Below, piece by piece: positions 1 through 51,818 of a stretch of 51,818 nucleotides of DNA. Every line of letters begins with the position of its first letter. The first letter of the stretch is position 1. Position numbers and translations under genes: made by a program. Under the pieces are notes generated by a model. That model was not told the DNA's origin and searched no databases. It saw only the letters and a program-made list of their open reading frames with translations. This stretch comes from Chloroflexota bacterium (GTDB lineage Bacteria; Chloroflexota; Chloroflexia; Thermomicrobiales; CFX8): contig QEUZ01000001.1 of NCBI GenBank assembly GCA_003577355.1, forward strand, positions 1-51,818. Reading direction: 5' to 3'.

Positions 1-742
1 CGGTGGCGTAGAACGGGTTCTCGAAGAGCGGTTCCGTGCGGTACAACCCGTCTTCGTAGACCAGCCCGGCCGTGGTCATGAAGCGCCAGAAGACATTGGC
101 AACCTGATGGTCCAAGCCGGGGGCCTGGACACGATAGGCAGCTGTCACCCCGAACGCGGCCAGGGCAGGGTCGTCGCTGAGCTTGCCGTCGCGGCTGATC
201 CGACGGGTGATGGTTGCGCCGTCCGAGGCAGCGGCGTCGGCGAGGTGGCCTGCGAAGCTGGCGTAGGTTGCACCGTTGGGGTCGTCAGGGTCGCCAGCGA
301 TATTTATTCCAGCTGGCGAGCGGGCCTCAAAGGTATCCGGGCCAAGCTGAATGCGTCCGGTTACCATCTCGCGCGCCAGCAAGCCGTTCGTGATGAACCA
401 GATATTGCCCGGGTTGGCGCGTGGGTCGCTGCTGACCTCCATGCGGCTCTTGTCGAAGTACTGGACGTCGCGCATCCCGCCGGGCGCATCCTGGGCCGGT
501 TCGGAAACTACGCCGGTCAGGGCCGGCCCCCACATCCAGGTGCGTGTGATCTTGCCGGCCGCGACTGGCTTGTCGGTGCGCTTCCAGGTGCGGCCCAGCG
601 CATCTCTGGCCGAAACGTCGAGCGATACGTCGGCAGCCTGCGTTGCCGGCGCAGGCAGCATCCCGACGAAGAGTACGACTGCGATACATGCCGCAGCAGT
701 CTTGCGGAGTGTTCGCGGCGCTCGCGCGGTCACACCACACAT
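1..742 (-). CDS. Secreted protein of unknown function, 5' part only (gene runs off the left edge of the window)
   Basis: Not in the ORF track because there is no stop inside the window. Hand translation of the minus strand from ATG at 742 gives MCGVTARAPRTLRKTAAACIAVVLFVGMLPAPATQAADVS... (signal-peptide-like) and stays open to position 1. Later segments (RTWMWGPA..., YFDKSRMEV...) align with the N-terminal domain of the 40683..42386 protein. Confidence 0.7.
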   Translation of the reverse strand, partial: MCGVTARAPRTLRKTAAACIAVVLFVGMLPAPATQAADVSLDVSARDALGRTWKRTDKPVAAGKITRTWMWGPALTGVVSEPAQDAPGGMRDVQYFDKSRMEVSSDPRANPGNIWFITNGLLAREMVTGRIQLGPDTFEARSPAGINIAGDPDDPNGATYASFAGHLADAAASDGATITRRISRDGKLSDDPALAAFGVTAAYRVQAPGLDHQVANVFWRFMTTAGLVYEDGLYRTEPLFENPFYAT

Positions 743-987
743 TGTGCAGACTCCCCCACGGTTCGCCCGTTGCCTGCGGCCCCCGATCCGCGGCCCCGGG
801 TGTTTGGATACGCCGATGATACGACAGAGGCTGCGTTATGGATGACGTGCAGGCCACAGAACGCTGGTCGCTTCGGCTGGTGGAGGGCATCGACAGGCAC
901 ATGGCGGCTCCAGGTTGGGAGCAGCCGGGGCCGCCGGTAGCACCCCTGGCCGGCACGCACAGCTCGGGGACGTGTGTTGGGCAAGCG

Positions 988-2409
988 CTACGGGGTGGGG
1001 CTGGCCGTTGGGGTTGGCGTGTAGATCGGCGGGGTGAAGGGGTCGGTTGCCCGCCGGGCATTGGGGTCGTCCGGCATGTTTTGGGCCAAGTTACGCAAGG
1101 CGCTCCAATCGCCAATGAAGTAGAAGCCCTCATTGATGATTTCCGCGTGCAGGAAGGGGGCGATCGTATGTGAGTAGATGTCGCTCGCGTCGATCTCCTG
1201 TCCGAGACGGGCGAGCGAAAGCACCTGGCCCGGCGACAAGTCGGTGCGCACGGCGTCGCCGATCTCTGAGATCAGCTCGGGTAGTTTCGAGATAACTCCT
1301 GTTACCAGCACGCGGTCGCGGATGGCGAGTAGCACCTGTTGCTGCCGGCGGTTGCGGTTGAAATCGCCGTCGTCGTGGCGTGTGCGCGCGTACCGCACGG
1401 CGGTCTTGCCATCCATGCGTTGCAATCCTGGCGAGAAGTAGATGCGGGTGAAGCCGTAGTCTTCGGTTGGGTACTGGTCATCTTTGAGGATGCCGGGTAC
1501 GTCGAGGGTGATCCCACCCAAGGTATCAATGACTGTTTCAAGGCCGGCGATGTCAATTTCAGCGAAGTAGTCGATGCGGATGCCGAAGTTGAGCTCGATC
1601 GTCTGCGCCGCGAGCGTCGGCCCTCCACCGGGGATGCTGGGGTTGAGCTCGCCGAACGGGTAGGCGGCATTGACTTTGGTGGCGTAATAGCCGGGGATCT
1701 CCACCAGCAGGTCGCGCGGGATCGAGAGCATATCGACCCGCTTTGCGACCGGGTCAACCCGCACGATGATGATGGTGTCGCTGCGCGGTGGGCCTTCTTC
1801 ACCAACACGCGCATCGACGCCAAGCAACAGGATGTGCACTGGCTCCTCGCCAGTCCACGGCGGGTAGGGGGTTGCCGTCGGTGGAACGGCCGTCGCAGTT
1901 GGGTCGCCGGGTTTCGTTGCGGTGGGCGGCAGCGTTGGCGTCGGTGTCGGCGTGAGGGTGCTGGTGGGCGCTGGCCCCTGAGTTGCGCTTGCCACGCCAA
2001 CTGGCGCAAGCGTTGCCGTTGCAGCCGGGGTCCCTCCTGGCAGGGAGGGAGGGGTGACGACGACTGAGTCGAAGTGCTCGCGGACCACCGGCGTCACGAA
2101 CACCTTGCGGGCAGCTTCGCGCGCCTCAATCGCAACTGGCACGGCAATGCTGAGCATCCAGGTTACGAGGGTGAGCGGCAAGGCCGCGACGATCAGCCAG
2201 GCGATCACTCGGGGGCCGCGCTGGCGTTGGACGCCTCTGAGCGGTGCTGGCACTGGGGCGCTGCGCTTGCGACGCAGTGCGAAGCGGCGCCTGGGTTGCG
2301 TCGTTTCCGGTACTGGCGAGAGGTGCAACGGGTAGGCGGGATCCGGCCGGGGCTTGTTCGGCCGGGGAAAGTTGATATCCCAGCGAGTGGGTCGAACGCG
2401 ACGTCTCAT
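988..2409 (-). CDS. LCP (LytR-CpsA-Psr) family cell-envelope polymer ligase
   Basis: Track ORF. Basic N-terminal tail, one TM segment (VIAWLIVAALPLTLVTWMLSIAV), Pro/Thr-rich linker, then LCP core motifs (ILLLGVDAR, RSDTIIIVRVDP, MLSIPRDL, VNAAYPFG, IDYFAEIDIAGLETVIDTLGGITLDV, ARTRHDDGDFNRNRRQQ). Confidence 0.9.
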   Translation of the reverse strand: MRRRVRPTRWDINFPRPNKPRPDPAYPLHLSPVPETTQPRRRFALRRKRSAPVPAPLRGVQRQRGPRVIAWLIVAALPLTLVTWMLSIAVPVAIEAREAARKVFVTPVVREHFDSVVVTPPSLPGGTPAATATLAPVGVASATQGPAPTSTLTPTPTPTLPPTATKPGDPTATAVPPTATPYPPWTGEEPVHILLLGVDARVGEEGPPRSDTIIIVRVDPVAKRVDMLSIPRDLLVEIPGYYATKVNAAYPFGELNPSIPGGGPTLAAQTIELNFGIRIDYFAEIDIAGLETVIDTLGGITLDVPGILKDDQYPTEDYGFTRIYFSPGLQRMDGKTAVRYARTRHDDGDFNRNRRQQQVLLAIRDRVLVTGVISKLPELISEIGDAVRTDLSPGQVLSLARLGQEIDASDIYSHTIAPFLHAEIINEGFYFIGDWSALRNLAQNMPDDPNARRATDPFTPPIYTPTPTASPTP

Positions 2410-2583
2410 CGGTACCGATCGCGCGCCAACTCCCGCCGCGGCAGGGCCGTGCGGCGCAACTGCGTCACTCCCTCAGGCCGTACACCCGGCCATCTCAACG
2501 GTATCATGCTGGCAGATCGAAACGGTCTCCCCACCGGAGCAGCGCCGTCCGCCATCCACAGAAGGCGGTGCGACGAGGTGCGG

Positions 2584-4215
<1,632 letters not shown>

Positions 4216-4316
4216 GACCCCTCCCGCTGCAGGTTCGCCAGCCATCCGCCAACAGCACGGTAGCATAGCCGGGTGGCGGCGAACATTGGTCGAGCGTACG
4301 CAACGCTGGCGGACGG

Positions 4317-4354
4317 TACGGCCCGTTTCGATTCTGGTTCCTGGTAACAGGAAC
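4317..4354 (-). promoter_or_regulatory. Candidate operator/promoter upstream of the D-aminoacylase gene
   Basis: GTTCCTG-gtaa-CAGGAAC inverted repeat (4337..4354) in a local AT-rich patch, with a third GGAAC a few nt away. Read on the minus strand it also gives GGAAC-N16-CGTA, an ECF-sigma-like -35/-10 arrangement. Confidence 0.3.
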
Positions 4355-4457
4355 AAAAAGGAACGAGCGGCCGCCCCGCTGGGCTACCAGGAGGAGCGCT
4401 GTACTGCCTCCGGCTGCTCAGGTTGGGGTGGCATCCTGCTTGGCCTGCGCGACGTCG

Positions 4458-5066
4458 CTAGTCCGCAGGCACAGCAGCCTGCGGGGCGCTGGCAACGATC
4501 GCGGCAAGGTCTTCCCAGAGCATCGCCAGGTAGCGTTCGCTGTGGGCGGCGCGGAATGCCTCCATATTCGCCATGACGGCAGCGAGGGTTTCCTGGGGCA
4601 TCTGCTTGTAGTTGCGGTTGATCCCCTCCAAGTGCGCGTTCTCCTGGGCGAAGCGGCGGGTCTCGGCGGCCATGTCGTCGTACATACGGGCCGGCCGCTC
4701 GATCAGCGCACCAAGCTCATTTCCTTCAGCATCGAGCAGGATAAAGACAGGGATCGGCTGGTAGCCGTCCTTGCGCAGGTAGTTGGCGGCAAGCTCGCGA
4801 TGGTTGTTGCGCAACAGGATGCGCACCTCGACGTTGTCCAACTCCTGGGTGAGCCGCATGACGGGTGGGATGAACTGGGCCGAATCACCGCAGTAGTCTT
4901 CGGTGAGGATGAGGAAGCGTAGCGGCCGGCCGCCAAATGCTTGCCGCAGCTCCGGGGTGATGATCGTCTGCGCAATGCCGTTGTCAAACTGCTCGCGCCG
5001 CTGGGTCATCTGCTCCAGATACGCTTCGATAGATAGTGCATCGTTCCAGTAGTCCGCTGCGCGCAT
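4458..5066 (-). CDS. Thioredoxin-fold family protein (single-Cys CGDS motif)
   Basis: Track ORF. FLILTEDYCGDSAQFIPPV...YQPIPVFILLDAEG pattern typical of the roughly 200-aa thioredoxin family proteins. Confidence 0.75.
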   Translation of the reverse strand: MRAADYWNDALSIEAYLEQMTQRREQFDNGIAQTIITPELRQAFGGRPLRFLILTEDYCGDSAQFIPPVMRLTQELDNVEVRILLRNNHRELAANYLRKDGYQPIPVFILLDAEGNELGALIERPARMYDDMAAETRRFAQENAHLEGINRNYKQMPQETLAAVMANMEAFRAAHSERYLAMLWEDLAAIVASAPQAAVPAD

Positions 5067-5172
5067 TAGGTTGCTCCATTCCGCTCATCTCGCCCCGCAT
5101 TGTATGACGCATGATTGCCTGGGTGCATTCCGCCGCAGCGGCTGGGCAGGCGGCAGATAGGAGGGAGAGCGC

Positions 5173-5520
5173 ATGCCTGAGCCACTACGTGTCCCTGAGT
5201 TCACGCGTGAGGTTGCCCAGGAAGCGGCGCTGGTTGCTGAAGCGCTGCCGTATCGCATGGAACGCGGCATCGACCCAGAGCGGATCGTGTGGGTCGACGT
5301 TGCTGGGCGCGAACGCATTGGCATTGCCTGGGTAGCAGGGGGGGAGATCGGGCCGCACTGGATGCTGGCACTGGCAAACGCCGACCGGAGCAAGGTGACC
5401 CGCAACCGCGTGCGTGAGGTCATCCGGCTCGTCACCGGAAAGGCTGCGCCATTCGAGCTTGCTCCGCCGTTTGACGGCGCCCCGCACATGACGATGGTGC
5501 GTGTGCCACAGATCAGCTAA
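5173..5520 (+). CDS. Hypothetical protein (115 aa)
   Basis: Track ORF. GGAGGGAG Shine-Dalgarno 6 nt upstream of the ATG. Balanced, protein-like composition. No family recognised. Confidence 0.6.
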   Translation: MPEPLRVPEFTREVAQEAALVAEALPYRMERGIDPERIVWVDVAGRERIGIAWVAGGEIGPHWMLALANADRSKVTRNRVREVIRLVTGKAAPFELAPPFDGAPHMTMVRVPQIS

Positions 5521-5606
5521 CCTGCCGCTGGAGAAACTGTGGGAAACTCACGCGATACGGCGTCTCTGACGGCATTGGACCGTGTGGGAAGTGGAGCAGC
5601 ACTGCA

Positions 5607-6569
5607 ATGGAGTATCGCAAGCTTGGCAGGACCGGGCTGAAGGTTGCCCCGATCTGCCTGGGTGGCAATGTCTTCGGATGGACGGCGGACGAGCAGGCAT
5701 CGTTCGCTGTGCTGGATGCCTATGTCGAAGCGGGTGGCAACTTCATCGACACCGCCGATGTCTACTCGCGTTGGGCGCCGGGCCACACCGGAGGTGAATC
5801 CGAGCTGGTGTTGGGCAAGTGGTTTGCGGCGCGGGGCAACCGTGACAAGGTGGTGCTGGTTACCAAGGTCGGAAGCCCGATGGGCGATGCGCCGGGTCAG
5901 CGCGGGCTCTCGCGCGGCTGGATCATGCACGCCGTCGAGCAATCGCTCCGCCGCCTGCAAACCGATTACATCGATGTCTACCTTTCGCATTATGACGACC
6001 CGGATACTCGCCCGGATGAAACGATGCGCGCCTACGACGACCTGATCCGGGCGGGAAAGGTGCGCTACGTCGGCGCATCCAACTACAGCCCGAGCCGGCT
6101 GGTCGGTGCGCTGTGGGCGAGCGACCGCAACGGCTATGCACGCTACGAGCTGCTGCAACCGCTGTACAACCTCGCGCGGCGCGAAGCCTACGAGCGCGAG
6201 CTGCAGGCGGTCTGCCGGGAACACGAGCTGGGGGTCATTACCTACTCGTCTCTCGCCAGCGGCTTCTTCTCCGGCAAGTACCGCTCGGATGCACCGCTGC
6301 CGGAGTCGGCGCGAGCTGGCGGTGTCCAGAACAACTACATGAACGCGCGTGGGTTTGCCGCGCTGGATGCGCTGCGCGAGGTGGCCGCCGGCCACAATGC
6401 GACGACCGGCCAGGTTGCGTTGGCCTGGATCCTCTCTCGGCCAGAGATCACCGCGCCGATCGCCAGCGCAACCACGGCGGACCAAGCCCGCGAGCTGGCT
6501 GGCGCGGCGGCGTTGCGGTTGACGAGCGACGAAGTCGCGCACCTGGACCAGGTGACAGACTGGCGGTAG
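5607..6569 (+). CDS. Aldo/keto reductase
   Basis: MEYRKLGRTGLKVAPICLGGNVFGW..., IDTADVYS, GKVRYVGASNY and other AKR motifs along the full length. Confidence 0.93.
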   Translation: MEYRKLGRTGLKVAPICLGGNVFGWTADEQASFAVLDAYVEAGGNFIDTADVYSRWAPGHTGGESELVLGKWFAARGNRDKVVLVTKVGSPMGDAPGQRGLSRGWIMHAVEQSLRRLQTDYIDVYLSHYDDPDTRPDETMRAYDDLIRAGKVRYVGASNYSPSRLVGALWASDRNGYARYELLQPLYNLARREAYERELQAVCREHELGVITYSSLASGFFSGKYRSDAPLPESARAGGVQNNYMNARGFAALDALREVAAGHNATTGQVALAWILSRPEITAPIASATTADQARELAGAAALRLTSDEVAHLDQVTDWR

Positions 6570-6690
6570 CGTCCAATGCACGGCACTCCCCCCTCGCCGC
6601 CACCGGCGAGGGGGAGCAATCGTTCACGCTCGGCTCTTGCTCCGGTTGGGTCCGACGGTGCCGGCGTGGCTCACACGTGAAGGCGACCAG

Positions 6691-7848
6691 ATGAGCGCAG
6701 ACCTCTCAAAGTATCCGGTGTACATCGCAGGAGTCGCTGAGTCCCCGCTGGGCGAAGTCCATGACCAGACGGAGCTCTCCATGGTTGCCCTGGCTGCCCA
6801 GGAAGCGCTGGCCGAAGCTGGCATGACCCTGCGTGACGTCGACGCCATCTTCACGAACTACATGGGTGAAGAAGGCAGCGTGCAACTTGCCGACTATCTT
6901 GGGTTACAGCCGCGCTACGCCGATTCGTCCGACATGGGCGGCGGCTCGTTCGAGGTGTTCTGCCACCATGCCATGCTGGCGCTGGCGGCTGGACGCTGCG
7001 AGGTGGCCCTCATCGGCTATGCCAGCAGGCAGCGCACCCGTCGCTCGCGCGTGATGGCCTGGCAATCGCCAGGGTTGGACCTGATCGCGCAGTTCGAGAC
7101 CCCCTACGCTGCGCCCATGCCAATCGGGCAGTTCGCACTGGTTGCGGCACGGCACATGTACCAGTATGGGACGACGCCGGAGCAGCTGGCCGAGGTTGCT
7201 GTAGCCGCGCGGCAATGGGCGCAACGCAACCCGAAGGCCTGGAAGCGGGAGCCGCTGCGTGTTGCGGATGTCCTCGAGTCGCGGATGATTTGTAGTCCGC
7301 TGCGGCGTGACGACATCTGCCTGGTGACCGATGGCGGCGGGGCGGTCGTGCTGACGACGCGCGAGCGGGCGCGGAATGCCGCCAAGCGGCCGGTTCGCGT
7401 GCTGGGGGCAGGAGAAAGCCACTTCGGCTGGTCGCTCACTGGGCGGGACGACATCACCGTTTCTGCTGGGGTCGTCTCCGGCCGCGAAGCGTTCGGCATG
7501 GCGGGCATCACTCCGGCAGATGTCGATGTCTTCCAACCCTACGACGCATTCACGATCTCCGTGCTGATCGCGTTGGAAGACCTCGGGTTCTGCGCCAAAG
7601 GTGAGAGCGGCGCGTTTGTGGAAGGCGGCGCGCTCGCGCCTGGCGGCCGCTTGCCGAGCATGACCAGTGGCGGCGGCTTGTCGTACTGCCACCCCGGCGC
7701 GCTGGGTATTCTGTTGTTGATCGAAGCAGTGCGGCAGTTGCGCGGTGAGGCGGGCGAACGCCAGGTGGAGGATGCCGAGATTGCCGTTGCCCACGGCATT
7801 GGCGGGCTCTACGCCTGTGCGGCGACTGTGGTGCTTGCGCGGGACTGA
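6691..7848 (+). CDS. Thiolase-like protein (SCP-x / lipid-transfer type thiolase family)
   Basis: Start set at ATG 6691 (MSADLSKYPVYIAGVAESP...) after GAAGG. Thiolase-like N- and C-terminal halves (..GGGLSYCHPGALG.., AVAHGIGG). No DUF35/OB-fold partner gene is adjacent. Confidence 0.85.
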   Translation: MSADLSKYPVYIAGVAESPLGEVHDQTELSMVALAAQEALAEAGMTLRDVDAIFTNYMGEEGSVQLADYLGLQPRYADSSDMGGGSFEVFCHHAMLALAAGRCEVALIGYASRQRTRRSRVMAWQSPGLDLIAQFETPYAAPMPIGQFALVAARHMYQYGTTPEQLAEVAVAARQWAQRNPKAWKREPLRVADVLESRMICSPLRRDDICLVTDGGGAVVLTTRERARNAAKRPVRVLGAGESHFGWSLTGRDDITVSAGVVSGREAFGMAGITPADVDVFQPYDAFTISVLIALEDLGFCAKGESGAFVEGGALAPGGRLPSMTSGGGLSYCHPGALGILLLIEAVRQLRGEAGERQVEDAEIAVAHGIGGLYACAATVVLARD

Positions 7849-8131
7849 CGTGGCGGCGTCAGCGCCAGGGTGCGAGCAGCCGAAACGTGGCCCTTCCTGG
7901 GCGTGTAGCGGCCGTCGCTGGTGATCTGCAATGTCCGGGCAAGGAACAGGCGCTGTAACTGGCCAAGCATAGGGTGCGCCCCCGGCACAGCGTAGACCGA
8001 CGGCGTGACCCGTTGCGCCGTTGACAAGCATTGACTCGATCCGGCGGGGTTGACATCTCGTTCCCCGCGCGGTGCGGGGGTACATGTATGCTGTCGCAAG
8101 TGGGCCACAGTTGGCGTGAGAGGGGCGGGCG

Positions 8132-9538
8132 ATGGACGCAGATGATCTGTGCTACCTGTCGGCGATCGAGTTGCTGGCCAAGTACCGAGGTGGTGACGTT
8201 TCTCCAGTAGAAGTTACCGACGCGGTCCTGGAGCGCATTGCGCGGCTCGACCCGCAGATCAACGCCTTCGTCACCCTCACTGCTGAGCGTGCCCGCGCCG
8301 ATGCGCTGGCTGCCGAGGCGGCGTACCGCTCCGGCGACGCCGTGGGGGCACTTTCCGGCGTCCCGATTTCGATCAAGGACCTCACCCCGACCAAGGGCAT
8401 CCCCACGAAGATGGGTTCATTGCTCTACAGCGACAACGTGCCGGATTTCGACCCGCCGTTTGTGGAGCGCGTGTACGCCGCAGGTGCGGTGATGCTCGGC
8501 AAGACGACCACGCCGGAGTTCGGCTGGAAGGGCGAATCCAGCAATCGGGTAAATGGCCCCACGCATAATCCCTGGAAGCACGGCCTCACGGCTGGTGGTT
8601 CCAGTGGGGGCGCCGCTGCAGCTGTGGCAGCCGGCTTCGGCCCGCTGGCGCAGGGCAGCGACGGCGCAGGCTCGATCCGTATCCCGGCCGGATTCTGCGG
8701 GGTGTTCGGGTTGAAGCCGTCGTTCGGGCTTGTCACCTACTATCCCCCCAGCCCGATGGAAGTGCTCTCGCATCTCGGCCCGCTGACCCGCACGGTGCGT
8801 GATGCAGCGCTGCTGCTGAATGTCACCGTCGGTCAGGACCCGCGTGACCGCAACTCGTTCGACACCGGCATCGACTACCTCGCCGCGTGCGATGGCGATG
8901 CCGCAGGGTTGCGGGTGGCCTGGTCGTCTGACTTGGGCTACGCGCCGGTGGACCCTGAGGTGCGCGCGATCACGACGGCGGCCGTGCACCGGTTGAGCGA
9001 CCTGGGTTGGCACGTCGAAGAAGCTCACCCGGACGCCGACGACCCGTGGGACATCGTTGACACGCTCTGGGCAGCCGGCCAGGCCAACCGTCACCGCGAG
9101 AACTTTGCCCAGGTGCGGGACCGCATCGACCCCGGCCGTATCCCAATCATCGAGCGCGGCATGTCGCTCAGGGCAGTCGATGTGATGGATGCCCTCGCGC
9201 GGCGACACGACTACTACGACCGCGTGCGTGTGTTCATGGAACGTTACGACCTGTTCGTCACACCCCAGCTGCCGGTCACGGCGTTCCCGGTTGGGCACGA
9301 CCACCCCGGTACGGTTGACGGCCACCCGACGACGTATCTGGGCTGGACAGCCTTCACCTATCCGTTCAACCTGACCGGGCACCCCGCCGCGACCATCCCG
9401 GTCGGGTTCGCGTCCAACGGCTTGCCGGTCTGCCTGCAGTTTGTCGGCAAGTGGCGCGCCGACGCGACCGTCCTACGTGCTGCCGCCGCGTTTGAAGCCG
9501 CGTTCCCCTGGGCAGACAAGCGCCCGCCGTTGGGGTAG
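8132..9538 (+). CDS. Amidase (amidase-signature family)
   Basis: GVPISIKDL and the GGSSGGAAAAVAAG amidase signature. RBS GAGAGGGG upstream. Confidence 0.93.
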   Translation: MDADDLCYLSAIELLAKYRGGDVSPVEVTDAVLERIARLDPQINAFVTLTAERARADALAAEAAYRSGDAVGALSGVPISIKDLTPTKGIPTKMGSLLYSDNVPDFDPPFVERVYAAGAVMLGKTTTPEFGWKGESSNRVNGPTHNPWKHGLTAGGSSGGAAAAVAAGFGPLAQGSDGAGSIRIPAGFCGVFGLKPSFGLVTYYPPSPMEVLSHLGPLTRTVRDAALLLNVTVGQDPRDRNSFDTGIDYLAACDGDAAGLRVAWSSDLGYAPVDPEVRAITTAAVHRLSDLGWHVEEAHPDADDPWDIVDTLWAAGQANRHRENFAQVRDRIDPGRIPIIERGMSLRAVDVMDALARRHDYYDRVRVFMERYDLFVTPQLPVTAFPVGHDHPGTVDGHPTTYLGWTAFTYPFNLTGHPAATIPVGFASNGLPVCLQFVGKWRADATVLRAAAAFEAAFPWADKRPPLG

Positions 9539-9546
9539 AAGATGTG

Positions 9547-10101
9547 CTACGCAAGTACTGCCATCACGTGTTCAACGAATCTCGGAGCTGATCTGCGGAG
9601 ATTGGCAAGCACGTCGTACACACTCAGCGGCGGGTCCGTCAGGTCAGCAGCCTGTTCTCGGAGAATCGTCAACATCAGGTCGGGCGAGAGTGTCATCAGG
9701 CGTACGAGAAATGCATCGATGCTCGCTACTTCGATGCCGAAGTCGGCCCGTGATGATGCTGGGAAGTCTTTGTCATTTTCTGTGACGATAAGATCCACCC
9801 GGGCATGGACTGCCGCAGCGAGGACATGACGATCTCCCTCATGGTTCGTCATCGAATCGATGATGTTGTCAAATCCGGAAACCAGCGCTTCTGGGAAATA
9901 TCGGCGCATTTGCCGGCACAGCGTCGCAGCCGCCTCCGGTGAGGCGAGGTGCTGTTCAACGAGATTCGACTCAACTTCTAGAAGGATGCGATCGCTCCAG
10001 GTGACACGAAAGAGACCTGCGTCGGCAGCGCGCAGCAGCGTGTCCCTGGGTGCTGCAGGGATCAGCACGTTTGCGTCGAGGAGCGCTACAAGCGCCGCCA
10101 T
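9547..10101 (-). CDS. PIN-domain ribonuclease, type II toxin candidate
   Basis: LLDANVLIPA..., DRHVLAAAVHARVDLIVTENDKDF acidic PIN motifs. Sits 3 nt downstream of the HTH gene. Local drop in GC. Confidence 0.85.
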   Translation of the reverse strand: MAALVALLDANVLIPAAPRDTLLRAADAGLFRVTWSDRILLEVESNLVEQHLASPEAAATLCRQMRRYFPEALVSGFDNIIDSMTNHEGDRHVLAAAVHARVDLIVTENDKDFPASSRADFGIEVASIDAFLVRLMTLSPDLMLTILREQAADLTDPPLSVYDVLANLRRSAPRFVEHVMAVLA

Positions 10102-10104
10102 CTC

Positions 10105-10569
10105 CTACTGTTGTTCTTGCCGCTCGTCGTACATCCCAAGTTGTTGACTCAACGCGGTCAACTCGCGCAGCCCGATCCTTCGCTCTTCGTCGCGGCGCCG
10201 TTTGTACGCCAAAATGTCCTCAAGGCGAATACGGCGATGAGTACCGACGCGCCGGTACGGTATCCGTTCCCGATCAAGAAGCTGAACGAGATAGGGTCTG
10301 GATACATTGAGGAGGTCTGCCGCTTGCTGGGATGTCAATTCCTTGTTTGTGGGCGAGATGCAGACTGGCTCGTCGTTCGCCAGGAGCTGAACGATATGCC
10401 GCAACAGCAGGTAGAGCGTCTCCGGTATTTCGATTTCCTCGCCGGATGGGGTAACGAATCGAGCCGGAGCATTTGACCTGCAATTGAGCAGCCGTTCCAA
10501 TTGAACGTAGGTAGATCGCTCGTTCTCATCAGTTTCTCGTGGACCACTCAGGGTCGTGAATCTTGACAT
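10105..10569 (-). CDS. MerR/excisionase-type helix-turn-helix protein, antitoxin candidate
   Basis: LTSQQAADLLNVSRPYLVQLLDRERIPYRRVGTHRRIRLEDILAYKRRR. Start placed at the second ATG (10569), which has GGGAGAA 6 nt upstream. The track ORF starts at 10584. Confidence 0.8.
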   Translation of the reverse strand: MSRFTTLSGPRETDENERSTYVQLERLLNCRSNAPARFVTPSGEEIEIPETLYLLLRHIVQLLANDEPVCISPTNKELTSQQAADLLNVSRPYLVQLLDRERIPYRRVGTHRRIRLEDILAYKRRRDEERRIGLRELTALSQQLGMYDERQEQQ

Positions 10570-10610
10570 CAATGGTTCTCCCATGTGGATCCAGCCACCG
10601 CTCTCAGCGC

Positions 10611-10638
10611 ATCATAGCACAATTCGAAATAATCGAAA
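10611..10638 (-). promoter_or_regulatory. Extended -10 promoter plus tandem TTTCGA repeats upstream of the TA pair
   Basis: The minus strand reads cgTTTCGAttaTTTCGAattgTGcTATGATgcg. TGnTATGAT is an extended -10 about 40 nt upstream of the antitoxin start. The direct repeat is a candidate autoregulation site. Confidence 0.45.
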
Positions 10639-10707
10639 CGCACCCTCCGGACGTCGTCAGCGGGCGGGTCGATGAGTTACATCCAGCACTGACCAAGATC
10701 AGCTTGT

Positions 10708-11828
10708 TCATTGACTGTGCGGCATGCGATCTGCGGCGCTGCGACGAGGGAGTAGCGCGACGAATGGCAGCGCGAGGAGCCAGACGAGCGGGACGTAGTT
10801 GAAGACGGTGGCGATCCCAAAGGCGTCGGAGAGGACGCCGAACCCGAGGGCGGCGAAGCTCGTGGTGACGAAATGCCAGTGACGAAGAGCAGCGTAAGGA
10901 CCGCGATCGAGCCGTCTTCCAGCAACAGGTAGAGGTAGAGCAGCGGCGGGGCCAGACCGACGGAAAGGCCGAGCACCCATTGCCGGCCGTAGCGGTCCGA
11001 GAGCGTCCCGCCGATCAACCCACCGACAATGCCCGACGCAAAGAGTGTGGACAGCGCGATCCCGCCATACCACACGCTATGGCCCTGCTCGACCAGGAAC
11101 TTCACCAGGAAGTAATGAAAGGGCATCGTGGCGATGCCAGTGACGATCGTGAAGCCGAGGATGCCGGCGATCGGTTTGCGCCGGGCGCGCAGGAGTGGGC
11201 GCAGGTCGAACTTCGGCGCGGAGAGGCGGCGCGCATCGGCGGCGCGGGTGTCGAGTGTGAGGTAGAGGATGACTGACGCGGCGAGCCCGACCACCATCAC
11301 AACGAAGGAACCTTCGAGCGTCAACAGGGCGATAGCGCCGGTGATCAAGAGCGGACCAACGGTGCGTGAAACCTCGCCGCCGGCCATGAAGATCGACATC
11401 GCCCGCCCCATGCGGTTGCCGCCGAACTCGCCGACAAGTGCGACGGCTGGGGCGTGGAAGGTGGCTGATGCCAACCCGGAAACGAAGAGCAGCATCAGCA
11501 CAACGGCAATATTTGGCGCGAGGCCGATTGACGATAGCGAAACGGCGGCAACCCCCGGCGACAGCACGACGAACCAGCGCCGGCTGGTGCGGTCGGCCAG
11601 GTAGCCGATGAACGGCTGAAAGACGCTCGGAAGCTGCTGGGCTGGCACCATCAGGCTTGCGAGGGCCAGCGAGATACCGAGCTTGTCCTGAACCTGCGGC
11701 ACGAGCGGGCCAATGAACGACGGGTAGATATCGTGTGCGCCGTGGGCGAAGGCGGCGACGCGCACGCCCCGCGCGTCGTACTCCCCATCGTTGGCGACGC
11801 GCTGGATACCCGCGTCTGCATCGTTCAT
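10708..11828 (-). pseudogene. MFS transporter, reading frame broken near 10865..10886
   Basis: Track ORF 10677..11828 is MFS-like up to ...IAVLTLLFVTG and then turns into Ser/Pro-rich nonsense. The MFS-like C-terminus (FVTTSFAALGFGVLSDAFGIATVFNYVPLVWLLALPFVALL..) continues in the frame of ORF 10708..11073. Confidence 0.7.
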
Positions 11829-11927
11829 GGCTGGCGCTGCTGAGCTACCGATGGTGCACCTTCCTTCATGTGTGGGCGCTACTGTAGCGCAGAGTGGCGC
11901 CGCGTGTTCCGGCTCCTGCCGCTTGGC

Positions 11928-11943
11928 CTGTACGGACGTACAG
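11928..11943. promoter_or_regulatory. Palindrome CTGTACG-ga-CGTACAG in the divergent MFS/MFS intergenic region
   Basis: 7-bp perfect arms, located between the divergent starts at 11828 and 12049. A second inverted repeat, GGTCAC-N7-GTGACC, lies at 12001..12019. Confidence 0.35.
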
Positions 11944-12048
11944 TCGCGTGGGACGAACGGCCAGCGTGTTCTATTTCGTTCGAGTTCTAGGATTACCGCC
12001 GGTCACGGTCCGCGTGACCCTGAAGCATCTTCAGCGGGAGCCTTGCCG

Positions 12049-13677
12049 ATGTCCGACCGAGTTACCGATGCCAACGCCAAGTGGTTCACACTGGCGGCCG
12101 CCTGCGTGGCGCTCTTTATGGCGATTCTCGATAACCTCGTCGTCAACGTTGCGTTGCCGACAATCAGCCGCGACCTGGAAGCGTCGACGACGCAGCTCCA
12201 GTGGATCGTATCTGCGTACATTCTGGTGTTCGCTTCGCTGCAGATTACTGCCGGTGGGCTGGGCGACCGGCTGGGCCGCAAGCGCTGGTTCATGATCGGC
12301 ACCGTTGTCTTCATCGTCGCGTCGTTATTCGCGACGTTCGCGCGCAATGTCGAGATGCTGATCGCCGCCAGGGCGCTGCAGGGCCTTGGGGCCGCGTTCA
12401 TCATGCCGCTGTCGCTCTCGTTGGTGTCGGCGGCGTTCCCGCCGGAGGAGCGGGGCAAGGCGACCGGCATCTGGTCAGCGATATCGGTGTCTGGGTTGGC
12501 GCTGGGGCCGGTTGTTGGCGGGCTGCTGGTGCAGTATGTCTCCTGGCACTGGATCTTCCTGATCAACGTGCCGATCGGCATTGCCGCGCTGATCGGTACA
12601 TCGAAGTACGTGCGCGAATCGCGCGATACCAGCGGTGAGATGGCGACCGATATCCCCGGCACGCTGCTGATCACCGGCGCGATTGCCGCGCTCACCTGGG
12701 GGCTGATCGAAGCCGGCACTCGTGGTTGGACCGATAACCTGATCCTTGCGTCGTTCGGGCTTGCGGCAGCTCTGACGGCTGCATTCTTGTTCGCCGAATC
12801 GCGCGTCGAAAAGCCGATGGTGCCGTTGCGCTTCTTCCGCTCGCGCACGTTCGTTGGCGCCAACATCGACTCGTTCTCGATCTCGTTCCTGATCGCGGGC
12901 ATCGCCTTCTTCGGCACGCTCTACTTGCAGAATGTGCTCGGCTTCTCGCCGGTGCGGGCGGGCATGGCGCTGATCCCGACGGTGTGCGTGATGATGATCG
13001 GCGCGCCGATCTCCGGCATCCTAATCAACCGGGTCGGCTCGCGGCTGCTGATCTCGCTGGGCATGGTCATCGCTGGCATCGGGACGCTGCTCTACATGCG
13101 CGCCAGCCCAGATGGCCGGTACCTCGACCTGTTGCCGTCGTACCTCGTGACCGGCCTGGGCATGTCGCTGATCTTCGCGCCGATGACAACGGCTGTGCTG
13201 AACAGCGTTGAGTCCAGCCGAGCGGGAGTTGCCTCGGCGGTGAATGGCGCGATCCGTGAGATCGGCAACGCGTTCGGTATCGCCCTGCTCGGGACGCTAA
13301 TGAACCGGGCCTACCAGGCGCACTTCAATGCGGCGCCGCAAGTCCAGCAACTGCGTTCCGACTCCAGCCTTGGCCCGTTGCAGCCGGTCGTCGATATCAT
13401 CGGGTCTGGAATGAGCTTCGGCGGACGAGTCGTGGAGGACGCGGCGGTTTTCCCCGGCTTGGCGCAGTTCCCCGAGGTTGTTGCGACATTGCGGCAGGTC
13501 AGCTCGGAGGCCTTCATGGCCGGCATGGACCGCGCAATCTACGTTGCCACCGGCTGGATCGTCGTCGCTGCCGTCATCTCCTATATGTTGATCAAGGACA
13601 GCGTCGTTTCCGGGCAGGAGCAGGTGCGAACCGAGCGATTCGTGCAGGCCGAAACAGTGGGCATTGCTGACGACTAG
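12049..13677 (+). CDS. MFS transporter, DHA2 (EmrB/QacA-like, 14-TMS) drug:H+ antiporter family
   Basis: Start moved to ATG 12049 (MSDRVTDANAKWFTLAAACVALFMAILDNLVVNVALPTISRDL...) after GGGAG. DHA2 hallmark N-terminus and length. The upstream 86 codons of the track ORF look non-coding. Confidence 0.9.
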   Translation: MSDRVTDANAKWFTLAAACVALFMAILDNLVVNVALPTISRDLEASTTQLQWIVSAYILVFASLQITAGGLGDRLGRKRWFMIGTVVFIVASLFATFARNVEMLIAARALQGLGAAFIMPLSLSLVSAAFPPEERGKATGIWSAISVSGLALGPVVGGLLVQYVSWHWIFLINVPIGIAALIGTSKYVRESRDTSGEMATDIPGTLLITGAIAALTWGLIEAGTRGWTDNLILASFGLAAALTAAFLFAESRVEKPMVPLRFFRSRTFVGANIDSFSISFLIAGIAFFGTLYLQNVLGFSPVRAGMALIPTVCVMMIGAPISGILINRVGSRLLISLGMVIAGIGTLLYMRASPDGRYLDLLPSYLVTGLGMSLIFAPMTTAVLNSVESSRAGVASAVNGAIREIGNAFGIALLGTLMNRAYQAHFNAAPQVQQLRSDSSLGPLQPVVDIIGSGMSFGGRVVEDAAVFPGLAQFPEVVATLRQVSSEAFMAGMDRAIYVATGWIVVAAVISYMLIKDSVVSGQEQVRTERFVQAETVGIADD

Positions 13678-13812
13678 TGGAGTGACGAGTGACCAGTGGT
13701 TCGATCGACTGTGTCCGTCGCACTCCGTGATGTGGCAAGCACTCTTTCCTGACGAAGCGAGCCACCCTGACCCGACGATGGTCGGTGGTTGGAACACGAG
13801 CATCAGGTATGC
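13677..13812. repeat. Intergenic repeat element, copy A
   Basis: gtggagtgacgagtgaccagtggttcgatcgactgtgtcc...ctgacgaagcgagccaccctgacccgacgatggtcggtggttggaacacgag aligns by eye with 17521..17690 at roughly four positions in five. Starts at the stop codon of the MFS gene. Confidence 0.75.
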
Positions 13813-13864
13813 CCGCGCCCCAGCAGTTGTGCGTTCTCACGTGCAGCCGGGGCGCGCGTTTGCG

Positions 13865-15559
13865 CTATGCGTCCGGGCGAGTGATGGCCCCTTCTGCGGC
13901 GGATGAAACCAGCGCCATGTACTTTGCGAAAACGCCAGAGCGGTAGTGCGGTTCCGGCCGCGTCCAGCCAGCCATGCGTTCGGCGATCTCGGCGTCGCTC
14001 AGCTCGACATCCAGGCGCTTGTTGTCAATGTCGATGACAACCATGTCTCCCTCGCGCAATGCAGCGATCGGCCCACCCACCGCTGCTTCCGGGGCGACGT
14101 GCCCGATGCAGAACCCGCGAGTGCCGCCGGAGAACCGTCCGTCGGTCAGCAACCCGACCGATTCGCCCAGCCCTGCGCCGACCAATGCACCGGTCACGCT
14201 CAACATCTCGCGCATGCCGGGGCCGCCGCGCGGCCCTTCGTAGCGGATGACGATGATGTCGCCGGGGTTGATCTGGCCACCGGTGATGGCGTGCATCGCA
14301 TCCTCTTCGCGGTCGAAGACACGCGCCGGGCCGCGCTGATAGGTGCGGTCGGCAGCGGCGACCTTGATGACGCCCCCTTCCGGGGCCAGGTTGCCTTTTA
14401 GCACGATGAGGCCGCCGGTGGGCTTGATTGGGTCGGCGACGGTGCGAATAACCTGCTGGCCGGGCGTCTCGACCGCCGACGCCACTTCTTCGGCGAGCGT
14501 TCTTCCACTCGGGGTTAGCTGGCTGCCGTCAAGGACGCCGCCTTCGATCATGCGCTTGGCAATGAGCTGAATGCCACCGGCCTTATGGACATCGACGGCG
14601 GTGTATTTGCCACCCGGCATCAGGTCGGCAATCAGTGGCGTGCGGGCGTTAATCGCGTTGAAGTCGTCGATCGTCAGCGGGATACCGGCTTCACGGGCCA
14701 ACGCGAGTGAGTGCAGGATGATGTTGGTCGAGCCGCCGGTGGCGCAGGCGCTGGCAAAGGCGTTCTCAAACGACGCCCGGGTGAGGATGTCGCTTGGCTT
14801 CAACCCGGCGCGTAGTTGCTCCATCACCAGCTTGCCCGCCTCGAAGCCGATCTGTTCCTTGCGCGGGTCAGTGGCTGGCACCGAGGCCATGCCAACTGGC
14901 GCGAGGCCGAGGATTTCAATCGCCGTCGCCATTGTGTTGGCGGTGAACTGCCCGCCACAGGCGCCAGCTCCAGGGCAGGCTGCGTGCTCCAGCTCGTTCA
15001 GCTCGGCGTCGGTCATGCGGCCACGGGCGTTTGCGCCGATGCCCTCGAACACGTCGACGATTGTGACATCGCGCCCGTGGAAACGACCCGGCTGGATCGA
15101 GCCGCCGTAGAGGATGAACCCAGGGATATCCAACCGGATCAACGCCATCGCAGAGCCGGGCAACGTCTTGTCGCAGGCCGCGAGGATGACAATAGCGTCG
15201 AACATGTGGCCACGGCCGACAAGTTCAATCGAATCGGCGATAACCTCGCGGGATACCAGCGAGGCTTTCATCCCTTCGGTGCCCATCGTTACGCCATCGG
15301 AGATGGCGATGGTATTCACTTCCATGGGCGTACCGCCGGCCGCGCGAATGCCTTCCTTCACCGCTTGCGCCAAGCGGCGCAGCCCGTAGTTGCAGGGCAT
15401 CGTCTCGATCCATGAGTGGGCTACGCCGACGATCGGCTTCTGGAGGTCTTCGTTCGTGAAGCCGATAGCGTGGAGCATTGCGCGCGCCGCGGCGCGGTCG
15501 CGGCCGTCGTTCATCACCCGGCTCTTATGCCGCATGTCGAAGTTACTCTTGGTTACCAT
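13865..15559 (-). CDS. ilvD: Dihydroxy-acid dehydratase
   Basis: Full-length IlvD/Edd family sequence (..VGVAHSWIETMPCNYGL.., ..ISDGVTMGTEGMKASLVSREVIADSIE.., ..ACDKTLPG.., ..LLTDGRFSGGTRG..). GGAGAG RBS. Confidence 0.95.
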   Translation of the reverse strand: MVTKSNFDMRHKSRVMNDGRDRAAARAMLHAIGFTNEDLQKPIVGVAHSWIETMPCNYGLRRLAQAVKEGIRAAGGTPMEVNTIAISDGVTMGTEGMKASLVSREVIADSIELVGRGHMFDAIVILAACDKTLPGSAMALIRLDIPGFILYGGSIQPGRFHGRDVTIVDVFEGIGANARGRMTDAELNELEHAACPGAGACGGQFTANTMATAIEILGLAPVGMASVPATDPRKEQIGFEAGKLVMEQLRAGLKPSDILTRASFENAFASACATGGSTNIILHSLALAREAGIPLTIDDFNAINARTPLIADLMPGGKYTAVDVHKAGGIQLIAKRMIEGGVLDGSQLTPSGRTLAEEVASAVETPGQQVIRTVADPIKPTGGLIVLKGNLAPEGGVIKVAAADRTYQRGPARVFDREEDAMHAITGGQINPGDIIVIRYEGPRGGPGMREMLSVTGALVGAGLGESVGLLTDGRFSGGTRGFCIGHVAPEAAVGGPIAALREGDMVVIDIDNKRLDVELSDAEIAERMAGWTRPEPHYRSGVFAKYMALVSSAAEGAITRPDA

Positions 15560-15646
15560 GACCGTTCTCTCCGTTTCCCGCGGTTCATTTCAGTGCAATC
15601 ATGACCCGCGTCAATCGATCCGACAATAGCCGCCGGTCTCGGCGAT

Positions 15647-17407
15647 TCATGTCGCCAGGGGTGCCATGGCGCGTTCGGCAATGCTCGACGCTGCGTCAAG
15701 AGCATCGACAACCCGATTGCGCGCGCGCACAAGTTCGACCCAGCCAGTCGCGAACGCTTCGGAGTCCCGATCGGCGCCTGCCACTGCTGCCCAGGGTGTA
15801 AGGGCTGGAATCACGTTGCGTTGCCAGGCGTGGCCGTAGCGGTCCTGGCCGTATGCGCCGACCACCGTCGAGGCCAGCGGCACCAGCACGCGCGAGGTGG
15901 CGAGCATCGCGGCGTTCAGGTGGGTTGCGCGCTGTTCCTGTTCGCTGCCGGGCGGGAGTTGCCGCGCCAGGTCAGCCGCGGCATCCAAGCGGGTCGCCAG
16001 GCCGGCGTAGGCCCGCGCGCGCTCGACCGCTCCTGCCATGTCGATGTCATCGATCGGTTGCGCTGCGCACTCGTTCAGGCGAGCCAGTAGCGCGGCTGCG
16101 ACGGGCGCCTGCTGGATCGGCAGGACGGGTAAGGTGAGCAGCTCCCAGATCCAGCGGGCGTAGACCCGTAAGCAGAGCTCCAGGCGGTCTGGCGCGACGC
16201 GGTCCAGCGTGTTGTGGATCGAATGGTGATACCAGCCCAGGTTGGCGAGCGCCGTTGCAGCTATTTCCTCGTGGGTAAACGACAGCAGCCCCGCCAGGCA
16301 CGATAGCCCGACGCCGAAGAAGGACGAGTCGCCATTCTTCGATTGCCGGCCCCACCGGAGCGGCATGTTACCCAGTGTCTCACTGGTCACCCGTGTCAGC
16401 CACTCGCGCAGGTCTTCGGTCGAGTGTAGTTGAAAGACGCTCGTTTCGGCGATGCCGGGCTGGTCGATTTGCAGATAGCCGACGCAATCGCGCCGCAGTC
16501 GGTCCCAATGCACGTCGGCGTAGCGCGTGGAGGAGATCATTGTCCCGGTTTCGTGGGCCATCCAGAACCCGGTGTGCAGTCCTCTGCGCAGCTCACCCCG
16601 GCTTGCTGCTCGCTGAAAGACACGCGCCAGCTCCAGGATGCAGGCGCTCCCGGCGGCGTTGTCGGTGGCCTGCGGGCCAAACCAGGAGTCCATATGCCCA
16701 CCGACGAGCAGGAACTCACTCGTCCCGGCATCTATTTCCCCGGAGGTCATCGTGACCGGGCGCCAGCCGTTTTCGGCGCGGGTCGCAAGGTGGACGCGCA
16801 CGGGGCCGGAGGCGCACATGCGTTGCAGGCGCAAACCGTCGCGGCGGGAGATACTGGCCGCTGGCAGTTGGGGCATGTCGCGCTCCAGCGCTTCCGGTGT
16901 CGGGTTGCCCCAGGGGGACTTGATCGAACCGAAGGCGATCGCCTCACACTGCTCGTCACCCCAGTTGGCGGTGATCAACCCACGCGCGCCTGCACGCCAG
17001 GCAATCAGCGCCTTCTCGTGGCGCGCTGGCGCATACGGCAGTTCCGCCAGGACGATCTTGCCGCGCACGTCCTGGCCAGCATAGTCGGCCCAGCCGGCCG
17101 GGCCGAGGTCAATCAGTTCCCCATCGAGCGCCGCTGTTTGGGACTGCGCCAGCGTAAACGCCTCAATGTCGAGAGGCTCAGGCTCAAGAATGCGCAGGAC
17201 GGCCGGTTCGGGAAAGGAGACGAGGCCGGGGAACGTGGTTGTACGGCTGGCCAGGCCCGCAGCACGTTGTTCGGCATCGGCGTATTCCGCCATCCGTCGC
17301 GCGTTCTCCGAACCAGCCAACCGTGACGGGATGTCTGTGGTGATCGTTTCCAGATGCTGCCAGGCGCGGTCGAGCGAAAGAGATTGGAGAATATCCTGGA
17401 ACGGCAT
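15647..17407 (-). CDS. M28 family metallopeptidase
   Basis: ..LLVGGHMDSWFGPQATDNAAGSACILELARVF.. zinc-ligand region of M28 peptidases. AGGAG RBS. Confidence 0.85.
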   Translation of the reverse strand: MPFQDILQSLSLDRAWQHLETITTDIPSRLAGSENARRMAEYADAEQRAAGLASRTTTFPGLVSFPEPAVLRILEPEPLDIEAFTLAQSQTAALDGELIDLGPAGWADYAGQDVRGKIVLAELPYAPARHEKALIAWRAGARGLITANWGDEQCEAIAFGSIKSPWGNPTPEALERDMPQLPAASISRRDGLRLQRMCASGPVRVHLATRAENGWRPVTMTSGEIDAGTSEFLLVGGHMDSWFGPQATDNAAGSACILELARVFQRAASRGELRRGLHTGFWMAHETGTMISSTRYADVHWDRLRRDCVGYLQIDQPGIAETSVFQLHSTEDLREWLTRVTSETLGNMPLRWGRQSKNGDSSFFGVGLSCLAGLLSFTHEEIAATALANLGWYHHSIHNTLDRVAPDRLELCLRVYARWIWELLTLPVLPIQQAPVAAALLARLNECAAQPIDDIDMAGAVERARAYAGLATRLDAAADLARQLPPGSEQEQRATHLNAAMLATSRVLVPLASTVVGAYGQDRYGHAWQRNVIPALTPWAAVAGADRDSEAFATGWVELVRARNRVVDALDAASSIAERAMAPLAT

Positions 17408-17520
17408 TGGCTGTGCTCCTGATTCACCTCACCCCCCTGCCCTTCTCTCGCGAGGAGAACGGGTGTCGCCTGGGAGGATGCGTAGGTGCATGCTACATCA
17501 CGGGTTGTCGGATTCGGCTC

Positions 17521-17690
17521 GTGGAGTGACGAGTGACCAGTGACCAGTAACGAGTGACCAGTGGTTCGGTCAACTGTGTCCAAAGTACCCGCGTGATGTC
17601 GTAAGCGCTCTGTTCTGACGAAGTGAGCCACCCTGACCCGAGAGTGGTTTGTGGTTGGAACACAAGGTTCTCGGGGCATACATGCCGTGG
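17521..17690. repeat. Intergenic repeat element, copy B (with expanded heptad array)
   Basis: Same element as 13677..13812, with six AGTGACS-type heptads (17525..17566) instead of three. Lies in the divergent promoter region between the M28 peptidase and LuxR-family genes. Confidence 0.75.
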
Positions 17691-17813
17691 GCGCGTAACT
17701 CCGTGTCTCGCAACAGAGAAATGCCGTGCGAAGCGGTCGAGCCGTTACGACTACGATGTGTGAATGGTGGATCGTGCCGTTCGTTGGTGGTCGGCAGCGT
17801 AGCTCGTAGTCTG

Positions 17814-17822
17814 TGCTATAGT
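17814..17822 (+). promoter_or_regulatory. Extended -10 element (TGcTATAGT) upstream of the LuxR-family gene
   Basis: ctgTGcTATAGTg, about 65 nt upstream of the ATG at 17889. No good -35, which is consistent with the extended -10 class. Confidence 0.4.
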
Positions 17823-17888
17823 GCGGATTGGTCGTGTGCCGGACGGCGCAGGCGCGTGGCACGCGGCTGGTGATGACGGTTGCGGGTG

Positions 17889-20864
17889 ATGTCCGGTACC
17901 TCGACGCTGGCCAATCCAGGTCCCCGAACCAACCTGTTCGGACGCGATGCTGAGCTGGAGCAACTGCGTTCGGCCCTGCCTGAAGCCAATCTCGAACATG
18001 GCCGCCTCGTGCTGGTTGGCGGAGAAGCCGGAATCGGCAAATCGGCGCTGGTGGAGGCGTTCACGGCCGAGGCACGGCAGCGCGGCGCGGTCGTGCTAAC
18101 TGGGGCGTGCTACGACCTGGCCTCGGCGCCACCCTACGGCCCGTGGCTGGAAATCTCACGCGATTGGTCACTCGGCGCTGGCCGCCCGCCGCTGCCAGCC
18201 TTCATTACCGACCCACATGCATTGGAGGAGCTGGCTGGCACTGATGCGCTGCTGGAGGAGATCGCCGATTTCCTTGCGCGCGCCGCGCGCTATGCGCCGC
18301 TCGTGCTGGTGTTGGAAGACCTGCACTGGGCGGACTCGGCGAGCCTGGAGCTGTTGCGCTTCCTGGCGCGCCGGCTGGCGACCTTGCCGGTCATCATCGT
18401 CGCGACCTATCGCGATGTCGACCTGACGCCGAGCGACCCGCTCTATCGACTGCTGCCGCAACTGGTGCGGGAGTCGCGCGCCGTCCGGGTGATGCCTCGA
18501 CGATTGTCATCACGAGACGTCGAGCAGCTTGTCCACAGCCGGTACGCGTTGCGCGCTGACGACGAGGCGCGCTTAGTCGCCTGGCTCGACCGTTTCGCCG
18601 AGGGCAACCCGTTCTATATCGAGGAACTGCTCTACACGCTGGAGCACGACCGCGTGCTGCGCTCCGACCGCGAGGCCTGGGAACTGGGCGACCTGACGAC
18701 AGTGCGTGTGCCTGCGTTGGTCCGCCAAGTCATCGACGAACGCCTCGCCTGGCTGGGCGCAGACGCGCTGCAACTTGTGCAAGTAGCTGCGGTCATCGGG
18801 GCCGAGGTCCCGGTCGACTTATGGGGCGCCGTTACCGGCGCAGATGATGAAGCGCTGGCCCACGCAATCGAGGCCGCGCAACGGGCCTGGCTGCTTGAAG
18901 AAGCGCGTGGCAGGGATGCGTTCCGTTTCCGGCATGCCCTGATCCGTGAGGCGCTGTACAACAGTTTCGTGTTGCCGCGCAGGCGCGCCTGGCATCGCCG
19001 GGTGGCCGAAGCGCTCAGTGCCAACCCGAACCCCAACGCCGATGCCGTGGCACACCATTTTCAGCAAGCTGGCGACCCGCGAGCGGTGCTCTGGCTGGTG
19101 AAGGCTGGGGAACGGGCAACCCGTAACTATGCCTGGAGGATAGCGGTCGACCGGCTGCAAGCGGCGCTCGACCTGCTCGGCCAAGGGCCAGAAGAAGACC
19201 TGAAGCGGGCGCTGCTGCTGTACTACACCGGCATGCTGGCGCGGCGCTCCGACCCTCCGGACGCGGTGCGGCGTATGGAAGAAGCGCTACGCTTGGCCCG
19301 TTCCCTCGGCCTGCCGCGCCTGGTTGGCCTGACGACAGCCGACCTGGGGCTTGTGCACTGTATCGTTGGGCGCATTGCCGACGGGATCGACGAGCTCACC
19401 GAGGGTGTGCGGCTGCTGGACGAAGCCGGCGTCTGGACCGACCCCAGCGGCCTCGCCATCCCGGAGCCGGCGGCCGCGTTTGCGATGCCGTCGTTGTTGC
19501 CGGACCTTCGCTCGCGAGCGGCGCCGCTGGTCACGTGGCTGGCGGTGGCAGGGCGGCTGCAGGAAGCGGTCGAGGTTGGCCAGGCATTTGTCGCGCGCAT
19601 CCCGGATCATTCGCGGCAGGTGCGGTACCAGGATTTCTATGTGGCCTACATCGGCCTGGGTAACGCACTGATGATGCTTGGGCGACCAGAAGAAGCGCGT
19701 GCCGCACTGGACGCAGCACGCGCTGGGCATGTCGATGTAGCTCAAATGCCCTGGACGTATTTCCTGACGGAGATCGCCTACGTATCAATCTATCGGCTCG
19801 ACCATGCAAACGAACGCAACGCGCTGAACCAGCTGTTGCAAGAGATTTGGGAGCGCAGCACTGGCGCCACCGCGCGCTTGGCGCGCGGCCAAAGCCCCGC
19901 TGGCTCGGTCCGCTTGCAGTTCCTGCTTGGCAACTGGGATGTTGTAGATGACTGGGCGCGTTCTACTGGCGTCCGCGTCGGGCCTGGTGTCGGGCGGTTG
20001 TCTGGGTTGCGGCTGACCGCGGCAATCCGGTTCCACCGTGGGGCATTCGAGCAGGCCTGGGAGACGATCGAAGAGGCGCAACGGACATTCGACCTCCAGC
20101 GTTTCGGCAACAATTGGCTGGTGACTGTTACCGGGATCCAGGAAATCGCCGCCGAGCTGGCGTTGGAGCAGGGTGATCTCGTGCGCGCGGCGCACTGGAT
20201 CGACTTGCACTGGAGCTGGATCGAGCAGAGCGGCACGGTCATCCGGCGCGCCGAGCATGCCATGCTGCTAGCCCGCCATGCGGAGCTGCGCGGCGACATG
20301 GCCGAGGCGCGGCGACAGGCTGCGGTTGCGCTGGAGCGCGCGGCGAACCCCCGCCAACCGCTGGCGGTCTTGCGTGCCCAGCGCTTGGCTGCCCGCTATG
20401 CGGCTGGTTCCGGTCAACTCGAAGAGGCGGTTGCCCGCTTGGCGGTGGCACTCGACCTGTCCGTCGCCTGTGCCGTGCCGTTTGAACGGGCGTTGACGCA
20501 GGTTGCGCTCGCTGAATGCGCACTGCGCAAGCGCGACATGCAGCAGTTCCATGAGCGGGTCACCGATGCGCGTAGCGTCGCAGTGCACCTACGGGCCGAG
20601 CCGCTCCTGGCGCAGATCGCGGCGTTAGAGCGGCAGGCAGATGCGCCGCAGCGCACATGGAGTGGGACGCCTGCCGGGTTGTCTGAACGGGAATTGGATG
20701 TCCTACGCCTTGTCGCGCGCGGCATGACCGATGCAGAGGTGGCTGCTGCGCTATTTATCAGCCCGCGCACAGTGAGCGGTCACCTGCAATCGATCTACAA
20801 CAAACTCGGAATATCGTCGCGCACGGCTGCGACTGCCTTCGCCTACGAACGTGGGCTGGTCTGA
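17889..20864 (+). CDS. Large ATP-binding LuxR-family transcriptional regulator (P-loop NTPase + TPR-like repeats + C-terminal LuxR HTH)
   Basis: Walker A LVGGEAGIGKSALVEAF, Walker B LVLVLEDLHWAD, long helical repeat region, C-terminal LSERELDVLRLVARGMTDAEVAAALFISPRTVSGHLQSIYNKLGI. The track ORF starts at TTG 17880. ATG 17889 is preferred, but the two are not distinguishable from sequence. Confidence 0.9.
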   Translation: MSGTSTLANPGPRTNLFGRDAELEQLRSALPEANLEHGRLVLVGGEAGIGKSALVEAFTAEARQRGAVVLTGACYDLASAPPYGPWLEISRDWSLGAGRPPLPAFITDPHALEELAGTDALLEEIADFLARAARYAPLVLVLEDLHWADSASLELLRFLARRLATLPVIIVATYRDVDLTPSDPLYRLLPQLVRESRAVRVMPRRLSSRDVEQLVHSRYALRADDEARLVAWLDRFAEGNPFYIEELLYTLEHDRVLRSDREAWELGDLTTVRVPALVRQVIDERLAWLGADALQLVQVAAVIGAEVPVDLWGAVTGADDEALAHAIEAAQRAWLLEEARGRDAFRFRHALIREALYNSFVLPRRRAWHRRVAEALSANPNPNADAVAHHFQQAGDPRAVLWLVKAGERATRNYAWRIAVDRLQAALDLLGQGPEEDLKRALLLYYTGMLARRSDPPDAVRRMEEALRLARSLGLPRLVGLTTADLGLVHCIVGRIADGIDELTEGVRLLDEAGVWTDPSGLAIPEPAAAFAMPSLLPDLRSRAAPLVTWLAVAGRLQEAVEVGQAFVARIPDHSRQVRYQDFYVAYIGLGNALMMLGRPEEARAALDAARAGHVDVAQMPWTYFLTEIAYVSIYRLDHANERNALNQLLQEIWERSTGATARLARGQSPAGSVRLQFLLGNWDVVDDWARSTGVRVGPGVGRLSGLRLTAAIRFHRGAFEQAWETIEEAQRTFDLQRFGNNWLVTVTGIQEIAAELALEQGDLVRAAHWIDLHWSWIEQSGTVIRRAEHAMLLARHAELRGDMAEARRQAAVALERAANPRQPLAVLRAQRLAARYAAGSGQLEEAVARLAVALDLSVACAVPFERALTQVALAECALRKRDMQQFHERVTDARSVAVHLRAEPLLAQIAALERQADAPQRTWSGTPAGLSERELDVLRLVARGMTDAEVAAALFISPRTVSGHLQSIYNKLGISSRTAATAFAYERGLV

Positions 20865-20894
20865 CCCCCGCTCACTGCTCTGGGAGTGCGGGTG

Positions 20895-21338
20895 ATGGTG
20901 GCGCTGCTGGATTGGCTCATCCGCTACGGGCATGTAGCTTCGGCGGCGGTATGGACTGGCGGGTACGCACTCTTGGCAGTTCTGCTGTACCCGCTGCTCA
21001 GGCGGGAGGATCGCCAGGTTATCGCGCGCATCGCTGAGCCGATCGCCCGTATGCTGAGCTACGCCGGGACGGCGACGTTCGCCTTCGGTCTATTGCTGAT
21101 CTGGCGCACGCGCGGTTACGGGAACTTGCTCTCCGGCGAATGGGGCATGCTGGTGCTGGGGTCGGTCGCACTTGGCACATTCGTGCTCGGCCTGAACGAC
21201 AGCGCGTTGCGACCGCGGTTGCGCAGGATGGCTAACGGAGGAACAGGTAATGCGGCGCAACGACTGACCCTTGTCGCCCTAGCAGCGTTGCTCGTTGCCA
21301 TTGGTTGCATGACCCGCGCAGTGTACGCCGTCGCTTGA
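20895..21338 (+). CDS. Integral membrane protein (about 4 TMS), unknown function
   Basis: Track ORF. Four hydrophobic segments. Starts about 30 nt after the LuxR-family stop, with GGGAG upstream. Confidence 0.6.
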   Translation: MVALLDWLIRYGHVASAAVWTGGYALLAVLLYPLLRREDRQVIARIAEPIARMLSYAGTATFAFGLLLIWRTRGYGNLLSGEWGMLVLGSVALGTFVLGLNDSALRPRLRRMANGGTGNAAQRLTLVALAALLVAIGCMTRAVYAVA

Positions 21339-21526
21339 CCCCACAGGAACCACTCCGCCTACGCAGCCGCCAGCGGTCGGTAGGTAATTCTGACCACCGC
21401 CAGCATATTGGCTGAAACCTTCGGAACAGGCAATCTCCACGATGTGCCGTTTTCTGGGACACCCTACGATGCTGGTGTCGTGTCAATGGGGCGCGACAAA
21501 GCAGTATCACCAAGGAGGGTGATCAG

Positions 21527-21664
21527 ATGGTTGTCGAGACAAGCTACGGTCCAGTCTGGGTCAGCGAAACGGCTCCGTACTTCCGCGATTACCTCGGGAA
21601 GCAGCTGTACAAGCAACGTTTCGCTGGGAAGCGCCGCAACGCCGCGTCGCCATCAGCCAACTAA
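21527..21664 (+). CDS. Small ORF (45 aa) not in the track: MVVETSYGPVWVSETAPYFRDYLGKQLYKQRFAGKRRNAASPSAN
   Basis: AAGGAGG lies 6 nt upstream of the ATG. Local GC drop. TAA stop, followed 17 nt later by a perfect 14-bp hairpin. The competing reading (N-terminal extension of the aminotransferase ORF) is Ser/Arg-rich and implausible. Confidence 0.4.
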   Translation: MVVETSYGPVWVSETAPYFRDYLGKQLYKQRFAGKRRNAASPSAN

Positions 21665-21681
21665 CACCATCGTAACCGCAA

Positions 21682-21724
21682 GCGTCAGGGAGCGATCGCA
21701 CAGCACGGGGTCGCTCCCTGACGC
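21682..21724 (+). terminator. Perfect 14-bp stem-loop after the small ORF (no U-tract)
   Basis: GCGTCAGGGAGCGA-15 nt loop-TCGCTCCCTGACGC. Ends 34 nt before the aminotransferase start. Confidence 0.35.
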
Positions 21725-21758
21725 TATGCGACGCTCGGTCCTCGAAGGGGCTGCACCC

Positions 21759-22964
21759 ATGTTGACCGCGACCCCGCCACACCGTTCCGAAGTGTTGGCC
21801 GAAGCCATGCGGCTGCCATTCCAGTTCCTCAGCGACTCTGTGTGGGCGCGGCGGCACACAGAGCCGGGTATCGTCGACCTGACGTTCGGCAACCCGCACG
21901 AGATGCCGTTGCCGGGGTTGGTCGATGCGCTACGCGACTGGGCGACGCCGCTCACCAAGGACTGGTTTGCGTACAAGATGAGCGAGCGCTACGCGCGCGA
22001 GGCCGTCGCCGAGTCATTGCAGGCCGCAACGGCGATACCGTTCGACCCAGCCGACATCGCGATGACGAACGGCGGGTTCGCCGCGCTTGCGGTCGCGTTG
22101 AAAGCGTTGACCGAACCTGGCGACGAGGTGATCTTCGCGCTGCCGCCCTGGTTCTTCTACCGTGTGTTGATTGCCGAGGCGGGGCTGCGCGCCGTGCCTG
22201 TGCCGGTGCAGGCCACTGACTTCGACTTGGACATCGCCGCGTTGGAAGCGGCGATCACACCGCGCACGCGCGTCGTCCTGGTTAACACGCCGCACAACCC
22301 AACCGGCCGGATCTACCCGGCGCCGACGCTGCGCCGGCTTGCCGATGTGTTGCAGTCTGCATCGCAGGCATATGGCAGGCCGATCTACCTGCTCTCGGAC
22401 GAGGCCTACCGGCGGTTGGTCTTCGACGGCAAGCAGATGGTGACGCCAGCAGCGTTCTATCCTCACGCACTGATCGCCTACAGCTATGGCAAGACGCTGC
22501 TGGCCCCCGGGCAGCGCATTGGCTACCTGGCGGTGTCGCCGCAGATTGCCGAGCGCGAGCAATTGCGCGAGCGCATCTTCGCCACGCAGATTGCGACGGG
22601 GTGGATGTTCCCCAACGCACTGTTGCAACATGCCTTGCCCGACCTTGAGCAGCTCTCGATCAGCGTGCCGCACCTGCAGCGCAAGCGTGATCGTCTGCTC
22701 ACCGAGCTGCGTGCAATCGGTTATCAGGTGCATCAGCCGGAGGGCGCCTTCTACCTGTTGCCGAAATCTCCCTGTGCGGATGATGCAGCGTTTGCCGACC
22801 TGCTTGCCGCGCAGGACATCCTCGTGTTGCCGGGAAACGTGTTTGAAATGCCAGGTTATTTCCGCATCTCACTCACCGCGAACGATGCAACGATCGAGCG
22901 CAGCCTGGCTGGCTTCGCGACAGCCTGGGAAACAGCGCAAACGGTGTGCCGTTCTGGTCGTTGA
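21759..22964 (+). CDS. Class I/II pyridoxal-phosphate-dependent aminotransferase
   Basis: Start set at ATG 21759 (MLTATPPHRSEVL...) with GAAGGGG 8 nt upstream. Fold-type I aminotransferase pattern (..NTPHNPTGRIY.., ..YSYGKTL.., ..FRISL..). The length then matches the family (about 400 aa). Confidence 0.88.
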   Translation: MLTATPPHRSEVLAEAMRLPFQFLSDSVWARRHTEPGIVDLTFGNPHEMPLPGLVDALRDWATPLTKDWFAYKMSERYAREAVAESLQAATAIPFDPADIAMTNGGFAALAVALKALTEPGDEVIFALPPWFFYRVLIAEAGLRAVPVPVQATDFDLDIAALEAAITPRTRVVLVNTPHNPTGRIYPAPTLRRLADVLQSASQAYGRPIYLLSDEAYRRLVFDGKQMVTPAAFYPHALIAYSYGKTLLAPGQRIGYLAVSPQIAEREQLRERIFATQIATGWMFPNALLQHALPDLEQLSISVPHLQRKRDRLLTELRAIGYQVHQPEGAFYLLPKSPCADDAAFADLLAAQDILVLPGNVFEMPGYFRISLTANDATIERSLAGFATAWETAQTVCRSGR

Positions 22965-23065
22965 TGACCGCAAACCCTTGCCCCCGACGTGACAAGCAAT
23001 CCATCGGCGTCTCGTGGCGCCTGACTGGGCGTCGCTGCGAGTAGCGCAAGTACAGGAGAACGGCA

Positions 23066-24349
23066 ATGGCAACGCTGCCCAAGACGCCGGCAATGCAACC
23101 GGCACGTACGCTACTGACCCTCGTGCCGCCGGCGCCCCGTGTGGTGCGCGATATAACTGCATCGAACGTTTCAGCCGGGTTGACCGCAGTACTGTTCTAC
23201 ACCTTCGGCGCTGTGCCGGTTTTTCTTGGGGTGACGGCCACGATGCCGCTGACGGCGGCCGAGGTCTCGAGCTGGTATTTCATCGCGTTTCTCACCAGCG
23301 GCGTGGCGACCATCGCGCTCTCGTTGCGCTACCGGCAGCCGTTGGCGATCGGCTTTACACTCCCGGGGTTGGTGCTGTTGAGCGCGGCGTCCGCGCACTA
23401 TAGCCTGGCGCAGATGATGGGCGCCTGCCTGCTGGCCGGGCTGGCCATCCTGGGCCTTGCGGCGTTCGGACTCGTCGAACGGCTGATGCGCGCGCTGCCC
23501 TTGCCGTTGGTGCTGGGTATGTTTGTGGGCAGCACCCTGCACTACCTCACTGGCGTCTTTACGCAGTTCGATGCATCTCCTGGCGTCGTTGGGGCCGCGC
23601 TCGCTGGCTATCTGACGGCGCTAACGCTGCGGCGCACCTGGCTTCCACCGGTTGCCGGGGCAGTTGTCGTGGGGATCGCTGCGGCGGCGATGAGCGGTGG
23701 GTTGCGGTTCGACCAGCTCCGTTGGGGTACGCCCGAGGTGCATGTGATCGCGCCAGCGTTCGACTTTGCCGCGGTGCTGACCCTGACGCTGCCGCTGGTG
23801 ATACTGGTGGTGGCCTCCGGCAACGTGCAAGGGCTCGGCGTGCTGGCAGGGCAAGGCTATGTACCGCCGGTGCGCGCGACAACCTACGTCGTTGGGCTTG
23901 CGTCGATTGTCAACAGCATCTTCGGAAGTCAGAGCGCAACGGTCCAGAATGTGGGGACGGGTATTCTGGCGGGAGAGGAAGCCGGTGAACGCGACCGTCG
24001 CTATGTGGCGACGGTTGTCGCGGGTCTGGGGTGCGTTGTCCTGGCCTGTGCAGCGACCTTCGCCGGTGGATTGGTTGGCGTACTCCCCGCTGGCCTGGTG
24101 GCGGCCTTTGCCGGGCTTGCCGTGCTGCGCACGCTCCTCGACACAACGCAGAAGGCGCTGACCACCGATCTCCCGACCGGCGCATTCGTCGCACTAGCGA
24201 TCGCCGCGTCGCCCCTGTCGATGTTCGGCATTGGGCCAGCACTGTGGGCGCTGGTGGGTGGCTACGCAGTCTCGTTCGTCGTGGAACGCACGGCGTTGCG
24301 GGCCAGCGCTCGCTGCCTGCCCTGTGAAGCGGCACAGGCGAGTAGGTAA
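23066..24349 (+). CDS. BenE/YdcO-family (benzoate:H+ symporter-like) membrane transporter
   Basis: About 12 hydrophobic segments. N-terminal ..SAGLTAVLFYTFGAVPV.. and central ..PLVILVVASGNVQGLGVLAGQGY.. resemble BenE family blocks. AGGAGAA RBS. Confidence 0.7.
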   Translation: MATLPKTPAMQPARTLLTLVPPAPRVVRDITASNVSAGLTAVLFYTFGAVPVFLGVTATMPLTAAEVSSWYFIAFLTSGVATIALSLRYRQPLAIGFTLPGLVLLSAASAHYSLAQMMGACLLAGLAILGLAAFGLVERLMRALPLPLVLGMFVGSTLHYLTGVFTQFDASPGVVGAALAGYLTALTLRRTWLPPVAGAVVVGIAAAAMSGGLRFDQLRWGTPEVHVIAPAFDFAAVLTLTLPLVILVVASGNVQGLGVLAGQGYVPPVRATTYVVGLASIVNSIFGSQSATVQNVGTGILAGEEAGERDRRYVATVVAGLGCVVLACAATFAGGLVGVLPAGLVAAFAGLAVLRTLLDTTQKALTTDLPTGAFVALAIAASPLSMFGIGPALWALVGGYAVSFVVERTALRASARCLPCEAAQASR

Positions 24350-24576
24350 TTTTCTCCCCCTCAGTACGCAGATTTGTCGGTGTGGAGATCAGGCAATCCA
24401 TACGATGCCTGAACCACCCACCGGGCGTAGTCTGTCAACGTCACGATGGCGTGACGAGCAGGAGGTAGATGCGGCGAAGCATCACGATTGCTGGGTCACG
24501 CCGTCCTGGTTGTCTCAGTGGCGGACGGAAATTGACGCAATGTGGCGTCAGGATCGATGCGGATTGGAGACCCAGC

Positions 24577-26241
24577 ATGGCCGAGTTGCCGGTGATTCTT
24601 GCGGTCGATGACGACCCAACTGTCCTCGCAGCCGTCTTCCGTGACTTGCAAGCGCGATATGGCGGGCGCTACCGCGTGTTGCGTGCCGAGTCCGGTGAGG
24701 TGGCGCTGGCGACCCTCAAGCAGCTCAACGTGCGTAACGCCCCGGTCGCCCTGCTGGTTGTCGACCAGCGCATGCCCGGCTTGACCGGTGTCGAGCTGCT
24801 GGCGGAGGCGGTCGCGCTCTATCCTGATGTGAAGCGCGTCCTGCTGACAGCTTACGCCGACACCACGGTGGCGATACGCGCAATCAACGATATCGGGCTC
24901 GACCACTACCTGCTCAAGCCGTGGGACCCGCCGGAAGAGCATCTCTACCCAGTGCTGGATGACCTGCTGGAGCAGTGGTCAGCGACGTACTTCCCTCCCT
25001 TTGAAGGCATTCGGATCATCGGGCACCGCTGGTCGCCACAGACGTTCCAGCTCAAGGATTTTCTTGCCCGCAATCTGGCGCCTTACCAATGGCTGGACAT
25101 TGAGAACAGCGCCGAGGCGCGCACATTGCTCGAACATACCGGCGTCGATCCACAGCAGCTGCCGGTCGTGATCCTGCCAGGGGGCGCTGTCATGGTCCAA
25201 CCCGGCCAAGCCGAGCTGGCCGAGCGCATCGGGCTGGACACGTCGGCATCCCTGCCGTTCTACGACTTGATCATCGTCGGGGCCGGTCCGGCTGGGCTGG
25301 CAGCGGCGGTCTACGGCGCGTCCGAGGGGTTGCGCACGCTGATCGTCGAGCGCAACGGGCCTGGCGGCCAGGCGAGCATGAGCTCGCGGATCGAGAACTA
25401 TCTCGGGTTCCCCGCCGGACTGAGCGGCGCTGACTTGGCACGGCGCGCCGTCGCGCAAGCCAAGCGCCTGGGGGCTGAGATCATGACTGGCGAAGTCGTC
25501 GGCGTCCGTCAGGATGGCCAGTATCGCATCGTGACATTGGCCGATGGGTCCGAAGTAAGCTGCCACGCTCTGCTGATCACTGCCGGAGTGAGCTACCGCC
25601 GGCTCGATGCCCCCGGCATCGAGCGGCTCACCGGCGCCGGCGTCTACTATGGCGGCGCGCTCTCCGAAGCCATCGCGACGCGCGGTGAACCGGTTTTCAT
25701 CGTCGGGGGCGGCAACTCCGCCGGACAAGCGGCGGTGCACTTTGCCAACTACGCGAGCTGCGTCACGATCGTGGTGCGCGGCGATGACCTGGGCAAGGCC
25801 GGTATGTCGCAGTACCTGATCGACCGCATCGAGCAGACGCCAAACATCCGTGTTTGGAAGAACGCCAGCGTTGTTGAGGCCTTGGGCGAGAGCCACTTGG
25901 AAGGGCTACGCATTGCCGACTCGGCAACTGGGCAAACGCACACCGTGCAGGCCTCGGCCTTGTTCATCTTCATCGGGGCCAAGCCGTACACCGAATGGGT
26001 TGCCGACCTGCTGGCGCACGATGAGGCGGGGTATCTGTTGACCGGGCCGGACCTGCCGTCGAGCCGCAACGGAGTGGCCCAGTGGCCGCTGCGCCGCCCT
26101 CCGTTCCTGTTGGAGACGAACGTTCCGGGCATCTTCACCGCTGGTGACATTCGCCACCGTTCGATCAAACGCATCGCGTCCGCAACGGGCGAGGGTGCGA
26201 TGGCGGTCTCGTTCGTCCATCAGTACTTGAGCACGTTGTAG
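24577..26241 (+). CDS. Fused response-regulator receiver / thioredoxin-reductase-like FAD-dependent oxidoreductase (no CxxC)
   Basis: Receiver motifs ILAVDDDP, LLVVDQRMPGLTG, LLTAYAD, YLLKPW. FAD motif IIVGAGPAGLAAAVYG, NAD(P)H motif VGGGNSAGQAA, C-terminal GIFTAGD. Start set at ATG 24577 (GGAGA 6 nt upstream). The track start at 24469 has AGGAGG only 3 nt upstream. Confidence 0.9.
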   Translation: MAELPVILAVDDDPTVLAAVFRDLQARYGGRYRVLRAESGEVALATLKQLNVRNAPVALLVVDQRMPGLTGVELLAEAVALYPDVKRVLLTAYADTTVAIRAINDIGLDHYLLKPWDPPEEHLYPVLDDLLEQWSATYFPPFEGIRIIGHRWSPQTFQLKDFLARNLAPYQWLDIENSAEARTLLEHTGVDPQQLPVVILPGGAVMVQPGQAELAERIGLDTSASLPFYDLIIVGAGPAGLAAAVYGASEGLRTLIVERNGPGGQASMSSRIENYLGFPAGLSGADLARRAVAQAKRLGAEIMTGEVVGVRQDGQYRIVTLADGSEVSCHALLITAGVSYRRLDAPGIERLTGAGVYYGGALSEAIATRGEPVFIVGGGNSAGQAAVHFANYASCVTIVVRGDDLGKAGMSQYLIDRIEQTPNIRVWKNASVVEALGESHLEGLRIADSATGQTHTVQASALFIFIGAKPYTEWVADLLAHDEAGYLLTGPDLPSSRNGVAQWPLRRPPFLLETNVPGIFTAGDIRHRSIKRIASATGEGAMAVSFVHQYLSTL

Positions 26242-26254
26242 TCTGGAGCGCATT

Positions 26255-27715
26255 ATGTCGACTGAGGCGGTTGATACGACCTATTCCCCCGAAGAGCTGC
26301 TGCGGCTGCTGCGCAACTCGACCTTGTTCGGCGACTTGGCGGAAGCCGACATGCTGCAGTTACTGGCTGAATCGAACATGCGCCACGTGCCAGACGGGGG
26401 GACACTCATCGAAGAAGGCGCGCCGGCAACCGGCATCTACGTTGTCGTCAACGGGGAGCTGGAGGTGCTGCGTAAGGCTGGCGATACCGATGTGCCGATG
26501 GCGGTGCGTGGCAAGGGGGAAGTTATCGGCGAGATGTCGTTGCTGGATGGCGCGCGTCGCAACGCCAGTGTGCGCGCTCGAACACCAGCAACGGTGCTCT
26601 CGATCCCCCGCTCCGCGCTGGAGGAGACCGTGCTGGACAACCCCGAAGCGCTGCTCACCGTGCTGCGCACGGTCGTCTCCCGGTTGCTGAGCGCCGAGGC
26701 GCACCTGGTGCAGCACCAGAAAATGGCGGCACTTGGCACAATGGCCGCTGGGCTGGCCCACGAGCTGAACAACCCGGCTGGGGCGCTGCAACGCAGTGCC
26801 GGGCAATTGCGCGACGCGATTGCCGGCTGGGAGCCGCTGGCACGCGAGCTGGGAGCTGCCGTCTCGGACGACCCCGACGGGCGTATCGACGACATTCGCA
26901 AACAGCTCGCCGAGCGCGGCAGGGAAATGGTCTGGCTCGACCCACTGGAGCGGAGCGACCGCGAGCAGGAGCTGCAAGCCTGGCTGGAACAGTTCGGCCT
27001 GACTGATGCCTGGAAGATCGCGCCACAGCTCGTCGATGGTGGTTGGGGCGTCGCCAGCCTGCAACGTGCCGTTGGCGAAGCGTCGCCGGCCGATGCTGGC
27101 GTCATCCTGCGCTGGCTGGCCGAAGGGCAGACGGTGTTCAGCTTGCTGCAGGAGGTGACCAACGCCGCCAAGGCAATCTCCGAGATTGTGACGGCGGTTA
27201 AGGCCTATACCCGGCTCGACCAGGCGCCGATCCAGGACGTGGACATACATGAGGGACTCGACATCGTGCTCTCGCTCATGCGCCACAAGCTGCGCGGTGT
27301 CACGGTGCTGCGGGAATACGCCTCCGGGCTTCCGCGGGTAACCGCCAACGCTACTGAGCTGAACCAGGTCTGGACGAACCTGATCGATAACGCACTCGAT
27401 GCGATGGAAGCCGGCGCACTGTCCGCAGGTACAGGGCAAACCAAGCGCGTCCTGACCCTTCGGACGGCGTTCGATGCTGATGGCGAGGCTATTCTGGTCG
27501 ATGTGATCGACTCTGGTCCGGGGATCCCGCCCGAGGTATGCAAGCGGATCTACGAGCCATTTTTCACAACGAAGCCGCCGGGCCAGGGAGTGGGGCTTGG
27601 GCTGAGCATTACCTACTCGATCATCCGGCGCCACGGCGGGACCATCCAGGTCGAATCGCAACCGGGTCGGACGGCCTTTACCGTCACGATCCCCATACGA
27701 GGCGAGGTCACATGA
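26255..27715 (+). CDS. Cyclic-nucleotide-binding-domain sensor histidine kinase
   Basis: N-terminal cNMP-binding fold (..GIYVVVNGELEVLRK...GEVIGEMSLLDGARRNASVRA..). H-box AAGLAHELNNPAG, N-box WTNLIDNALDA, G-boxes DSGPGI and GQGVGLGLS. Confidence 0.9.
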   Translation: MSTEAVDTTYSPEELLRLLRNSTLFGDLAEADMLQLLAESNMRHVPDGGTLIEEGAPATGIYVVVNGELEVLRKAGDTDVPMAVRGKGEVIGEMSLLDGARRNASVRARTPATVLSIPRSALEETVLDNPEALLTVLRTVVSRLLSAEAHLVQHQKMAALGTMAAGLAHELNNPAGALQRSAGQLRDAIAGWEPLARELGAAVSDDPDGRIDDIRKQLAERGREMVWLDPLERSDREQELQAWLEQFGLTDAWKIAPQLVDGGWGVASLQRAVGEASPADAGVILRWLAEGQTVFSLLQEVTNAAKAISEIVTAVKAYTRLDQAPIQDVDIHEGLDIVLSLMRHKLRGVTVLREYASGLPRVTANATELNQVWTNLIDNALDAMEAGALSAGTGQTKRVLTLRTAFDADGEAILVDVIDSGPGIPPEVCKRIYEPFFTTKPPGQGVGLGLSITYSIIRRHGGTIQVESQPGRTAFTVTIPIRGEVT

Positions 27716-30700
27716 GCGCCACAATCACCCGCACGACAGCAGCAGCAGCAGCAAGCGCGAACCTGCGTACCCGTGAACCCCGCCGCGGGATGGATGAGCG
27801 ACGCATCGTGACGGTGCTGTTCTGCGATGTCGTGCGCTCGTCGTATCTGGCGGAGCAGCTCGGCCCGGAGGACTGGGCCGATGTGATGCAAGAGGCGTTT
27901 GAGCGGCTGATCGAACCAGTGGAGCGGTACGACGGCTCGATCGGCCGGCTGATGGGCGACGCCATCCTGGCGTTTTTCGGCGCGCCGAACGCACATGAGG
28001 ATGACCCCCAGCGGGCGATCATGGCCGGGCTGGCGATACTCGACGCGATCCAGCCGTTGCGCGACCGTGTACTGCGGACCTGGGGCCTGGACTTCAACGT
28101 GCGTATCGGCATCAACACCGGCGTGCTCGTCGTGGGCGACTTCGGCTCGCGCGACTGGTTCGAGTACACCGCCATGGGAGACGCGATCAACCTGGCGGCC
28201 AAGATCCAGCAGGCAGGCCAGGGTGGCAGGGTGCATGTCGCGACGGCCACCTACCGGCTCACTGAACCACTGTTTGCGTTTGAGCCAGCAGGCGAGATTG
28301 AGATCGGTGGCGCAGGACGACGTGAAGCAGTCTACCGGGTCGTAGGCCAATTGGATGTCGCTGGCAAGCTGTGGGATGTCGCTGGCATGGGCGCGCCGCT
28401 AGTTGGGCGTGAGGCAGAGCTCGACATCCTGCGGCAGGCATTCGACCGGCTCTCGGAAGGGCAGGGCGGGATCATCTTCCTGGTCGGCGAAGCAGGGCTG
28501 GGCAAGAGCCGGCTACTGGACGAGCTGCGGCGCTACCGTGAAGCATCCGGCAAGCAAGGTGAGATCGGCTGGGTCGAAAACCGGCTCATCTCGTACGAGG
28601 CATCGCTGCCCTATGGCGCACTGCAATCGCGCTTCCGCAAATCGTTCGGCATTCAGCGTCATGACTCTCCGGAGGTCGTGCACACCAAGCTGAACCAGGT
28701 GCTGGCGCCATTCCCTGCCGACATCCGCGCGCGCGCAGTGACAGTCGTCGAGCGGGCGCTGTCGATCGGTGGGGATGGTCTCTTACCTGCGCCGTCCCCG
28801 GCGGAAGCGGAACGGGCGGGACAGGAGTTCCGCCGCGAGCTCTACAGCGTTGCGCTGCACCTGCTGCGTGGCTGGAACGGCGGCGGCCCGCTCGTCTTCG
28901 TCAGCGACGATCAACACTGGAGCGACGCACCGTCGGCCGATGTGCTGCTGCATGCCATGCAGCTTGTTGAGAGCATGCCGATCCTGTTTGTCTGTGCGCT
29001 GCGGCCGGAAACGCATCGCCCGGTCTGGAGCATGAAGGAAACGGCGCAAGCGCGTTACCCAGACCGGACCACCGAGATCCGCCTGCGCCCGCTGGAGTCG
29101 CAGGATAGTGCGCGGTTGATCGACGCGTTTCTGGGCGGCGGCGATGCGCCTGCCGAGTTGCGGCGGAGAATACTGGAGCGCGCGGAAGGTAACCCGCTGT
29201 TTGTTGAGGAGATGGTCCGTTCGCTCATCGACCGGGGATTGCTGGAAGCGTGCGGCGACGACGAAGGACTGTGCTGGAAGCCAGTTGCTGGCGCGGACCT
29301 GAGTAGCGTCGTCATTCCCGACAGCTTGCAAGGGTTGTTCCAGGAGCGGGTCGATCGGCTCGACCCGGTCGCGCGACAGGTGCTGCAGCAGGCCGCCGTC
29401 GTGGGGAGGACGTTCTACAAGATCGTGCTGGCAGAGCTCACTGACCCCAGCGTATCGCTGGACGATGTGCTGGAGACATTGAGCCGCGCCGACCTGATCC
29501 GAGAATCGAGCCAGGCCCCCGAACAGGAGTTCGCGTTCCGGCACCCACTCATTCTTGAGACGGTGTACCAGGCGATACCACGTCGCCGACGGCAGGAGTT
29601 CCACCTGCGGGTTGGGGAGGTGATCGAGCGCCTGTTTGCAACGCGACTGGACGAACGTGCTGGACGGATCGGCCACCACTACTACGAGGCGGCCGACCCA
29701 CGTGCTGTGGATTGGCTTGTGCGGGCGGCGGAGCAGGCCCAGCGCGTCTACGAGCCGAACGCTGTGCTGGAGGTGCTGCGGCGTGCTGAAGAGCTCGCAA
29801 CCAGGTTGAGCCTGCCAATGCCACCAGCGGCGTGTCTCCTGCGGGGGCACGCTCATGAGCTGACCGGCGACTATGATGCGGCCCGCGAGGACTTCCAGCA
29901 CGCGCTGGAAGTCGCGCGTGCTTCTGCGGATGCGCGCGCGGAGTGGGAAGCGTTGATCGGGCTGGGACTCGCCTGGTCAGAACGGGACTACCCGCGAGCG
30001 GGGCAACTGTTCCAACAGGCGCTCGCGCTGGCCCGCTCCATTGGCGACGATACCCTGCTAGCACGCAGCCTGAACCGGCTGGGGAACTGGTACTCAAACC
30101 TCGAGCAGCCTGACAAGGGGATTGAGGTCCACAGCGAAGCGCTGGAGATCTTCCACCGCGTTGGCAGCGAGGCTGGCACGTCGGAGACACTCGACCTGCT
30201 CGGTATCGCGCGCTTCCTGGCCGGTGACCTGCGCGCCAGCGCCGAGGTGTACGATGATGCGATCGCCCTATTCTCGCGCCTGGGAGACCGGCGTGGGCTG
30301 GCTTCCAGCCTGGCCATGCGGGTGCTGGCGACGGGTAGCGAGCAGAGCCTGACTGTTGACCCACGTAACGTCGCGCTGGACGACCTCGTGCGCGATGGTG
30401 AACGCGCGCTGGACCTGACGCGCGATATTCGCTGGCAAGCTGCTGAAGCGTTTACCAACTTCTGCCTGGCGTCGGCGCTGCACGTGCGCGGCGAGTTCAG
30501 CAAGGCGCTCACGTTCGGGGTCGAAGGGTTGCAAATTGCCGAGAGCATCGAACATCGCCAGTGGACCCTGGCAAGCAATGTCGCAATCGCTGCGGTCGAG
30601 TTCGACCTCGGCATGGCCTCGGCAGCCCGACAACGCTACGAATATGCGCTCGCGATCGCGCATGAGATCGGTTCAGTGCATTGGCGTCGTTCGGTCAGCG

Positions 30701-31203
30701 CGTTGCTCGCTTCAGTACTGATCGCCCAGGGCGCCTACGAAGACGCCCGACGTATGCTCGATTCCGTCGTCAGCGATAGCGCAGCGCCGACATCGTTGGC
30801 ACAGCGCGAAGGTTGCTATCATCGCGCCGTGTTGCGCCTCGCCACAGGTCAACCGCAGGCCGCACTGGATATCCTGGACCAGTTGGTCGATCTCACCCCT
30901 GGCAGCGAACGGCGACCGTCGGCACATGTGGGGTATCTGCGTGGACGGGCACTGACGGCGCTCGGTCGCGTGGACGAAGCCGAAGCTGCACTGCTCGCGG
31001 CGCGTCGTCGCGCCGAGTCCTTGGGGTTCCGCCCACTCTCCCTTGAAATTGAGCTGGCTCTTGCAGAGCTCTACACCCGGGTTGGGAGAGCTGCCGAGGC
31101 GGAGGATCCCAAGGCGCGTGCTGACGTCTGGCGCGCTGCTCTGGCTGCGGCCATCGATGATCCACAACTGCGCGCGCAATTTGTGGGTGTGGCCCTCGGG
31201 TGA
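27712..31203 (+). CDS. Class III adenylate/guanylate cyclase fused to P-loop NTPase and TPR repeats
   Basis: Start at ATG 27712 overlaps the kinase stop (ATGA). Cyclase motifs VTVLFCDVVRSS, GRLMGDAILAFFGAP, RIGINTGVLVVGD, YTAMGDAINLAAKIQ. Walker A VGEAGLGKSRLL. Long TPR-like C-terminus. The track ORF start at 27538 lies inside the kinase gene. Confidence 0.9.
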   Translation: MSATITRTTAAAAASANLRTREPRRGMDERRIVTVLFCDVVRSSYLAEQLGPEDWADVMQEAFERLIEPVERYDGSIGRLMGDAILAFFGAPNAHEDDPQRAIMAGLAILDAIQPLRDRVLRTWGLDFNVRIGINTGVLVVGDFGSRDWFEYTAMGDAINLAAKIQQAGQGGRVHVATATYRLTEPLFAFEPAGEIEIGGAGRREAVYRVVGQLDVAGKLWDVAGMGAPLVGREAELDILRQAFDRLSEGQGGIIFLVGEAGLGKSRLLDELRRYREASGKQGEIGWVENRLISYEASLPYGALQSRFRKSFGIQRHDSPEVVHTKLNQVLAPFPADIRARAVTVVERALSIGGDGLLPAPSPAEAERAGQEFRRELYSVALHLLRGWNGGGPLVFVSDDQHWSDAPSADVLLHAMQLVESMPILFVCALRPETHRPVWSMKETAQARYPDRTTEIRLRPLESQDSARLIDAFLGGGDAPAELRRRILERAEGNPLFVEEMVRSLIDRGLLEACGDDEGLCWKPVAGADLSSVVIPDSLQGLFQERVDRLDPVARQVLQQAAVVGRTFYKIVLAELTDPSVSLDDVLETLSRADLIRESSQAPEQEFAFRHPLILETVYQAIPRRRRQEFHLRVGEVIERLFATRLDERAGRIGHHYYEAADPRAVDWLVRAAEQAQRVYEPNAVLEVLRRAEELATRLSLPMPPAACLLRGHAHELTGDYDAAREDFQHALEVARASADARAEWEALIGLGLAWSERDYPRAGQLFQQALALARSIGDDTLLARSLNRLGNWYSNLEQPDKGIEVHSEALEIFHRVGSEAGTSETLDLLGIARFLAGDLRASAEVYDDAIALFSRLGDRRGLASSLAMRVLATGSEQSLTVDPRNVALDDLVRDGERALDLTRDIRWQAAEAFTNFCLASALHVRGEFSKALTFGVEGLQIAESIEHRQWTLASNVAIAAVEFDLGMASAARQRYEYALAIAHEIGSVHWRRSVSALLASVLIAQGAYEDARRMLDSVVSDSAAPTSLAQREGCYHRAVLRLATGQPQAALDILDQLVDLTPGSERRPSAHVGYLRGRALTALGRVDEAEAALLAARRRAESLGFRPLSLEIELALAELYTRVGRAAEAEDPKARADVWRAALAAAIDDPQLRAQFVGVALG

Positions 31204-31300
31204 GGGCTGACAGGCCCAGGTGCACGCCGGTAGCCACTCCATTGTTGTTTTGCGATGATCGCTGCAGCGACACGCCGGTTGTGAGCAGAGGATCGAGCAA

Positions 31301-31753
31301 ATGGCGATCGAGTTTCAGACCGAGGCGCAGCAAGCGGTCTATCAAAAGATTCGGCCCTGGTTTCAAGAGCTTTTCGGCACGTTTGCATCGTTCAGCGAGG
31401 AGCGGCCAACCTGCTTCGTGCTGGTGGGTTCGGCTTGGACAAACACGACGGTTATCCCCTGGGGTGATGACGACGCGACGATCTGCACCCGCGCCTGGCT
31501 GGTGACGGGAGCGGAGCTGAGTGCCGACCTGCTGCTGTATCTCCTACGCGAGAACGCAGATATGCGCTTTGGCGCATTCAGTATCGACGCTGACGACGAC
31601 ATCCTGTTCGAGCACACGATTGTTGGCTCGACGTGTGACAAGGACGAGCTGCGTTCGTCAGTGTTGGCCGTTGCCCAAACTGCCGATGCCTATGATGACG
31701 AGATCGTTGCCCGCTTTGGCGGAACGCGGATGATCGACCGGCAGAGCGGGTAG
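31301..31753 (+). CDS. YbjN-like domain protein (putative sensory-transduction/chaperone-like fold)
   Basis: ..LLLYLLRENADMRFGAFSIDADDDILFEHTIVGSTCDKDELRSSVLAVAQTADAYDDEIVARFGG.. matches the pattern I associate with YbjN-domain proteins. Confidence 0.65.
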   Translation: MAIEFQTEAQQAVYQKIRPWFQELFGTFASFSEERPTCFVLVGSAWTNTTVIPWGDDDATICTRAWLVTGAELSADLLLYLLRENADMRFGAFSIDADDDILFEHTIVGSTCDKDELRSSVLAVAQTADAYDDEIVARFGGTRMIDRQSG

Positions 31754-31913
31754 GCTGGAGCACGGCGCACCTTCCGGTACAGCTCGGGAACGTGCGCATT
31801 GATGCCGTCGCTCTGGGCATGGAATGCATGGTGCGCAGCGCGCGTTGCAGGCGTGCAGAGACCCACCGTCGGTGAGAAACGTCACGCGCAATAGATCTTT
31901 CGACAATAGATAC

Positions 31914-31938
31914 GCACAGATTTTGTGCAATTTGCACA
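31914..31938. promoter_or_regulatory. Phased GCACA / TGTGC / GCACA motifs including the perfect palindrome TGTGCAA-t-TTGCACA
   Basis: GCACA (31914..31918), TGTGC (31924..31928) and GCACA (31934..31938) at 10-nt phasing. They lie 20-45 nt upstream of the predicted -35 of the ABC operon. Confidence 0.45.
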
Positions 31939-31957
31939 GTGGATGGCGACGAAGTGC

Positions 31958-31986
31958 TTGACGCTCACCCATCCGCGCTTTACGAT
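31958..31986 (+). promoter_or_regulatory. Sigma-70-type promoter of the ABC importer operon
   Basis: TTGACG-N17-TACGAT in an AT-richer patch, about 100 nt upstream of the GTG start at 32086. Confidence 0.55.
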
Positions 31987-32085
31987 GCCTCCAAGTCGTA
32001 ACCATATGGAGAGCGGAGAGAGTGACGGGGCGGCCGGCCGTAGCCGGCGCACCGGCCTATTCTCCACAGATCAGAGGAGGAGCGC

Positions 32086-33807
32086 GTGGCGAAGACTGGG
32101 CGTCAGCTCGCTGACGAGAACTATGCTCGTTGGCAAATGTTTTACAAGAAGGGATTGATCAGCCGGCGCACGATGCTGAAGGCCGCCATGGTCTGGGCCG
32201 GAGCTGGCACAGTCGGAAGCGTGCTCGCCGCATGCGGTGGGGATGACGACGACGATTCGCCAGGCGCCGTGCCAACCGCAACGACGGCGGGCGCTGCGCC
32301 AACCGCGACTACGGCGCAAGCAGCTCCGACGAACACACCGGCCGCCCCGGCGATGGGTGGCACGCTACGGGTGGCGTTGGCCGAGAGCGACCTGCCAACG
32401 ATGGACCCGCACATGCACAACCTGCGCACGGGGATCATCACCTTCTACCACATGTTCGACAACCTTGGCGTACGTAACCAGGAAACCCTGGTGATCGAAC
32501 CATGGCTGGCCGAGAGCTGGGAGGTGGTTGAACCAACGCGCTGGCGCATGAAGCTGCGCGAGGGCGTCAAGTTCCATGACGGTAGCGATTTCACCGGCGC
32601 GACCGTGAAATGGAACTGGGAGCGCATTACCAACCCCGAGCAGAAGAGCCCGCAGATGGCGAACCAGGCAGCGGTTGCCGGGGTGGAGCTGATCGACGAT
32701 TACACGATCGATGTCATTACCCATAACCCGTACCCGATCTTCACTGAGCGGCTCCAGAACTTCCAGATGATCTCCGAGAAGGTTGCCGAGAAAGGTGACG
32801 AGTTCCTTGCGGAGAACCCAATCGGCACTGGCCCCTACAAGTTCGTTGAATGGAAAAAGGGCCAGGAAATCGTCATGACCGCCAATACCGAGTATTGGAA
32901 CCCGGACGTGACGATGGCGTACACCGACGTCATCCTGCGGATCATCCCCGGTGTTCCGACCCAGTTGGCCGAGCTACTGGCCGAAACGGTCGACATCATC
33001 CGTGTCGTGCCGTTCGACCAGATGCAGGCGGTTACCAACTCAGGGGTTGCAACCCCTAAGGTGCAGCCGATCCTGCGGGTCCAGTTCGTGCGGCTGGATG
33101 CGAAGGGACGCGGCACCCCGGACAACCCGTTCACCGACGTGCGGGTGCGCAACGCCGCCAACCATGCGCTGGACATCGATACCTACATCGAGACATTGCA
33201 GGCCGGTGGCGACCGCACCCCGGCCATGGTGAACCCGAAGCACTTTGGGTTTGACCCGACGATCGAACCACATACATACGACCCGGACCTCGCCAAGCAA
33301 TTGTTGGCGGAGGCTGGCTATGCCGACGGGTTTACCGTGAAGTGGATGACCGGTGCATCGCTGATGCCGAACGCCACCCAGGTGGAGCAGGCAATGCAGC
33401 GAGACCTGGCGGCGGTAGGCATCAACACCGAGCTGAACTATCTCAGTGACGGGAACCTGTTCACGACCTTGCACAACGAGGGCAAGGGCGACCCGATGAT
33501 GAGCTACTCCTGGGGTTCGTACTCGGTGTTCGACACGGACGGCATCTACTGGGACATGTTCCACAGTGACTCGATCTTCAGCTACTACAACAACCCCGAA
33601 TTTGATGCGTTGATCGAAGAAGCGCGCGGGATCATGGACTCCGAGAAACGCAAGGAGCTCTACTCGCAGGCACAGCGCATCATCCGCGATGAAGCGCCGG
33701 TCCTGTTCATGTGGGGCTTGCACACTGTGTGGGGTGTGAGCAACAAGGTGGACTGGAGCCCAGCGCCAGACGAAATCGACCGCTACTTCTGGGCCAAGCC
33801 GGCCTAA
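32086..33807 (+). CDS. ABC transporter substrate-binding lipoprotein, peptide/nickel (family 5) type
   Basis: AGAGGAGG 5 nt upstream of the GTG. Twin-arginine-like SRRTMLKAAMV plus lipobox VLAAC. Family-5 SBP sequence throughout. Confidence 0.92.
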   Translation: MAKTGRQLADENYARWQMFYKKGLISRRTMLKAAMVWAGAGTVGSVLAACGGDDDDDSPGAVPTATTAGAAPTATTAQAAPTNTPAAPAMGGTLRVALAESDLPTMDPHMHNLRTGIITFYHMFDNLGVRNQETLVIEPWLAESWEVVEPTRWRMKLREGVKFHDGSDFTGATVKWNWERITNPEQKSPQMANQAAVAGVELIDDYTIDVITHNPYPIFTERLQNFQMISEKVAEKGDEFLAENPIGTGPYKFVEWKKGQEIVMTANTEYWNPDVTMAYTDVILRIIPGVPTQLAELLAETVDIIRVVPFDQMQAVTNSGVATPKVQPILRVQFVRLDAKGRGTPDNPFTDVRVRNAANHALDIDTYIETLQAGGDRTPAMVNPKHFGFDPTIEPHTYDPDLAKQLLAEAGYADGFTVKWMTGASLMPNATQVEQAMQRDLAAVGINTELNYLSDGNLFTTLHNEGKGDPMMSYSWGSYSVFDTDGIYWDMFHSDSIFSYYNNPEFDALIEEARGIMDSEKRKELYSQAQRIIRDEAPVLFMWGLHTVWGVSNKVDWSPAPDEIDRYFWAKPA

Positions 33808-33821
33808 GTCTCAGCAGGCCC

Positions 33822-33852
33822 GCGGGGCGCTCGACACAGGAGAGCGCCCCGC
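33822..33852 (+). other. Intercistronic stem-loop after the SBP gene
   Basis: GCGGGGCGCTC-9 nt-GAGCGCCCCGC, perfect 11-bp stem with no U-tract. This is the usual position for a transcript-stabilising or attenuating hairpin in ABC operons. Confidence 0.5.
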
Positions 33853-33907
33853 TCCTGGGTGCGGAGCGAGCCGGGCGAGCGCCACCGGCTTGAAGGAGGC
33901 GTGGCCG

Positions 33908-34837
33908 TTGGGTGCCTATGTCGTCAACCGACTGATTCAGATGTTTGTCGTCATCGTCGGGATCTCGGTGATCGTGTTTGTGATTACGAACATGATCGGC
34001 GACCCGGTGAATGTCCTGCTGCCGCCGGAAACGCCGTACGAACAGCGCGAGATCTTCCGAGAGCAGATGGGGTTCAATCGTCCGTTGGTCGTGCAGTATC
34101 TCGACTTCGCGGTCGATGCCGTGCGCGGCGACTTCGGCAATTCCTTCCGGACCGCGCGGCCGGCGACGACGATCGTCCTCGAACGTATGCCTGCCACATT
34201 GTTGCTGACGGTTTCGGCAACCCTCGTCGCAACGCTGATCGCGATCCCCATGGGGATTATCTCGGCGTACAAGCGGCATTCGATCTGGGACAACCTGACA
34301 ACGATTTTTGTCGTCACTGGCCAGGCGATGCCGATTTTCTGGCTGGGGTTATTGTTGATCATTATCTTCGGTGTGAACCTGAAGTGGTTGCCGCCCTCCG
34401 GCTACGGCGACTTCGGCATCGAACGTTTGAAGCACCTGATCCTGCCGATGGCGGTGCTGGGTTTCTTCCTGGCGCCGGTAACGGAGCGTCTCGTGCGTTC
34501 TGGCATGCTCGACGCACTCTCCCAGGATTACGTGCGCACGGCCCGCGCCAAAGGATTATCCGAGCGGATCGTCCTCTTTCGGCATGCGTTGCGAAATACG
34601 ATCATTCCGGTCATCACCGTGCTGGGGTTGCAGTTCGGACAGTTGCTGGGTGGCGCGGTGATTACCGAGAGCGTGTTCGCCTGGCCGGGGGTCGGGTTAT
34701 TGGCGATCGATTCCATCCGCAATTCTGATTTCCCGGTGACGCAAGCGGTCGTGGTGATCCTCGCCGTGCTCATCTCATTCGTGAACCTGTCCGTCGATCT
34801 GATCGTCGGAGTTCTGGACCCGCGCATACGGCGCTAA
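33908..34837 (+). CDS. ABC transporter permease (DppB/OppB-like)
   Basis: Typical N-terminus (M)GAYVVNRLIQMFVVIVGISVIVF and EAA-loop region ..YVRTARAKGLSERIVLFRHALRN... TTG at 33908 has GAAGGAGG 8 nt upstream. The track uses TTG 33890. Confidence 0.9.
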   Translation: MGAYVVNRLIQMFVVIVGISVIVFVITNMIGDPVNVLLPPETPYEQREIFREQMGFNRPLVVQYLDFAVDAVRGDFGNSFRTARPATTIVLERMPATLLLTVSATLVATLIAIPMGIISAYKRHSIWDNLTTIFVVTGQAMPIFWLGLLLIIIFGVNLKWLPPSGYGDFGIERLKHLILPMAVLGFFLAPVTERLVRSGMLDALSQDYVRTARAKGLSERIVLFRHALRNTIIPVITVLGLQFGQLLGGAVITESVFAWPGVGLLAIDSIRNSDFPVTQAVVVILAVLISFVNLSVDLIVGVLDPRIRR

Positions 34838-34893
34838 CCGCACCCTGATGGGCAGTCGGGGTGTGCTGCCGGCCCCAAGGAGGATTGAGATCG

Positions 34894-35829
34894 ATGGCGA
34901 GTGTTGGCACCTCTACTCCGGAGACGACAGCGACCCTGTTCTCTCCGAACCGCGTGCGACGGCGCACCCTGCGTGGTGTGCTTGCAGCCGCCTGGAAGCT
35001 ACGTCTATCGGTGGCGGGTGCGACCGTCCTGATACTCCTGATCTTGATGGCGATCTTTGCCCCGCTCTTGACCCCCTACACCACCAATGAAGGCTCGATC
35101 CGCAACCGGTTACAACCGCCGGTTTGGCAAGAGGGAGGCACCTGGAGCCACCCGCTCGGTACCGACGGGATCGGCCGTGACTACGCGACCCGGTTGCTGT
35201 ACGGAGCGCGCGTCGCTCTGGCGGTCGGGCTGTTGGCCACCCTGATCTCCGGCGTCATCGGCGTCTTTTTTGGAGTCATCGCGGGCTACTTTGGCGGGAA
35301 GATCGATACGCTCATCTCAACGCTTGTGAATATTATGTTGACGTTCCCGTTCATCCTGCTCGCCTTGTGCATCATTGCCGTGCTGGGATCGAGCTTCACG
35401 AACGTCGTGTTCGTGTTGGGCATTGGCGCTTGGCCGATCTACACGCGGGTGATGAAGTTCGAGGTCGAGCGCATCAAGTCGCTGGAGTACATGTCTGCGG
35501 CGCGGGTTATCGGGCTGCGGAACTCGCGCATGATCTGGCGGCATGTCATGCCGAACCTGGTCAACACGATTATCGTGCTCGGCACCGTGCAGGTGGCGCG
35601 CCTGATCATTGCCGAGGCATTCCTCAGCTATCTTGGCTTGGGTATTCAGCCGCCAACTCCGACCTGGGGCCAGATGCTGCAGGAGTCGATCGCATTCTCG
35701 TTTACCTGGAGCGACATTTGGCTGCCAACCTTACCGGGCCTGGCGATCTTTATCACAACACTCTCGATCAATTTCGTCGGTGATGGTTTGCGTGACCTCA
35801 TTGACCCGCGGGAACGTGCTGTGCTGTAG
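34894..35829 (+). CDS. ABC transporter permease (DppC/OppC-like)
   Basis: ATG 34894 has AAGGAGG 9 nt upstream. ..LGTDGIGRDYATRLLYGARV.. and ..EYMSAARVIGLRNSRMIWRHVMPN.. motifs. Confidence 0.92.
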   Translation: MASVGTSTPETTATLFSPNRVRRRTLRGVLAAAWKLRLSVAGATVLILLILMAIFAPLLTPYTTNEGSIRNRLQPPVWQEGGTWSHPLGTDGIGRDYATRLLYGARVALAVGLLATLISGVIGVFFGVIAGYFGGKIDTLISTLVNIMLTFPFILLALCIIAVLGSSFTNVVFVLGIGAWPIYTRVMKFEVERIKSLEYMSAARVIGLRNSRMIWRHVMPNLVNTIIVLGTVQVARLIIAEAFLSYLGLGIQPPTPTWGQMLQESIAFSFTWSDIWLPTLPGLAIFITTLSINFVGDGLRDLIDPRERAVL

Positions 35830-35871
35830 CGCACTACCGCTCAGGAATCTCGAGACAGTGCCGATCTGGGC

Positions 35872-35912
35872 AACGAGCGCTGCGCGCCGGATCGCGCAGC
35901 GCTCGTTGTTTG
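35872..35912 (+). terminator. Intrinsic terminator of the ABC operon
   Basis: AACGAGCGCTGCGCG-ccggat-CGCGCAGCGCTCGTT (15-bp perfect stem) followed by GTTTG. Confidence 0.75.
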
Positions 35913-36173
35913 ACTGCGGGTCCGTGCTGCGGTAGGCTCCGCGGGCGGAGTGCGGGGACGCACGCCGCCGCAGTCAGCCCGCGCGGGCGGAATGCAGACC
36001 TCCTGATTGTTGCGCCGGCCGATTCAAGAAAGGGGTGATCGCTGCGCCATAGGCGGGCGCGAGGCAACCGCAGCCTGGGCTGACCGGAAGGGCGTCACCG
36101 CAATGTTGCGGTGGGAGTTTGGCCGGACATGCAGTGGAGCATTTCCGAGCCGCCAATCGTTGGGAGTACAACG

Positions 36174-36821
36174 ATGGATATCAGACTTGGCAGCAAAGTT
36201 ATCAGCGGAGACGGGCACGACATCGGCAAAGTTGATCGGCTCGTCCTCAACCCCGAAACCCGCGAGATCGAAGAGATCGTCGTCCACAAGGGGTTTTTCC
36301 TCACTGAAGACCGCATTATCCCAATTAGCTCCGTCACCAGCACCGATCAGGACGGCGTAGTCCACGTTGCGACGCACGCAGCGGATTTCGCGTCGTTGCC
36401 GCTCTTTGTCGAGCACGCCTACCGTGTCCCCACTGCGGACGAATACACCACAATGCCATTTCCGGTCGATCCGGTTGTTGGCTCACCCGGGTATGCCGGG
36501 CCGATCCTCTGGTCAGCCCCGACGCAGGGGCGCGCGATCGTGACCAACCTGCCCATGGAGGCGGCCCCGGTGGCTGCATCGAGCATCGGCGACGACATGG
36601 TGACGATCGATCGTGGCACGAACGTCCTCGATCGGGATGGCGAAACCGTTGGTACCGTTGAAGATGTGCTCTACGACGCCAACGGACGCTTGTCCGGTAT
36701 CGTCGTGACATCTGGCCTGATCCGCAAGCATGAGCTCCGAGTGCCGGCACACTATATCGAGAAACTGCTCGACACCGAGGTGTGGCTCAACCGCCAGCAA
36801 TCCGAGCTGAGCGAGGAATAG
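36174..36821 (+). CDS. PRC-barrel domain protein (two PRC-barrel repeats)
   Basis: MDIRLGSKVISGDGHDIGKVDRLVLNPETREIEEIVVHKG... and a second copy ..VLDRDGETVGTVEDVLYDANGRLSGIVVTSG... Start at ATG 36174 after GGGAG. Confidence 0.8.
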   Translation: MDIRLGSKVISGDGHDIGKVDRLVLNPETREIEEIVVHKGFFLTEDRIIPISSVTSTDQDGVVHVATHAADFASLPLFVEHAYRVPTADEYTTMPFPVDPVVGSPGYAGPILWSAPTQGRAIVTNLPMEAAPVAASSIGDDMVTIDRGTNVLDRDGETVGTVEDVLYDANGRLSGIVVTSGLIRKHELRVPAHYIEKLLDTEVWLNRQQSELSEE

Positions 36822-36831
36822 CACAGGCGCC

Positions 36832-36868
36832 GCTCGTCCCATGTTCCCAATGCGGAGCTGGGACGAGC
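36832..36868. terminator. Hairpin between convergent genes (bidirectional terminator candidate)
   Basis: GCTCGTCCCA-17 nt-TGGGACGAGC between the PRC-barrel stop (36821) and the ADH stop (36873). No U-tract. Confidence 0.45.
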
Positions 36869-36872
36869 ACGT

Positions 36873-38102
36873 TCACGCGGGGAACTCGAAGACCGCCTTA
36901 ACAACCTCGCTGCTGCGCTTGTTGGTGACGGTCGCCAATGCCGTCTGGTAGTCGCGTAACGGGAACCGGTGGGTGACCAGGTGGCCCAGGTCAACGCTGC
37001 CGTCACCCATTAACCGCAATGCCAGGTCCATCGTCGACAGCAACCGCCCGTCCCAGCGCTCGATGGCGTAGCAAAACGAGCCGCGGATCGTCAGCTCGTT
37101 GAGCCAGATCGGCGTCCAATCGACGCCGCGCGGCGTCCCTGCCAATCCGACGAGGACAACCGTCCCACCCGAGGCGGTGAAGCGCAAGGCATCGTCGACG
37201 CTGCCCGGAGAACCAACGCACTCGAAGACGACACGGGCGCCACCGACGATGACGTTCTTCCCCAACACCGGCTTGAGCGCGGTCGCACCAAACGCCTCAA
37301 CGAGCTGCGCTTCGGCCGGTGCATCTTTCGAACCACGGATGACCAGGTCCGCGCCGAGCTTCTCGGCCAATTCCGCTTGAAAGCGATGGCGTACCGAAGC
37401 AACGATGGTCGCCGTCGAGCCGAGGGCGCGCAGGGCGGCGATCGTGCAGAGTCCGATGACGCCACCACCGATCACCAGCACTGTTTCCTCGTTGCGGGGA
37501 AACGCCCGCAACACGGCGTGCAAAGCGACTGCGAACGGCTCGACCAGCACAGCATTTTCGTCGCTCACCCACTCCGGCACGCGCAGCACCTGCGAACGGT
37601 GCGCGACGAACTCGGCACTCCAGGAACCGCCCGTGTCGCGACAGAAGCCGGTCAGCATGCCTGGGGAGAGGGCGCCCATGTGGAAACGCTGGCACAGGTT
37701 GACATCGCCACGGGCACACATCGTGCAGATGTCGGTGATGCCGCGTACCGTGCACGACAGCAGGGGGTTGATGACCACGCGCTCTCCCACGCTGAAGTCG
37801 CCGGCAGCGTTGCCGACGGCAGCAATTGTCCCGACGTTCTCATGCCCCAGCGTAAACGGGAATGACGTGAACACTGACGTGCTCGGCGACGCGTGCAGCA
37901 TGATCGTGCCGAGGTCGCTGCCGCAAATGCCCCCGTAGCGCGTGCGTACCCGCAGCCACTCCTGCGATGGCAGCAGCGGTGGCCGGACATCACGGGCTTG
38001 CAGGCATGCGCCGCGCCCCCAGTAGATGTCGTGCTTCCCCTTGCCGGCCACCTTGGAGAGCGCATAGCGCGGGATGGAATCGCTGAACTGCAGCGCGAGC
38101 AT
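36873..38102 (-). CDS. Zinc-binding alcohol dehydrogenase family (MDR) oxidoreductase
   Basis: ..GICGSDL.., ..GHENVGTI.., structural-zinc Cys cluster, and a Rossmann GGGVIGL motif. Start at ATG 38102 after GAGGGGGA, 4 nt downstream of the VOC gene stop. Confidence 0.88.
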   Translation of the reverse strand: MLALQFSDSIPRYALSKVAGKGKHDIYWGRGACLQARDVRPPLLPSQEWLRVRTRYGGICGSDLGTIMLHASPSTSVFTSFPFTLGHENVGTIAAVGNAAGDFSVGERVVINPLLSCTVRGITDICTMCARGDVNLCQRFHMGALSPGMLTGFCRDTGGSWSAEFVAHRSQVLRVPEWVSDENAVLVEPFAVALHAVLRAFPRNEETVLVIGGGVIGLCTIAALRALGSTATIVASVRHRFQAELAEKLGADLVIRGSKDAPAEAQLVEAFGATALKPVLGKNVIVGGARVVFECVGSPGSVDDALRFTASGGTVVLVGLAGTPRGVDWTPIWLNELTIRGSFCYAIERWDGRLLSTMDLALRLMGDGSVDLGHLVTHRFPLRDYQTALATVTNKRSSEVVKAVFEFPA

Positions 38103-38106
38103 CGTG

Positions 38107-38883
38107 CTAGTCCCCCTCGCGTTGGGCGTCGGCCTCAAGTCGCTTGCCATAGCGCTGTCCGCTGTAGTCGTAGAGGTAATCGGTGATGGCGTTGGGGTCG
38201 GTGAACCCCGTCCAGCCTTCGCGGATTTCTGAAAGCTGGATCATAAAGTTGGTTGCACCGTTGCGGTAATGACCGTAGAGCGACCAGCGCTCCTGGCGTT
38301 CCAGCAAGGTGAAGTCGGAGACGAGAGCGGCGTGTTGTTGCAGGTGCCAGTAGGCGTGGTCAAGGGAATCGACGACGAACCCCAGGTGGTGCCAGCGCGA
38401 CGGCAGCCCGTCCGACATCGGGATGTCGTCGCCCGTGTCGAACAGGAAGAGCGCCGTATGGCCGGTCGTCAGCACGGTGATATGCGGGTCGTGGCGCATC
38501 TCCTGCATCTGTAGCACGTTCGTGAAAAACGCATGCGCGGACTGCCGGTCCTCGACCGTGATCGCGAGATGGTCGAAGCCGATGTTGCGCCACGGTCCAG
38601 GGGTTGCCGGTATGGGCGTCAGTGTTGTCTGCAGGGTCACCGAGCGGCCATCGCCGTAGGCGCGGACGACCTCACCAGCGAACATGTCTGGGTAGACATC
38701 CGAGCCATCCGGCGCGCGCATGACTAGGCGTTGGCCACGCCGGAGCTCTTCGGGGATGGCGTGGTGGATGCCGTCGTGGATGATTTCGAACGGCTTGAGC
38801 TGGGATGTATAGTCGTTTGCGCCGAGTCGGAAACTGACCGTCAGCCGCTCGGCGTTTGCCTCTGGTCCGTGTTGCTGCACCAT
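38107..38883 (-). CDS. VOC (glyoxalase/bleomycin-resistance/dioxygenase) family protein with extra N-terminal domain
   Basis: ..NIGFDHLAITVEDRQSAHAFFTNVLQM...WHHLGFVVDSLDHAYWHLQ... Start at ATG 38883 with AGGAGG upstream. Confidence 0.8.
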   Translation of the reverse strand: MVQQHGPEANAERLTVSFRLGANDYTSQLKPFEIIHDGIHHAIPEELRRGQRLVMRAPDGSDVYPDMFAGEVVRAYGDGRSVTLQTTLTPIPATPGPWRNIGFDHLAITVEDRQSAHAFFTNVLQMQEMRHDPHITVLTTGHTALFLFDTGDDIPMSDGLPSRWHHLGFVVDSLDHAYWHLQQHAALVSDFTLLERQERWSLYGHYRNGATNFMIQLSEIREGWTGFTDPNAITDYLYDYSGQRYGKRLEADAQREGD

Positions 38884-39057
38884 ATCCTCGCCTCCTGCAC
38901 TGTTGCACGCGCTGGCAGCGTAGCAGAACACGACCTCCGGCACCACGCAGCGCGAGTGCGGGTCGCTCCTCTGGCACGGCACAATGCTGAGATTGGCGTC
39001 GCCTGTGACGCGCATGTGAGCCACGATGCCTGCTCCGGGCTGCGCGCTACACTGCCG

Positions 39058-39300
39058 CTAATGGGCAGCAGCAACGCGCCTGCGGTCGAACATGCCCCAG
39101 AGCGAAACGAGCGCCCAGACAGATTCAAGCAGTAAGAAACCCCACTGTCGCTCCTCCCACGCAAGGACTGCGAGGGTCGCCGAGCCGACAAGGTTCAGCA
39201 GCAAGTAGAGCAGCGACTGCGGATTGAGCCAGCGCACCTGTGCCGCGATGAACGCGGCCAGGATCAGGAGCGCCCCGAAGATCTGCACGATCTGAAGCAT
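39058..39300 (-). CDS. Small membrane protein (80 aa, 3 hydrophobic segments)
   Basis: MLQIVQIFGALLILAAFIAAQVRWLNPQSLLYLLLNLVGSATLAVLAWEERQWGFLLLESVWALVSLWGMF... Purine-rich RBS region. Confidence 0.6.
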   Translation of the reverse strand: MLQIVQIFGALLILAAFIAAQVRWLNPQSLLYLLLNLVGSATLAVLAWEERQWGFLLLESVWALVSLWGMFDRRRVAAAH

Positions 39301-39324
39301 GGTCGTTTCCCTCTTCCCCGCTGT

Positions 39325-39864
39325 TCAGTCGAACCAACCCACCGGTATGCCGAACTCTTCGGCGGTGCAGCGCAGGATATCGTCGGTGACACGGTCCACG
39401 AGCGCGCGCTTTTGGGGGCTGTCGGGACCGTTGAGTGTGATCAGGTCTTCGTTGAACAGAGTCTTGCTGACATCAACCGCGCATGCGCTCGCCTGATCGA
39501 TGATCGGGCCCATGAGCCAAACCAGTTGGTCCGGCAGGTTTTCTTCCAGGCAGCGGGTGAGGATCTCGTTGGTCAGCGAGGGGTCATCCTGCGAAAGGGT
39601 ATAGAGCAGGCCCGGCCCGATGTTGCGTTCGATGCATGCGCTGACGCTATCGCCAGGGACGATTGCGACCGTCGGAGCGATGAAGGGCGTCGCTGTTGGT
39701 GTGGCCGTTGGCGTCGGCGTCGGCGTCGGTCGGGGTGTCGGCGTGCTGGTGGCTGTCGGCGTCGGTGGCAGGGGTGTGGGCGTGGGTGTTGGGTCAGCAC
39801 TGAACGGCCCGCAGGCCACGATGCTCACCAGCACCGTTCCCACAATGACAACGCCTGGTTTCAT
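39325..39864 (-). CDS. Lipoprotein of unknown function with Pro/Thr-rich linker
   Basis: Start at ATG 39864 (GGAGGA upstream). MKPGVVIVGTVLVSIVAC lipobox, (PT)n linker, then a four-Cys globular domain. Confidence 0.7.
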   Translation of the reverse strand: MKPGVVIVGTVLVSIVACGPFSADPTPTPTPLPPTPTATSTPTPRPTPTPTPTATPTATPFIAPTVAIVPGDSVSACIERNIGPGLLYTLSQDDPSLTNEILTRCLEENLPDQLVWLMGPIIDQASACAVDVSKTLFNEDLITLNGPDSPQKRALVDRVTDDILRCTAEEFGIPVGWFD

Positions 39865-39942
39865 GGCGTGGTCCTCCAGACTGCAGGTGTATCCGGCCGT
39901 CGGTCGCCGTCGCAGGATCATACTCTTCGCGATCAAGCGAGT

Positions 39943-39971
39943 TTGACCACCGCACTGCCGCGCCGCAGAAT
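39943..39971 (+). promoter_or_regulatory. Candidate promoter for the 40045 gene
   Basis: TTGACC-N17-CAGAAT. Confidence 0.4.
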
Positions 39972-40044
39972 GGGGACGCTGCGGAGGGCGCGCTGGACTT
40001 CAACGCCGGCGCGGGACGCCAGCGTGGGCTGGGAGGGATGTGGG

Positions 40045-40578
40045 ATGCGGATATTCTTGATCGTCGCGGCGTCGTTCGGAGGGTTTCTGGTCGTCTGTTG
40101 CGTGCTTGGCATCTTCGTGGGGTTGCCGCAGCTGCGTGATGAGCTGGAGTCGGAGGTGCACGAGGCCGTCTCTACCGAGGTCGCGCGGCGGATTCCGGCC
40201 ATCCCTGGAACTGGCGCAGAGCCGGGGGAGTACATCATCACCCAGGAATCACTCCAGGCGAGTATTCGCGAGAACGCTGATAACGAGCGCGATGCTGAGA
40301 ACCTTTTCGTGCGGATTACGCCGGCCCAAGTGGAAGTCGGGCTTGTTTCGCGTGGGCAGGATGCCACCTACTCTGGGGTGCCAGCTGCCGAGAACGGCCA
40401 GTTGGTGATGCATGATATGGATTCCAACAACCGGTTCTTCGAGTTTGTACTGTCACCAGACCGCCTTGGCCGGACAATCGCCGAGGCGGTCAACAGCTAC
40501 CTTGCGCAAAACGGGCTCCAACTGCAGAGCCTGGAGCTGCAGGATGGTCAGATGGTGCTGATCACCGTCGAAGCCTGA
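40045..40578 (+). CDS. Membrane-anchored hypothetical protein
   Basis: MRIFLIVAASFGGFLVVCCVLGIFVGLP... N-terminal anchor. GGGAGGG 7 nt upstream. The long upstream part of track ORF 39412..40578 is antisense to the lipoprotein gene and Arg/Gly-rich. Confidence 0.6.
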   Translation: MRIFLIVAASFGGFLVVCCVLGIFVGLPQLRDELESEVHEAVSTEVARRIPAIPGTGAEPGEYIITQESLQASIRENADNERDAENLFVRITPAQVEVGLVSRGQDATYSGVPAAENGQLVMHDMDSNNRFFEFVLSPDRLGRTIAEAVNSYLAQNGLQLQSLELQDGQMVLITVEA

Positions 40579-40599
40579 TCTGCTGCCGAGAATGAGATA

Positions 40600-40635
40600 C
40601 ATCCTCCGCGTCCGCAGCAACGGTCGCGGAGGATG
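40600..40635. terminator. Hairpin between convergent genes
   Basis: CATCCTCCGCG-14 nt-CGCGGAGGATG, perfect 11-bp stem. Confidence 0.5.
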
Positions 40636-40682
40636 CGCCGCCAAGTTGCCTGTATTGTCCGCTTGGCGATGGACACGAAGGA

Positions 40683-42386
40683 CTACCCAACCGGACCGAG
40701 ATGATAGACCTCGACGCTATTGTTGCGGTCGAGTCGCAATGTGGTGAAGGCCTCCCAGTTCAGCTCTACCGCCCAGCGGCGTTGCCAGTTTGCAACATCT
40801 CCCGCCGCGACGGTATCGCCAATGGTGCAGGAGATCTCGACCCCGTTGGCGACGAGCCGCAGGCGTTGCCCGGGGATGTAGCCCGGCTTGACACAGTAGT
40901 AGCCGTTCGGGTCGTACTGCCAGCCAGCAGTGACCAGGCCGAAGCCAGCGTAGAAACGCAGCGTGCGTTCCCACCAGGCGCGGTCGTAGCTTGGTGCGTA
41001 GTACGCCGCCTGCCCGCTGGCGATGGGGCTGTGCGGGTCGTTTGTGACTGGTGGGACGCCGGTAGTGGCGTCGGTGGTGTACTCCGTGAGCAGTTGCTGG
41101 TGTCGAGCCAGCGTTGCCTCGACCAGTGCATGTGGGTCGACATCGCTGCGGCCCCCCTGGAAGTAGGCGGCTACCGCGGCGCGTATGTCGTTCGGGTGTG
41201 CGTCGGTCGCGCGGCGCAGCTCTGTCGCTGCCAGCAGCGCGTTAAGTCGTGGGTCGTACAGGTCGCCGCCGCCGAGCTCTGAGGCGACTTCAGGGCGCAC
41301 CGCGAGGAGGCCGACTCCGCCATTTTGTTGTGTCGCCTGGGGGTTTCCCCCGCTCGCGACGTGGGCAATAGCAACAAGGAGGAACGGGTCGAGCTCGCGT
41401 TCCAGGGCGGCAGTGACAATCTCTTCACCGAAGTACTCGTGGCTCGCAAGCTCGATGCTCACGCGGTCGTCCGGCTGATAGAGACCGCGCCAGAGTCGGT
41501 AGTGCGCACCCGCGTTGTTCGACTCGACCTGCCAGCCGGGGGCGTTCCCTGGAGTGTAGGTAAGGATGCGCCGCTCGAACGCCTGCAGCAGCACCCGTTC
41601 CGGCTCGCCGCCAACGAGTGTCTGGGTCCAGTAGGGCTCGGTGAGTGGCCGGCCGGTGAGCCAAAGCGGGTCCACCGCCTGGCGGGCAGCCCAATCGACG
41701 AACGGGGCGGCTATGTTGTGTCCGGTGACCGTATCAAATGCGCCGACAGCGATACCGGCATCCAGGACACCGCGTGGGTCAACTGAGCCGTCTGGCGTGA
41801 CAACGGCCGTGATCTCCTCGCCGATGCGGTTAGGATAGGTCGTGCCTTGCACCTCGCCGCCGTCCAGTGGCCAGCCATTGACCGATGCCAACGGCGCGAG
41901 CATCGCATAGGTGAGCGGGTTGGGCTGGTCGAGGTCGCCCGCGACGGCGATCGCCAGCGATGGACGTGAGACAGCCCAATCGGCAGTGAAGGGAACCTTG
42001 CCGGCGAGCATCTGTGTGACCAGCAGCGCGCCAGTGACATACCAGGTGGAACCCGGCGATTCTGCATCGACAAGGATGTCCATGCGCCCTTTGTCGTAGT
42101 AGACCATCGTGCGCACCCCGGCCGGGCTGTCTGCCGAGTACTCTACCGTTGCTGCGAGCGCGGCCGGGCCCCAGGTCCAGCCACGAACGCGCGACCCGTC
42201 GGCCACTGGGCCATCGGTCGCCTGCCAGATTTCGGCGATTGCGCGGTCCACCGGCATGCCGGTAACGGTGAGAAGCGCGGCGGCGCTGGGAGCCGCGCTA
42301 CTGTTGAGCGTTAGTGGAGCCGTCGTCGCGACGATTGCGACAACGGCAGCGACGCTGGCGAAGCGCCAGCGAGTTCCCGCCCTCAT
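40683..42386 (-). CDS. Secreted multidomain cell-wall protein: unknown N-terminal domain + SLT-like module + C-terminal RlpA/expansin-like DPBB module
   Basis: Start at ATG 42386 (GGAAGGAAGGGAAGGA upstream). Signal peptide MRAGTRWRFASVAAVVAIVATTAPL... SLT-like block LVAIAHVASGGNPQATQQNGGVGLLAVRPEVA...AAYFQG. C-terminal ..IPGQRLRLVANGVEISCTIGDTVAAGDV...VELNWEAF... Confidence 0.75.
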   Translation of the reverse strand: MRAGTRWRFASVAAVVAIVATTAPLTLNSSAAPSAAALLTVTGMPVDRAIAEIWQATDGPVADGSRVRGWTWGPAALAATVEYSADSPAGVRTMVYYDKGRMDILVDAESPGSTWYVTGALLVTQMLAGKVPFTADWAVSRPSLAIAVAGDLDQPNPLTYAMLAPLASVNGWPLDGGEVQGTTYPNRIGEEITAVVTPDGSVDPRGVLDAGIAVGAFDTVTGHNIAAPFVDWAARQAVDPLWLTGRPLTEPYWTQTLVGGEPERVLLQAFERRILTYTPGNAPGWQVESNNAGAHYRLWRGLYQPDDRVSIELASHEYFGEEIVTAALERELDPFLLVAIAHVASGGNPQATQQNGGVGLLAVRPEVASELGGGDLYDPRLNALLAATELRRATDAHPNDIRAAVAAYFQGGRSDVDPHALVEATLARHQQLLTEYTTDATTGVPPVTNDPHSPIASGQAAYYAPSYDRAWWERTLRFYAGFGLVTAGWQYDPNGYYCVKPGYIPGQRLRLVANGVEISCTIGDTVAAGDVANWQRRWAVELNWEAFTTLRLDRNNSVEVYHLGPVG

Positions 42387-42667
42387 GGTGATCCTTCCCT
42401 TCCTTCCAACACCGGGACGCAGGCAACGCGCGCTCAGGGGGTGAGCTACAGAGGGGCGCCGGGGCTGACGTGCGCAGGGAGCGCGCCGGCGGGGTGCGTT
42501 GTGGTCCCATTGGCGATGCCGGTGTGTCACCGACTCGCGGTTCCAGAAACCTAGTGTGGGAACCTGAAGTGAAGGTGAACTGAACCTGTGAAAATGCTCA
42601 GAAAGCGCGCTACGTACCGCGTTCCTGCGGTAGCCTGCGTCGCTCTACGGCAGGGAGCCTGATTCGG

Positions 42668-43732
42668 TTAGTACCCACGATTGCGGTCGACGAGGTTGCG
42701 AAGGGGCTTGCCGGCGATGAATCGTCGCAGATTATCTGCGAACAGCGCCACGATGTTGTCGCCGATGTACGGCGACGAGTGTGAATCGTGGGGGATGACG
42801 ACGGCGTTCTCGATTGTCCAGAGTGGGTGCTCTGGGGGGAGAGGCTCCTGGATGTGTGCGTCGAGGTAGGCGCCGCTGAGGGTCCCATCGTGTAGCGCCC
42901 GCAGCAACGCTGCTTCCTGGACAACGCGCCCTCGCGAAACGTTGAGCAGGTAGGCGCCGCGCTTGGTTGCTGCAAACTCAGCCGGGCCGAGCAGGCCAAT
43001 CGTCTCAGGTGTGAGCGGACAGGCGATGACGATGTAGTCGGCGCGTGCTAGCCCAGCCTTCAGCTGCCCGGGGGCGAGCTGTTCAGCAACAAACGGGGTG
43101 GCTGCGTCACTGCGACGCACGCCGATGACATGCATGCGGAACGCGGCGGCAAGGCGCGCGACAGCCTGGCCGATGTGTCCTGTGCCGACGACCAGCACGG
43201 TCTTGTCGCACAACTCGCTGCAGTGCAGCTCGCGCCAGTCCCGCTGGCGTTGCAGGGCGAGCCGCTCAGGCAGGCGTTTGGCGTGGAGCAGGATCCCCGC
43301 CATAACACTTTCAGCCAGCGCGTCGGCATGTACCCCGGCGGCGTTGGTGAGCAGCACATCTGGGCCAAGGATGTTCAACGCCAGGATATGCCCGATGCCA
43401 CTGCTGCACGACTGCACCCAGCGCAGGCGTGGCGTTACCAGGGCGGCGACCCCTTCGGCAGGGATTTCGTCGCGATATGGCTCCGCTCCGCTGGCCTCCA
43501 GCAACAGTACATCGGCGGGTGGCGGCGCTTCTCCCCGTGTCAATTCGGCGCGGGTAGTGTGGAACAGCTCAACCAGTGGCGACACTGCTTGGAGGGTGGC
43601 AATGTGCTCAGGGGTGAGCCAGCGTCCATCCTCCTGGGGCTGCTGGTAGGAGCGCGGCACCCCGGCCACGACGACCCGGAGTGGCCCCTGGTGGGTAGGT
43701 TGTGTCGGCCGGCCGGCGCTTGGTGTCACCAT
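42668..43732 (-). CDS. D-isomer-specific 2-hydroxyacid dehydrogenase family protein
   Basis: ..KTVLVVGTGHIGQAVARLAAAFRMHVIGVRRS.., ..LLNVSRGRVV.., ..AYLDAHIQEPLPPEHPLW...VVIPH... Start overlaps the GMC gene stop by 7 nt. Confidence 0.9.
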   Translation of the reverse strand: MVTPSAGRPTQPTHQGPLRVVVAGVPRSYQQPQEDGRWLTPEHIATLQAVSPLVELFHTTRAELTRGEAPPPADVLLLEASGAEPYRDEIPAEGVAALVTPRLRWVQSCSSGIGHILALNILGPDVLLTNAAGVHADALAESVMAGILLHAKRLPERLALQRQRDWRELHCSELCDKTVLVVGTGHIGQAVARLAAAFRMHVIGVRRSDAATPFVAEQLAPGQLKAGLARADYIVIACPLTPETIGLLGPAEFAATKRGAYLLNVSRGRVVQEAALLRALHDGTLSGAYLDAHIQEPLPPEHPLWTIENAVVIPHDSHSSPYIGDNIVALFADNLRRFIAGKPLRNLVDRNRGY

Positions 43733-45297
43733 ATACCACGCTCCAAACCTGCTGCGGCCCGTTCAGCAAGCATGATGCACGTCAGGTTCGTGTTGGCACG
43801 CACAATGCTTGGCATGACCGACGCATCGACGATGTGCAGGTTGTCGATGCCATGCACCCGCAAGTATTGGTCAACGACAGCGCCTTCGTCTCCCACTGGC
43901 CCCATGCGACACGTCGCCACCGGGTGATAAATCGTGTTCACCGTCGCGAGGACATAGTGGTTGAGTGCTGTATCGTCCGCAAGGAGGGCCTCGTTGGGGA
44001 CAATGCCAGCATGGGCGACTGGGCGGCCGGCGAACTGATCGAGTGGCGGGGTGTGGGCGAGGCGCCAGGCAAGGCGCAGGCCATCACGCAGGCGACGGGC
44101 GTCTTCCGGGTGGCCGGCGTAGTTGAGGTCGATTATCGGTGGGGCATGTGGGTCGGCGCTGGCCAGTTTCAGGCTGCCATGTCCGCATGGTCGTTGCACC
44201 CCAGGGGCCATGCTGAGATAGGCTTGGCGGCCGCCTCGCGCCGGTATGGACTCGTTCTCCAGGTAGTCGCGTGGCGTGAAGATGTGGAGCTGCATGTCGT
44301 TGGTTTCCTGAGAACCTTCGGCAGTGTAACGTAGCATCACTTCGTGGGTGTCGCGCTGGGGGTCGTACTCAGCCGGCGTCTCAAAGCTGATCCAGCAGCG
44401 GAAGTGGTCGTAGAGGGTTGCGCCAACTCCGGGGAGGTCCACGACCGGCGCGATGCCCAGCCCGCGCAGGTCATCGGCTGGGCCAATGCCGGAGCGTAAC
44501 AGGATAGCAGGCGAACCAAGTGCACCAGCGGCCAGGGTCACCCGTGCGCCATGGACCTGCTGTACCTGCCCACCCCGCTCGACTTCCACACCGACCACCT
44601 GCGTGCCTTCAAGCAACAGGCGACACACCGTCGTGTGCGGGGCAATCGTCAGGTTCAGACGATGCTGCGCCGGATAGAGGTGACTGATGGCCGTCGAGAT
44701 GCGGCGTCCATCGCGCAGGTTCATCGGCAATGGGCCGACGCCGGTGGCATCCGGGTGGTTGGAATCGCGGGTATAGGGATAGCCAACTGCCTGGCAAGCT
44801 GCGATGAACGCATGCGAAACGGGATGCAGCTGCTCATCACTGTAGCGGGCAATTGGTACTGCCCCACCTCTACCGTGGTTGGTGACATCTTCGGCGAACT
44901 CGGGGTCATCTTCGAGAGAACGGAACCACGGCAGCACGTGTTCCCAAGCCCAGATGGGGTTATCCAACGCAGCCCAGGTATTGAAGTCATCCGGTGACCC
45001 ACGTAGTGCGACGATGCCGTTGACTGCCGAAGAACCACCAGTCACCTTGCCACGTGGATAGGGAATTGTGCGGTTCGGTGTGGCGCTGGCCTGGTAGCCC
45101 CAATCGTGGTCGTGGAGTGGGTTATTCGCGCCGCACCAGACGGTGAGCAGTGACGCGGGTGTCGTCGCGATCGAGGTGTATGCCGGGCCGGCTTCAAGGA
45201 GCAGCACCGAGCGCGACGGGTCCTCGCTCAAGCGTGCCGCAAGCACCGCGCCACTCGAACCGCCGCCGATCACGATATCGTCGTAGAGCGCAGGCAT
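43726..45297 (-). CDS. GMC family (choline-dehydrogenase-like) FAD oxidoreductase
   Basis: YDDIVIGGGSSGAVLAARLSEDPSRSVLLLEAG..., GGSSAVNG, C-terminal ..YHPVATCRMG...VVDASVMP... Confidence 0.93.
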   Translation of the reverse strand: MPALYDDIVIGGGSSGAVLAARLSEDPSRSVLLLEAGPAYTSIATTPASLLTVWCGANNPLHDHDWGYQASATPNRTIPYPRGKVTGGSSAVNGIVALRGSPDDFNTWAALDNPIWAWEHVLPWFRSLEDDPEFAEDVTNHGRGGAVPIARYSDEQLHPVSHAFIAACQAVGYPYTRDSNHPDATGVGPLPMNLRDGRRISTAISHLYPAQHRLNLTIAPHTTVCRLLLEGTQVVGVEVERGGQVQQVHGARVTLAAGALGSPAILLRSGIGPADDLRGLGIAPVVDLPGVGATLYDHFRCWISFETPAEYDPQRDTHEVMLRYTAEGSQETNDMQLHIFTPRDYLENESIPARGGRQAYLSMAPGVQRPCGHGSLKLASADPHAPPIIDLNYAGHPEDARRLRDGLRLAWRLAHTPPLDQFAGRPVAHAGIVPNEALLADDTALNHYVLATVNTIYHPVATCRMGPVGDEGAVVDQYLRVHGIDNLHIVDASVMPSIVRANTNLTCIMLAERAAAGLERGIW

Positions 45298-45392
45298 GCT
45301 CGTCCCCCCGATCCTGCCAACCGGCCCAACGTGTTGCGATAATCATCGCCGATTGGCACGCAGCACGCGAGGATCGTCCGCCGGAACGCCAA

Positions 45393-45422
45393 AACCCTTG
45401 CCCGACCGAGCGGACAAGGGTT
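45393..45422 (-). terminator. Intrinsic terminator after the response-regulator gene
   Basis: The minus strand reads AACCCTTG-14 nt-CAAGGGTTTTGG, preceded by a second stem AAGCGCC...GGCGCTT. Confidence 0.55.
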
Positions 45423-45448
45423 CAAGCGCCGGTCAACAGGTGGGGCGC

Positions 45449-46117
45449 TTAGACCGGTTGGACTGGGGTCGACGCAAGCCCACGCGACATGGCGTAGATC
45501 GCTGCTTGGGTGCGGTCTTTCACTTCCAGCTTTTGGAAGAGTATCGACAGGCGGTTTTTGACGGTGCTTTCGGCCAGGTCGAGGGTTTGAGCGATCTCCT
45601 TGTTGGATTGCCCGCTCGCGACCAGGCGCAGCAGCTCAATTTCTCGCGGCGTGAGGCCGGCGACATTCTGGTGCTCGGTCATCTCCGACATGCGCCGGAA
45701 CTCGTTGAGCAGCTTGGTAACCAGGTACGGCTCGAGGATCGACTCCCCACGCGCGGCGGCACGAATGGCTTCGATGACTTTGCCAGCTTCGCTGTTCTTC
45801 AAGAGGTAGCCGTTGGCGCCGGCGCGAATGGCCCGGATGATGTAGGCATCTTCAGCAAACATAGAGAGAATAATGATGCCCATGGCCGGGTAGCGCCGCC
45901 GCAGGTCTGCGGTGGCTGCAATGCCGTCCATGCCGGGCATCGAGATATCCAGGAGGATGACATCCGGGCGATGCTTTTCAACCGCCTCAATCGCCTTGGC
46001 GCCGTCACCGGCTTCGGCCACGATCGTGAAGTCGCGCTCCATTTCCAGGAGCTGGCGGAGCGCTTGCCGGAAGAGAACGTGATCATCGGCGAGAACGATA
46101 GATACCGCTCGATTCAT
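45449..46117 (-). CDS. NarL/FixJ-family response regulator (receiver + LuxR-type HTH), no adjacent kinase
   Basis: Start at ATG 46117 (MNRAVSIVLADDHVLFRQ...). DVILLDISMPGMDG. C-terminal LTPREIELLRLVASGQSNKEIAQTLDLAESTVKNRLSILFQKL. Confidence 0.92.
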   Translation of the reverse strand: MNRAVSIVLADDHVLFRQALRQLLEMERDFTIVAEAGDGAKAIEAVEKHRPDVILLDISMPGMDGIAATADLRRRYPAMGIIILSMFAEDAYIIRAIRAGANGYLLKNSEAGKVIEAIRAAARGESILEPYLVTKLLNEFRRMSEMTEHQNVAGLTPREIELLRLVASGQSNKEIAQTLDLAESTVKNRLSILFQKLEVKDRTQAAIYAMSRGLASTPVQPV

Positions 46118-46545
46118 ATGTGGACCGCCTTCTGTTCCAGTCCCAGCCACCAGCGTAGCGAACGAATCACCCCGTACCCGTCGCGCCTGTACCGACGCGA
46201 AACCATTCTACGGAGTTGAATGCGGTAGGTTGATCAACCATTGGTCACGACCGCGCTAGTACAGCGGTGCCAGAGATCTTCCTGTACGTACAGTAATGCA
46301 CGCCTGTGTCGCGTGCCCGGCGACGCCTGAGCGGCGCGCAGCCGGGGTGCCATGCTTTCCTTGTCTCTTGCGTGCGTGCTGGTGCGTCACACTGTGGCCC
46401 TGGCCGGTCAGGTTGCGCCGCATCGTATCGGCGGCCGGGGCGCTCATGGGTCCGTGCCGATCGAGCACTGCTGTGGTTTCTATAATTGGGCACGGCGGGA
46501 GCGCGTCCCGGCGACTGCGTAATGGGGTTGGGGAGGAACGCGGGC

Positions 46546-47238
46546 GTGCTCTTTGGGTTGCGCCGGCAGCAACGGCCAGCCGTGCCAGCGGTTGCATCCG
46601 AGGTCAGCGCTGCTGCCGATGATGACGCCGCTCTTATCGCGCGAGCGCGGGCAGGCGATCTGGACGCGTTCAACGGGCTTGTCGCGCGGCACGAGCGCGC
46701 CGTCTACGGCGTTTGCCTGCGTTACCTGCGCTCCCCTGAAGCCGCTGAAGACGCTGCACAGGACACCTTCATCCGCGCCTGGCGGGCGCTCGACACGTTT
46801 CGCAACGACAACGGCGATGGCTTCCGCTCATGGCTGCTGACTATCGCCGCCAACCGCGCGCGTGACATGTTACGTTCGAACGTGCGCCGGCCGGCTGACT
46901 CACTCGATGCGCGCCTCGACGACGAAGAGCAGACCTGGGAGCCGGAAGCGCCGGACGAAGCCCCGTTGGACTTTGCCGCGCGCGACGAGCTCGGGGCGCA
47001 CCTGGAGCGGGCACTTGGACAGATCAGTCCAGACCAACGCCTGGCGATCATCCTGGGCGACATCCACGGCCATTCATACGACGAGATCGCGGCCATCACT
47101 GGCGTAGCGATCGGCACCGTGAAATCTCGGATCAATCGAGGGCGCGCGCGCCTGCGGGAACTCTTGCTGGCAGACTCAACAGCGCGGGAACTTTTCAACC
47201 GCTCCGGTCGTCAGGAGAGTGACGAAGGACGTGGCTGA
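46546..47238 (+). CDS. ECF-type RNA polymerase sigma-70 family factor
   Basis: Region 2 (..VYGVCLRYLRSPEAAEDAAQDTFIRAW..) and region 4 (..SYDEIAAITGVAIGTVKSRINRGRARL..). GTG 46546 has GGGGAGGAA 7 nt upstream. The track ORF starts earlier, at 46486. Confidence 0.88.
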   Translation: MLFGLRRQQRPAVPAVASEVSAAADDDAALIARARAGDLDAFNGLVARHERAVYGVCLRYLRSPEAAEDAAQDTFIRAWRALDTFRNDNGDGFRSWLLTIAANRARDMLRSNVRRPADSLDARLDDEEQTWEPEAPDEAPLDFAARDELGAHLERALGQISPDQRLAIILGDIHGHSYDEIAAITGVAIGTVKSRINRGRARLRELLLADSTARELFNRSGRQESDEGRG

Positions 47239-47288
47239 ATGAGCCGCCGCGCCGCACGCGCCCGCAGCCGATAGAAAGGAGGGCCGAG

Positions 47289-48176
47289 TTGGACGACGCA
47301 GACAACGACATCCAGCGGCGCTCCAATGGCGCGCCGGACGGCGGCGACCGGGCAACCCTGTGGCAGGGCGAGCATCTGCACCCGGAGGGCCTCTCGGAGT
47401 ACCTCGATGGCGCGGGGCTGTTGCGAGCGTCCGAGCGTGATGCAGTCAGGGCACACCTTGCTGATTGCGCTGAGTGCCGGGCAGTGCTGAGTGACCTGCA
47501 GGCGGTGGTGGCAAGTCTGGCTGCGCTACCGCTGCCCGCGCTGCCGCGCTCCTTCGCACTGACCCCGGACATGCTGGAGGCACGCGACCTGCCGCAGCAA
47601 CTTGAGGTCGGGCAGAAGCCGATCGACATGCTCGCGACTGCCGCCTGGCGCAGACGCCAAATTGCGCTGACGCGCTACGCCAGCGTCGTCGCGGCCGTTC
47701 TCCTGGTGCTGGTGTTCGGCATTGACCTGCTGACGGGTGGGTCTGAAAACGCGGACCAGGCGGCGTTCAATGTACCGGAGGCGTTCCAGCAGACATCGTC
47801 GAGCGCGCCTGCCCCGCCGCAGGAACCGGGCGAGCGGAATGCCGCTCCTGCGGAGGGCGATGCCACACCACCGGCGACTGAGGATGCGCCCGCGGCATCC
47901 GCCGAACCAACTCCGGCAGCCGCAGCTGGCGCCGCTGAGGATGCCGCCGCGACGGAAGCGACTGACGACGTTGCATTGTCCACCGCGCCAGATGAGGACA
48001 AGGATGGCAAAGAGCCCAGCACAACGCCTGCTGACGAGGTGACTGTCGCACCCAGCACAGATGCTCAGCGCAGCGAGCCAGACATGCTGCGTCTGCTGCA
48101 GTTCGGGTTGGCCTTGGGGTTAGCCTGGTTATTGGCGGCACTCGTTCTGCTCCCGCGCATATCGCCGAGGCGCTAA
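47289..48176 (+). CDS. Anti-sigma factor (zf-HC2 type) with two TM segments flanking an acidic Ala/Pro-rich region
   Basis: H-x3-C-x2-C motif HLADCAEC. AAGGAGGG 5 nt upstream of the TTG start. Immediately downstream of the ECF sigma gene. Confidence 0.8.
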   Translation: MDDADNDIQRRSNGAPDGGDRATLWQGEHLHPEGLSEYLDGAGLLRASERDAVRAHLADCAECRAVLSDLQAVVASLAALPLPALPRSFALTPDMLEARDLPQQLEVGQKPIDMLATAAWRRRQIALTRYASVVAAVLLVLVFGIDLLTGGSENADQAAFNVPEAFQQTSSSAPAPPQEPGERNAAPAEGDATPPATEDAPAASAEPTPAAAAGAAEDAAATEATDDVALSTAPDEDKDGKEPSTTPADEVTVAPSTDAQRSEPDMLRLLQFGLALGLAWLLAALVLLPRISPRR

Positions 48177-48224
48177 GCCGGAACGCATGCCAGTCCGTAC
48201 AGGATGGATTGGAAGGAACCGGAC

Positions 48225-48968
48225 ATGCATTTACGAACACGGGCACTGCCTATCGCCGCAGCGATCGTCGTGATGGCGTTGGGGGCGGCGATCGTGACCA
48301 GCGCGTTGCGCGAATCGCCGAGCTCGGGCCTGCGGGCGGCTGAGATCGATACCACCCGCACGGTCAGCGTTTCCGGCATTGGCCGGGTGACGCTGACGCC
48401 GGATACCGTCTACATGACCCTCGGCGTCGATGTGATCGACCCCGATCTGGGTGTGGCGCAATCGCAGGCGGCCACCCGCATGGATGACGTGATCGCGGCC
48501 GTGCTGGACCGCGGCGTAGCGCAGGCGGATATCCAGACAGCGACCTACGCGATCAACGTCAACCGCGACTACAACCAGCCGGGTCAGCCGGTCATCGGCT
48601 ACATCGTCACCCACACCGTCACCGTCAAGGTGCGCGATGTCGACAACGCAGGCAACGTGATCGCCGGGGCGGTCGATGCGGGTGCGAACAATGTCAGCGG
48701 AGTCTGGTTCGGGGTTGAGGACCAGGCTGGCGCGCTGGCGCAGGCGCGCGAGCTGGCAGTGGCCGATGCGCGAGCCAAGGCCGAAGACCTGGCGCGTCTG
48801 GTCGGGTCATCCCTCGGGCCGGTGCTCTCGATCAGTGAAAGCTCCAGTGGTGGCGCGCCGGTGCCATACGACGGCGTCGCCGGAGCAGACAAGGCGACAG
48901 CGGTGACGATCAACCCGGGTCAGACCGAAGTTACGCTCAGCGTTTCCGTCGTCTACGCGCTCAACTAA
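48225..48968 (+). CDS. SIMPL (DUF541) domain periplasmic/secreted protein
   Basis: ..VSVSGIGRVTLTPDTVYMTLGV...IGYIVTHTVTVKVRDVDNAGNVI...ARAKAEDLARL... Start at ATG 48225 after GGAAGGAA. Confidence 0.88.
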   Translation: MHLRTRALPIAAAIVVMALGAAIVTSALRESPSSGLRAAEIDTTRTVSVSGIGRVTLTPDTVYMTLGVDVIDPDLGVAQSQAATRMDDVIAAVLDRGVAQADIQTATYAINVNRDYNQPGQPVIGYIVTHTVTVKVRDVDNAGNVIAGAVDAGANNVSGVWFGVEDQAGALAQARELAVADARAKAEDLARLVGSSLGPVLSISESSSGGAPVPYDGVAGADKATAVTINPGQTEVTLSVSVVYALN

Positions 48969-48987
48969 CCCCGCCCGCTCATCAGGA

Positions 48988-49030
48988 CGCACAGCGCCCC
49001 GCCGCGACGCCGGTGGGGCGCTGTGCGTTG
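48988..49030 (+). terminator. Intrinsic terminator of the sigma/anti-sigma/SIMPL operon
   Basis: CGCACAGCGCCCC-14 nt-GGGGCGCTGTGCG (13-bp perfect stem) followed by TTG. Confidence 0.7.
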
Positions 49031-49155
49031 GCATGCGTGCCTACACCATCAGTCCACGGCTGCTGAACTGCAGGACAGCTGGCGCGCTGTCCGCTGGAGC
49101 GGCGCGCTGGCGTTGTACCCGCGCTGTAATGGTGGGCGGTCCCGGGGCCGCTGTG

Positions 49156-49181
49156 GGAACCGGGAGCGCGGTCGTGGCGTC
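49156..49181 (+). promoter_or_regulatory. ECF-like promoter motif GGAAC-N17-CGTC upstream of the lipoprotein gene
   Basis: Lies about 90 nt upstream of ATG 49272 and directly downstream of the ECF sigma operon terminator. The motif is short, so a chance match is possible. Confidence 0.3.
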
Positions 49182-49271
49182 AACGTTGCAGACGCCAGGA
49201 CCAGTTGGCGGAGCGGCCGGCCGTCGACGCAGATGTCGACGCCAGGAAAGTTGGACAGAGGAGTACCACCG

Positions 49272-50273
49272 ATGCAGGGACGTAGAGGAGCGCGAACAGC
49301 AGAGCGGCCAGGCCGTGCGCTGCGGGTCTTTTCGCTCATCGCGCTTGCCGCGATGTTCGCGATGTTGCTGGCGGCGTGCGGTGAGGAGGACAACGGCGGC
49401 AACCCCCCGACGCCGACAACCCCACCGACCGCGACCCCAACCGTGGCGCCGCCAAGCCCGACGATCACGCCGGACGCGATCGTGCACCCGATGGGCCGTG
49501 ACGACATCGTGCTGATCGTGGAAGTCAGTGGCGGGTTCGTGCCGCCGTTCGTGCTGGCAACTGAGCTGCCGACCTTTGTGTTGACCGGCGATGGCCGCGT
49601 GATCGTGCAAGGCCCGATGATCGAGATCTACCCACAGCCAGCGTTGCCGAACCTGCGAGTGACCCAGCTGACCGAGGAGGGGGTCCAGGCGATCCTGCGG
49701 GCCGCCAAGGAGGCCGGGCTGCTGGATGGTGACCTGAACCTGCCGTACGACGGCATCGCCGATGCACCGACGACCTTCGTGACGACCAACGCTGGCGGTC
49801 AGGTCTCGGTGGTCAGCGCCTACGCGCTGGGCATGGAGATCGACGACTCGCTGGCAACCCCGGAGGTGGCTGCGGCGCGCGAAAAGGTCGCGGCGTTCAT
49901 CGCCAAGCTGAGCGACCTGTCCTCGTGGCTCGCGCCGAACGACATCATCTCGCAGGACGAGGAGTACGCGATCACCCGTATGCAGATCGTGACCCAGCCC
50001 GCTGACCTGTCCTTCGGCAGCGGCGACGACAGCATCACACCGCAGGTGAAGCCGTGGCCACTGGCAATTGCGCCGGATGCGATCGGTGAGCCGTTCTTCA
50101 TGGAGCAGTCGCGCTGCGTCGTCCTCGAAGGGGCCGACCTGGAGACAATGTTGACTGCGCTGGCCGACGCCAACCAGCTCACCCGCTGGACGAGCGGCGA
50201 TGCGGAATACGTCGTTTACATCCGCCCGCTGATCGCCTCACAGGCAGGTTGTGTCGCGCCGGGGAACCGCTAG
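49272..50273 (+). CDS. Lipoprotein of unknown function with Pro/Thr-rich linker
   Basis: Start at ATG 49272 (AGAGGAG upstream). ..LIALAAMFAMLLAAC lipobox, PTPTTPPTATPTVAPPSPT linker, then a globular domain of about 270 aa with no family recognised. Confidence 0.7.
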   Translation: MQGRRGARTAERPGRALRVFSLIALAAMFAMLLAACGEEDNGGNPPTPTTPPTATPTVAPPSPTITPDAIVHPMGRDDIVLIVEVSGGFVPPFVLATELPTFVLTGDGRVIVQGPMIEIYPQPALPNLRVTQLTEEGVQAILRAAKEAGLLDGDLNLPYDGIADAPTTFVTTNAGGQVSVVSAYALGMEIDDSLATPEVAAAREKVAAFIAKLSDLSSWLAPNDIISQDEEYAITRMQIVTQPADLSFGSGDDSITPQVKPWPLAIAPDAIGEPFFMEQSRCVVLEGADLETMLTALADANQLTRWTSGDAEYVVYIRPLIASQAGCVAPGNR

Positions 50274-50301
50274 CCGCTCTTCTCGAAAACTATGGACGAC
50301 G

Positions 50302-50333
50302 ACGGGAGCCGGGACGTTACGCCCGGCTCCCGT
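50302..50333. terminator. Hairpin between convergent genes (bidirectional terminator candidate)
   Basis: ACGGGAGCCGGG-8 nt-CCCGGCTCCCGT, perfect 12-bp stem between stops at 50273 and 50354. Confidence 0.6.
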
Positions 50334-50353
50334 TCATTGCTTCCAACGCTGAG

Positions 50354-51818
50354 CTAGAACATCGGTTCGCAATTGCCGCCGTTACAGACTTCGTTCGAGC
50401 CGCACAGGTTGTCGTCATCGACACAGGCGCCGCTATCGCAGACGCTGCATGGGCCGAACAGGGACTGACAGAACAGGTCGTCATCGACACACACGCCGCC
50501 GTCGCAGCCGCTGCATGCGCCGTACTGGCTCTCGCAGTAGTTGTTGTCATCTTTACACTCACCGCCGTCGCAGACGCTGCACTCGCCTGTGCAGAGCGAC
50601 GAATCGTCAGTGCATGTACCGCCGTCGCAGACGCTGCATGAGCCGTACGCGATCCAGCAATACGTGTCGTTATCAACGCAGCTGCCCCCAGTGCAGACCG
50701 CGCACTCACCGTTGCAGCGAGAATCGTCGTCGGTGCAAATGCCGGCGACACACGTTTCGCAGAAGCCGAGGCATTCGTCCTGTGAATCCTCGCACACGCC
50801 ACCGTTGCAAACGCTGCACGGGCCGTTCAGCGTCTGGCAGTACTCGTCGCTATTGACACACTGGCCAGCCTCGCAGACCGAACACTCTCCGATAACGATG
50901 CTACAGTAGTAGTCATCGTCGACGCAGGCGCCGGTGTATTCATCGCAATAGGAGCAGCCGGTGCAGCCTTCGACGCACGTATTCGTGTATTCATCGCATT
51001 GCTGGCAACCCGAGCACGTCGGTATGCAGAAACCCGTGTCTAGGTCGCAGTCGTGACAGGGCGGGCAGGCGGGTTCACAGGTTTCGGTAAGCGCGTCGCA
51101 GTAGGTGCAGACGGGGCAGTCGCTCAGGCACTCGTCGCTGTACTCGTCGCAATGTTCGCATTCCAGGCACCTCGACACGCATTGATTGCTGTACTCGTCA
51201 CAGTCCTCGCACGGGCCGCACAGCGAGGTGCAGACCCCAGCGTCGCATGCTTCACACGGGCCGCATTCGATTGGGACGCAGGAATCGAGGTCGACGTCGC
51301 ATGTTTCGCAGTCGGAGCAGCGCGGCACGCAGACCCCAGCGTCGCAATCTTCACAGGGGCCGCACTCAACCGGCACGCACTGCCCGAGGTACGGGTCGAA
51401 GGGAGTACAGGGATCCGGGCAACTCGGTACGCACTGCCCGCCTTCGCAGATCTCGTCCGCGTCGCAGGTGTTGACGCACGTCCCGCCGTGACACTCGTGG
51501 CATGGCTCGCAGACCAGCGGCTGGCATGTGCCGGTCTGCGGGTCGCACGGCGTGCAGGGGTCGGTGCACTTGGCCACGCAGGTGTTGTTGCTGCAGCGCT
51601 GGCAGTTGGTGCAGGTCGTCTCACACACCCCCGTGTCCGGGTTGCAGCGCTGGCACGGCCCACACACCTTCGCCTTGCACTGCCCCGTCGCCGGGTCGCA
51701 CTCCTGGCAGGTCGGGCATGGCTTGGCCGAGCACACCCCCGTGGCCGGGTCGCACGTCTGGCACTTGGTGCACTTCGGCACACACACCCCGTTGCTGCAC
51801 TTCTGGCACCGGTCGCAG
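50354..51818 (-). CDS. Cysteine-rich acidic tandem-module protein (C-terminal part; gene continues beyond the right edge)
   Basis: Track ORF 50354..51787. The same frame stays open to 51818 and keeps the motif (..CDRCQKCSNGVCVPKCTKCQTCDPATGVC..). About 100 Cys in 477 residues by hand count, organised as repeated four-Cys modules. Confidence 0.8.
   Translation of the reverse strand, partial: CDRCQKCSNGVCVPKCTKCQTCDPATGVCSAKPCPTCQECDPATGQCKAKVCGPCQRCNPDTGVCETTCTNCQRCSNNTCVAKCTDPCTPCDPQTGTCQPLVCEPCHECHGGTCVNTCDADEICEGGQCVPSCPDPCTPFDPYLGQCVPVECGPCEDCDAGVCVPRCSDCETCDVDLDSCVPIECGPCEACDAGVCTSLCGPCEDCDEYSNQCVSRCLECEHCDEYSDECLSDCPVCTYCDALTETCEPACPPCHDCDLDTGFCIPTCSGCQQCDEYTNTCVEGCTGCSYCDEYTGACVDDDYYCSIVIGECSVCEAGQCVNSDEYCQTLNGPCSVCNGGVCEDSQDECLGFCETCVAGICTDDDSRCNGECAVCTGGSCVDNDTYCWIAYGSCSVCDGGTCTDDSSLCTGECSVCDGGECKDDNNYCESQYGACSGCDGGVCVDDDLFCQSLFGPCSVCDSGACVDDDNLCGSNEVCNGGNCEPMF

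Follow-up and report, generated by a model that had tools for sequence, protein, structure and literature searches.

A conserved histidine kinase/receiver-flavoprotein gene pair and its putative cyclic-nucleotide input in a Chloroflexota bacterium

Three densely packed genes in a 51,818-nucleotide stretch of a Chloroflexota genome (GCA_003577355.1 QEUZ01000001.1:1-51818; hereafter the window) raise the question of whether a cyclic nucleotide could control a redox enzyme through two-component phosphotransfer. A sequence-only reading of the locus had proposed such a circuit, in which a class III cyclase (gene C) would make the nucleotide, a histidine kinase (gene B) would sense it, and a receiver fused to a thioredoxin reductase (TrxR)-like flavoprotein (gene A) would carry the output (Table 1). 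The open reading frames agree with the same-strand packing described there, with a 13-nt gap between genes A and B and an overlap of the gene B stop with the gene C start in an ATGA at 27712..27715 (cacATGAgc). This overlap, which is also seen in the closest relative, L082, suggests translational coupling of the kinase and cyclase genes. The frame of gene A is already open from 24469, upstream of the chosen start; the latter is favoured by homologues beginning MAELP or MAQLP and by a GGAG 8 nt upstream. No terminator-like sites were found inside 24577..31203, and the spacing, the ribosome-binding sites and the absent terminators are compatible with a predicted single operon A-B-C. Every domain that had been claimed for the three genes was recovered with Pfam, and a membrane-like segment is absent from all three proteins.

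Table 1. Positions in the window of the three genes, their domains and key residues, and neighbouring genes discussed in the text
Feature	Position	Strand	Basis
LuxR-type STAND regulator (AAA_16 ... GerE, 994 aa), possible accessory	17880..20864	+	Pfam
Gene A, REC + Grx-like fold + TrxR-like flavoprotein, 554 aa	24577..26241	+	ATG 24577 to TAG 26241; Pfam, homologues, AF2
Gene A, REC domain, residues 1-130	24577..24966	+	Invariant residues; AF2 (beta-alpha)5 fold
Gene A, predicted phospho-acceptor Asp63 codon	24763..24765	+	Alignment
Gene A, cysteine-free glutaredoxin/thioredoxin-like fold between REC and flavoprotein, residues 145-218	25009..25230	+	AF2 topology
Gene A, TrxR-fold FAD/NAD(P)H domain pair, residues 228-552	25258..26232	+	PDB, Foldseek, motifs
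Gene A, replaced CxxC site, G359...S363	25651..25665	+	Alignment to thioredoxin reductases
Gene B, soluble histidine kinase with N-terminal CNB (cNMP-binding) sensor, 486 aa	26255..27715	+	ATG 26255 to TGA 27715; Pfam, homologues, AF2
Gene B, CNB beta-barrel, residues 12-128	26288..26638	+	PF00027
Gene B, phosphate-binding cassette GEMSLLDGARRNASVRA, residues 92-108	26528..26578	+	Alignment
Gene B, predicted phospho-acceptor His169, H-box AHELNNP	26759..26761	+	Alignment
Gene B, family-specific helical insertion at tip of DHp hairpin, residues ~203-277	26861..27085	+	Alignment, AF2
Gene B, catalytic ATP-binding (CA) domain, residues 326-481	27230..27697	+	HATPase_c
Gene C, class III cyclase domain + STAND-type P-loop NTPase + TPR array, 1163 aa	27712..31203	+	ATG 27712 to TGA 31203; Pfam
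Gene C, cyclase homology domain, residues 28-212	27793..28347	+	PF00211; CyaB (3r5g)
Gene C, AAA_16 P-loop NTPase module, residues 229-427, Walker A GEAGLGKS	28396..28992	+	PF13191
Gene C, TPR/MalT-like repeat region, residues ~706-1123	29827..31080	+	TPR_12, TPR_2, TPR_MalT
YbjN-like ORF (TY-Chap1/YbjN), 97 nt after gene C	31301..31753		Pfam
Orphan NarL-type regulator (second receiver in window), without adjacent kinase	45449..46150	-	

Protein A, for which Pfam finds Response_reg at residues 7-120 and Pyr_redox_2 at 229-540, has full-length homologues of 62-85% identity and an AF2 model with a pLDDT of 84.6. Its receiver retains the acidic pocket, the phospho-acceptor Asp, the Thr/Ser, the aromatic switch and the Lys, with D11, D12, D63, T91, Y111 and K114 invariant in alignments A1 and A4. 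The region that follows has no Pfam match; in the AF2 model it adopts the beta-alpha-beta-alpha-beta-beta-alpha topology of a glutaredoxin (Grx)-like fold, with RWS at the usual CxxC site, a conserved Pro196 at the cis-Pro site, and G149, S153, N166, P169, D174, P196, G203 and P209 invariant in the alignments. The C-terminal domain pair keeps the FAD/NAD(P)H motifs GxGxxG (GAGPAG), GGGNSAG and GD.

Proteins of this type carry the database names 'thioredoxin reductase (NADPH)' and 'fused response regulator/thioredoxin-disulfide reductase', and the best PDB (E = 1e-48) and NCBIfam matches of gene A are indeed thioredoxin reductases, onto which Foldseek superposes it with target-normalised TM-scores of 0.80-0.86. 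It is nevertheless very improbable that gene A simply adds a receiver to an ordinary thioredoxin-disulfide reductase, since the active-site CxxC is replaced by G...S, and the same site lacks the motif in 120 of 120 homologues (two of which carry a CxxC at about residue 185, in the linker) and in 149 of 150 cluster representatives. Further, neither of the two cysteines of protein A is conserved among homologues, and its TIGR01292 (TrxB) score of 229.2 bits falls under the cut-off of 343.45. On these grounds the thioredoxin-disulfide reductase identity was rejected, and the residue patterns indicate that gene A is very probably not a thioredoxin reductase; the earlier wording, TrxR-like rather than proven TrxR, was apt. 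For the TrxR-like ferredoxin/flavodoxin-NADP+ reductases (TRLF), a class defined by a TrxR fold without CxxC, the structures 3ab1, 2zbw and 3lzw match far more weakly (E = 1e-18 to 1e-11) than the thioredoxin reductases.

With low-molecular-weight TrxB and with AhpF, gene A shares the two-Rossmann FAD/NAD(P)H fold and, with AhpF in particular, a thioredoxin-fold domain ahead of the TrxR-like core, full-length AhpF being among its top Foldseek matches. It differs from both in having no redox-active cysteines in the Trx-like and TrxR-like parts, in a conserved stretch of some 19 inserted residues (~487-511) containing W503 and R507, and in its N-terminal receiver. In response regulators with enzymatic outputs, such as CheB, PleD/WspR and RpfG, phosphorylation of the N-terminal receiver Asp controls the fused enzyme. 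Gene A resembles these in that its receiver is joined to an enzyme rather than to a DNA-binding domain, but its output would be an NAD(P)H flavoenzyme, and its input kinase is cytoplasmic and putatively CNB-gated.

Inspection of that kinase, gene B, supports the earlier description of a soluble protein with a cNMP-binding fold as its only sensor. Pfam assigns cNMP_binding to residues 43-126 (PF00027, 69.4 bits, cut-off 27.5) and HATPase_c to 366-481, an architecture common to all 120 top homologues, and the AF2 model (pLDDT 87.5) contains a beta-barrel with a C-helix. In this model His169 lies on a continuous helix (130-202) that extends from the C-helix. All 64 adjacent kinases and all 120 homologues have this His, and the same holds for N379, D419/G421/G423, F436 and G445/G447/G449 of the N, G1, F and G2 boxes. 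The insertion at the DHp tip comprises four short helices in the model; the alignment to CckA (5idj) is broken into residues 152-184 and 293-481, and H-box and N-box stand 205-210 aa apart in every one of the 120 kinase homologues.

Like CRP and PKA, the gene B sensor has the PF00027 fold and a Gly-Glu...Arg-x-Ala cassette, with 29% identity to E. coli CRP; it differs from them in its predicted effector, a histidine kinase, and in the residue after the Arg. Specifically, the cassette GEMSLLDGARRNASVRA has the Gly-Glu, the Ala and the Arg that corresponds to CRP Arg82, with Asn instead of Ser/Thr; of the 120 closest kinases, 108 show the pattern GE..R[S/N/T/M]A. Since this phosphate-binding cassette is canonical, the most likely input of gene B would be a 3',5'-cyclic nucleotide, and cNMP sensing at the window locus is, on present alignments, somewhat probable.

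The pairing of kinase and receiver, proposed earlier from adjacency at this one locus, is supported by its conservation. The receiver-flavoprotein gene was compared at 55 genome loci with flanks of 2 kb or more on each side; 46 of them carry a homologue of the kinase core no further than 1.5 kb away, on the same strand in 43, with at least eight phyla represented. The phosphotransfer residues are invariant, and 56 of the 64 adjacent kinases possess a cNMP_binding domain. The conserved adjacency and these residues make it very probable that B and A belong together as kinase and response regulator of one two-component system. The kinase is the sole widely shared neighbour: other ORF clusters beyond A and B cover at most 7 of 80 loci each, and among the neighbours at these 80 loci there was no conserved partner gene hinting at the flavoenzyme's substrate.

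This lack of a conserved substrate or partner gene beside the pair would also suit a reversed arrangement, in which the flavoprotein is itself the sensor and its FAD/NAD(P)H redox state modulates receiver (de)phosphorylation. Protein A would then serve as a phosphate sink or redox-gated modulator with the output elsewhere, for example in the orphan NarL-type regulator, which lacks an adjacent kinase in the window and has a similar counterpart near the triad in L083. The existence of that regulator also qualifies the earlier statement that the gene A receiver is the only one nearby, which holds within about 14 kb and fails beyond that distance; it could be an additional kinase target. The domain organisation of the family makes the reversed arrangement rather improbable. 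Its receiver comes first in the protein, the usual layout of regulators whose effector is C-terminal. Among the 150 nearest cluster representatives, the combined Grx-like and TrxR-like core is preceded by REC in about 64, by CNB in about 46 and by no N-terminal domain in about 39, which is easier to reconcile with an enzyme whose regulators are interchangeable than with a sensor. Indeed, such swappable N-termini are a pattern typical of a regulated enzyme with exchangeable sensors.

Pfam places Guanylate_cyc at residues 32-204 of gene C (PF00211, 75.4 bits vs 21.9), AAA_16 at 229-427 (PF13191, 75.6 bits) and TPR/TPR_MalT at ~706-1123, i.e., a P-loop NTPase followed by a TPR-type array in the manner of STAND proteins such as MalT and AfsR; there is no LuxR/GerE helix-turn-helix by Pfam. 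Homologues of 37-71% identity occur in Chloroflexota-type contigs. The cyclase domain matches CyaB (3r5g) with E = 7e-25, the transition-state Asn160 is present, and the Walker A Lys is found in 119 of 119 family sequences. In class III cyclases the canonical substrate-defining pairs are Lys plus Asp/Thr for ATP and Glu plus Cys/Ser for GTP. Gene C instead has R79 at the substrate Lys position, which together with Thr153 forms an Arg/Thr pair that is not canonical, and K164 at the transition-state Arg position. The Arg in place of the substrate Lys and the Lys in place of the transition-state Arg render both product and activity uncertain; to judge from these residues, the cyclase could be weak, inactive or directed to another product.

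These substitutions bear on the alternative that the gene C cyclase is impaired or yields a non-standard product, and that the protein is mainly a STAND-type scaffold or sensor, acting for instance with the LuxR-type STAND regulator, rather than the ligand source. The Lys at the transition-state position is seen only here and in the three closest relatives (4/119, the other 115 having Arg), the Arg at the substrate position is present in 118 of 119 sequences, and an AAA_16-GerE protein recurs beside such cyclases, even beside a paralogue without the kinase pair (L087). However, pseudo-enzymes usually lose metal-binding and similar catalytic residues, and in this family the metal-binding pair D39 and D83, along with R131, T153 and N160, is conserved in 119 of 119. 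Additionally, Lys for Arg is a conservative change that retains the positive charge. A close parallel is Mycobacterium tuberculosis Rv0386, with a Gln/Asn substrate pair where gene C has Arg/Thr. Both place a class III cyclase with non-canonical substrate-defining residues on a STAND-like ATPase/TPR body; gene C differs in being coupled to a two-component pair and in having no LuxR helix-turn-helix, a separate AAA_16-GerE gene recurring nearby instead. Rv0386 combines cyclase, AAA ATPase, TPR and LuxR within a single protein, and its example shows that activity can coexist with non-canonical substrate residues (PMC3466318, citing Castro et al. 2005). An impaired or non-standard cyclase is an unlikely explanation.

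The outcome that would have refuted the earlier reading, an absence of the three genes together from other genomes, was not observed. A-B-C-type triads recur in at least eight other contigs and at least four gene orders: the order A-B-C in L001, L083/L084, L086 and, with the ATGA overlap, L082; a divergent cyclase in L002; and an upstream cyclase in L028, L073 and L081. Most pairs in other phyla have no cyclase nearby, the cyclase-AAA-TPR gene lying near the pair only at Chloroflexota-type loci. The cyclic-nucleotide link is likewise confined to one clade. Among kinases paired with gene A homologues, the phosphate-binding Arg is kept only in Chloroflexota-type versions, gene B included, and there the proximity of a cyclase tracks the canonical cassette; the CNB-like domains of other phyla lack the Arg. 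A cyclase lies within 10 kb of five of seven canonical-cassette kinases and of 0 of 56 non-canonical ones (Fisher p = 3e-6, a value that ignores phylogeny, nearly all positives belonging to one clade).

The rarity of the cyclase in other phyla is also what would be expected if only the kinase/flavoprotein pair were functional, with gene C a chance-neighbour paralogue and the kinase reading the nucleotide of other cyclases or another ligand. With 5429 matches at E <= 1e-30, the cyclase family is very large and rich in paralogues, of which the close ones P0279 and P0288 are unlinked to the pair. When four canonical-cassette loci were sampled from the kinase side, a cyclase was missing within 8 kb in three of them. 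The fourth, L089, points the other way, as it joins a cyclase to a gene B-type kinase even though the receiver-flavoprotein gene is absent. Likewise, the linkage outlasts the rearrangements of gene order and persists down to 37-48% cyclase identity, the overlap that suggests translational coupling is kept in L082, and the non-canonical kinases have no cyclase nearby at all. A chance neighbour is thus doubtful, if the weightier of the two objections to gene C. The distribution suggests that the cyclase is an add-on to the pair seen only in Chloroflexota-type relatives, and the chance that gene C is the source of the kinase's nucleotide appears about even.

Two further neighbours may be considered. 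The YbjN-like gene is where the earlier reading had placed it, 97 nt downstream of gene C; by tblastn none of 87 loci has a homologue near the module, and on this evidence it is outside the module. The LuxR-type STAND regulator, 3.7 kb upstream of gene A, has full-length homologues (36-39% identity) beside the module in L001, L002, L083 and L086, and one in L087 beside the paralogous cyclase, where the kinase pair is absent. In view of this recurrence, the earlier contention that the output is a redox enzyme and not transcription stands for gene A but may be incomplete.

Taken together, these observations are consistent with A, B and C acting as one transcription unit for a cytoplasmic signalling chain, a reading to which we give a probability of roughly 0.5. 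In response to some cue, the gene C cyclase, gated by its own STAND NTPase/TPR body, would supply cAMP, cGMP or another cyclic nucleotide to the translationally coupled kinase. Binding to the CNB, the only sensor of gene B, would be relayed along a single uninterrupted helix to the DHp helix that carries His169, and gene B would phosphorylate Asp63 of gene A. The phosphorylated receiver would then alter the activity of the attached Grx-like and TrxR-fold FAD/NAD(P)H module, probably via the dimer geometry or domain rotation that TrxR-fold enzymes require, so that the output would be an NAD(P)H-dependent flavoenzyme without redox cysteines.

By its domain architecture, gene A belongs with the REC-TrxB-type response regulators, which NCBI lists as 'fused response regulator/thioredoxin-disulfide reductase'. 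This name misleads, since the redox CxxC is missing; the Scytonema hofmannii protein so named is 62% identical over its full length. Galperin et al. catalogue these regulators, and no functional study of them was found in the literature. The papers found contain no description of the conserved CNB-kinase partner, of the middle domain with its Grx-like fold or of the link to a cyclase.

The same cysteine-free effector, at 40-50% identity, also occurs in one-component CNB/Grx-like/TrxR-like proteins (such as P0126, P0133, P0167 and P0217), which have a CNB-fold sensor fused directly where gene A has its receiver and so dispense with a phosphorelay. Their CNB domains miss the cassette Arg, so what they bind may be something other than a cyclic nucleotide, and these relatives do not show a general cyclic-nucleotide control of the flavoenzyme. 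Similarly, in most genomes with the kinase/flavoprotein pair there is no cyclase close by and the CNB-like domain of the kinase lacks the phosphate-binding Arg, from which it follows that the core module is not intrinsically a cNMP circuit. The pair itself proves to be a widespread, previously uncharacterised two-gene module, which outside the Chloroflexota-type lineage would do without a neighbouring cyclase and would rely on a CNB-like sensor of non-canonical type.

The open reading frames bear out the three-gene layout of the sequence-only reading together with its spacing, including the distance to the YbjN-like ORF downstream, and Pfam recovers all the domains which that reading had named in the receiver-fused flavoprotein (gene A), the histidine kinase with a cyclic nucleotide-binding (CNB) domain (gene B) and the cyclase-AAA_16-TPR protein (gene C). 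The gene A frame is open from 24469, and its start was set at 24577 on account of homologues all beginning at MAELP, MAQLP or MAKPV; a GGAG lies 8 nt upstream of this codon. No membrane-like segments are found in the three proteins and no terminator-like site was seen inside 24577..31203, while promoter and terminator scans remained at background level and Rfam gave no match in the window. The YbjN-like gene is rejected as a member of the triad on account of having a homologue in 0 of 87 related loci. Upstream, BenE is kept in a single close relative (L081 among the homologous loci compared, which are designated by L numbers), and the aminotransferase in none of the compared loci. Elsewhere in the window, an ordinary ABC transporter operon unrelated to the triad follows the YbjN-like gene, and two ORFs with no Pfam match at E <= 1e-5 may be either spurious ORFs of high-GC DNA or uncharacterised genes.

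Coordinates of the triad, its neighbours and the homologous features compared with them
Feature	Source	Position	Strand	Length and remarks
Gene A	window	24577 (ATG)..26241 (TAG)	+	554 aa
Gene B	window	26255 (ATG)..27715 (TGA)	+	486 aa; 13-nt gap after gene A; own GGAG
DHp-tip insertion of gene B	window	26861..27085		~75-108 residues, conserved
Gene C	window	27712 (ATG)..31203	+	1163 aa; start overlaps gene B stop as cacATGAgc
Arg79 of gene C	window	27946..27948
Lys164 of gene C	window	28201..28203
YbjN-like ORF	window	31301..31753		97 nt beyond gene C
LuxR-type STAND regulator, AAA_16 ... GerE	window	17880..20864	+	994 aa
LuxR-type STAND homologue	L001	2748-5615
LuxR-type STAND homologue	L083	3527-6394
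LuxR-type STAND homologue	L002	406-3288	-
LuxR-type STAND homologue	L086	2582-5495	-
LuxR-type STAND homologue	L087	13664-16558		beside paralogous cyclase
Peptide/nickel-type ABC transporter operon	window	32086..35829	+	SBP_bac_5 and two BPD_transp_1 permeases
ORF with no Pfam match	window	39412..40578	+	388 aa
ORF with no Pfam match	window	50354..51787	-	477 aa
Orphan NarL-type regulator (REC + GerE)	window	45449..46150	-
ECF sigma factor	window	46486..47238	+
NarL-type regulator	L083	21621-22334	-
ECF sigma factor	L083	22657-23175	+
VTT/DedA-rhodanese protein	L037	8778-9920
VTT/DedA-rhodanese protein	L075	9049-9975
VTT/DedA-rhodanese protein	L022	1523-2707
CoA_binding_2 protein	L088	9403-9810
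CoA_binding_2 protein	L090	9402-9827
CoA_binding_2 protein	L091	9402-9827
MFS/HEAT/cNMP_binding protein	L088	9883-12852		989 aa
zf-UBP ORF	L088	7588-7860
Gene A paralogue	L081	2907-4613		568 aa

The gene A receiver has a complete phosphorylation set (D11, D12, D63, T91, Y111 and K114), which is family-invariant in the alignments. The C-terminal part of the protein matches solved thioredoxin reductases (E = 1e-48), the model superimposes on thioredoxin reductases with a Foldseek TM of 0.80-0.86, normalised to the target, and the FAD motifs GAGPAG and GD, as well as the NAD(P)H motif GGGNSAG, are conserved. The positions aligned to the redox CxxC are occupied by G359 and S363; a CxxC at this active-site position is seen in none of 120 close homologues and in one of the best 150 cluster representatives, and neither of the two cysteines in the window protein is conserved. 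With the CxxC replaced, and with 229 bits against the TIGR01292 cut-off of 343, a true thioredoxin reductase is rejected as the identity of gene A, and the predicted output enzyme is clearly something else. Hence, the names under which its homologues are filed in databases, 'thioredoxin reductase (NADPH)' and 'fused response regulator/thioredoxin-disulfide reductase', refer to the fold rather than to the chemistry. Residues 145-218, lying between receiver and flavoprotein, form a beta-alpha-beta-alpha-beta-beta-alpha domain in the AF2 model (pLDDT 84.6), which as modelled is a glutaredoxin/thioredoxin fold, with 'RWS' at the usual CxxC place, a conserved Pro196 at the cis-Pro place and no Pfam match over these residues. 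The overall layout is similar to that of AhpF, which is among the top full-length Foldseek matches, but gene A carries none of the AhpF redox cysteines.

Searching the linker and TrxR-like part of gene A against 1.84 billion cluster representatives, and classifying the 150 best with local HMMs and a Pfam check on 10 proteins, yielded ~64 REC-fused versions, ~46 fused to a cNMP_binding-fold domain and ~39 that are unfused or fragments. Judged by these architectures, the Grx-like and TrxR-like core behaves as an enzyme whose N-terminal regulators can be exchanged, which supports an output rather than a sensor role for it. The CNB domains fused directly to the core lack the arginine of the phosphate-binding cassette (that aligned to CRP Arg82), which weakens these one-component fusions as proof of cyclic-nucleotide control of the enzyme; the CNB domain of the window kinase is no closer to theirs than to that of E. 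coli CRP. Among individual homologues, the 714-aa protein P0121 combines, as one called protein, a REC domain, a TrxR-like part and a C-terminal cNMP_binding domain; it may represent a true fusion of A and B, or an artefact of a contig end, where the call was truncated or read through. In L081, a second gene A paralogue, 40% identical over its full length and with no Pfam receiver match, precedes a Flavodoxin_5 gene by ~1 kb and the true pair by ~14 kb.

Species-representative genomes, scanned with the gene A REC and linker as the query, yielded at least 597 candidate loci. The best 80 of these all encode the full gene A architecture and are spread over at least eight phyla: Chloroflexota, Cyanobacteria, Acidobacteriota, Verrucomicrobiota, Gemmatimonadota, Myxococcota, Actinomycetota and Deinococcota. 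Where at least 2 kb of flank was available on both sides (55 loci), a homologue of the gene B kinase core lies within 1.5 kb in 46, on the same strand in 43 of these 46, with 39-53% identity to gene B. Pfam detects cNMP_binding in 56 of 64 adjoining kinases and HATPase_c in 64 of 64, and H169 and the N, G1, F and G2 boxes are invariant. All-against-all ORF clustering of the 80 loci found no other widely common neighbour, the next clusters covering at most 7 of the 80 loci once those overlapping the A and B genes themselves are set aside. This recurrent adjacency, the invariant histidine and ATP-binding boxes and the lack of any other common neighbour make a strong comparative case for B and A as cognate partners, a prediction which is well supported.

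A conserved third gene that might reveal the flavoenzyme substrate did not emerge among the neighbours in the 80 loci, the kinase being the only one found. In six loci (L022, L034, L037, L059, L069 and L075), among them several from MAGs of Verrucomicrobiota or Acidobacteriota, a VTT/DedA-rhodanese fusion protein is encoded directly upstream of the receiver-flavoprotein gene, a weak hint of sulfur chemistry for the enzyme. A CoA_binding_2 protein of 135-141 aa, whose gene immediately follows that of the CNB-kinase in three cyclase-less loci, may be a lineage-specific third module member. An MFS/HEAT/cNMP_binding protein adjoins the pair in L088, and a zf-UBP domain forms a separate ORF there, while several CNB-kinases carry it as an extension of their N-terminus; the proteins concerned are P0480, P0488, P0489, P0497 and P0501.

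The AF2 model of gene B (pLDDT 87.5) presents a CNB barrel followed by DHp and CA domains. A continuous helix (130-202) bears His169, and a four-helix insertion at the DHp tip (~residues 203-277), in which D235, E237, W243 and L244 are nearly invariant, precedes the return helix (278-323); on account of this insertion, the alignment of gene B to CckA is split. The insertion keeps a constant length throughout, the H-box and the N-box being 205-210 aa apart in 120 of 120 homologues. The cassette of gene B, GEMSLLDGARRNASVRA, contains the Gly-Glu and the Arg aligned to CRP Arg82, with Asn for the usual Ser/Thr. This Arg is present in just 7 of 63 kinases adjoining gene A homologues, and the canonical cassette in 108 of the 120 closest kinases from the kinase-side search. 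Cyclic-nucleotide input to the kinase at this locus is moderately supported.

A cyclase-AAA-TPR gene lies within 10 kb of 5 of the 7 Arg-bearing kinases as opposed to 0 of the 56 others (Fisher p = 3e-6, with shared ancestry ignored), and one of the two cyclase-negative Arg-bearing loci has just 1.8 kb of flank. When the search starts from the cyclase, its homologues at 70%, 48%, 45%, 42% and 39% identity prove to be linked to the pair, and two others at 42% and 40% do not. The sequence-only reading had looked to gene-neighbourhood conservation for a check, and the triad does recur elsewhere, in several gene orders: A-B-C in the window, L001, L083/L084 and L086, and in part, the ATGA overlap included, in L082; with the cyclase divergent upstream in L002; and, in L028, L073 and L081, with the cyclase upstream in the same orientation. 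That the linkage of cyclase and pair has outlasted rearrangement argues for function. Four long contigs sampled from the kinase side comprise three with A-B and no cyclase within 8 kb, and one with cyclase and kinase but no gene A; with a cyclase in one of four such loci, the rule that a canonical cassette means an adjacent cyclase is weakened. Judged by sequence comparison, the link to cyclic nucleotides is confined to one clade.

The gene C cyclase domain matches CyaB (E = 7e-25). All 119 family members have both metal-binding Asp residues, R131, T153, N160 and the Walker A Lys, and 118 of them have Arg in place of the substrate-defining Lys (Arg79 in gene C). Among the 119, only the window protein (Lys164) and its three closest relatives have Lys in place of the transition-state Arg. 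No characterised class III cyclase is known to carry this Arg/Lys residue pair. Catalysis by gene C appears plausible from these residues, though its rate may be low, and the product is not predictable from them. The body of the protein consists, by Pfam, of a STAND-type AAA_16 NTPase and a TPR array, like that of mycobacterial Rv0386, for which non-canonical substrate selection is described (PMC3466318); the LuxR domain of Rv0386 is missing from gene C.

Full-length homologues of the LuxR-type STAND regulator encoded in the window also occur beside the module in L001, L002, L083 and L086, and another adjoins a paralogous cyclase in L087. By analogy, this gene and gene C together look like a split version of an Rv0386-type cyclase-ATPase-TPR-LuxR protein. 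The output had been proposed to run through a redox enzyme and not through transcription; this exclusion of transcription may be incomplete, since the recurrence of the LuxR-type STAND gene makes a transcriptional branch possible. Separately, an orphan NarL-type regulator with no adjacent kinase is divergent from an ECF sigma factor gene, and in L083 the same gene pair lies ~8 kb away from the triad; the regulator could be a second target of kinase B or reflect shared synteny.

The proposed three-gene circuit is the best reading for the window locus, with a probability of about one half (0.5), and the place of gene C as its cyclase step is tentatively supported. It would run from a second messenger via a His-Asp phosphorelay to a redox enzyme. 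A broader proposal is put forward more tentatively, as somewhat doubtful: that kinase and receiver-flavoprotein, verified in 80 genomes of at least eight phyla and with about 600 candidate genomes, make up a two-component system which is widespread and has gone undescribed, and in which phosphorylation directly controls a cysteine-free NAD(P)H flavoenzyme. In Chloroflexota, a STAND-gated class III cyclase would on this view feed into the pair, the main path would contain no transcription factor, and the kinase would be a cyclic-nucleotide effector of a biochemically new type. The REC-thioredoxin reductase combination is mentioned in a census by Galperin and colleagues (PMC5847659), and cNMP_binding is listed among kinase sensor domains (PMC9953108); functional studies of either protein type, or of the pair, did not turn up in the literature searched, with subscription journals covered to a small extent.

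The locus combines known kinds, namely a two-component system, cyclic-nucleotide signalling and TrxR-fold flavoenzymes, and is not a new category; it matters as a widespread, uncharacterised and directly testable one. The proteins are soluble and the predictions specific, making the hypothesis cheap to test, and the REC-fused, CNB-fused and unfused cores offer a natural series for finding the substrate and the sensor gating. If the proposed wiring is right, thousands of database 'thioredoxin reductase' entries, which lack the catalytic cysteines, would be misannotated. A histidine kinase, with a domain combination hitherto found in censuses only, would then join the bacterial cyclic-nucleotide effectors, and response regulators would include one with an NAD(P)H flavoenzyme as its target, tying a second messenger directly to redox metabolism without transcription.

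Follow-up and report, generated by a model that had tools for sequence, protein, structure and literature searches.

The window analysed here, the whole 51,818-nucleotide stretch of a Chloroflexota contig, cuts at its right edge through a minus-strand gene for a Cys-rich repeat protein (Table 1). The preliminary description had this frame open from the window edge to the stop at 50354, and it is indeed so: window:50354-51817(-) comprises 487 stop-free codons followed by TAG at 50354-50356, whereas each of the remaining five frames over the region carries 3-22 stops. Only the last 487 residues fall within the window, the gene's 5' end and any signal peptide being beyond its edge. The module array is already under way at the first codon in the window (CDRCQKCSNGVCVPK...), and the GTG at 51787, called as the start by the ORF listing, falls within a module; thus the true start lies past the window edge. 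Downstream, a GC-rich hairpin may serve as a terminator in both directions (predicted folding energy of the RNA -36.6 kcal/mol, z = -5.4, with not one of 200 shuffled sequences as stable), although a consensus terminator scan did not pick it, because no T-run adjoins. No rRNA, tRNA or Rfam match was found in the window, whose other genes include AAA_16-GerE regulators, a cyclase-AAA_16-TPR gene, LytR_cpsA_psr and an ECF sigma factor. Taken with a relative from Thermomicrobiales, these genes at most hint at a Chloroflexota- or Actinomycetota-like organism.

Table 1. Features of the repeat gene and its downstream flank, in window coordinates.
Feature	Position	Strand	Basis or remark
C-terminal 487 codons and stop of the Cys-rich repeat protein	50354..51817	-	Open frame; 105 Cys/487 aa; GC3 0.81; relatives P0001 (E 1.8e-13), P0002
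18 short modules, 15-20 aa, residues 1-305 (305 = first Cys of the next, C-type module)	50903..51817	-	Module parsing; family consensus; AF2
Adjoining three-Cys modules, residues 118-151: CDADEICEGGQCVPS without C2, CPDPCTPFDPYLGQCVPVE with Phe at C3	51365..51466	-	Module parsing
8 longer modules, 19-22 aa, residues 305-471, very acidic	50405..50905	-	(Y)C-x3/6-C-x2-C-x-G-G-x-C-x-D-D-x3
DNA tandem repeat, 66 bp x 2.6, 75% match, inside C-type (longer) modules	50408..50581		Sole DNA-level repeat visible in the gene
Terminal module CGSNEVCNGGNCEPMF, residues 472-487, with C1, C3 and C4, without C2	50357..50404	-	Sequence
Perfect 12-bp GC-rich hairpin, 20 nt past the stop, between the repeat gene and the convergent lipoprotein gene	50302..50333		Sequence and RNA fold

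GC3 in the repeat gene reaches 0.81, as against 0.53 for GC1 and 0.56 for GC2, and the neighbouring genes are alike in this respect, so that the minus-strand frame is the coding one. Cys accounts for 105 of the 487 residues (21.6%; about 100 in 477 had been estimated by hand), compared with 0.96% on average over the window's 35 other ORFs (binomial P ~3e-105 for the excess). Since a single 75%-match repeat is all that can be seen at the DNA level, the array is old and diverged and not an assembly artefact. That there is no real gene here, but a frame open by chance, an artefact of assembling repeats or a pseudogene, is barely credible: the contig or window does end within the gene, assemblies often break at repeat genes, and the relative P0012 looks frameshifted, but chance would have to account for the stop-free frame and its neighbour-like GC3, the modules have diverged at the DNA level, protein-level relatives come from independent samples, and a strong hairpin follows 20 nt past the stop. 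The frame is coding and the module array is real.

The fragment consists of 27 tandem four-Cys modules; the tandem arrangement had been recognised correctly, and the earlier count of about 26 is replaced by this one. Cys-Cys gaps are strictly periodic, 2,2,(4|6),(3|4) over residues 1-304 and (3|6),2,4,6 over residues 305-471, and the 27 modules follow, in tandem, the pattern C-x2/3-C-x2-C-(D/N)-P-x-T-G-x-C-x3/4 or to a G-G variant with a short loop and a long linker. For the short modules, 67 strict examples from across the family yield the consensus C-(P/G)-x-C-x-x-C-(D/N)-P-x-T-G-x-C-x-P-x-x, in which the 6-residue loop is cut to 4 in some copies. Two kinds of module had been proposed. The two spacings stand, but the separation into kinds does not: C2-x2-C3 is identical in both, the second having a longer C1-C2 loop and linker, and to judge by their sequences short and long modules are variants of one four-Cys module that differ in loop length. 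As had been noted beforehand, the fragment is acidic (87 D+E against 14 K+R; pI ~4.05), has no hydrophobic segment and ends in ...CNGGNCEPMF. Its longest Cys-free run is at most 9 residues, and it lacks an LPxTG motif.

The absence of a named family was borne out by every library consulted. Searches of the fragment against Pfam-A, NCBIfam and PDB sequences returned nothing at E<=10, the same libraries hold no model for the repeat in more than 25 relatives, and a full-text literature search found no account of the repeat or of the leader described below. Among 1.84 billion representative proteins, a profile search gave only 146 matches; the nearest relatives are 40-42% identical, and every relative is a singleton cluster. 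P0001 was found by phmmer (E 1.8e-13, 40% identity, 61% of the query covered), P0012 by BLASTP (42% identity, E 4e-26) and P0148 with a profile of the C-terminal part (E 1.7e-28). Similarity extends across several modules, which places the protein in an unnamed family of four-Cys hairpin modules (P0001, P0002, P0004, P0006, P0009, P0022, P0070, P0148 and others); the long type of module recurs in P0070, P0148 and P0150, which have Sec signals, and in P0005, P0088 and P0149, which have Tat-type leaders. Pattern scans recovered three weak loci in 185,579 species genomes and 10 loci in JGI metagenomes, at 28-47% identity, with no ortholog in either collection. Lipoproteins of Myxococcota (L003, L004) are among the weak relatives from the genome collection, as is a Thermomicrobiales protein with a sub-threshold match to Dicty_CTDC.

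The way in which cysteines are lost within this family suggests how they are paired. In seven different proteins, the window protein (Table 1) and P0002, P0004, P0009, P0016, P0024 and P0121, a module without C2 is followed by a module without C3, against a background of 329 perfect modules; the reverse order was never seen, and a single loss was seen once. Moreover, in the window protein, P0029, P0052, P0008, P0005 and P0088 the array closes with a module that lacks C2 but retains C1, C3 and C4, and the same is true of six arrays that lead into a Cx5CCx3C domain. Cysteine arithmetic is exact: 27x4-2-1 = 105, the number observed. From the paired loss, the C2-less last module and the exact count, we infer a disulfide map in which C1-C4 bonds lie within modules and C2(i)-C3(i+1) bonds join neighbours. 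Under this map a single Cys of the fragment would be left unpaired, the C3 of module 1, and its partner would fall upstream of the window. The modules of P0007 and P0015 retain C2 and C3 only, C1 and C4 having gone together.

This pattern bears directly on the idea that each four-Cys module binds one structural Zn, as an array of zinc knuckles or ribbons that could be intracellular or exported. Each module does offer four Cys, with CxxC among them, and zinc ribbons typically have knuckles formed by a beta-hairpin. However, with a Zn site in each module a defect would not be expected to be offset in the neighbouring module, as it is here, and the terminal module is left with three Cys. CxxCxGxG, the motif of the DnaJ type, is absent, no zinc-finger model of Pfam matches, the relatives are exported (see below), and the fold searches returned no Zn proteins. 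A zinc array is thus very unlikely.

An export signal is present on all relatives whose N-terminus is complete. Most often it is a twin-arginine leader with the conserved sequence FDxLTRxLA-SRR; leaders of the Tat type are borne by P0001, P0002, P0004, P0005, P0006, P0009, P0010, P0022, P0030 and others, Sec or lipoprotein signals by P0017, P0070, P0148, P0150, L007 and L009, and prepilin-type N-termini by P0007 and P0015. The twin-arginine motif of Tat substrates, S/T-R-R-x-F-L-K ahead of a hydrophobic stretch and an AxA cleavage site, was seen by inspection in ~120 of the 146 profile matches; matches to PF10518 were sub-threshold and confined to P0009 and P0030. Judging by its homologues, the window protein most likely has a leader of the twin-arginine type at its N-terminus, which is outside the window, and would itself be exported as these relatives appear to be. 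No other gene with the conserved leader lies within the window. Conserved across more than 100 Cys-rich proteins, this leader is an unexplained targeting signal in its own right.

In the same ~120 profile matches, the very conserved leader is followed by a short Cys-rich mature part of 50-100 aa. This layout, together with the small, knottin-sized modules, would suit a polyprotein precursor in which the leader directs export or processing and the array is cut into many small peptides rich in Cys (resembling bacteriocins or defensins, or a RiPP). Such a precursor is nevertheless highly improbable, given that no recurrent protease sites occur between modules, the linkers being just 3-6 residues long, that C2(i)-C3(i+1) bonds would hold the fragments together, and that no maturation enzymes were seen beside P0001, P0002, P0005 or P0148. 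Modules are, furthermore, found as spacers in multi-domain proteins. In L009 they adjoin a C-terminal part with an HExxH motif, in P0030 an N-terminal domain and in P0118 a Thr/Ser-rich linker, and in such relatives they appear to serve as spacers beside other extracellular domains.

Structure prediction, a check proposed at the outset, was carried out with AlphaFold2, and both halves of the fragment were modelled confidently (pLDDT ~90) with one beta-hairpin per module, albeit from shallow alignments of 22 and 11 rows. In the run on the whole protein, pLDDT was 87-96 at residues 1-280, with two short strands per module, and ~65-70 at residues 281-300, and the C-terminal part was poor (pLDDT ~30); modelled alone, residues 285-487 reached a mean pLDDT of 92.3, with a hairpin and a short helix per module. 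Foldseek found no significant solved analogue, the best PDB E values being 2.5e-3 and 0.6 for the two models. Its weak matches fall among extracellular cystine-rich stalks (the Entamoeba lectin heavy chain, LRP2, SCARF1, EGFR and CD40/4-1BB) and fibre shafts (adenovirus fibre, at E ~1e-7, and reovirus sigma1; best matches at E 1.6e-7 to 1e-5 in BFVD, with a TM of only 0.1-0.19), and no Fe-S, Zn or other metalloproteins are among the matches.

These known systems are instructive as parallels in construction. EGF-like, TNFR and furin-like arrays (LRP2/megalin, SCARF1 8hna, EGFR, CD40, 4-1BB) are the commonest Foldseek matches, but only at E 2.5e-3 to 2 and TM <=0.3, and their profiles gave no Pfam match to the window protein at E<=10. 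Like the predicted rod, they are built of extracellular, core-less, disulfide-held hairpins stacked into rods that act as spacers or binding platforms. Their disulfides, however, stay inside one module, and the modules measure 30-45 residues, versus 15-22 in the window protein, where one bond per module is predicted to run between modules. The top PDB fold match to both models is the Entamoeba lectin heavy chain, likewise an elongated extracellular arm, whose very small modules, an antiparallel strand pair with sometimes a helix, follow the construction principle proposed for the window protein. In that arm, small hairpin modules are made rigid by interdomain disulfides (PMC12948311). The matches are insignificant (E 2.5e-3 and 0.6, TM <=0.16, 18-20% identity), the search of PDB sequences pointed to no relationship, and the lectin is eukaryotic, with irregular pseudo-domains in place of the strict 15-22 residue period. 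Analogously, the triple beta-spiral of the adenovirus fibre shaft and the reovirus sigma1 body, with a ~15-residue repeat of two short strands and a turn, provides the best BFVD matches, and sigma1 appears in both PDB searches; at ~10% identity, without Cys and stabilised by trimerisation and not by cystines, these shafts resemble the window protein in local repeat geometry only. Other secreted proteins with tandem Cys-rich repeats, from bacteria and slime moulds, namely the Myxococcus cysteine-rich repeat (TIGR02232/DUF4215), Dicty_CTDC (PF00526) and CXCXC (PF03128), differ in repeat length and Cys spacing, and none matched the window protein at E<=10 in Pfam or NCBIfam.

The preliminary description had left two roles conceivable, a disulfide-knotted extracellular protein or a polymetal or cluster-binding one. 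On the second, the protein would hold many Fe-S clusters (polyferredoxin-like) or bind metal through thiolates (metallothionein-like); filled while still in the cytoplasm and sent out by Tat in the folded state, it would conduct electrons outside the cell or act there as a sink for metal. Cys content is high (21.6%), CxxCxxC, the local spacing of 2x[4Fe-4S] ferredoxins and polyferredoxins, occurs 15 times, and most relatives bear a Tat-type leader, Tat being the usual route for cofactor proteins. In ferredoxins, however, the fourth Cys follows at +3 and precedes a Pro, whereas here it lies at +4 or +6 (spacing 2,2,4 or 2,2,6) with no Pro after it; CxxCxxCxxxC and CxxCxxCxxxCP are both absent, as are CC and CxC, and no Fer4 or metallothionein model of Pfam-A or NCBIfam matches at E<=10. 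Four Cys per 15-22 residues are too dense for a ferredoxin fold, the ordered loss of inter-module Cys pairs and the terminal module one Cys short fit cystines rather than sites with four ligands, relatives that bear a Sec, lipoprotein or prepilin signal are exported unfolded, and the fold searches point to no metalloprotein. The metal-binding role is therefore disfavoured and quite unlikely. Metallothioneins proper, of less than ~80 aa and without regular secondary structure, were rejected as a candidate on account of the fragment length of at least 487 aa, the confident hairpin models and the lack of a Pfam match. Substrates of the Tat route are normally folded and often cofactor-loaded, which leaves some room for bound metal.

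The first of the two roles, by contrast, gains from the export signals of the relatives, the paired Cys loss, the hairpin models and the stalk-like architectures. Since all the relatives are export-signalled and cysteines are lost in pairs, the product is in all likelihood exported as a rod stapled by disulfides, as opposed to being an Fe-S or metal protein; we put at about 0.7 the probability that it is an exported, non-enzymatic, disulfide-laddered rod or stalk protein. In such a rod, each module of 15-22 residues would fold into a small beta-hairpin without a hydrophobic core, held by cystines: a C1-C4 cystine would close each module, and a C2(i)-C3(i+1) cystine would tie it to its neighbour. 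The 27 modules would thereby be chained covalently into one continuous, rigid and strongly anionic rod, resistant to proteases and heat, with oxidation supplied by the extracytoplasmic thiol-oxidising machinery of the cell. Its role might be that of a surface or matrix spacer, an adhesin or a cation-binding fibre.

Cystine-stabilised tandem modules are standard in eukaryotic extracellular proteins, and rare and poorly described in bacteria. A broader and more tentative proposal, which we hold to be possible but on balance doubtful, is that this protein is the longest array known so far of a bacterial repeat fold absent from the catalogues, in which hairpins joined by inter-module cystines form an anionic rod, with FDxLTRxLA-SRR as its dedicated and highly conserved leader and oxidation of the MauE type, as a counterpart of eukaryotic stalks and viral shafts that has no representative in Pfam, NCBIfam or the PDB. 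For a fold that is confident in silico there is neither a Pfam or NCBIfam model nor a solved structure, and its disulfide scheme appears to be unusual and interlocking. If confirmed, the family would extend the catalogues of repeats, would make a test case for the formation of dozens of disulfides in Tat-routed proteins, connected with the recently proposed pathway of oxidation by MauE, and would yield a rigid module of very small size, resistant to heat and proteases, that protein engineers might use. With a truncated gene and no tie to a larger system, the protein is a solid curiosity rather than the answer to an open problem.

Conservation of the neighbourhood had been suggested as a check, and the loci of P0001, P0002, P0005 and P0148 have no genes in common with one another or with the window. 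Around the repeat gene, and across the window's 51 kb as a whole, there is no tat gene, no MauE gene and nothing comparable. [quoted passage not shown] In this regard, the tatA/MauE context, which speaks for the exported rod, is found in one relative only, tblastn having detected no copy of the MauE-thioredoxin fusion and TatA in the window or at the other loci: at locus L006, P0002 lies between tatA and a gene for a 550-aa protein that combines MauE with two thioredoxin folds (CHC, CGPC and CGFC motifs). According to a preprint, MauE can stand in for DsbB (10.64898/2026.03.05.709764).

At the 3' edge of the window, the minus-strand frame of the Cys-rich gene is open from that edge, as the preliminary description had it, over 487 codons (see the table), while each of the other five frames of the same region carries 3-22 stops. 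Its codon positions (GC1 0.53, GC2 0.56, GC3 0.81) have the same composition as those of neighboring genes, and because the GC3 value matches theirs, the minus-strand Cys-rich frame is taken as the coding one. The first window codon already lies within the module array and the GTG at 51787, listed as the start, falls inside a module; therefore, translation starts beyond the window edge, where any signal peptide would also lie. The sole tandem repeat detectable at the DNA level within the gene is a 66-bp unit in 2.6 copies (75% match), which indicates that the modules are old and diverged. With an open frame, codon bias, diverged repeats and independent relatives, an artefactual or non-coding stretch is hardly credible. 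A hairpin lies 20 nt past the stop, with the convergent lipoprotein gene on its other side, and was missed by a consensus terminator scan because no T-run directly adjoins it.

The 487 residues contain 105 Cys (21.6%), compared with a mean of 0.96% in the 35 other window ORFs (binomial P ~3e-105), and the fragment is highly acidic (D+E = 87, K+R = 14; pI ~4.05), its longest Cys-free stretch being at most 9 residues. The visible residues hold no hydrophobic segment, in agreement with the first reading, and neither an LPxTG motif, a "head" domain nor a C-terminal anchor. Cys-Cys gaps are periodic throughout and define 27 four-Cys modules (C1-C4), so that the initial hand count of ~100 Cys and ~26 modules was about right if not exact. 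The array is the longest uninterrupted one, with 17 consecutive perfect modules versus a maximum of 14 in relatives. The difference in length between short modules and the longer, C-type modules is real; however, these are not separate types as had been proposed, since an invariant C2-x2-C3 core is common to both and only loop and linker lengths differ. Across 67 short modules the family consensus is C-(P/G)-(P/A)-C-(Q/E)-x-C-(D/N)-P-x-T-G-x-C-(V/E)-P-x-x.

The pattern of Cys loss points to how these residues are paired. Residues 118-151 comprise two adjacent three-Cys modules, the first (CDADEICEGGQCVPS) without C2 and the second (CPDPCTPFDPYLGQCVPVE; compare its paralogue CTDPCTPCDPQTGTC) with Phe at the C3 position. 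Six relatives (P0002, P0004, P0009, P0016, P0024 and P0121) show this defect in the same order, with loss of C2 in one module and of C3 in the next; the reverse order occurred 0 times and isolated loss once in a survey that included 329 perfect modules. This argues for a cystine between C2 of module i and C3 of module i+1, in which case C2 should be dispensable in the module that ends an array. Indeed, C2 is absent from the last module of the window protein (CGSNEVCNGGNCEPMF), of P0029, P0052, P0008, P0005 and P0088, and of six arrays that continue into a Cx5CCx3C domain. Because the last module retains both C1 and C4, these would pair with each other inside the module; in P0007 and P0015, whose modules keep C2 and C3 only, C1 and C4 are gone together. 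From sequence, we thus infer a C1-C4/C2(i)-C3(i+1) map, under which the Cys count closes exactly (27x4-2-1 = 105) and only one Cys of the fragment is unpaired: the C3 of module 1, which would pair with a Cys of the module upstream, outside the window.

Since loss is paired and position-specific, cystines are favored over four-ligand metal sites. Accordingly, of the two roles initially floated, that of a disulfide-held extracellular protein has gained from exported relatives and paired Cys loss, whereas cluster or metal binding has not: a poly-Fe-S or metallothionein-like protein is unlikely, given that CxxCxxCxxxC(P), CC and CxC each occur 0 times in the window protein, that no profile matches, that Cys density is too high for a ferredoxin fold, that Cys is lost in pairs and that some relatives are Sec-exported. 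A zinc-knuckle array is quite unlikely, as both CxxCxGxG and a profile match are absent and compensation between neighboring modules is unexpected for per-module sites.

AlphaFold2 modeled the whole fragment (22-row alignment) at pLDDT 87-96 over residues 1-280, dropping to ~65-70 over 281-300; each module in this part forms two short strands. Residues 303-487 stayed at pLDDT ~30 in that run; when residues 285-487 were modeled by themselves, using an alignment of C-type relatives, mean pLDDT was 92.3 and each module formed a hairpin plus a short helix. Foldseek returned nothing significant against the PDB (best E 2.5e-3 and 0.6). Its weak matches are almost all extracellular cystine-rich stalks, i.e., the Entamoeba Gal/GalNAc lectin heavy chain, LRP2/megalin, SCARF1, EGFR, CD40/4-1BB, Pfs25 and ADAM/disintegrin, with reovirus sigma1 also among them. 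Among predicted viral structures, giant-virus unknowns were matched as well as adenovirus fibre shafts, the latter being the best (E 1.6e-7, at a TM of only 0.1-0.19); no Fe-S or Zn protein appeared among the fold-search matches. In the structure paper on the top PDB match, the Entamoeba lectin, the arm is described as elongated and built from small modules of two strands each, "rigidified by interdomain disulphide bonds" (PMC12948311). The interlocking scheme proposed here is unlike the disulfide pattern of EGF, TNFR and furin-type arrays.

The family was unrecognised at first reading and has stayed so: Pfam-A and NCBIfam models gave 0 families, and phmmer against all PDB sequences 0 matches, at E<=10. 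Likewise, no family model spans the repeat in more than 25 relatives scanned, and full-text literature searches turned up no description of it. An indexed search of 5.8 billion clusters yielded two matches, P0001 (E 1.8e-13, 40% identity) and P0002, and a profile built from these yielded five; a C-part profile added P0148, P0149 and P0150 to P0005 and P0088. When 1.84 billion representatives were searched exhaustively with a profile, just 146 matched at E<=1e-3 (15 at E<=1e-10), and all relatives examined are singleton clusters. Pattern scans of 185,579 species genomes found 3 weak loci (2 Myxococcota, 1 Thermomicrobiales), and those of JGI metagenomes found 10; identity was 28-47%, and no ortholog was among them. 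One of the closest relatives, P0012 (ENA, 44-kb contig; 42% identity), includes segments, e.g., HLHEVPGVPQRD and NLPGVQPGDRDLRGEGVWTVPDLQ, that look like out-of-frame translation of module-coding DNA, and has probably been frameshifted or mis-assembled.

Wherever a relative is complete at its N-terminus, inspection showed an export signal there. Of the 146 profile matches, about 120 (including P0001, P0002, P0004, P0005, P0006, P0009, P0010, P0022 and P0030) carry a near-invariant leader, M(D/N)xxRFDxLT(R/K)xLAxxxSRRxxLKxLxG...AxA, i.e., a twin-arginine (Tat-type) motif preceded by an FDxLTRxLA box, for which neither Pfam nor NCBIfam holds a specific model; a dedicated chaperone or targeting factor is one idea. 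Sec or lipoprotein signals occur in P0017, P0070, P0148, P0150 and the ORFs of loci L007 and L009/L012. P0007 and P0015 start with GRTLLE(I/M)(M/L)GVLA, a prepilin-type N-terminus consistent with type IV pilin-like processing, followed by more than 10 copies of a two-Cys module, C-x2-C-(D/N)-P-x-T-G-x10. In several relatives the modules form a spacer next to other extracellular regions, namely a C-terminal part with an HExxH motif (L009), a 230-aa N-terminal domain (P0030), and a Thr/Ser-rich linker with a C-terminal domain (P0118).

The twin-arginine leader also precedes otherwise unrelated Cys-rich mature parts, many of just 50-70 aa. A polyprotein precursor of small peptides is conceivable from this leader family; nevertheless, it is very unlikely in view of the absence of inter-module cleavage motifs and nearby maturation genes, and of the inferred inter-module bonds. 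In a Thermomicrobiales MAG (DATBFX010000463; L005:3547-7089), two adjacent genes share the Tat-type leader with a different Cys-rich repeat type, the second encoding a C-terminal Hint/intein-like domain (Hom_end_hint E 1e-8, Hint_2) and showing a below-threshold Dicty_CTDC match. The proteins of L010:4122-6344, L016:4852-7017, L011 and L014, with no Pfam match, have a ~250-aa Cys-free N-terminal domain and then hundreds of residues of a Cys/Asp polymer with CxxC about every three residues (CDPCDPCDPCDMCDPCD), an architecture separate from the four-Cys modules.

In L006:4453-7782, the immediate neighbors of P0002 are a tatA/B/E gene (4453-4719) on one side and, on the other, a gene for a 550-aa protein that joins MauE/DoxX to two thioredoxin-fold domains (CHC, CGPC and CGFC motifs). 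The arrangement resembles a compact cassette that would both export and oxidize a Cys-rich Tat substrate. According to a 2026 preprint, MauE proteins can stand in for DsbB and have a CXC active site (10.64898/2026.03.05.709764). This context occurs once; neither MauE nor tatA lies near the gene in the window or in the other loci.

The reading judged most likely, with a probability of roughly 0.7, makes the window protein an exported rod, non-enzymatic and laddered by covalent bonds: each hairpin would be closed by C1-C4 and stapled onto the next by C2-C3', and the resulting stalk or fibre would be rigid and highly anionic. Judging from its homologs, the protein would probably be targeted by the twin-arginine leader and oxidized by extracytoplasmic thiol oxidases. 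Such a rod could serve as a surface spacer, as a matrix or adhesin fibre, or, through its Asp/Glu-rich linkers, as a cation- or mineral-binding element. Extracellular repeat rods held by cystines are already known, but no library contains this module and no relative of it has been solved. The repeat family is clean, confidently modeled and uncatalogued, its disulfide map can be tested, and its dedicated leader is intriguing.

Features of the Cys-rich gene, its product and other parts of the window
Feature	Position	Strand	Details
Cys-rich repeat protein gene, 3' part	50354..51817	-	487 open codons; stop at 50354-50356
18 short modules, 15-20 aa	residues 1-304		C-x2/3-C-x2-C-x4/6-C-x3/4
8 longer modules, 19-22 aa	residues 305-471		C-x3/6-C-x2-C-x4-C-x6
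Terminal module, 16 residues	after residue 471		CGSNEVCNGGNCEPMF; C1, C3, C4 only
Perfect 12-bp GC-rich hairpin	50302-50333	between the two convergent genes	-36.6 kcal/mol, z -5.4
Lipoprotein gene	49023-50273	+	no Pfam match; convergent neighbor
ECF sigma factor (Sigma70_r2/r4_2), zf-HC2 anti-sigma factor, SIMPL/DUF541, in a row	46486-48968	+	
Three signaling genes in a row	24469-31203	+	
PIN_3 domain gene and adjacent HTH_17 gene	9547-10584	-	GC3 0.61 vs 0.75-0.81 in neighbors
Long ORFs without Pfam match	107-940, 5517-6581, 45296-46219, first half of 39412-40578		Arg/Gly-rich, low GC3

Upstream in the window and on the opposite strand, four genes are convergent with the Cys-rich gene, encoding the lipoprotein, the SIMPL/DUF541 protein, the ECF sigma factor and the zf-HC2 anti-sigma factor; the latter three look like an envelope-stress type module beside the lipoprotein gene. 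The longest lipoprotein ORF starts too early, with the lipoprotein signal (LIALAAMFAMLLAAC, then GEEDNGG) ~100 codons in and a Pro/Thr-rich linker after it. No functional link to the Cys-rich gene within the 51 kb window and no conserved system around it were found; its own upstream partners fall outside the window.

The window (GC 61-67%) holds no rRNA or tRNA. Its gene content, together with a Thermomicrobiales relative, is suggestive of a genome of Chloroflexota or Actinomycetota type. Its three signaling genes encode a response-regulator receiver fused to a pyridine-nucleotide-disulfide oxidoreductase, a cNMP-binding histidine-kinase-like ATPase and a 1221-aa adenylate/guanylate cyclase-AAA_16-TPR protein, and resemble a cyclic-nucleotide signaling cluster. 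The PIN_3/HTH_17 pair is probably an acquired toxin-antitoxin pair, and the long ORFs without a Pfam match look like shadow frames of a GC-rich genome rather than genes.
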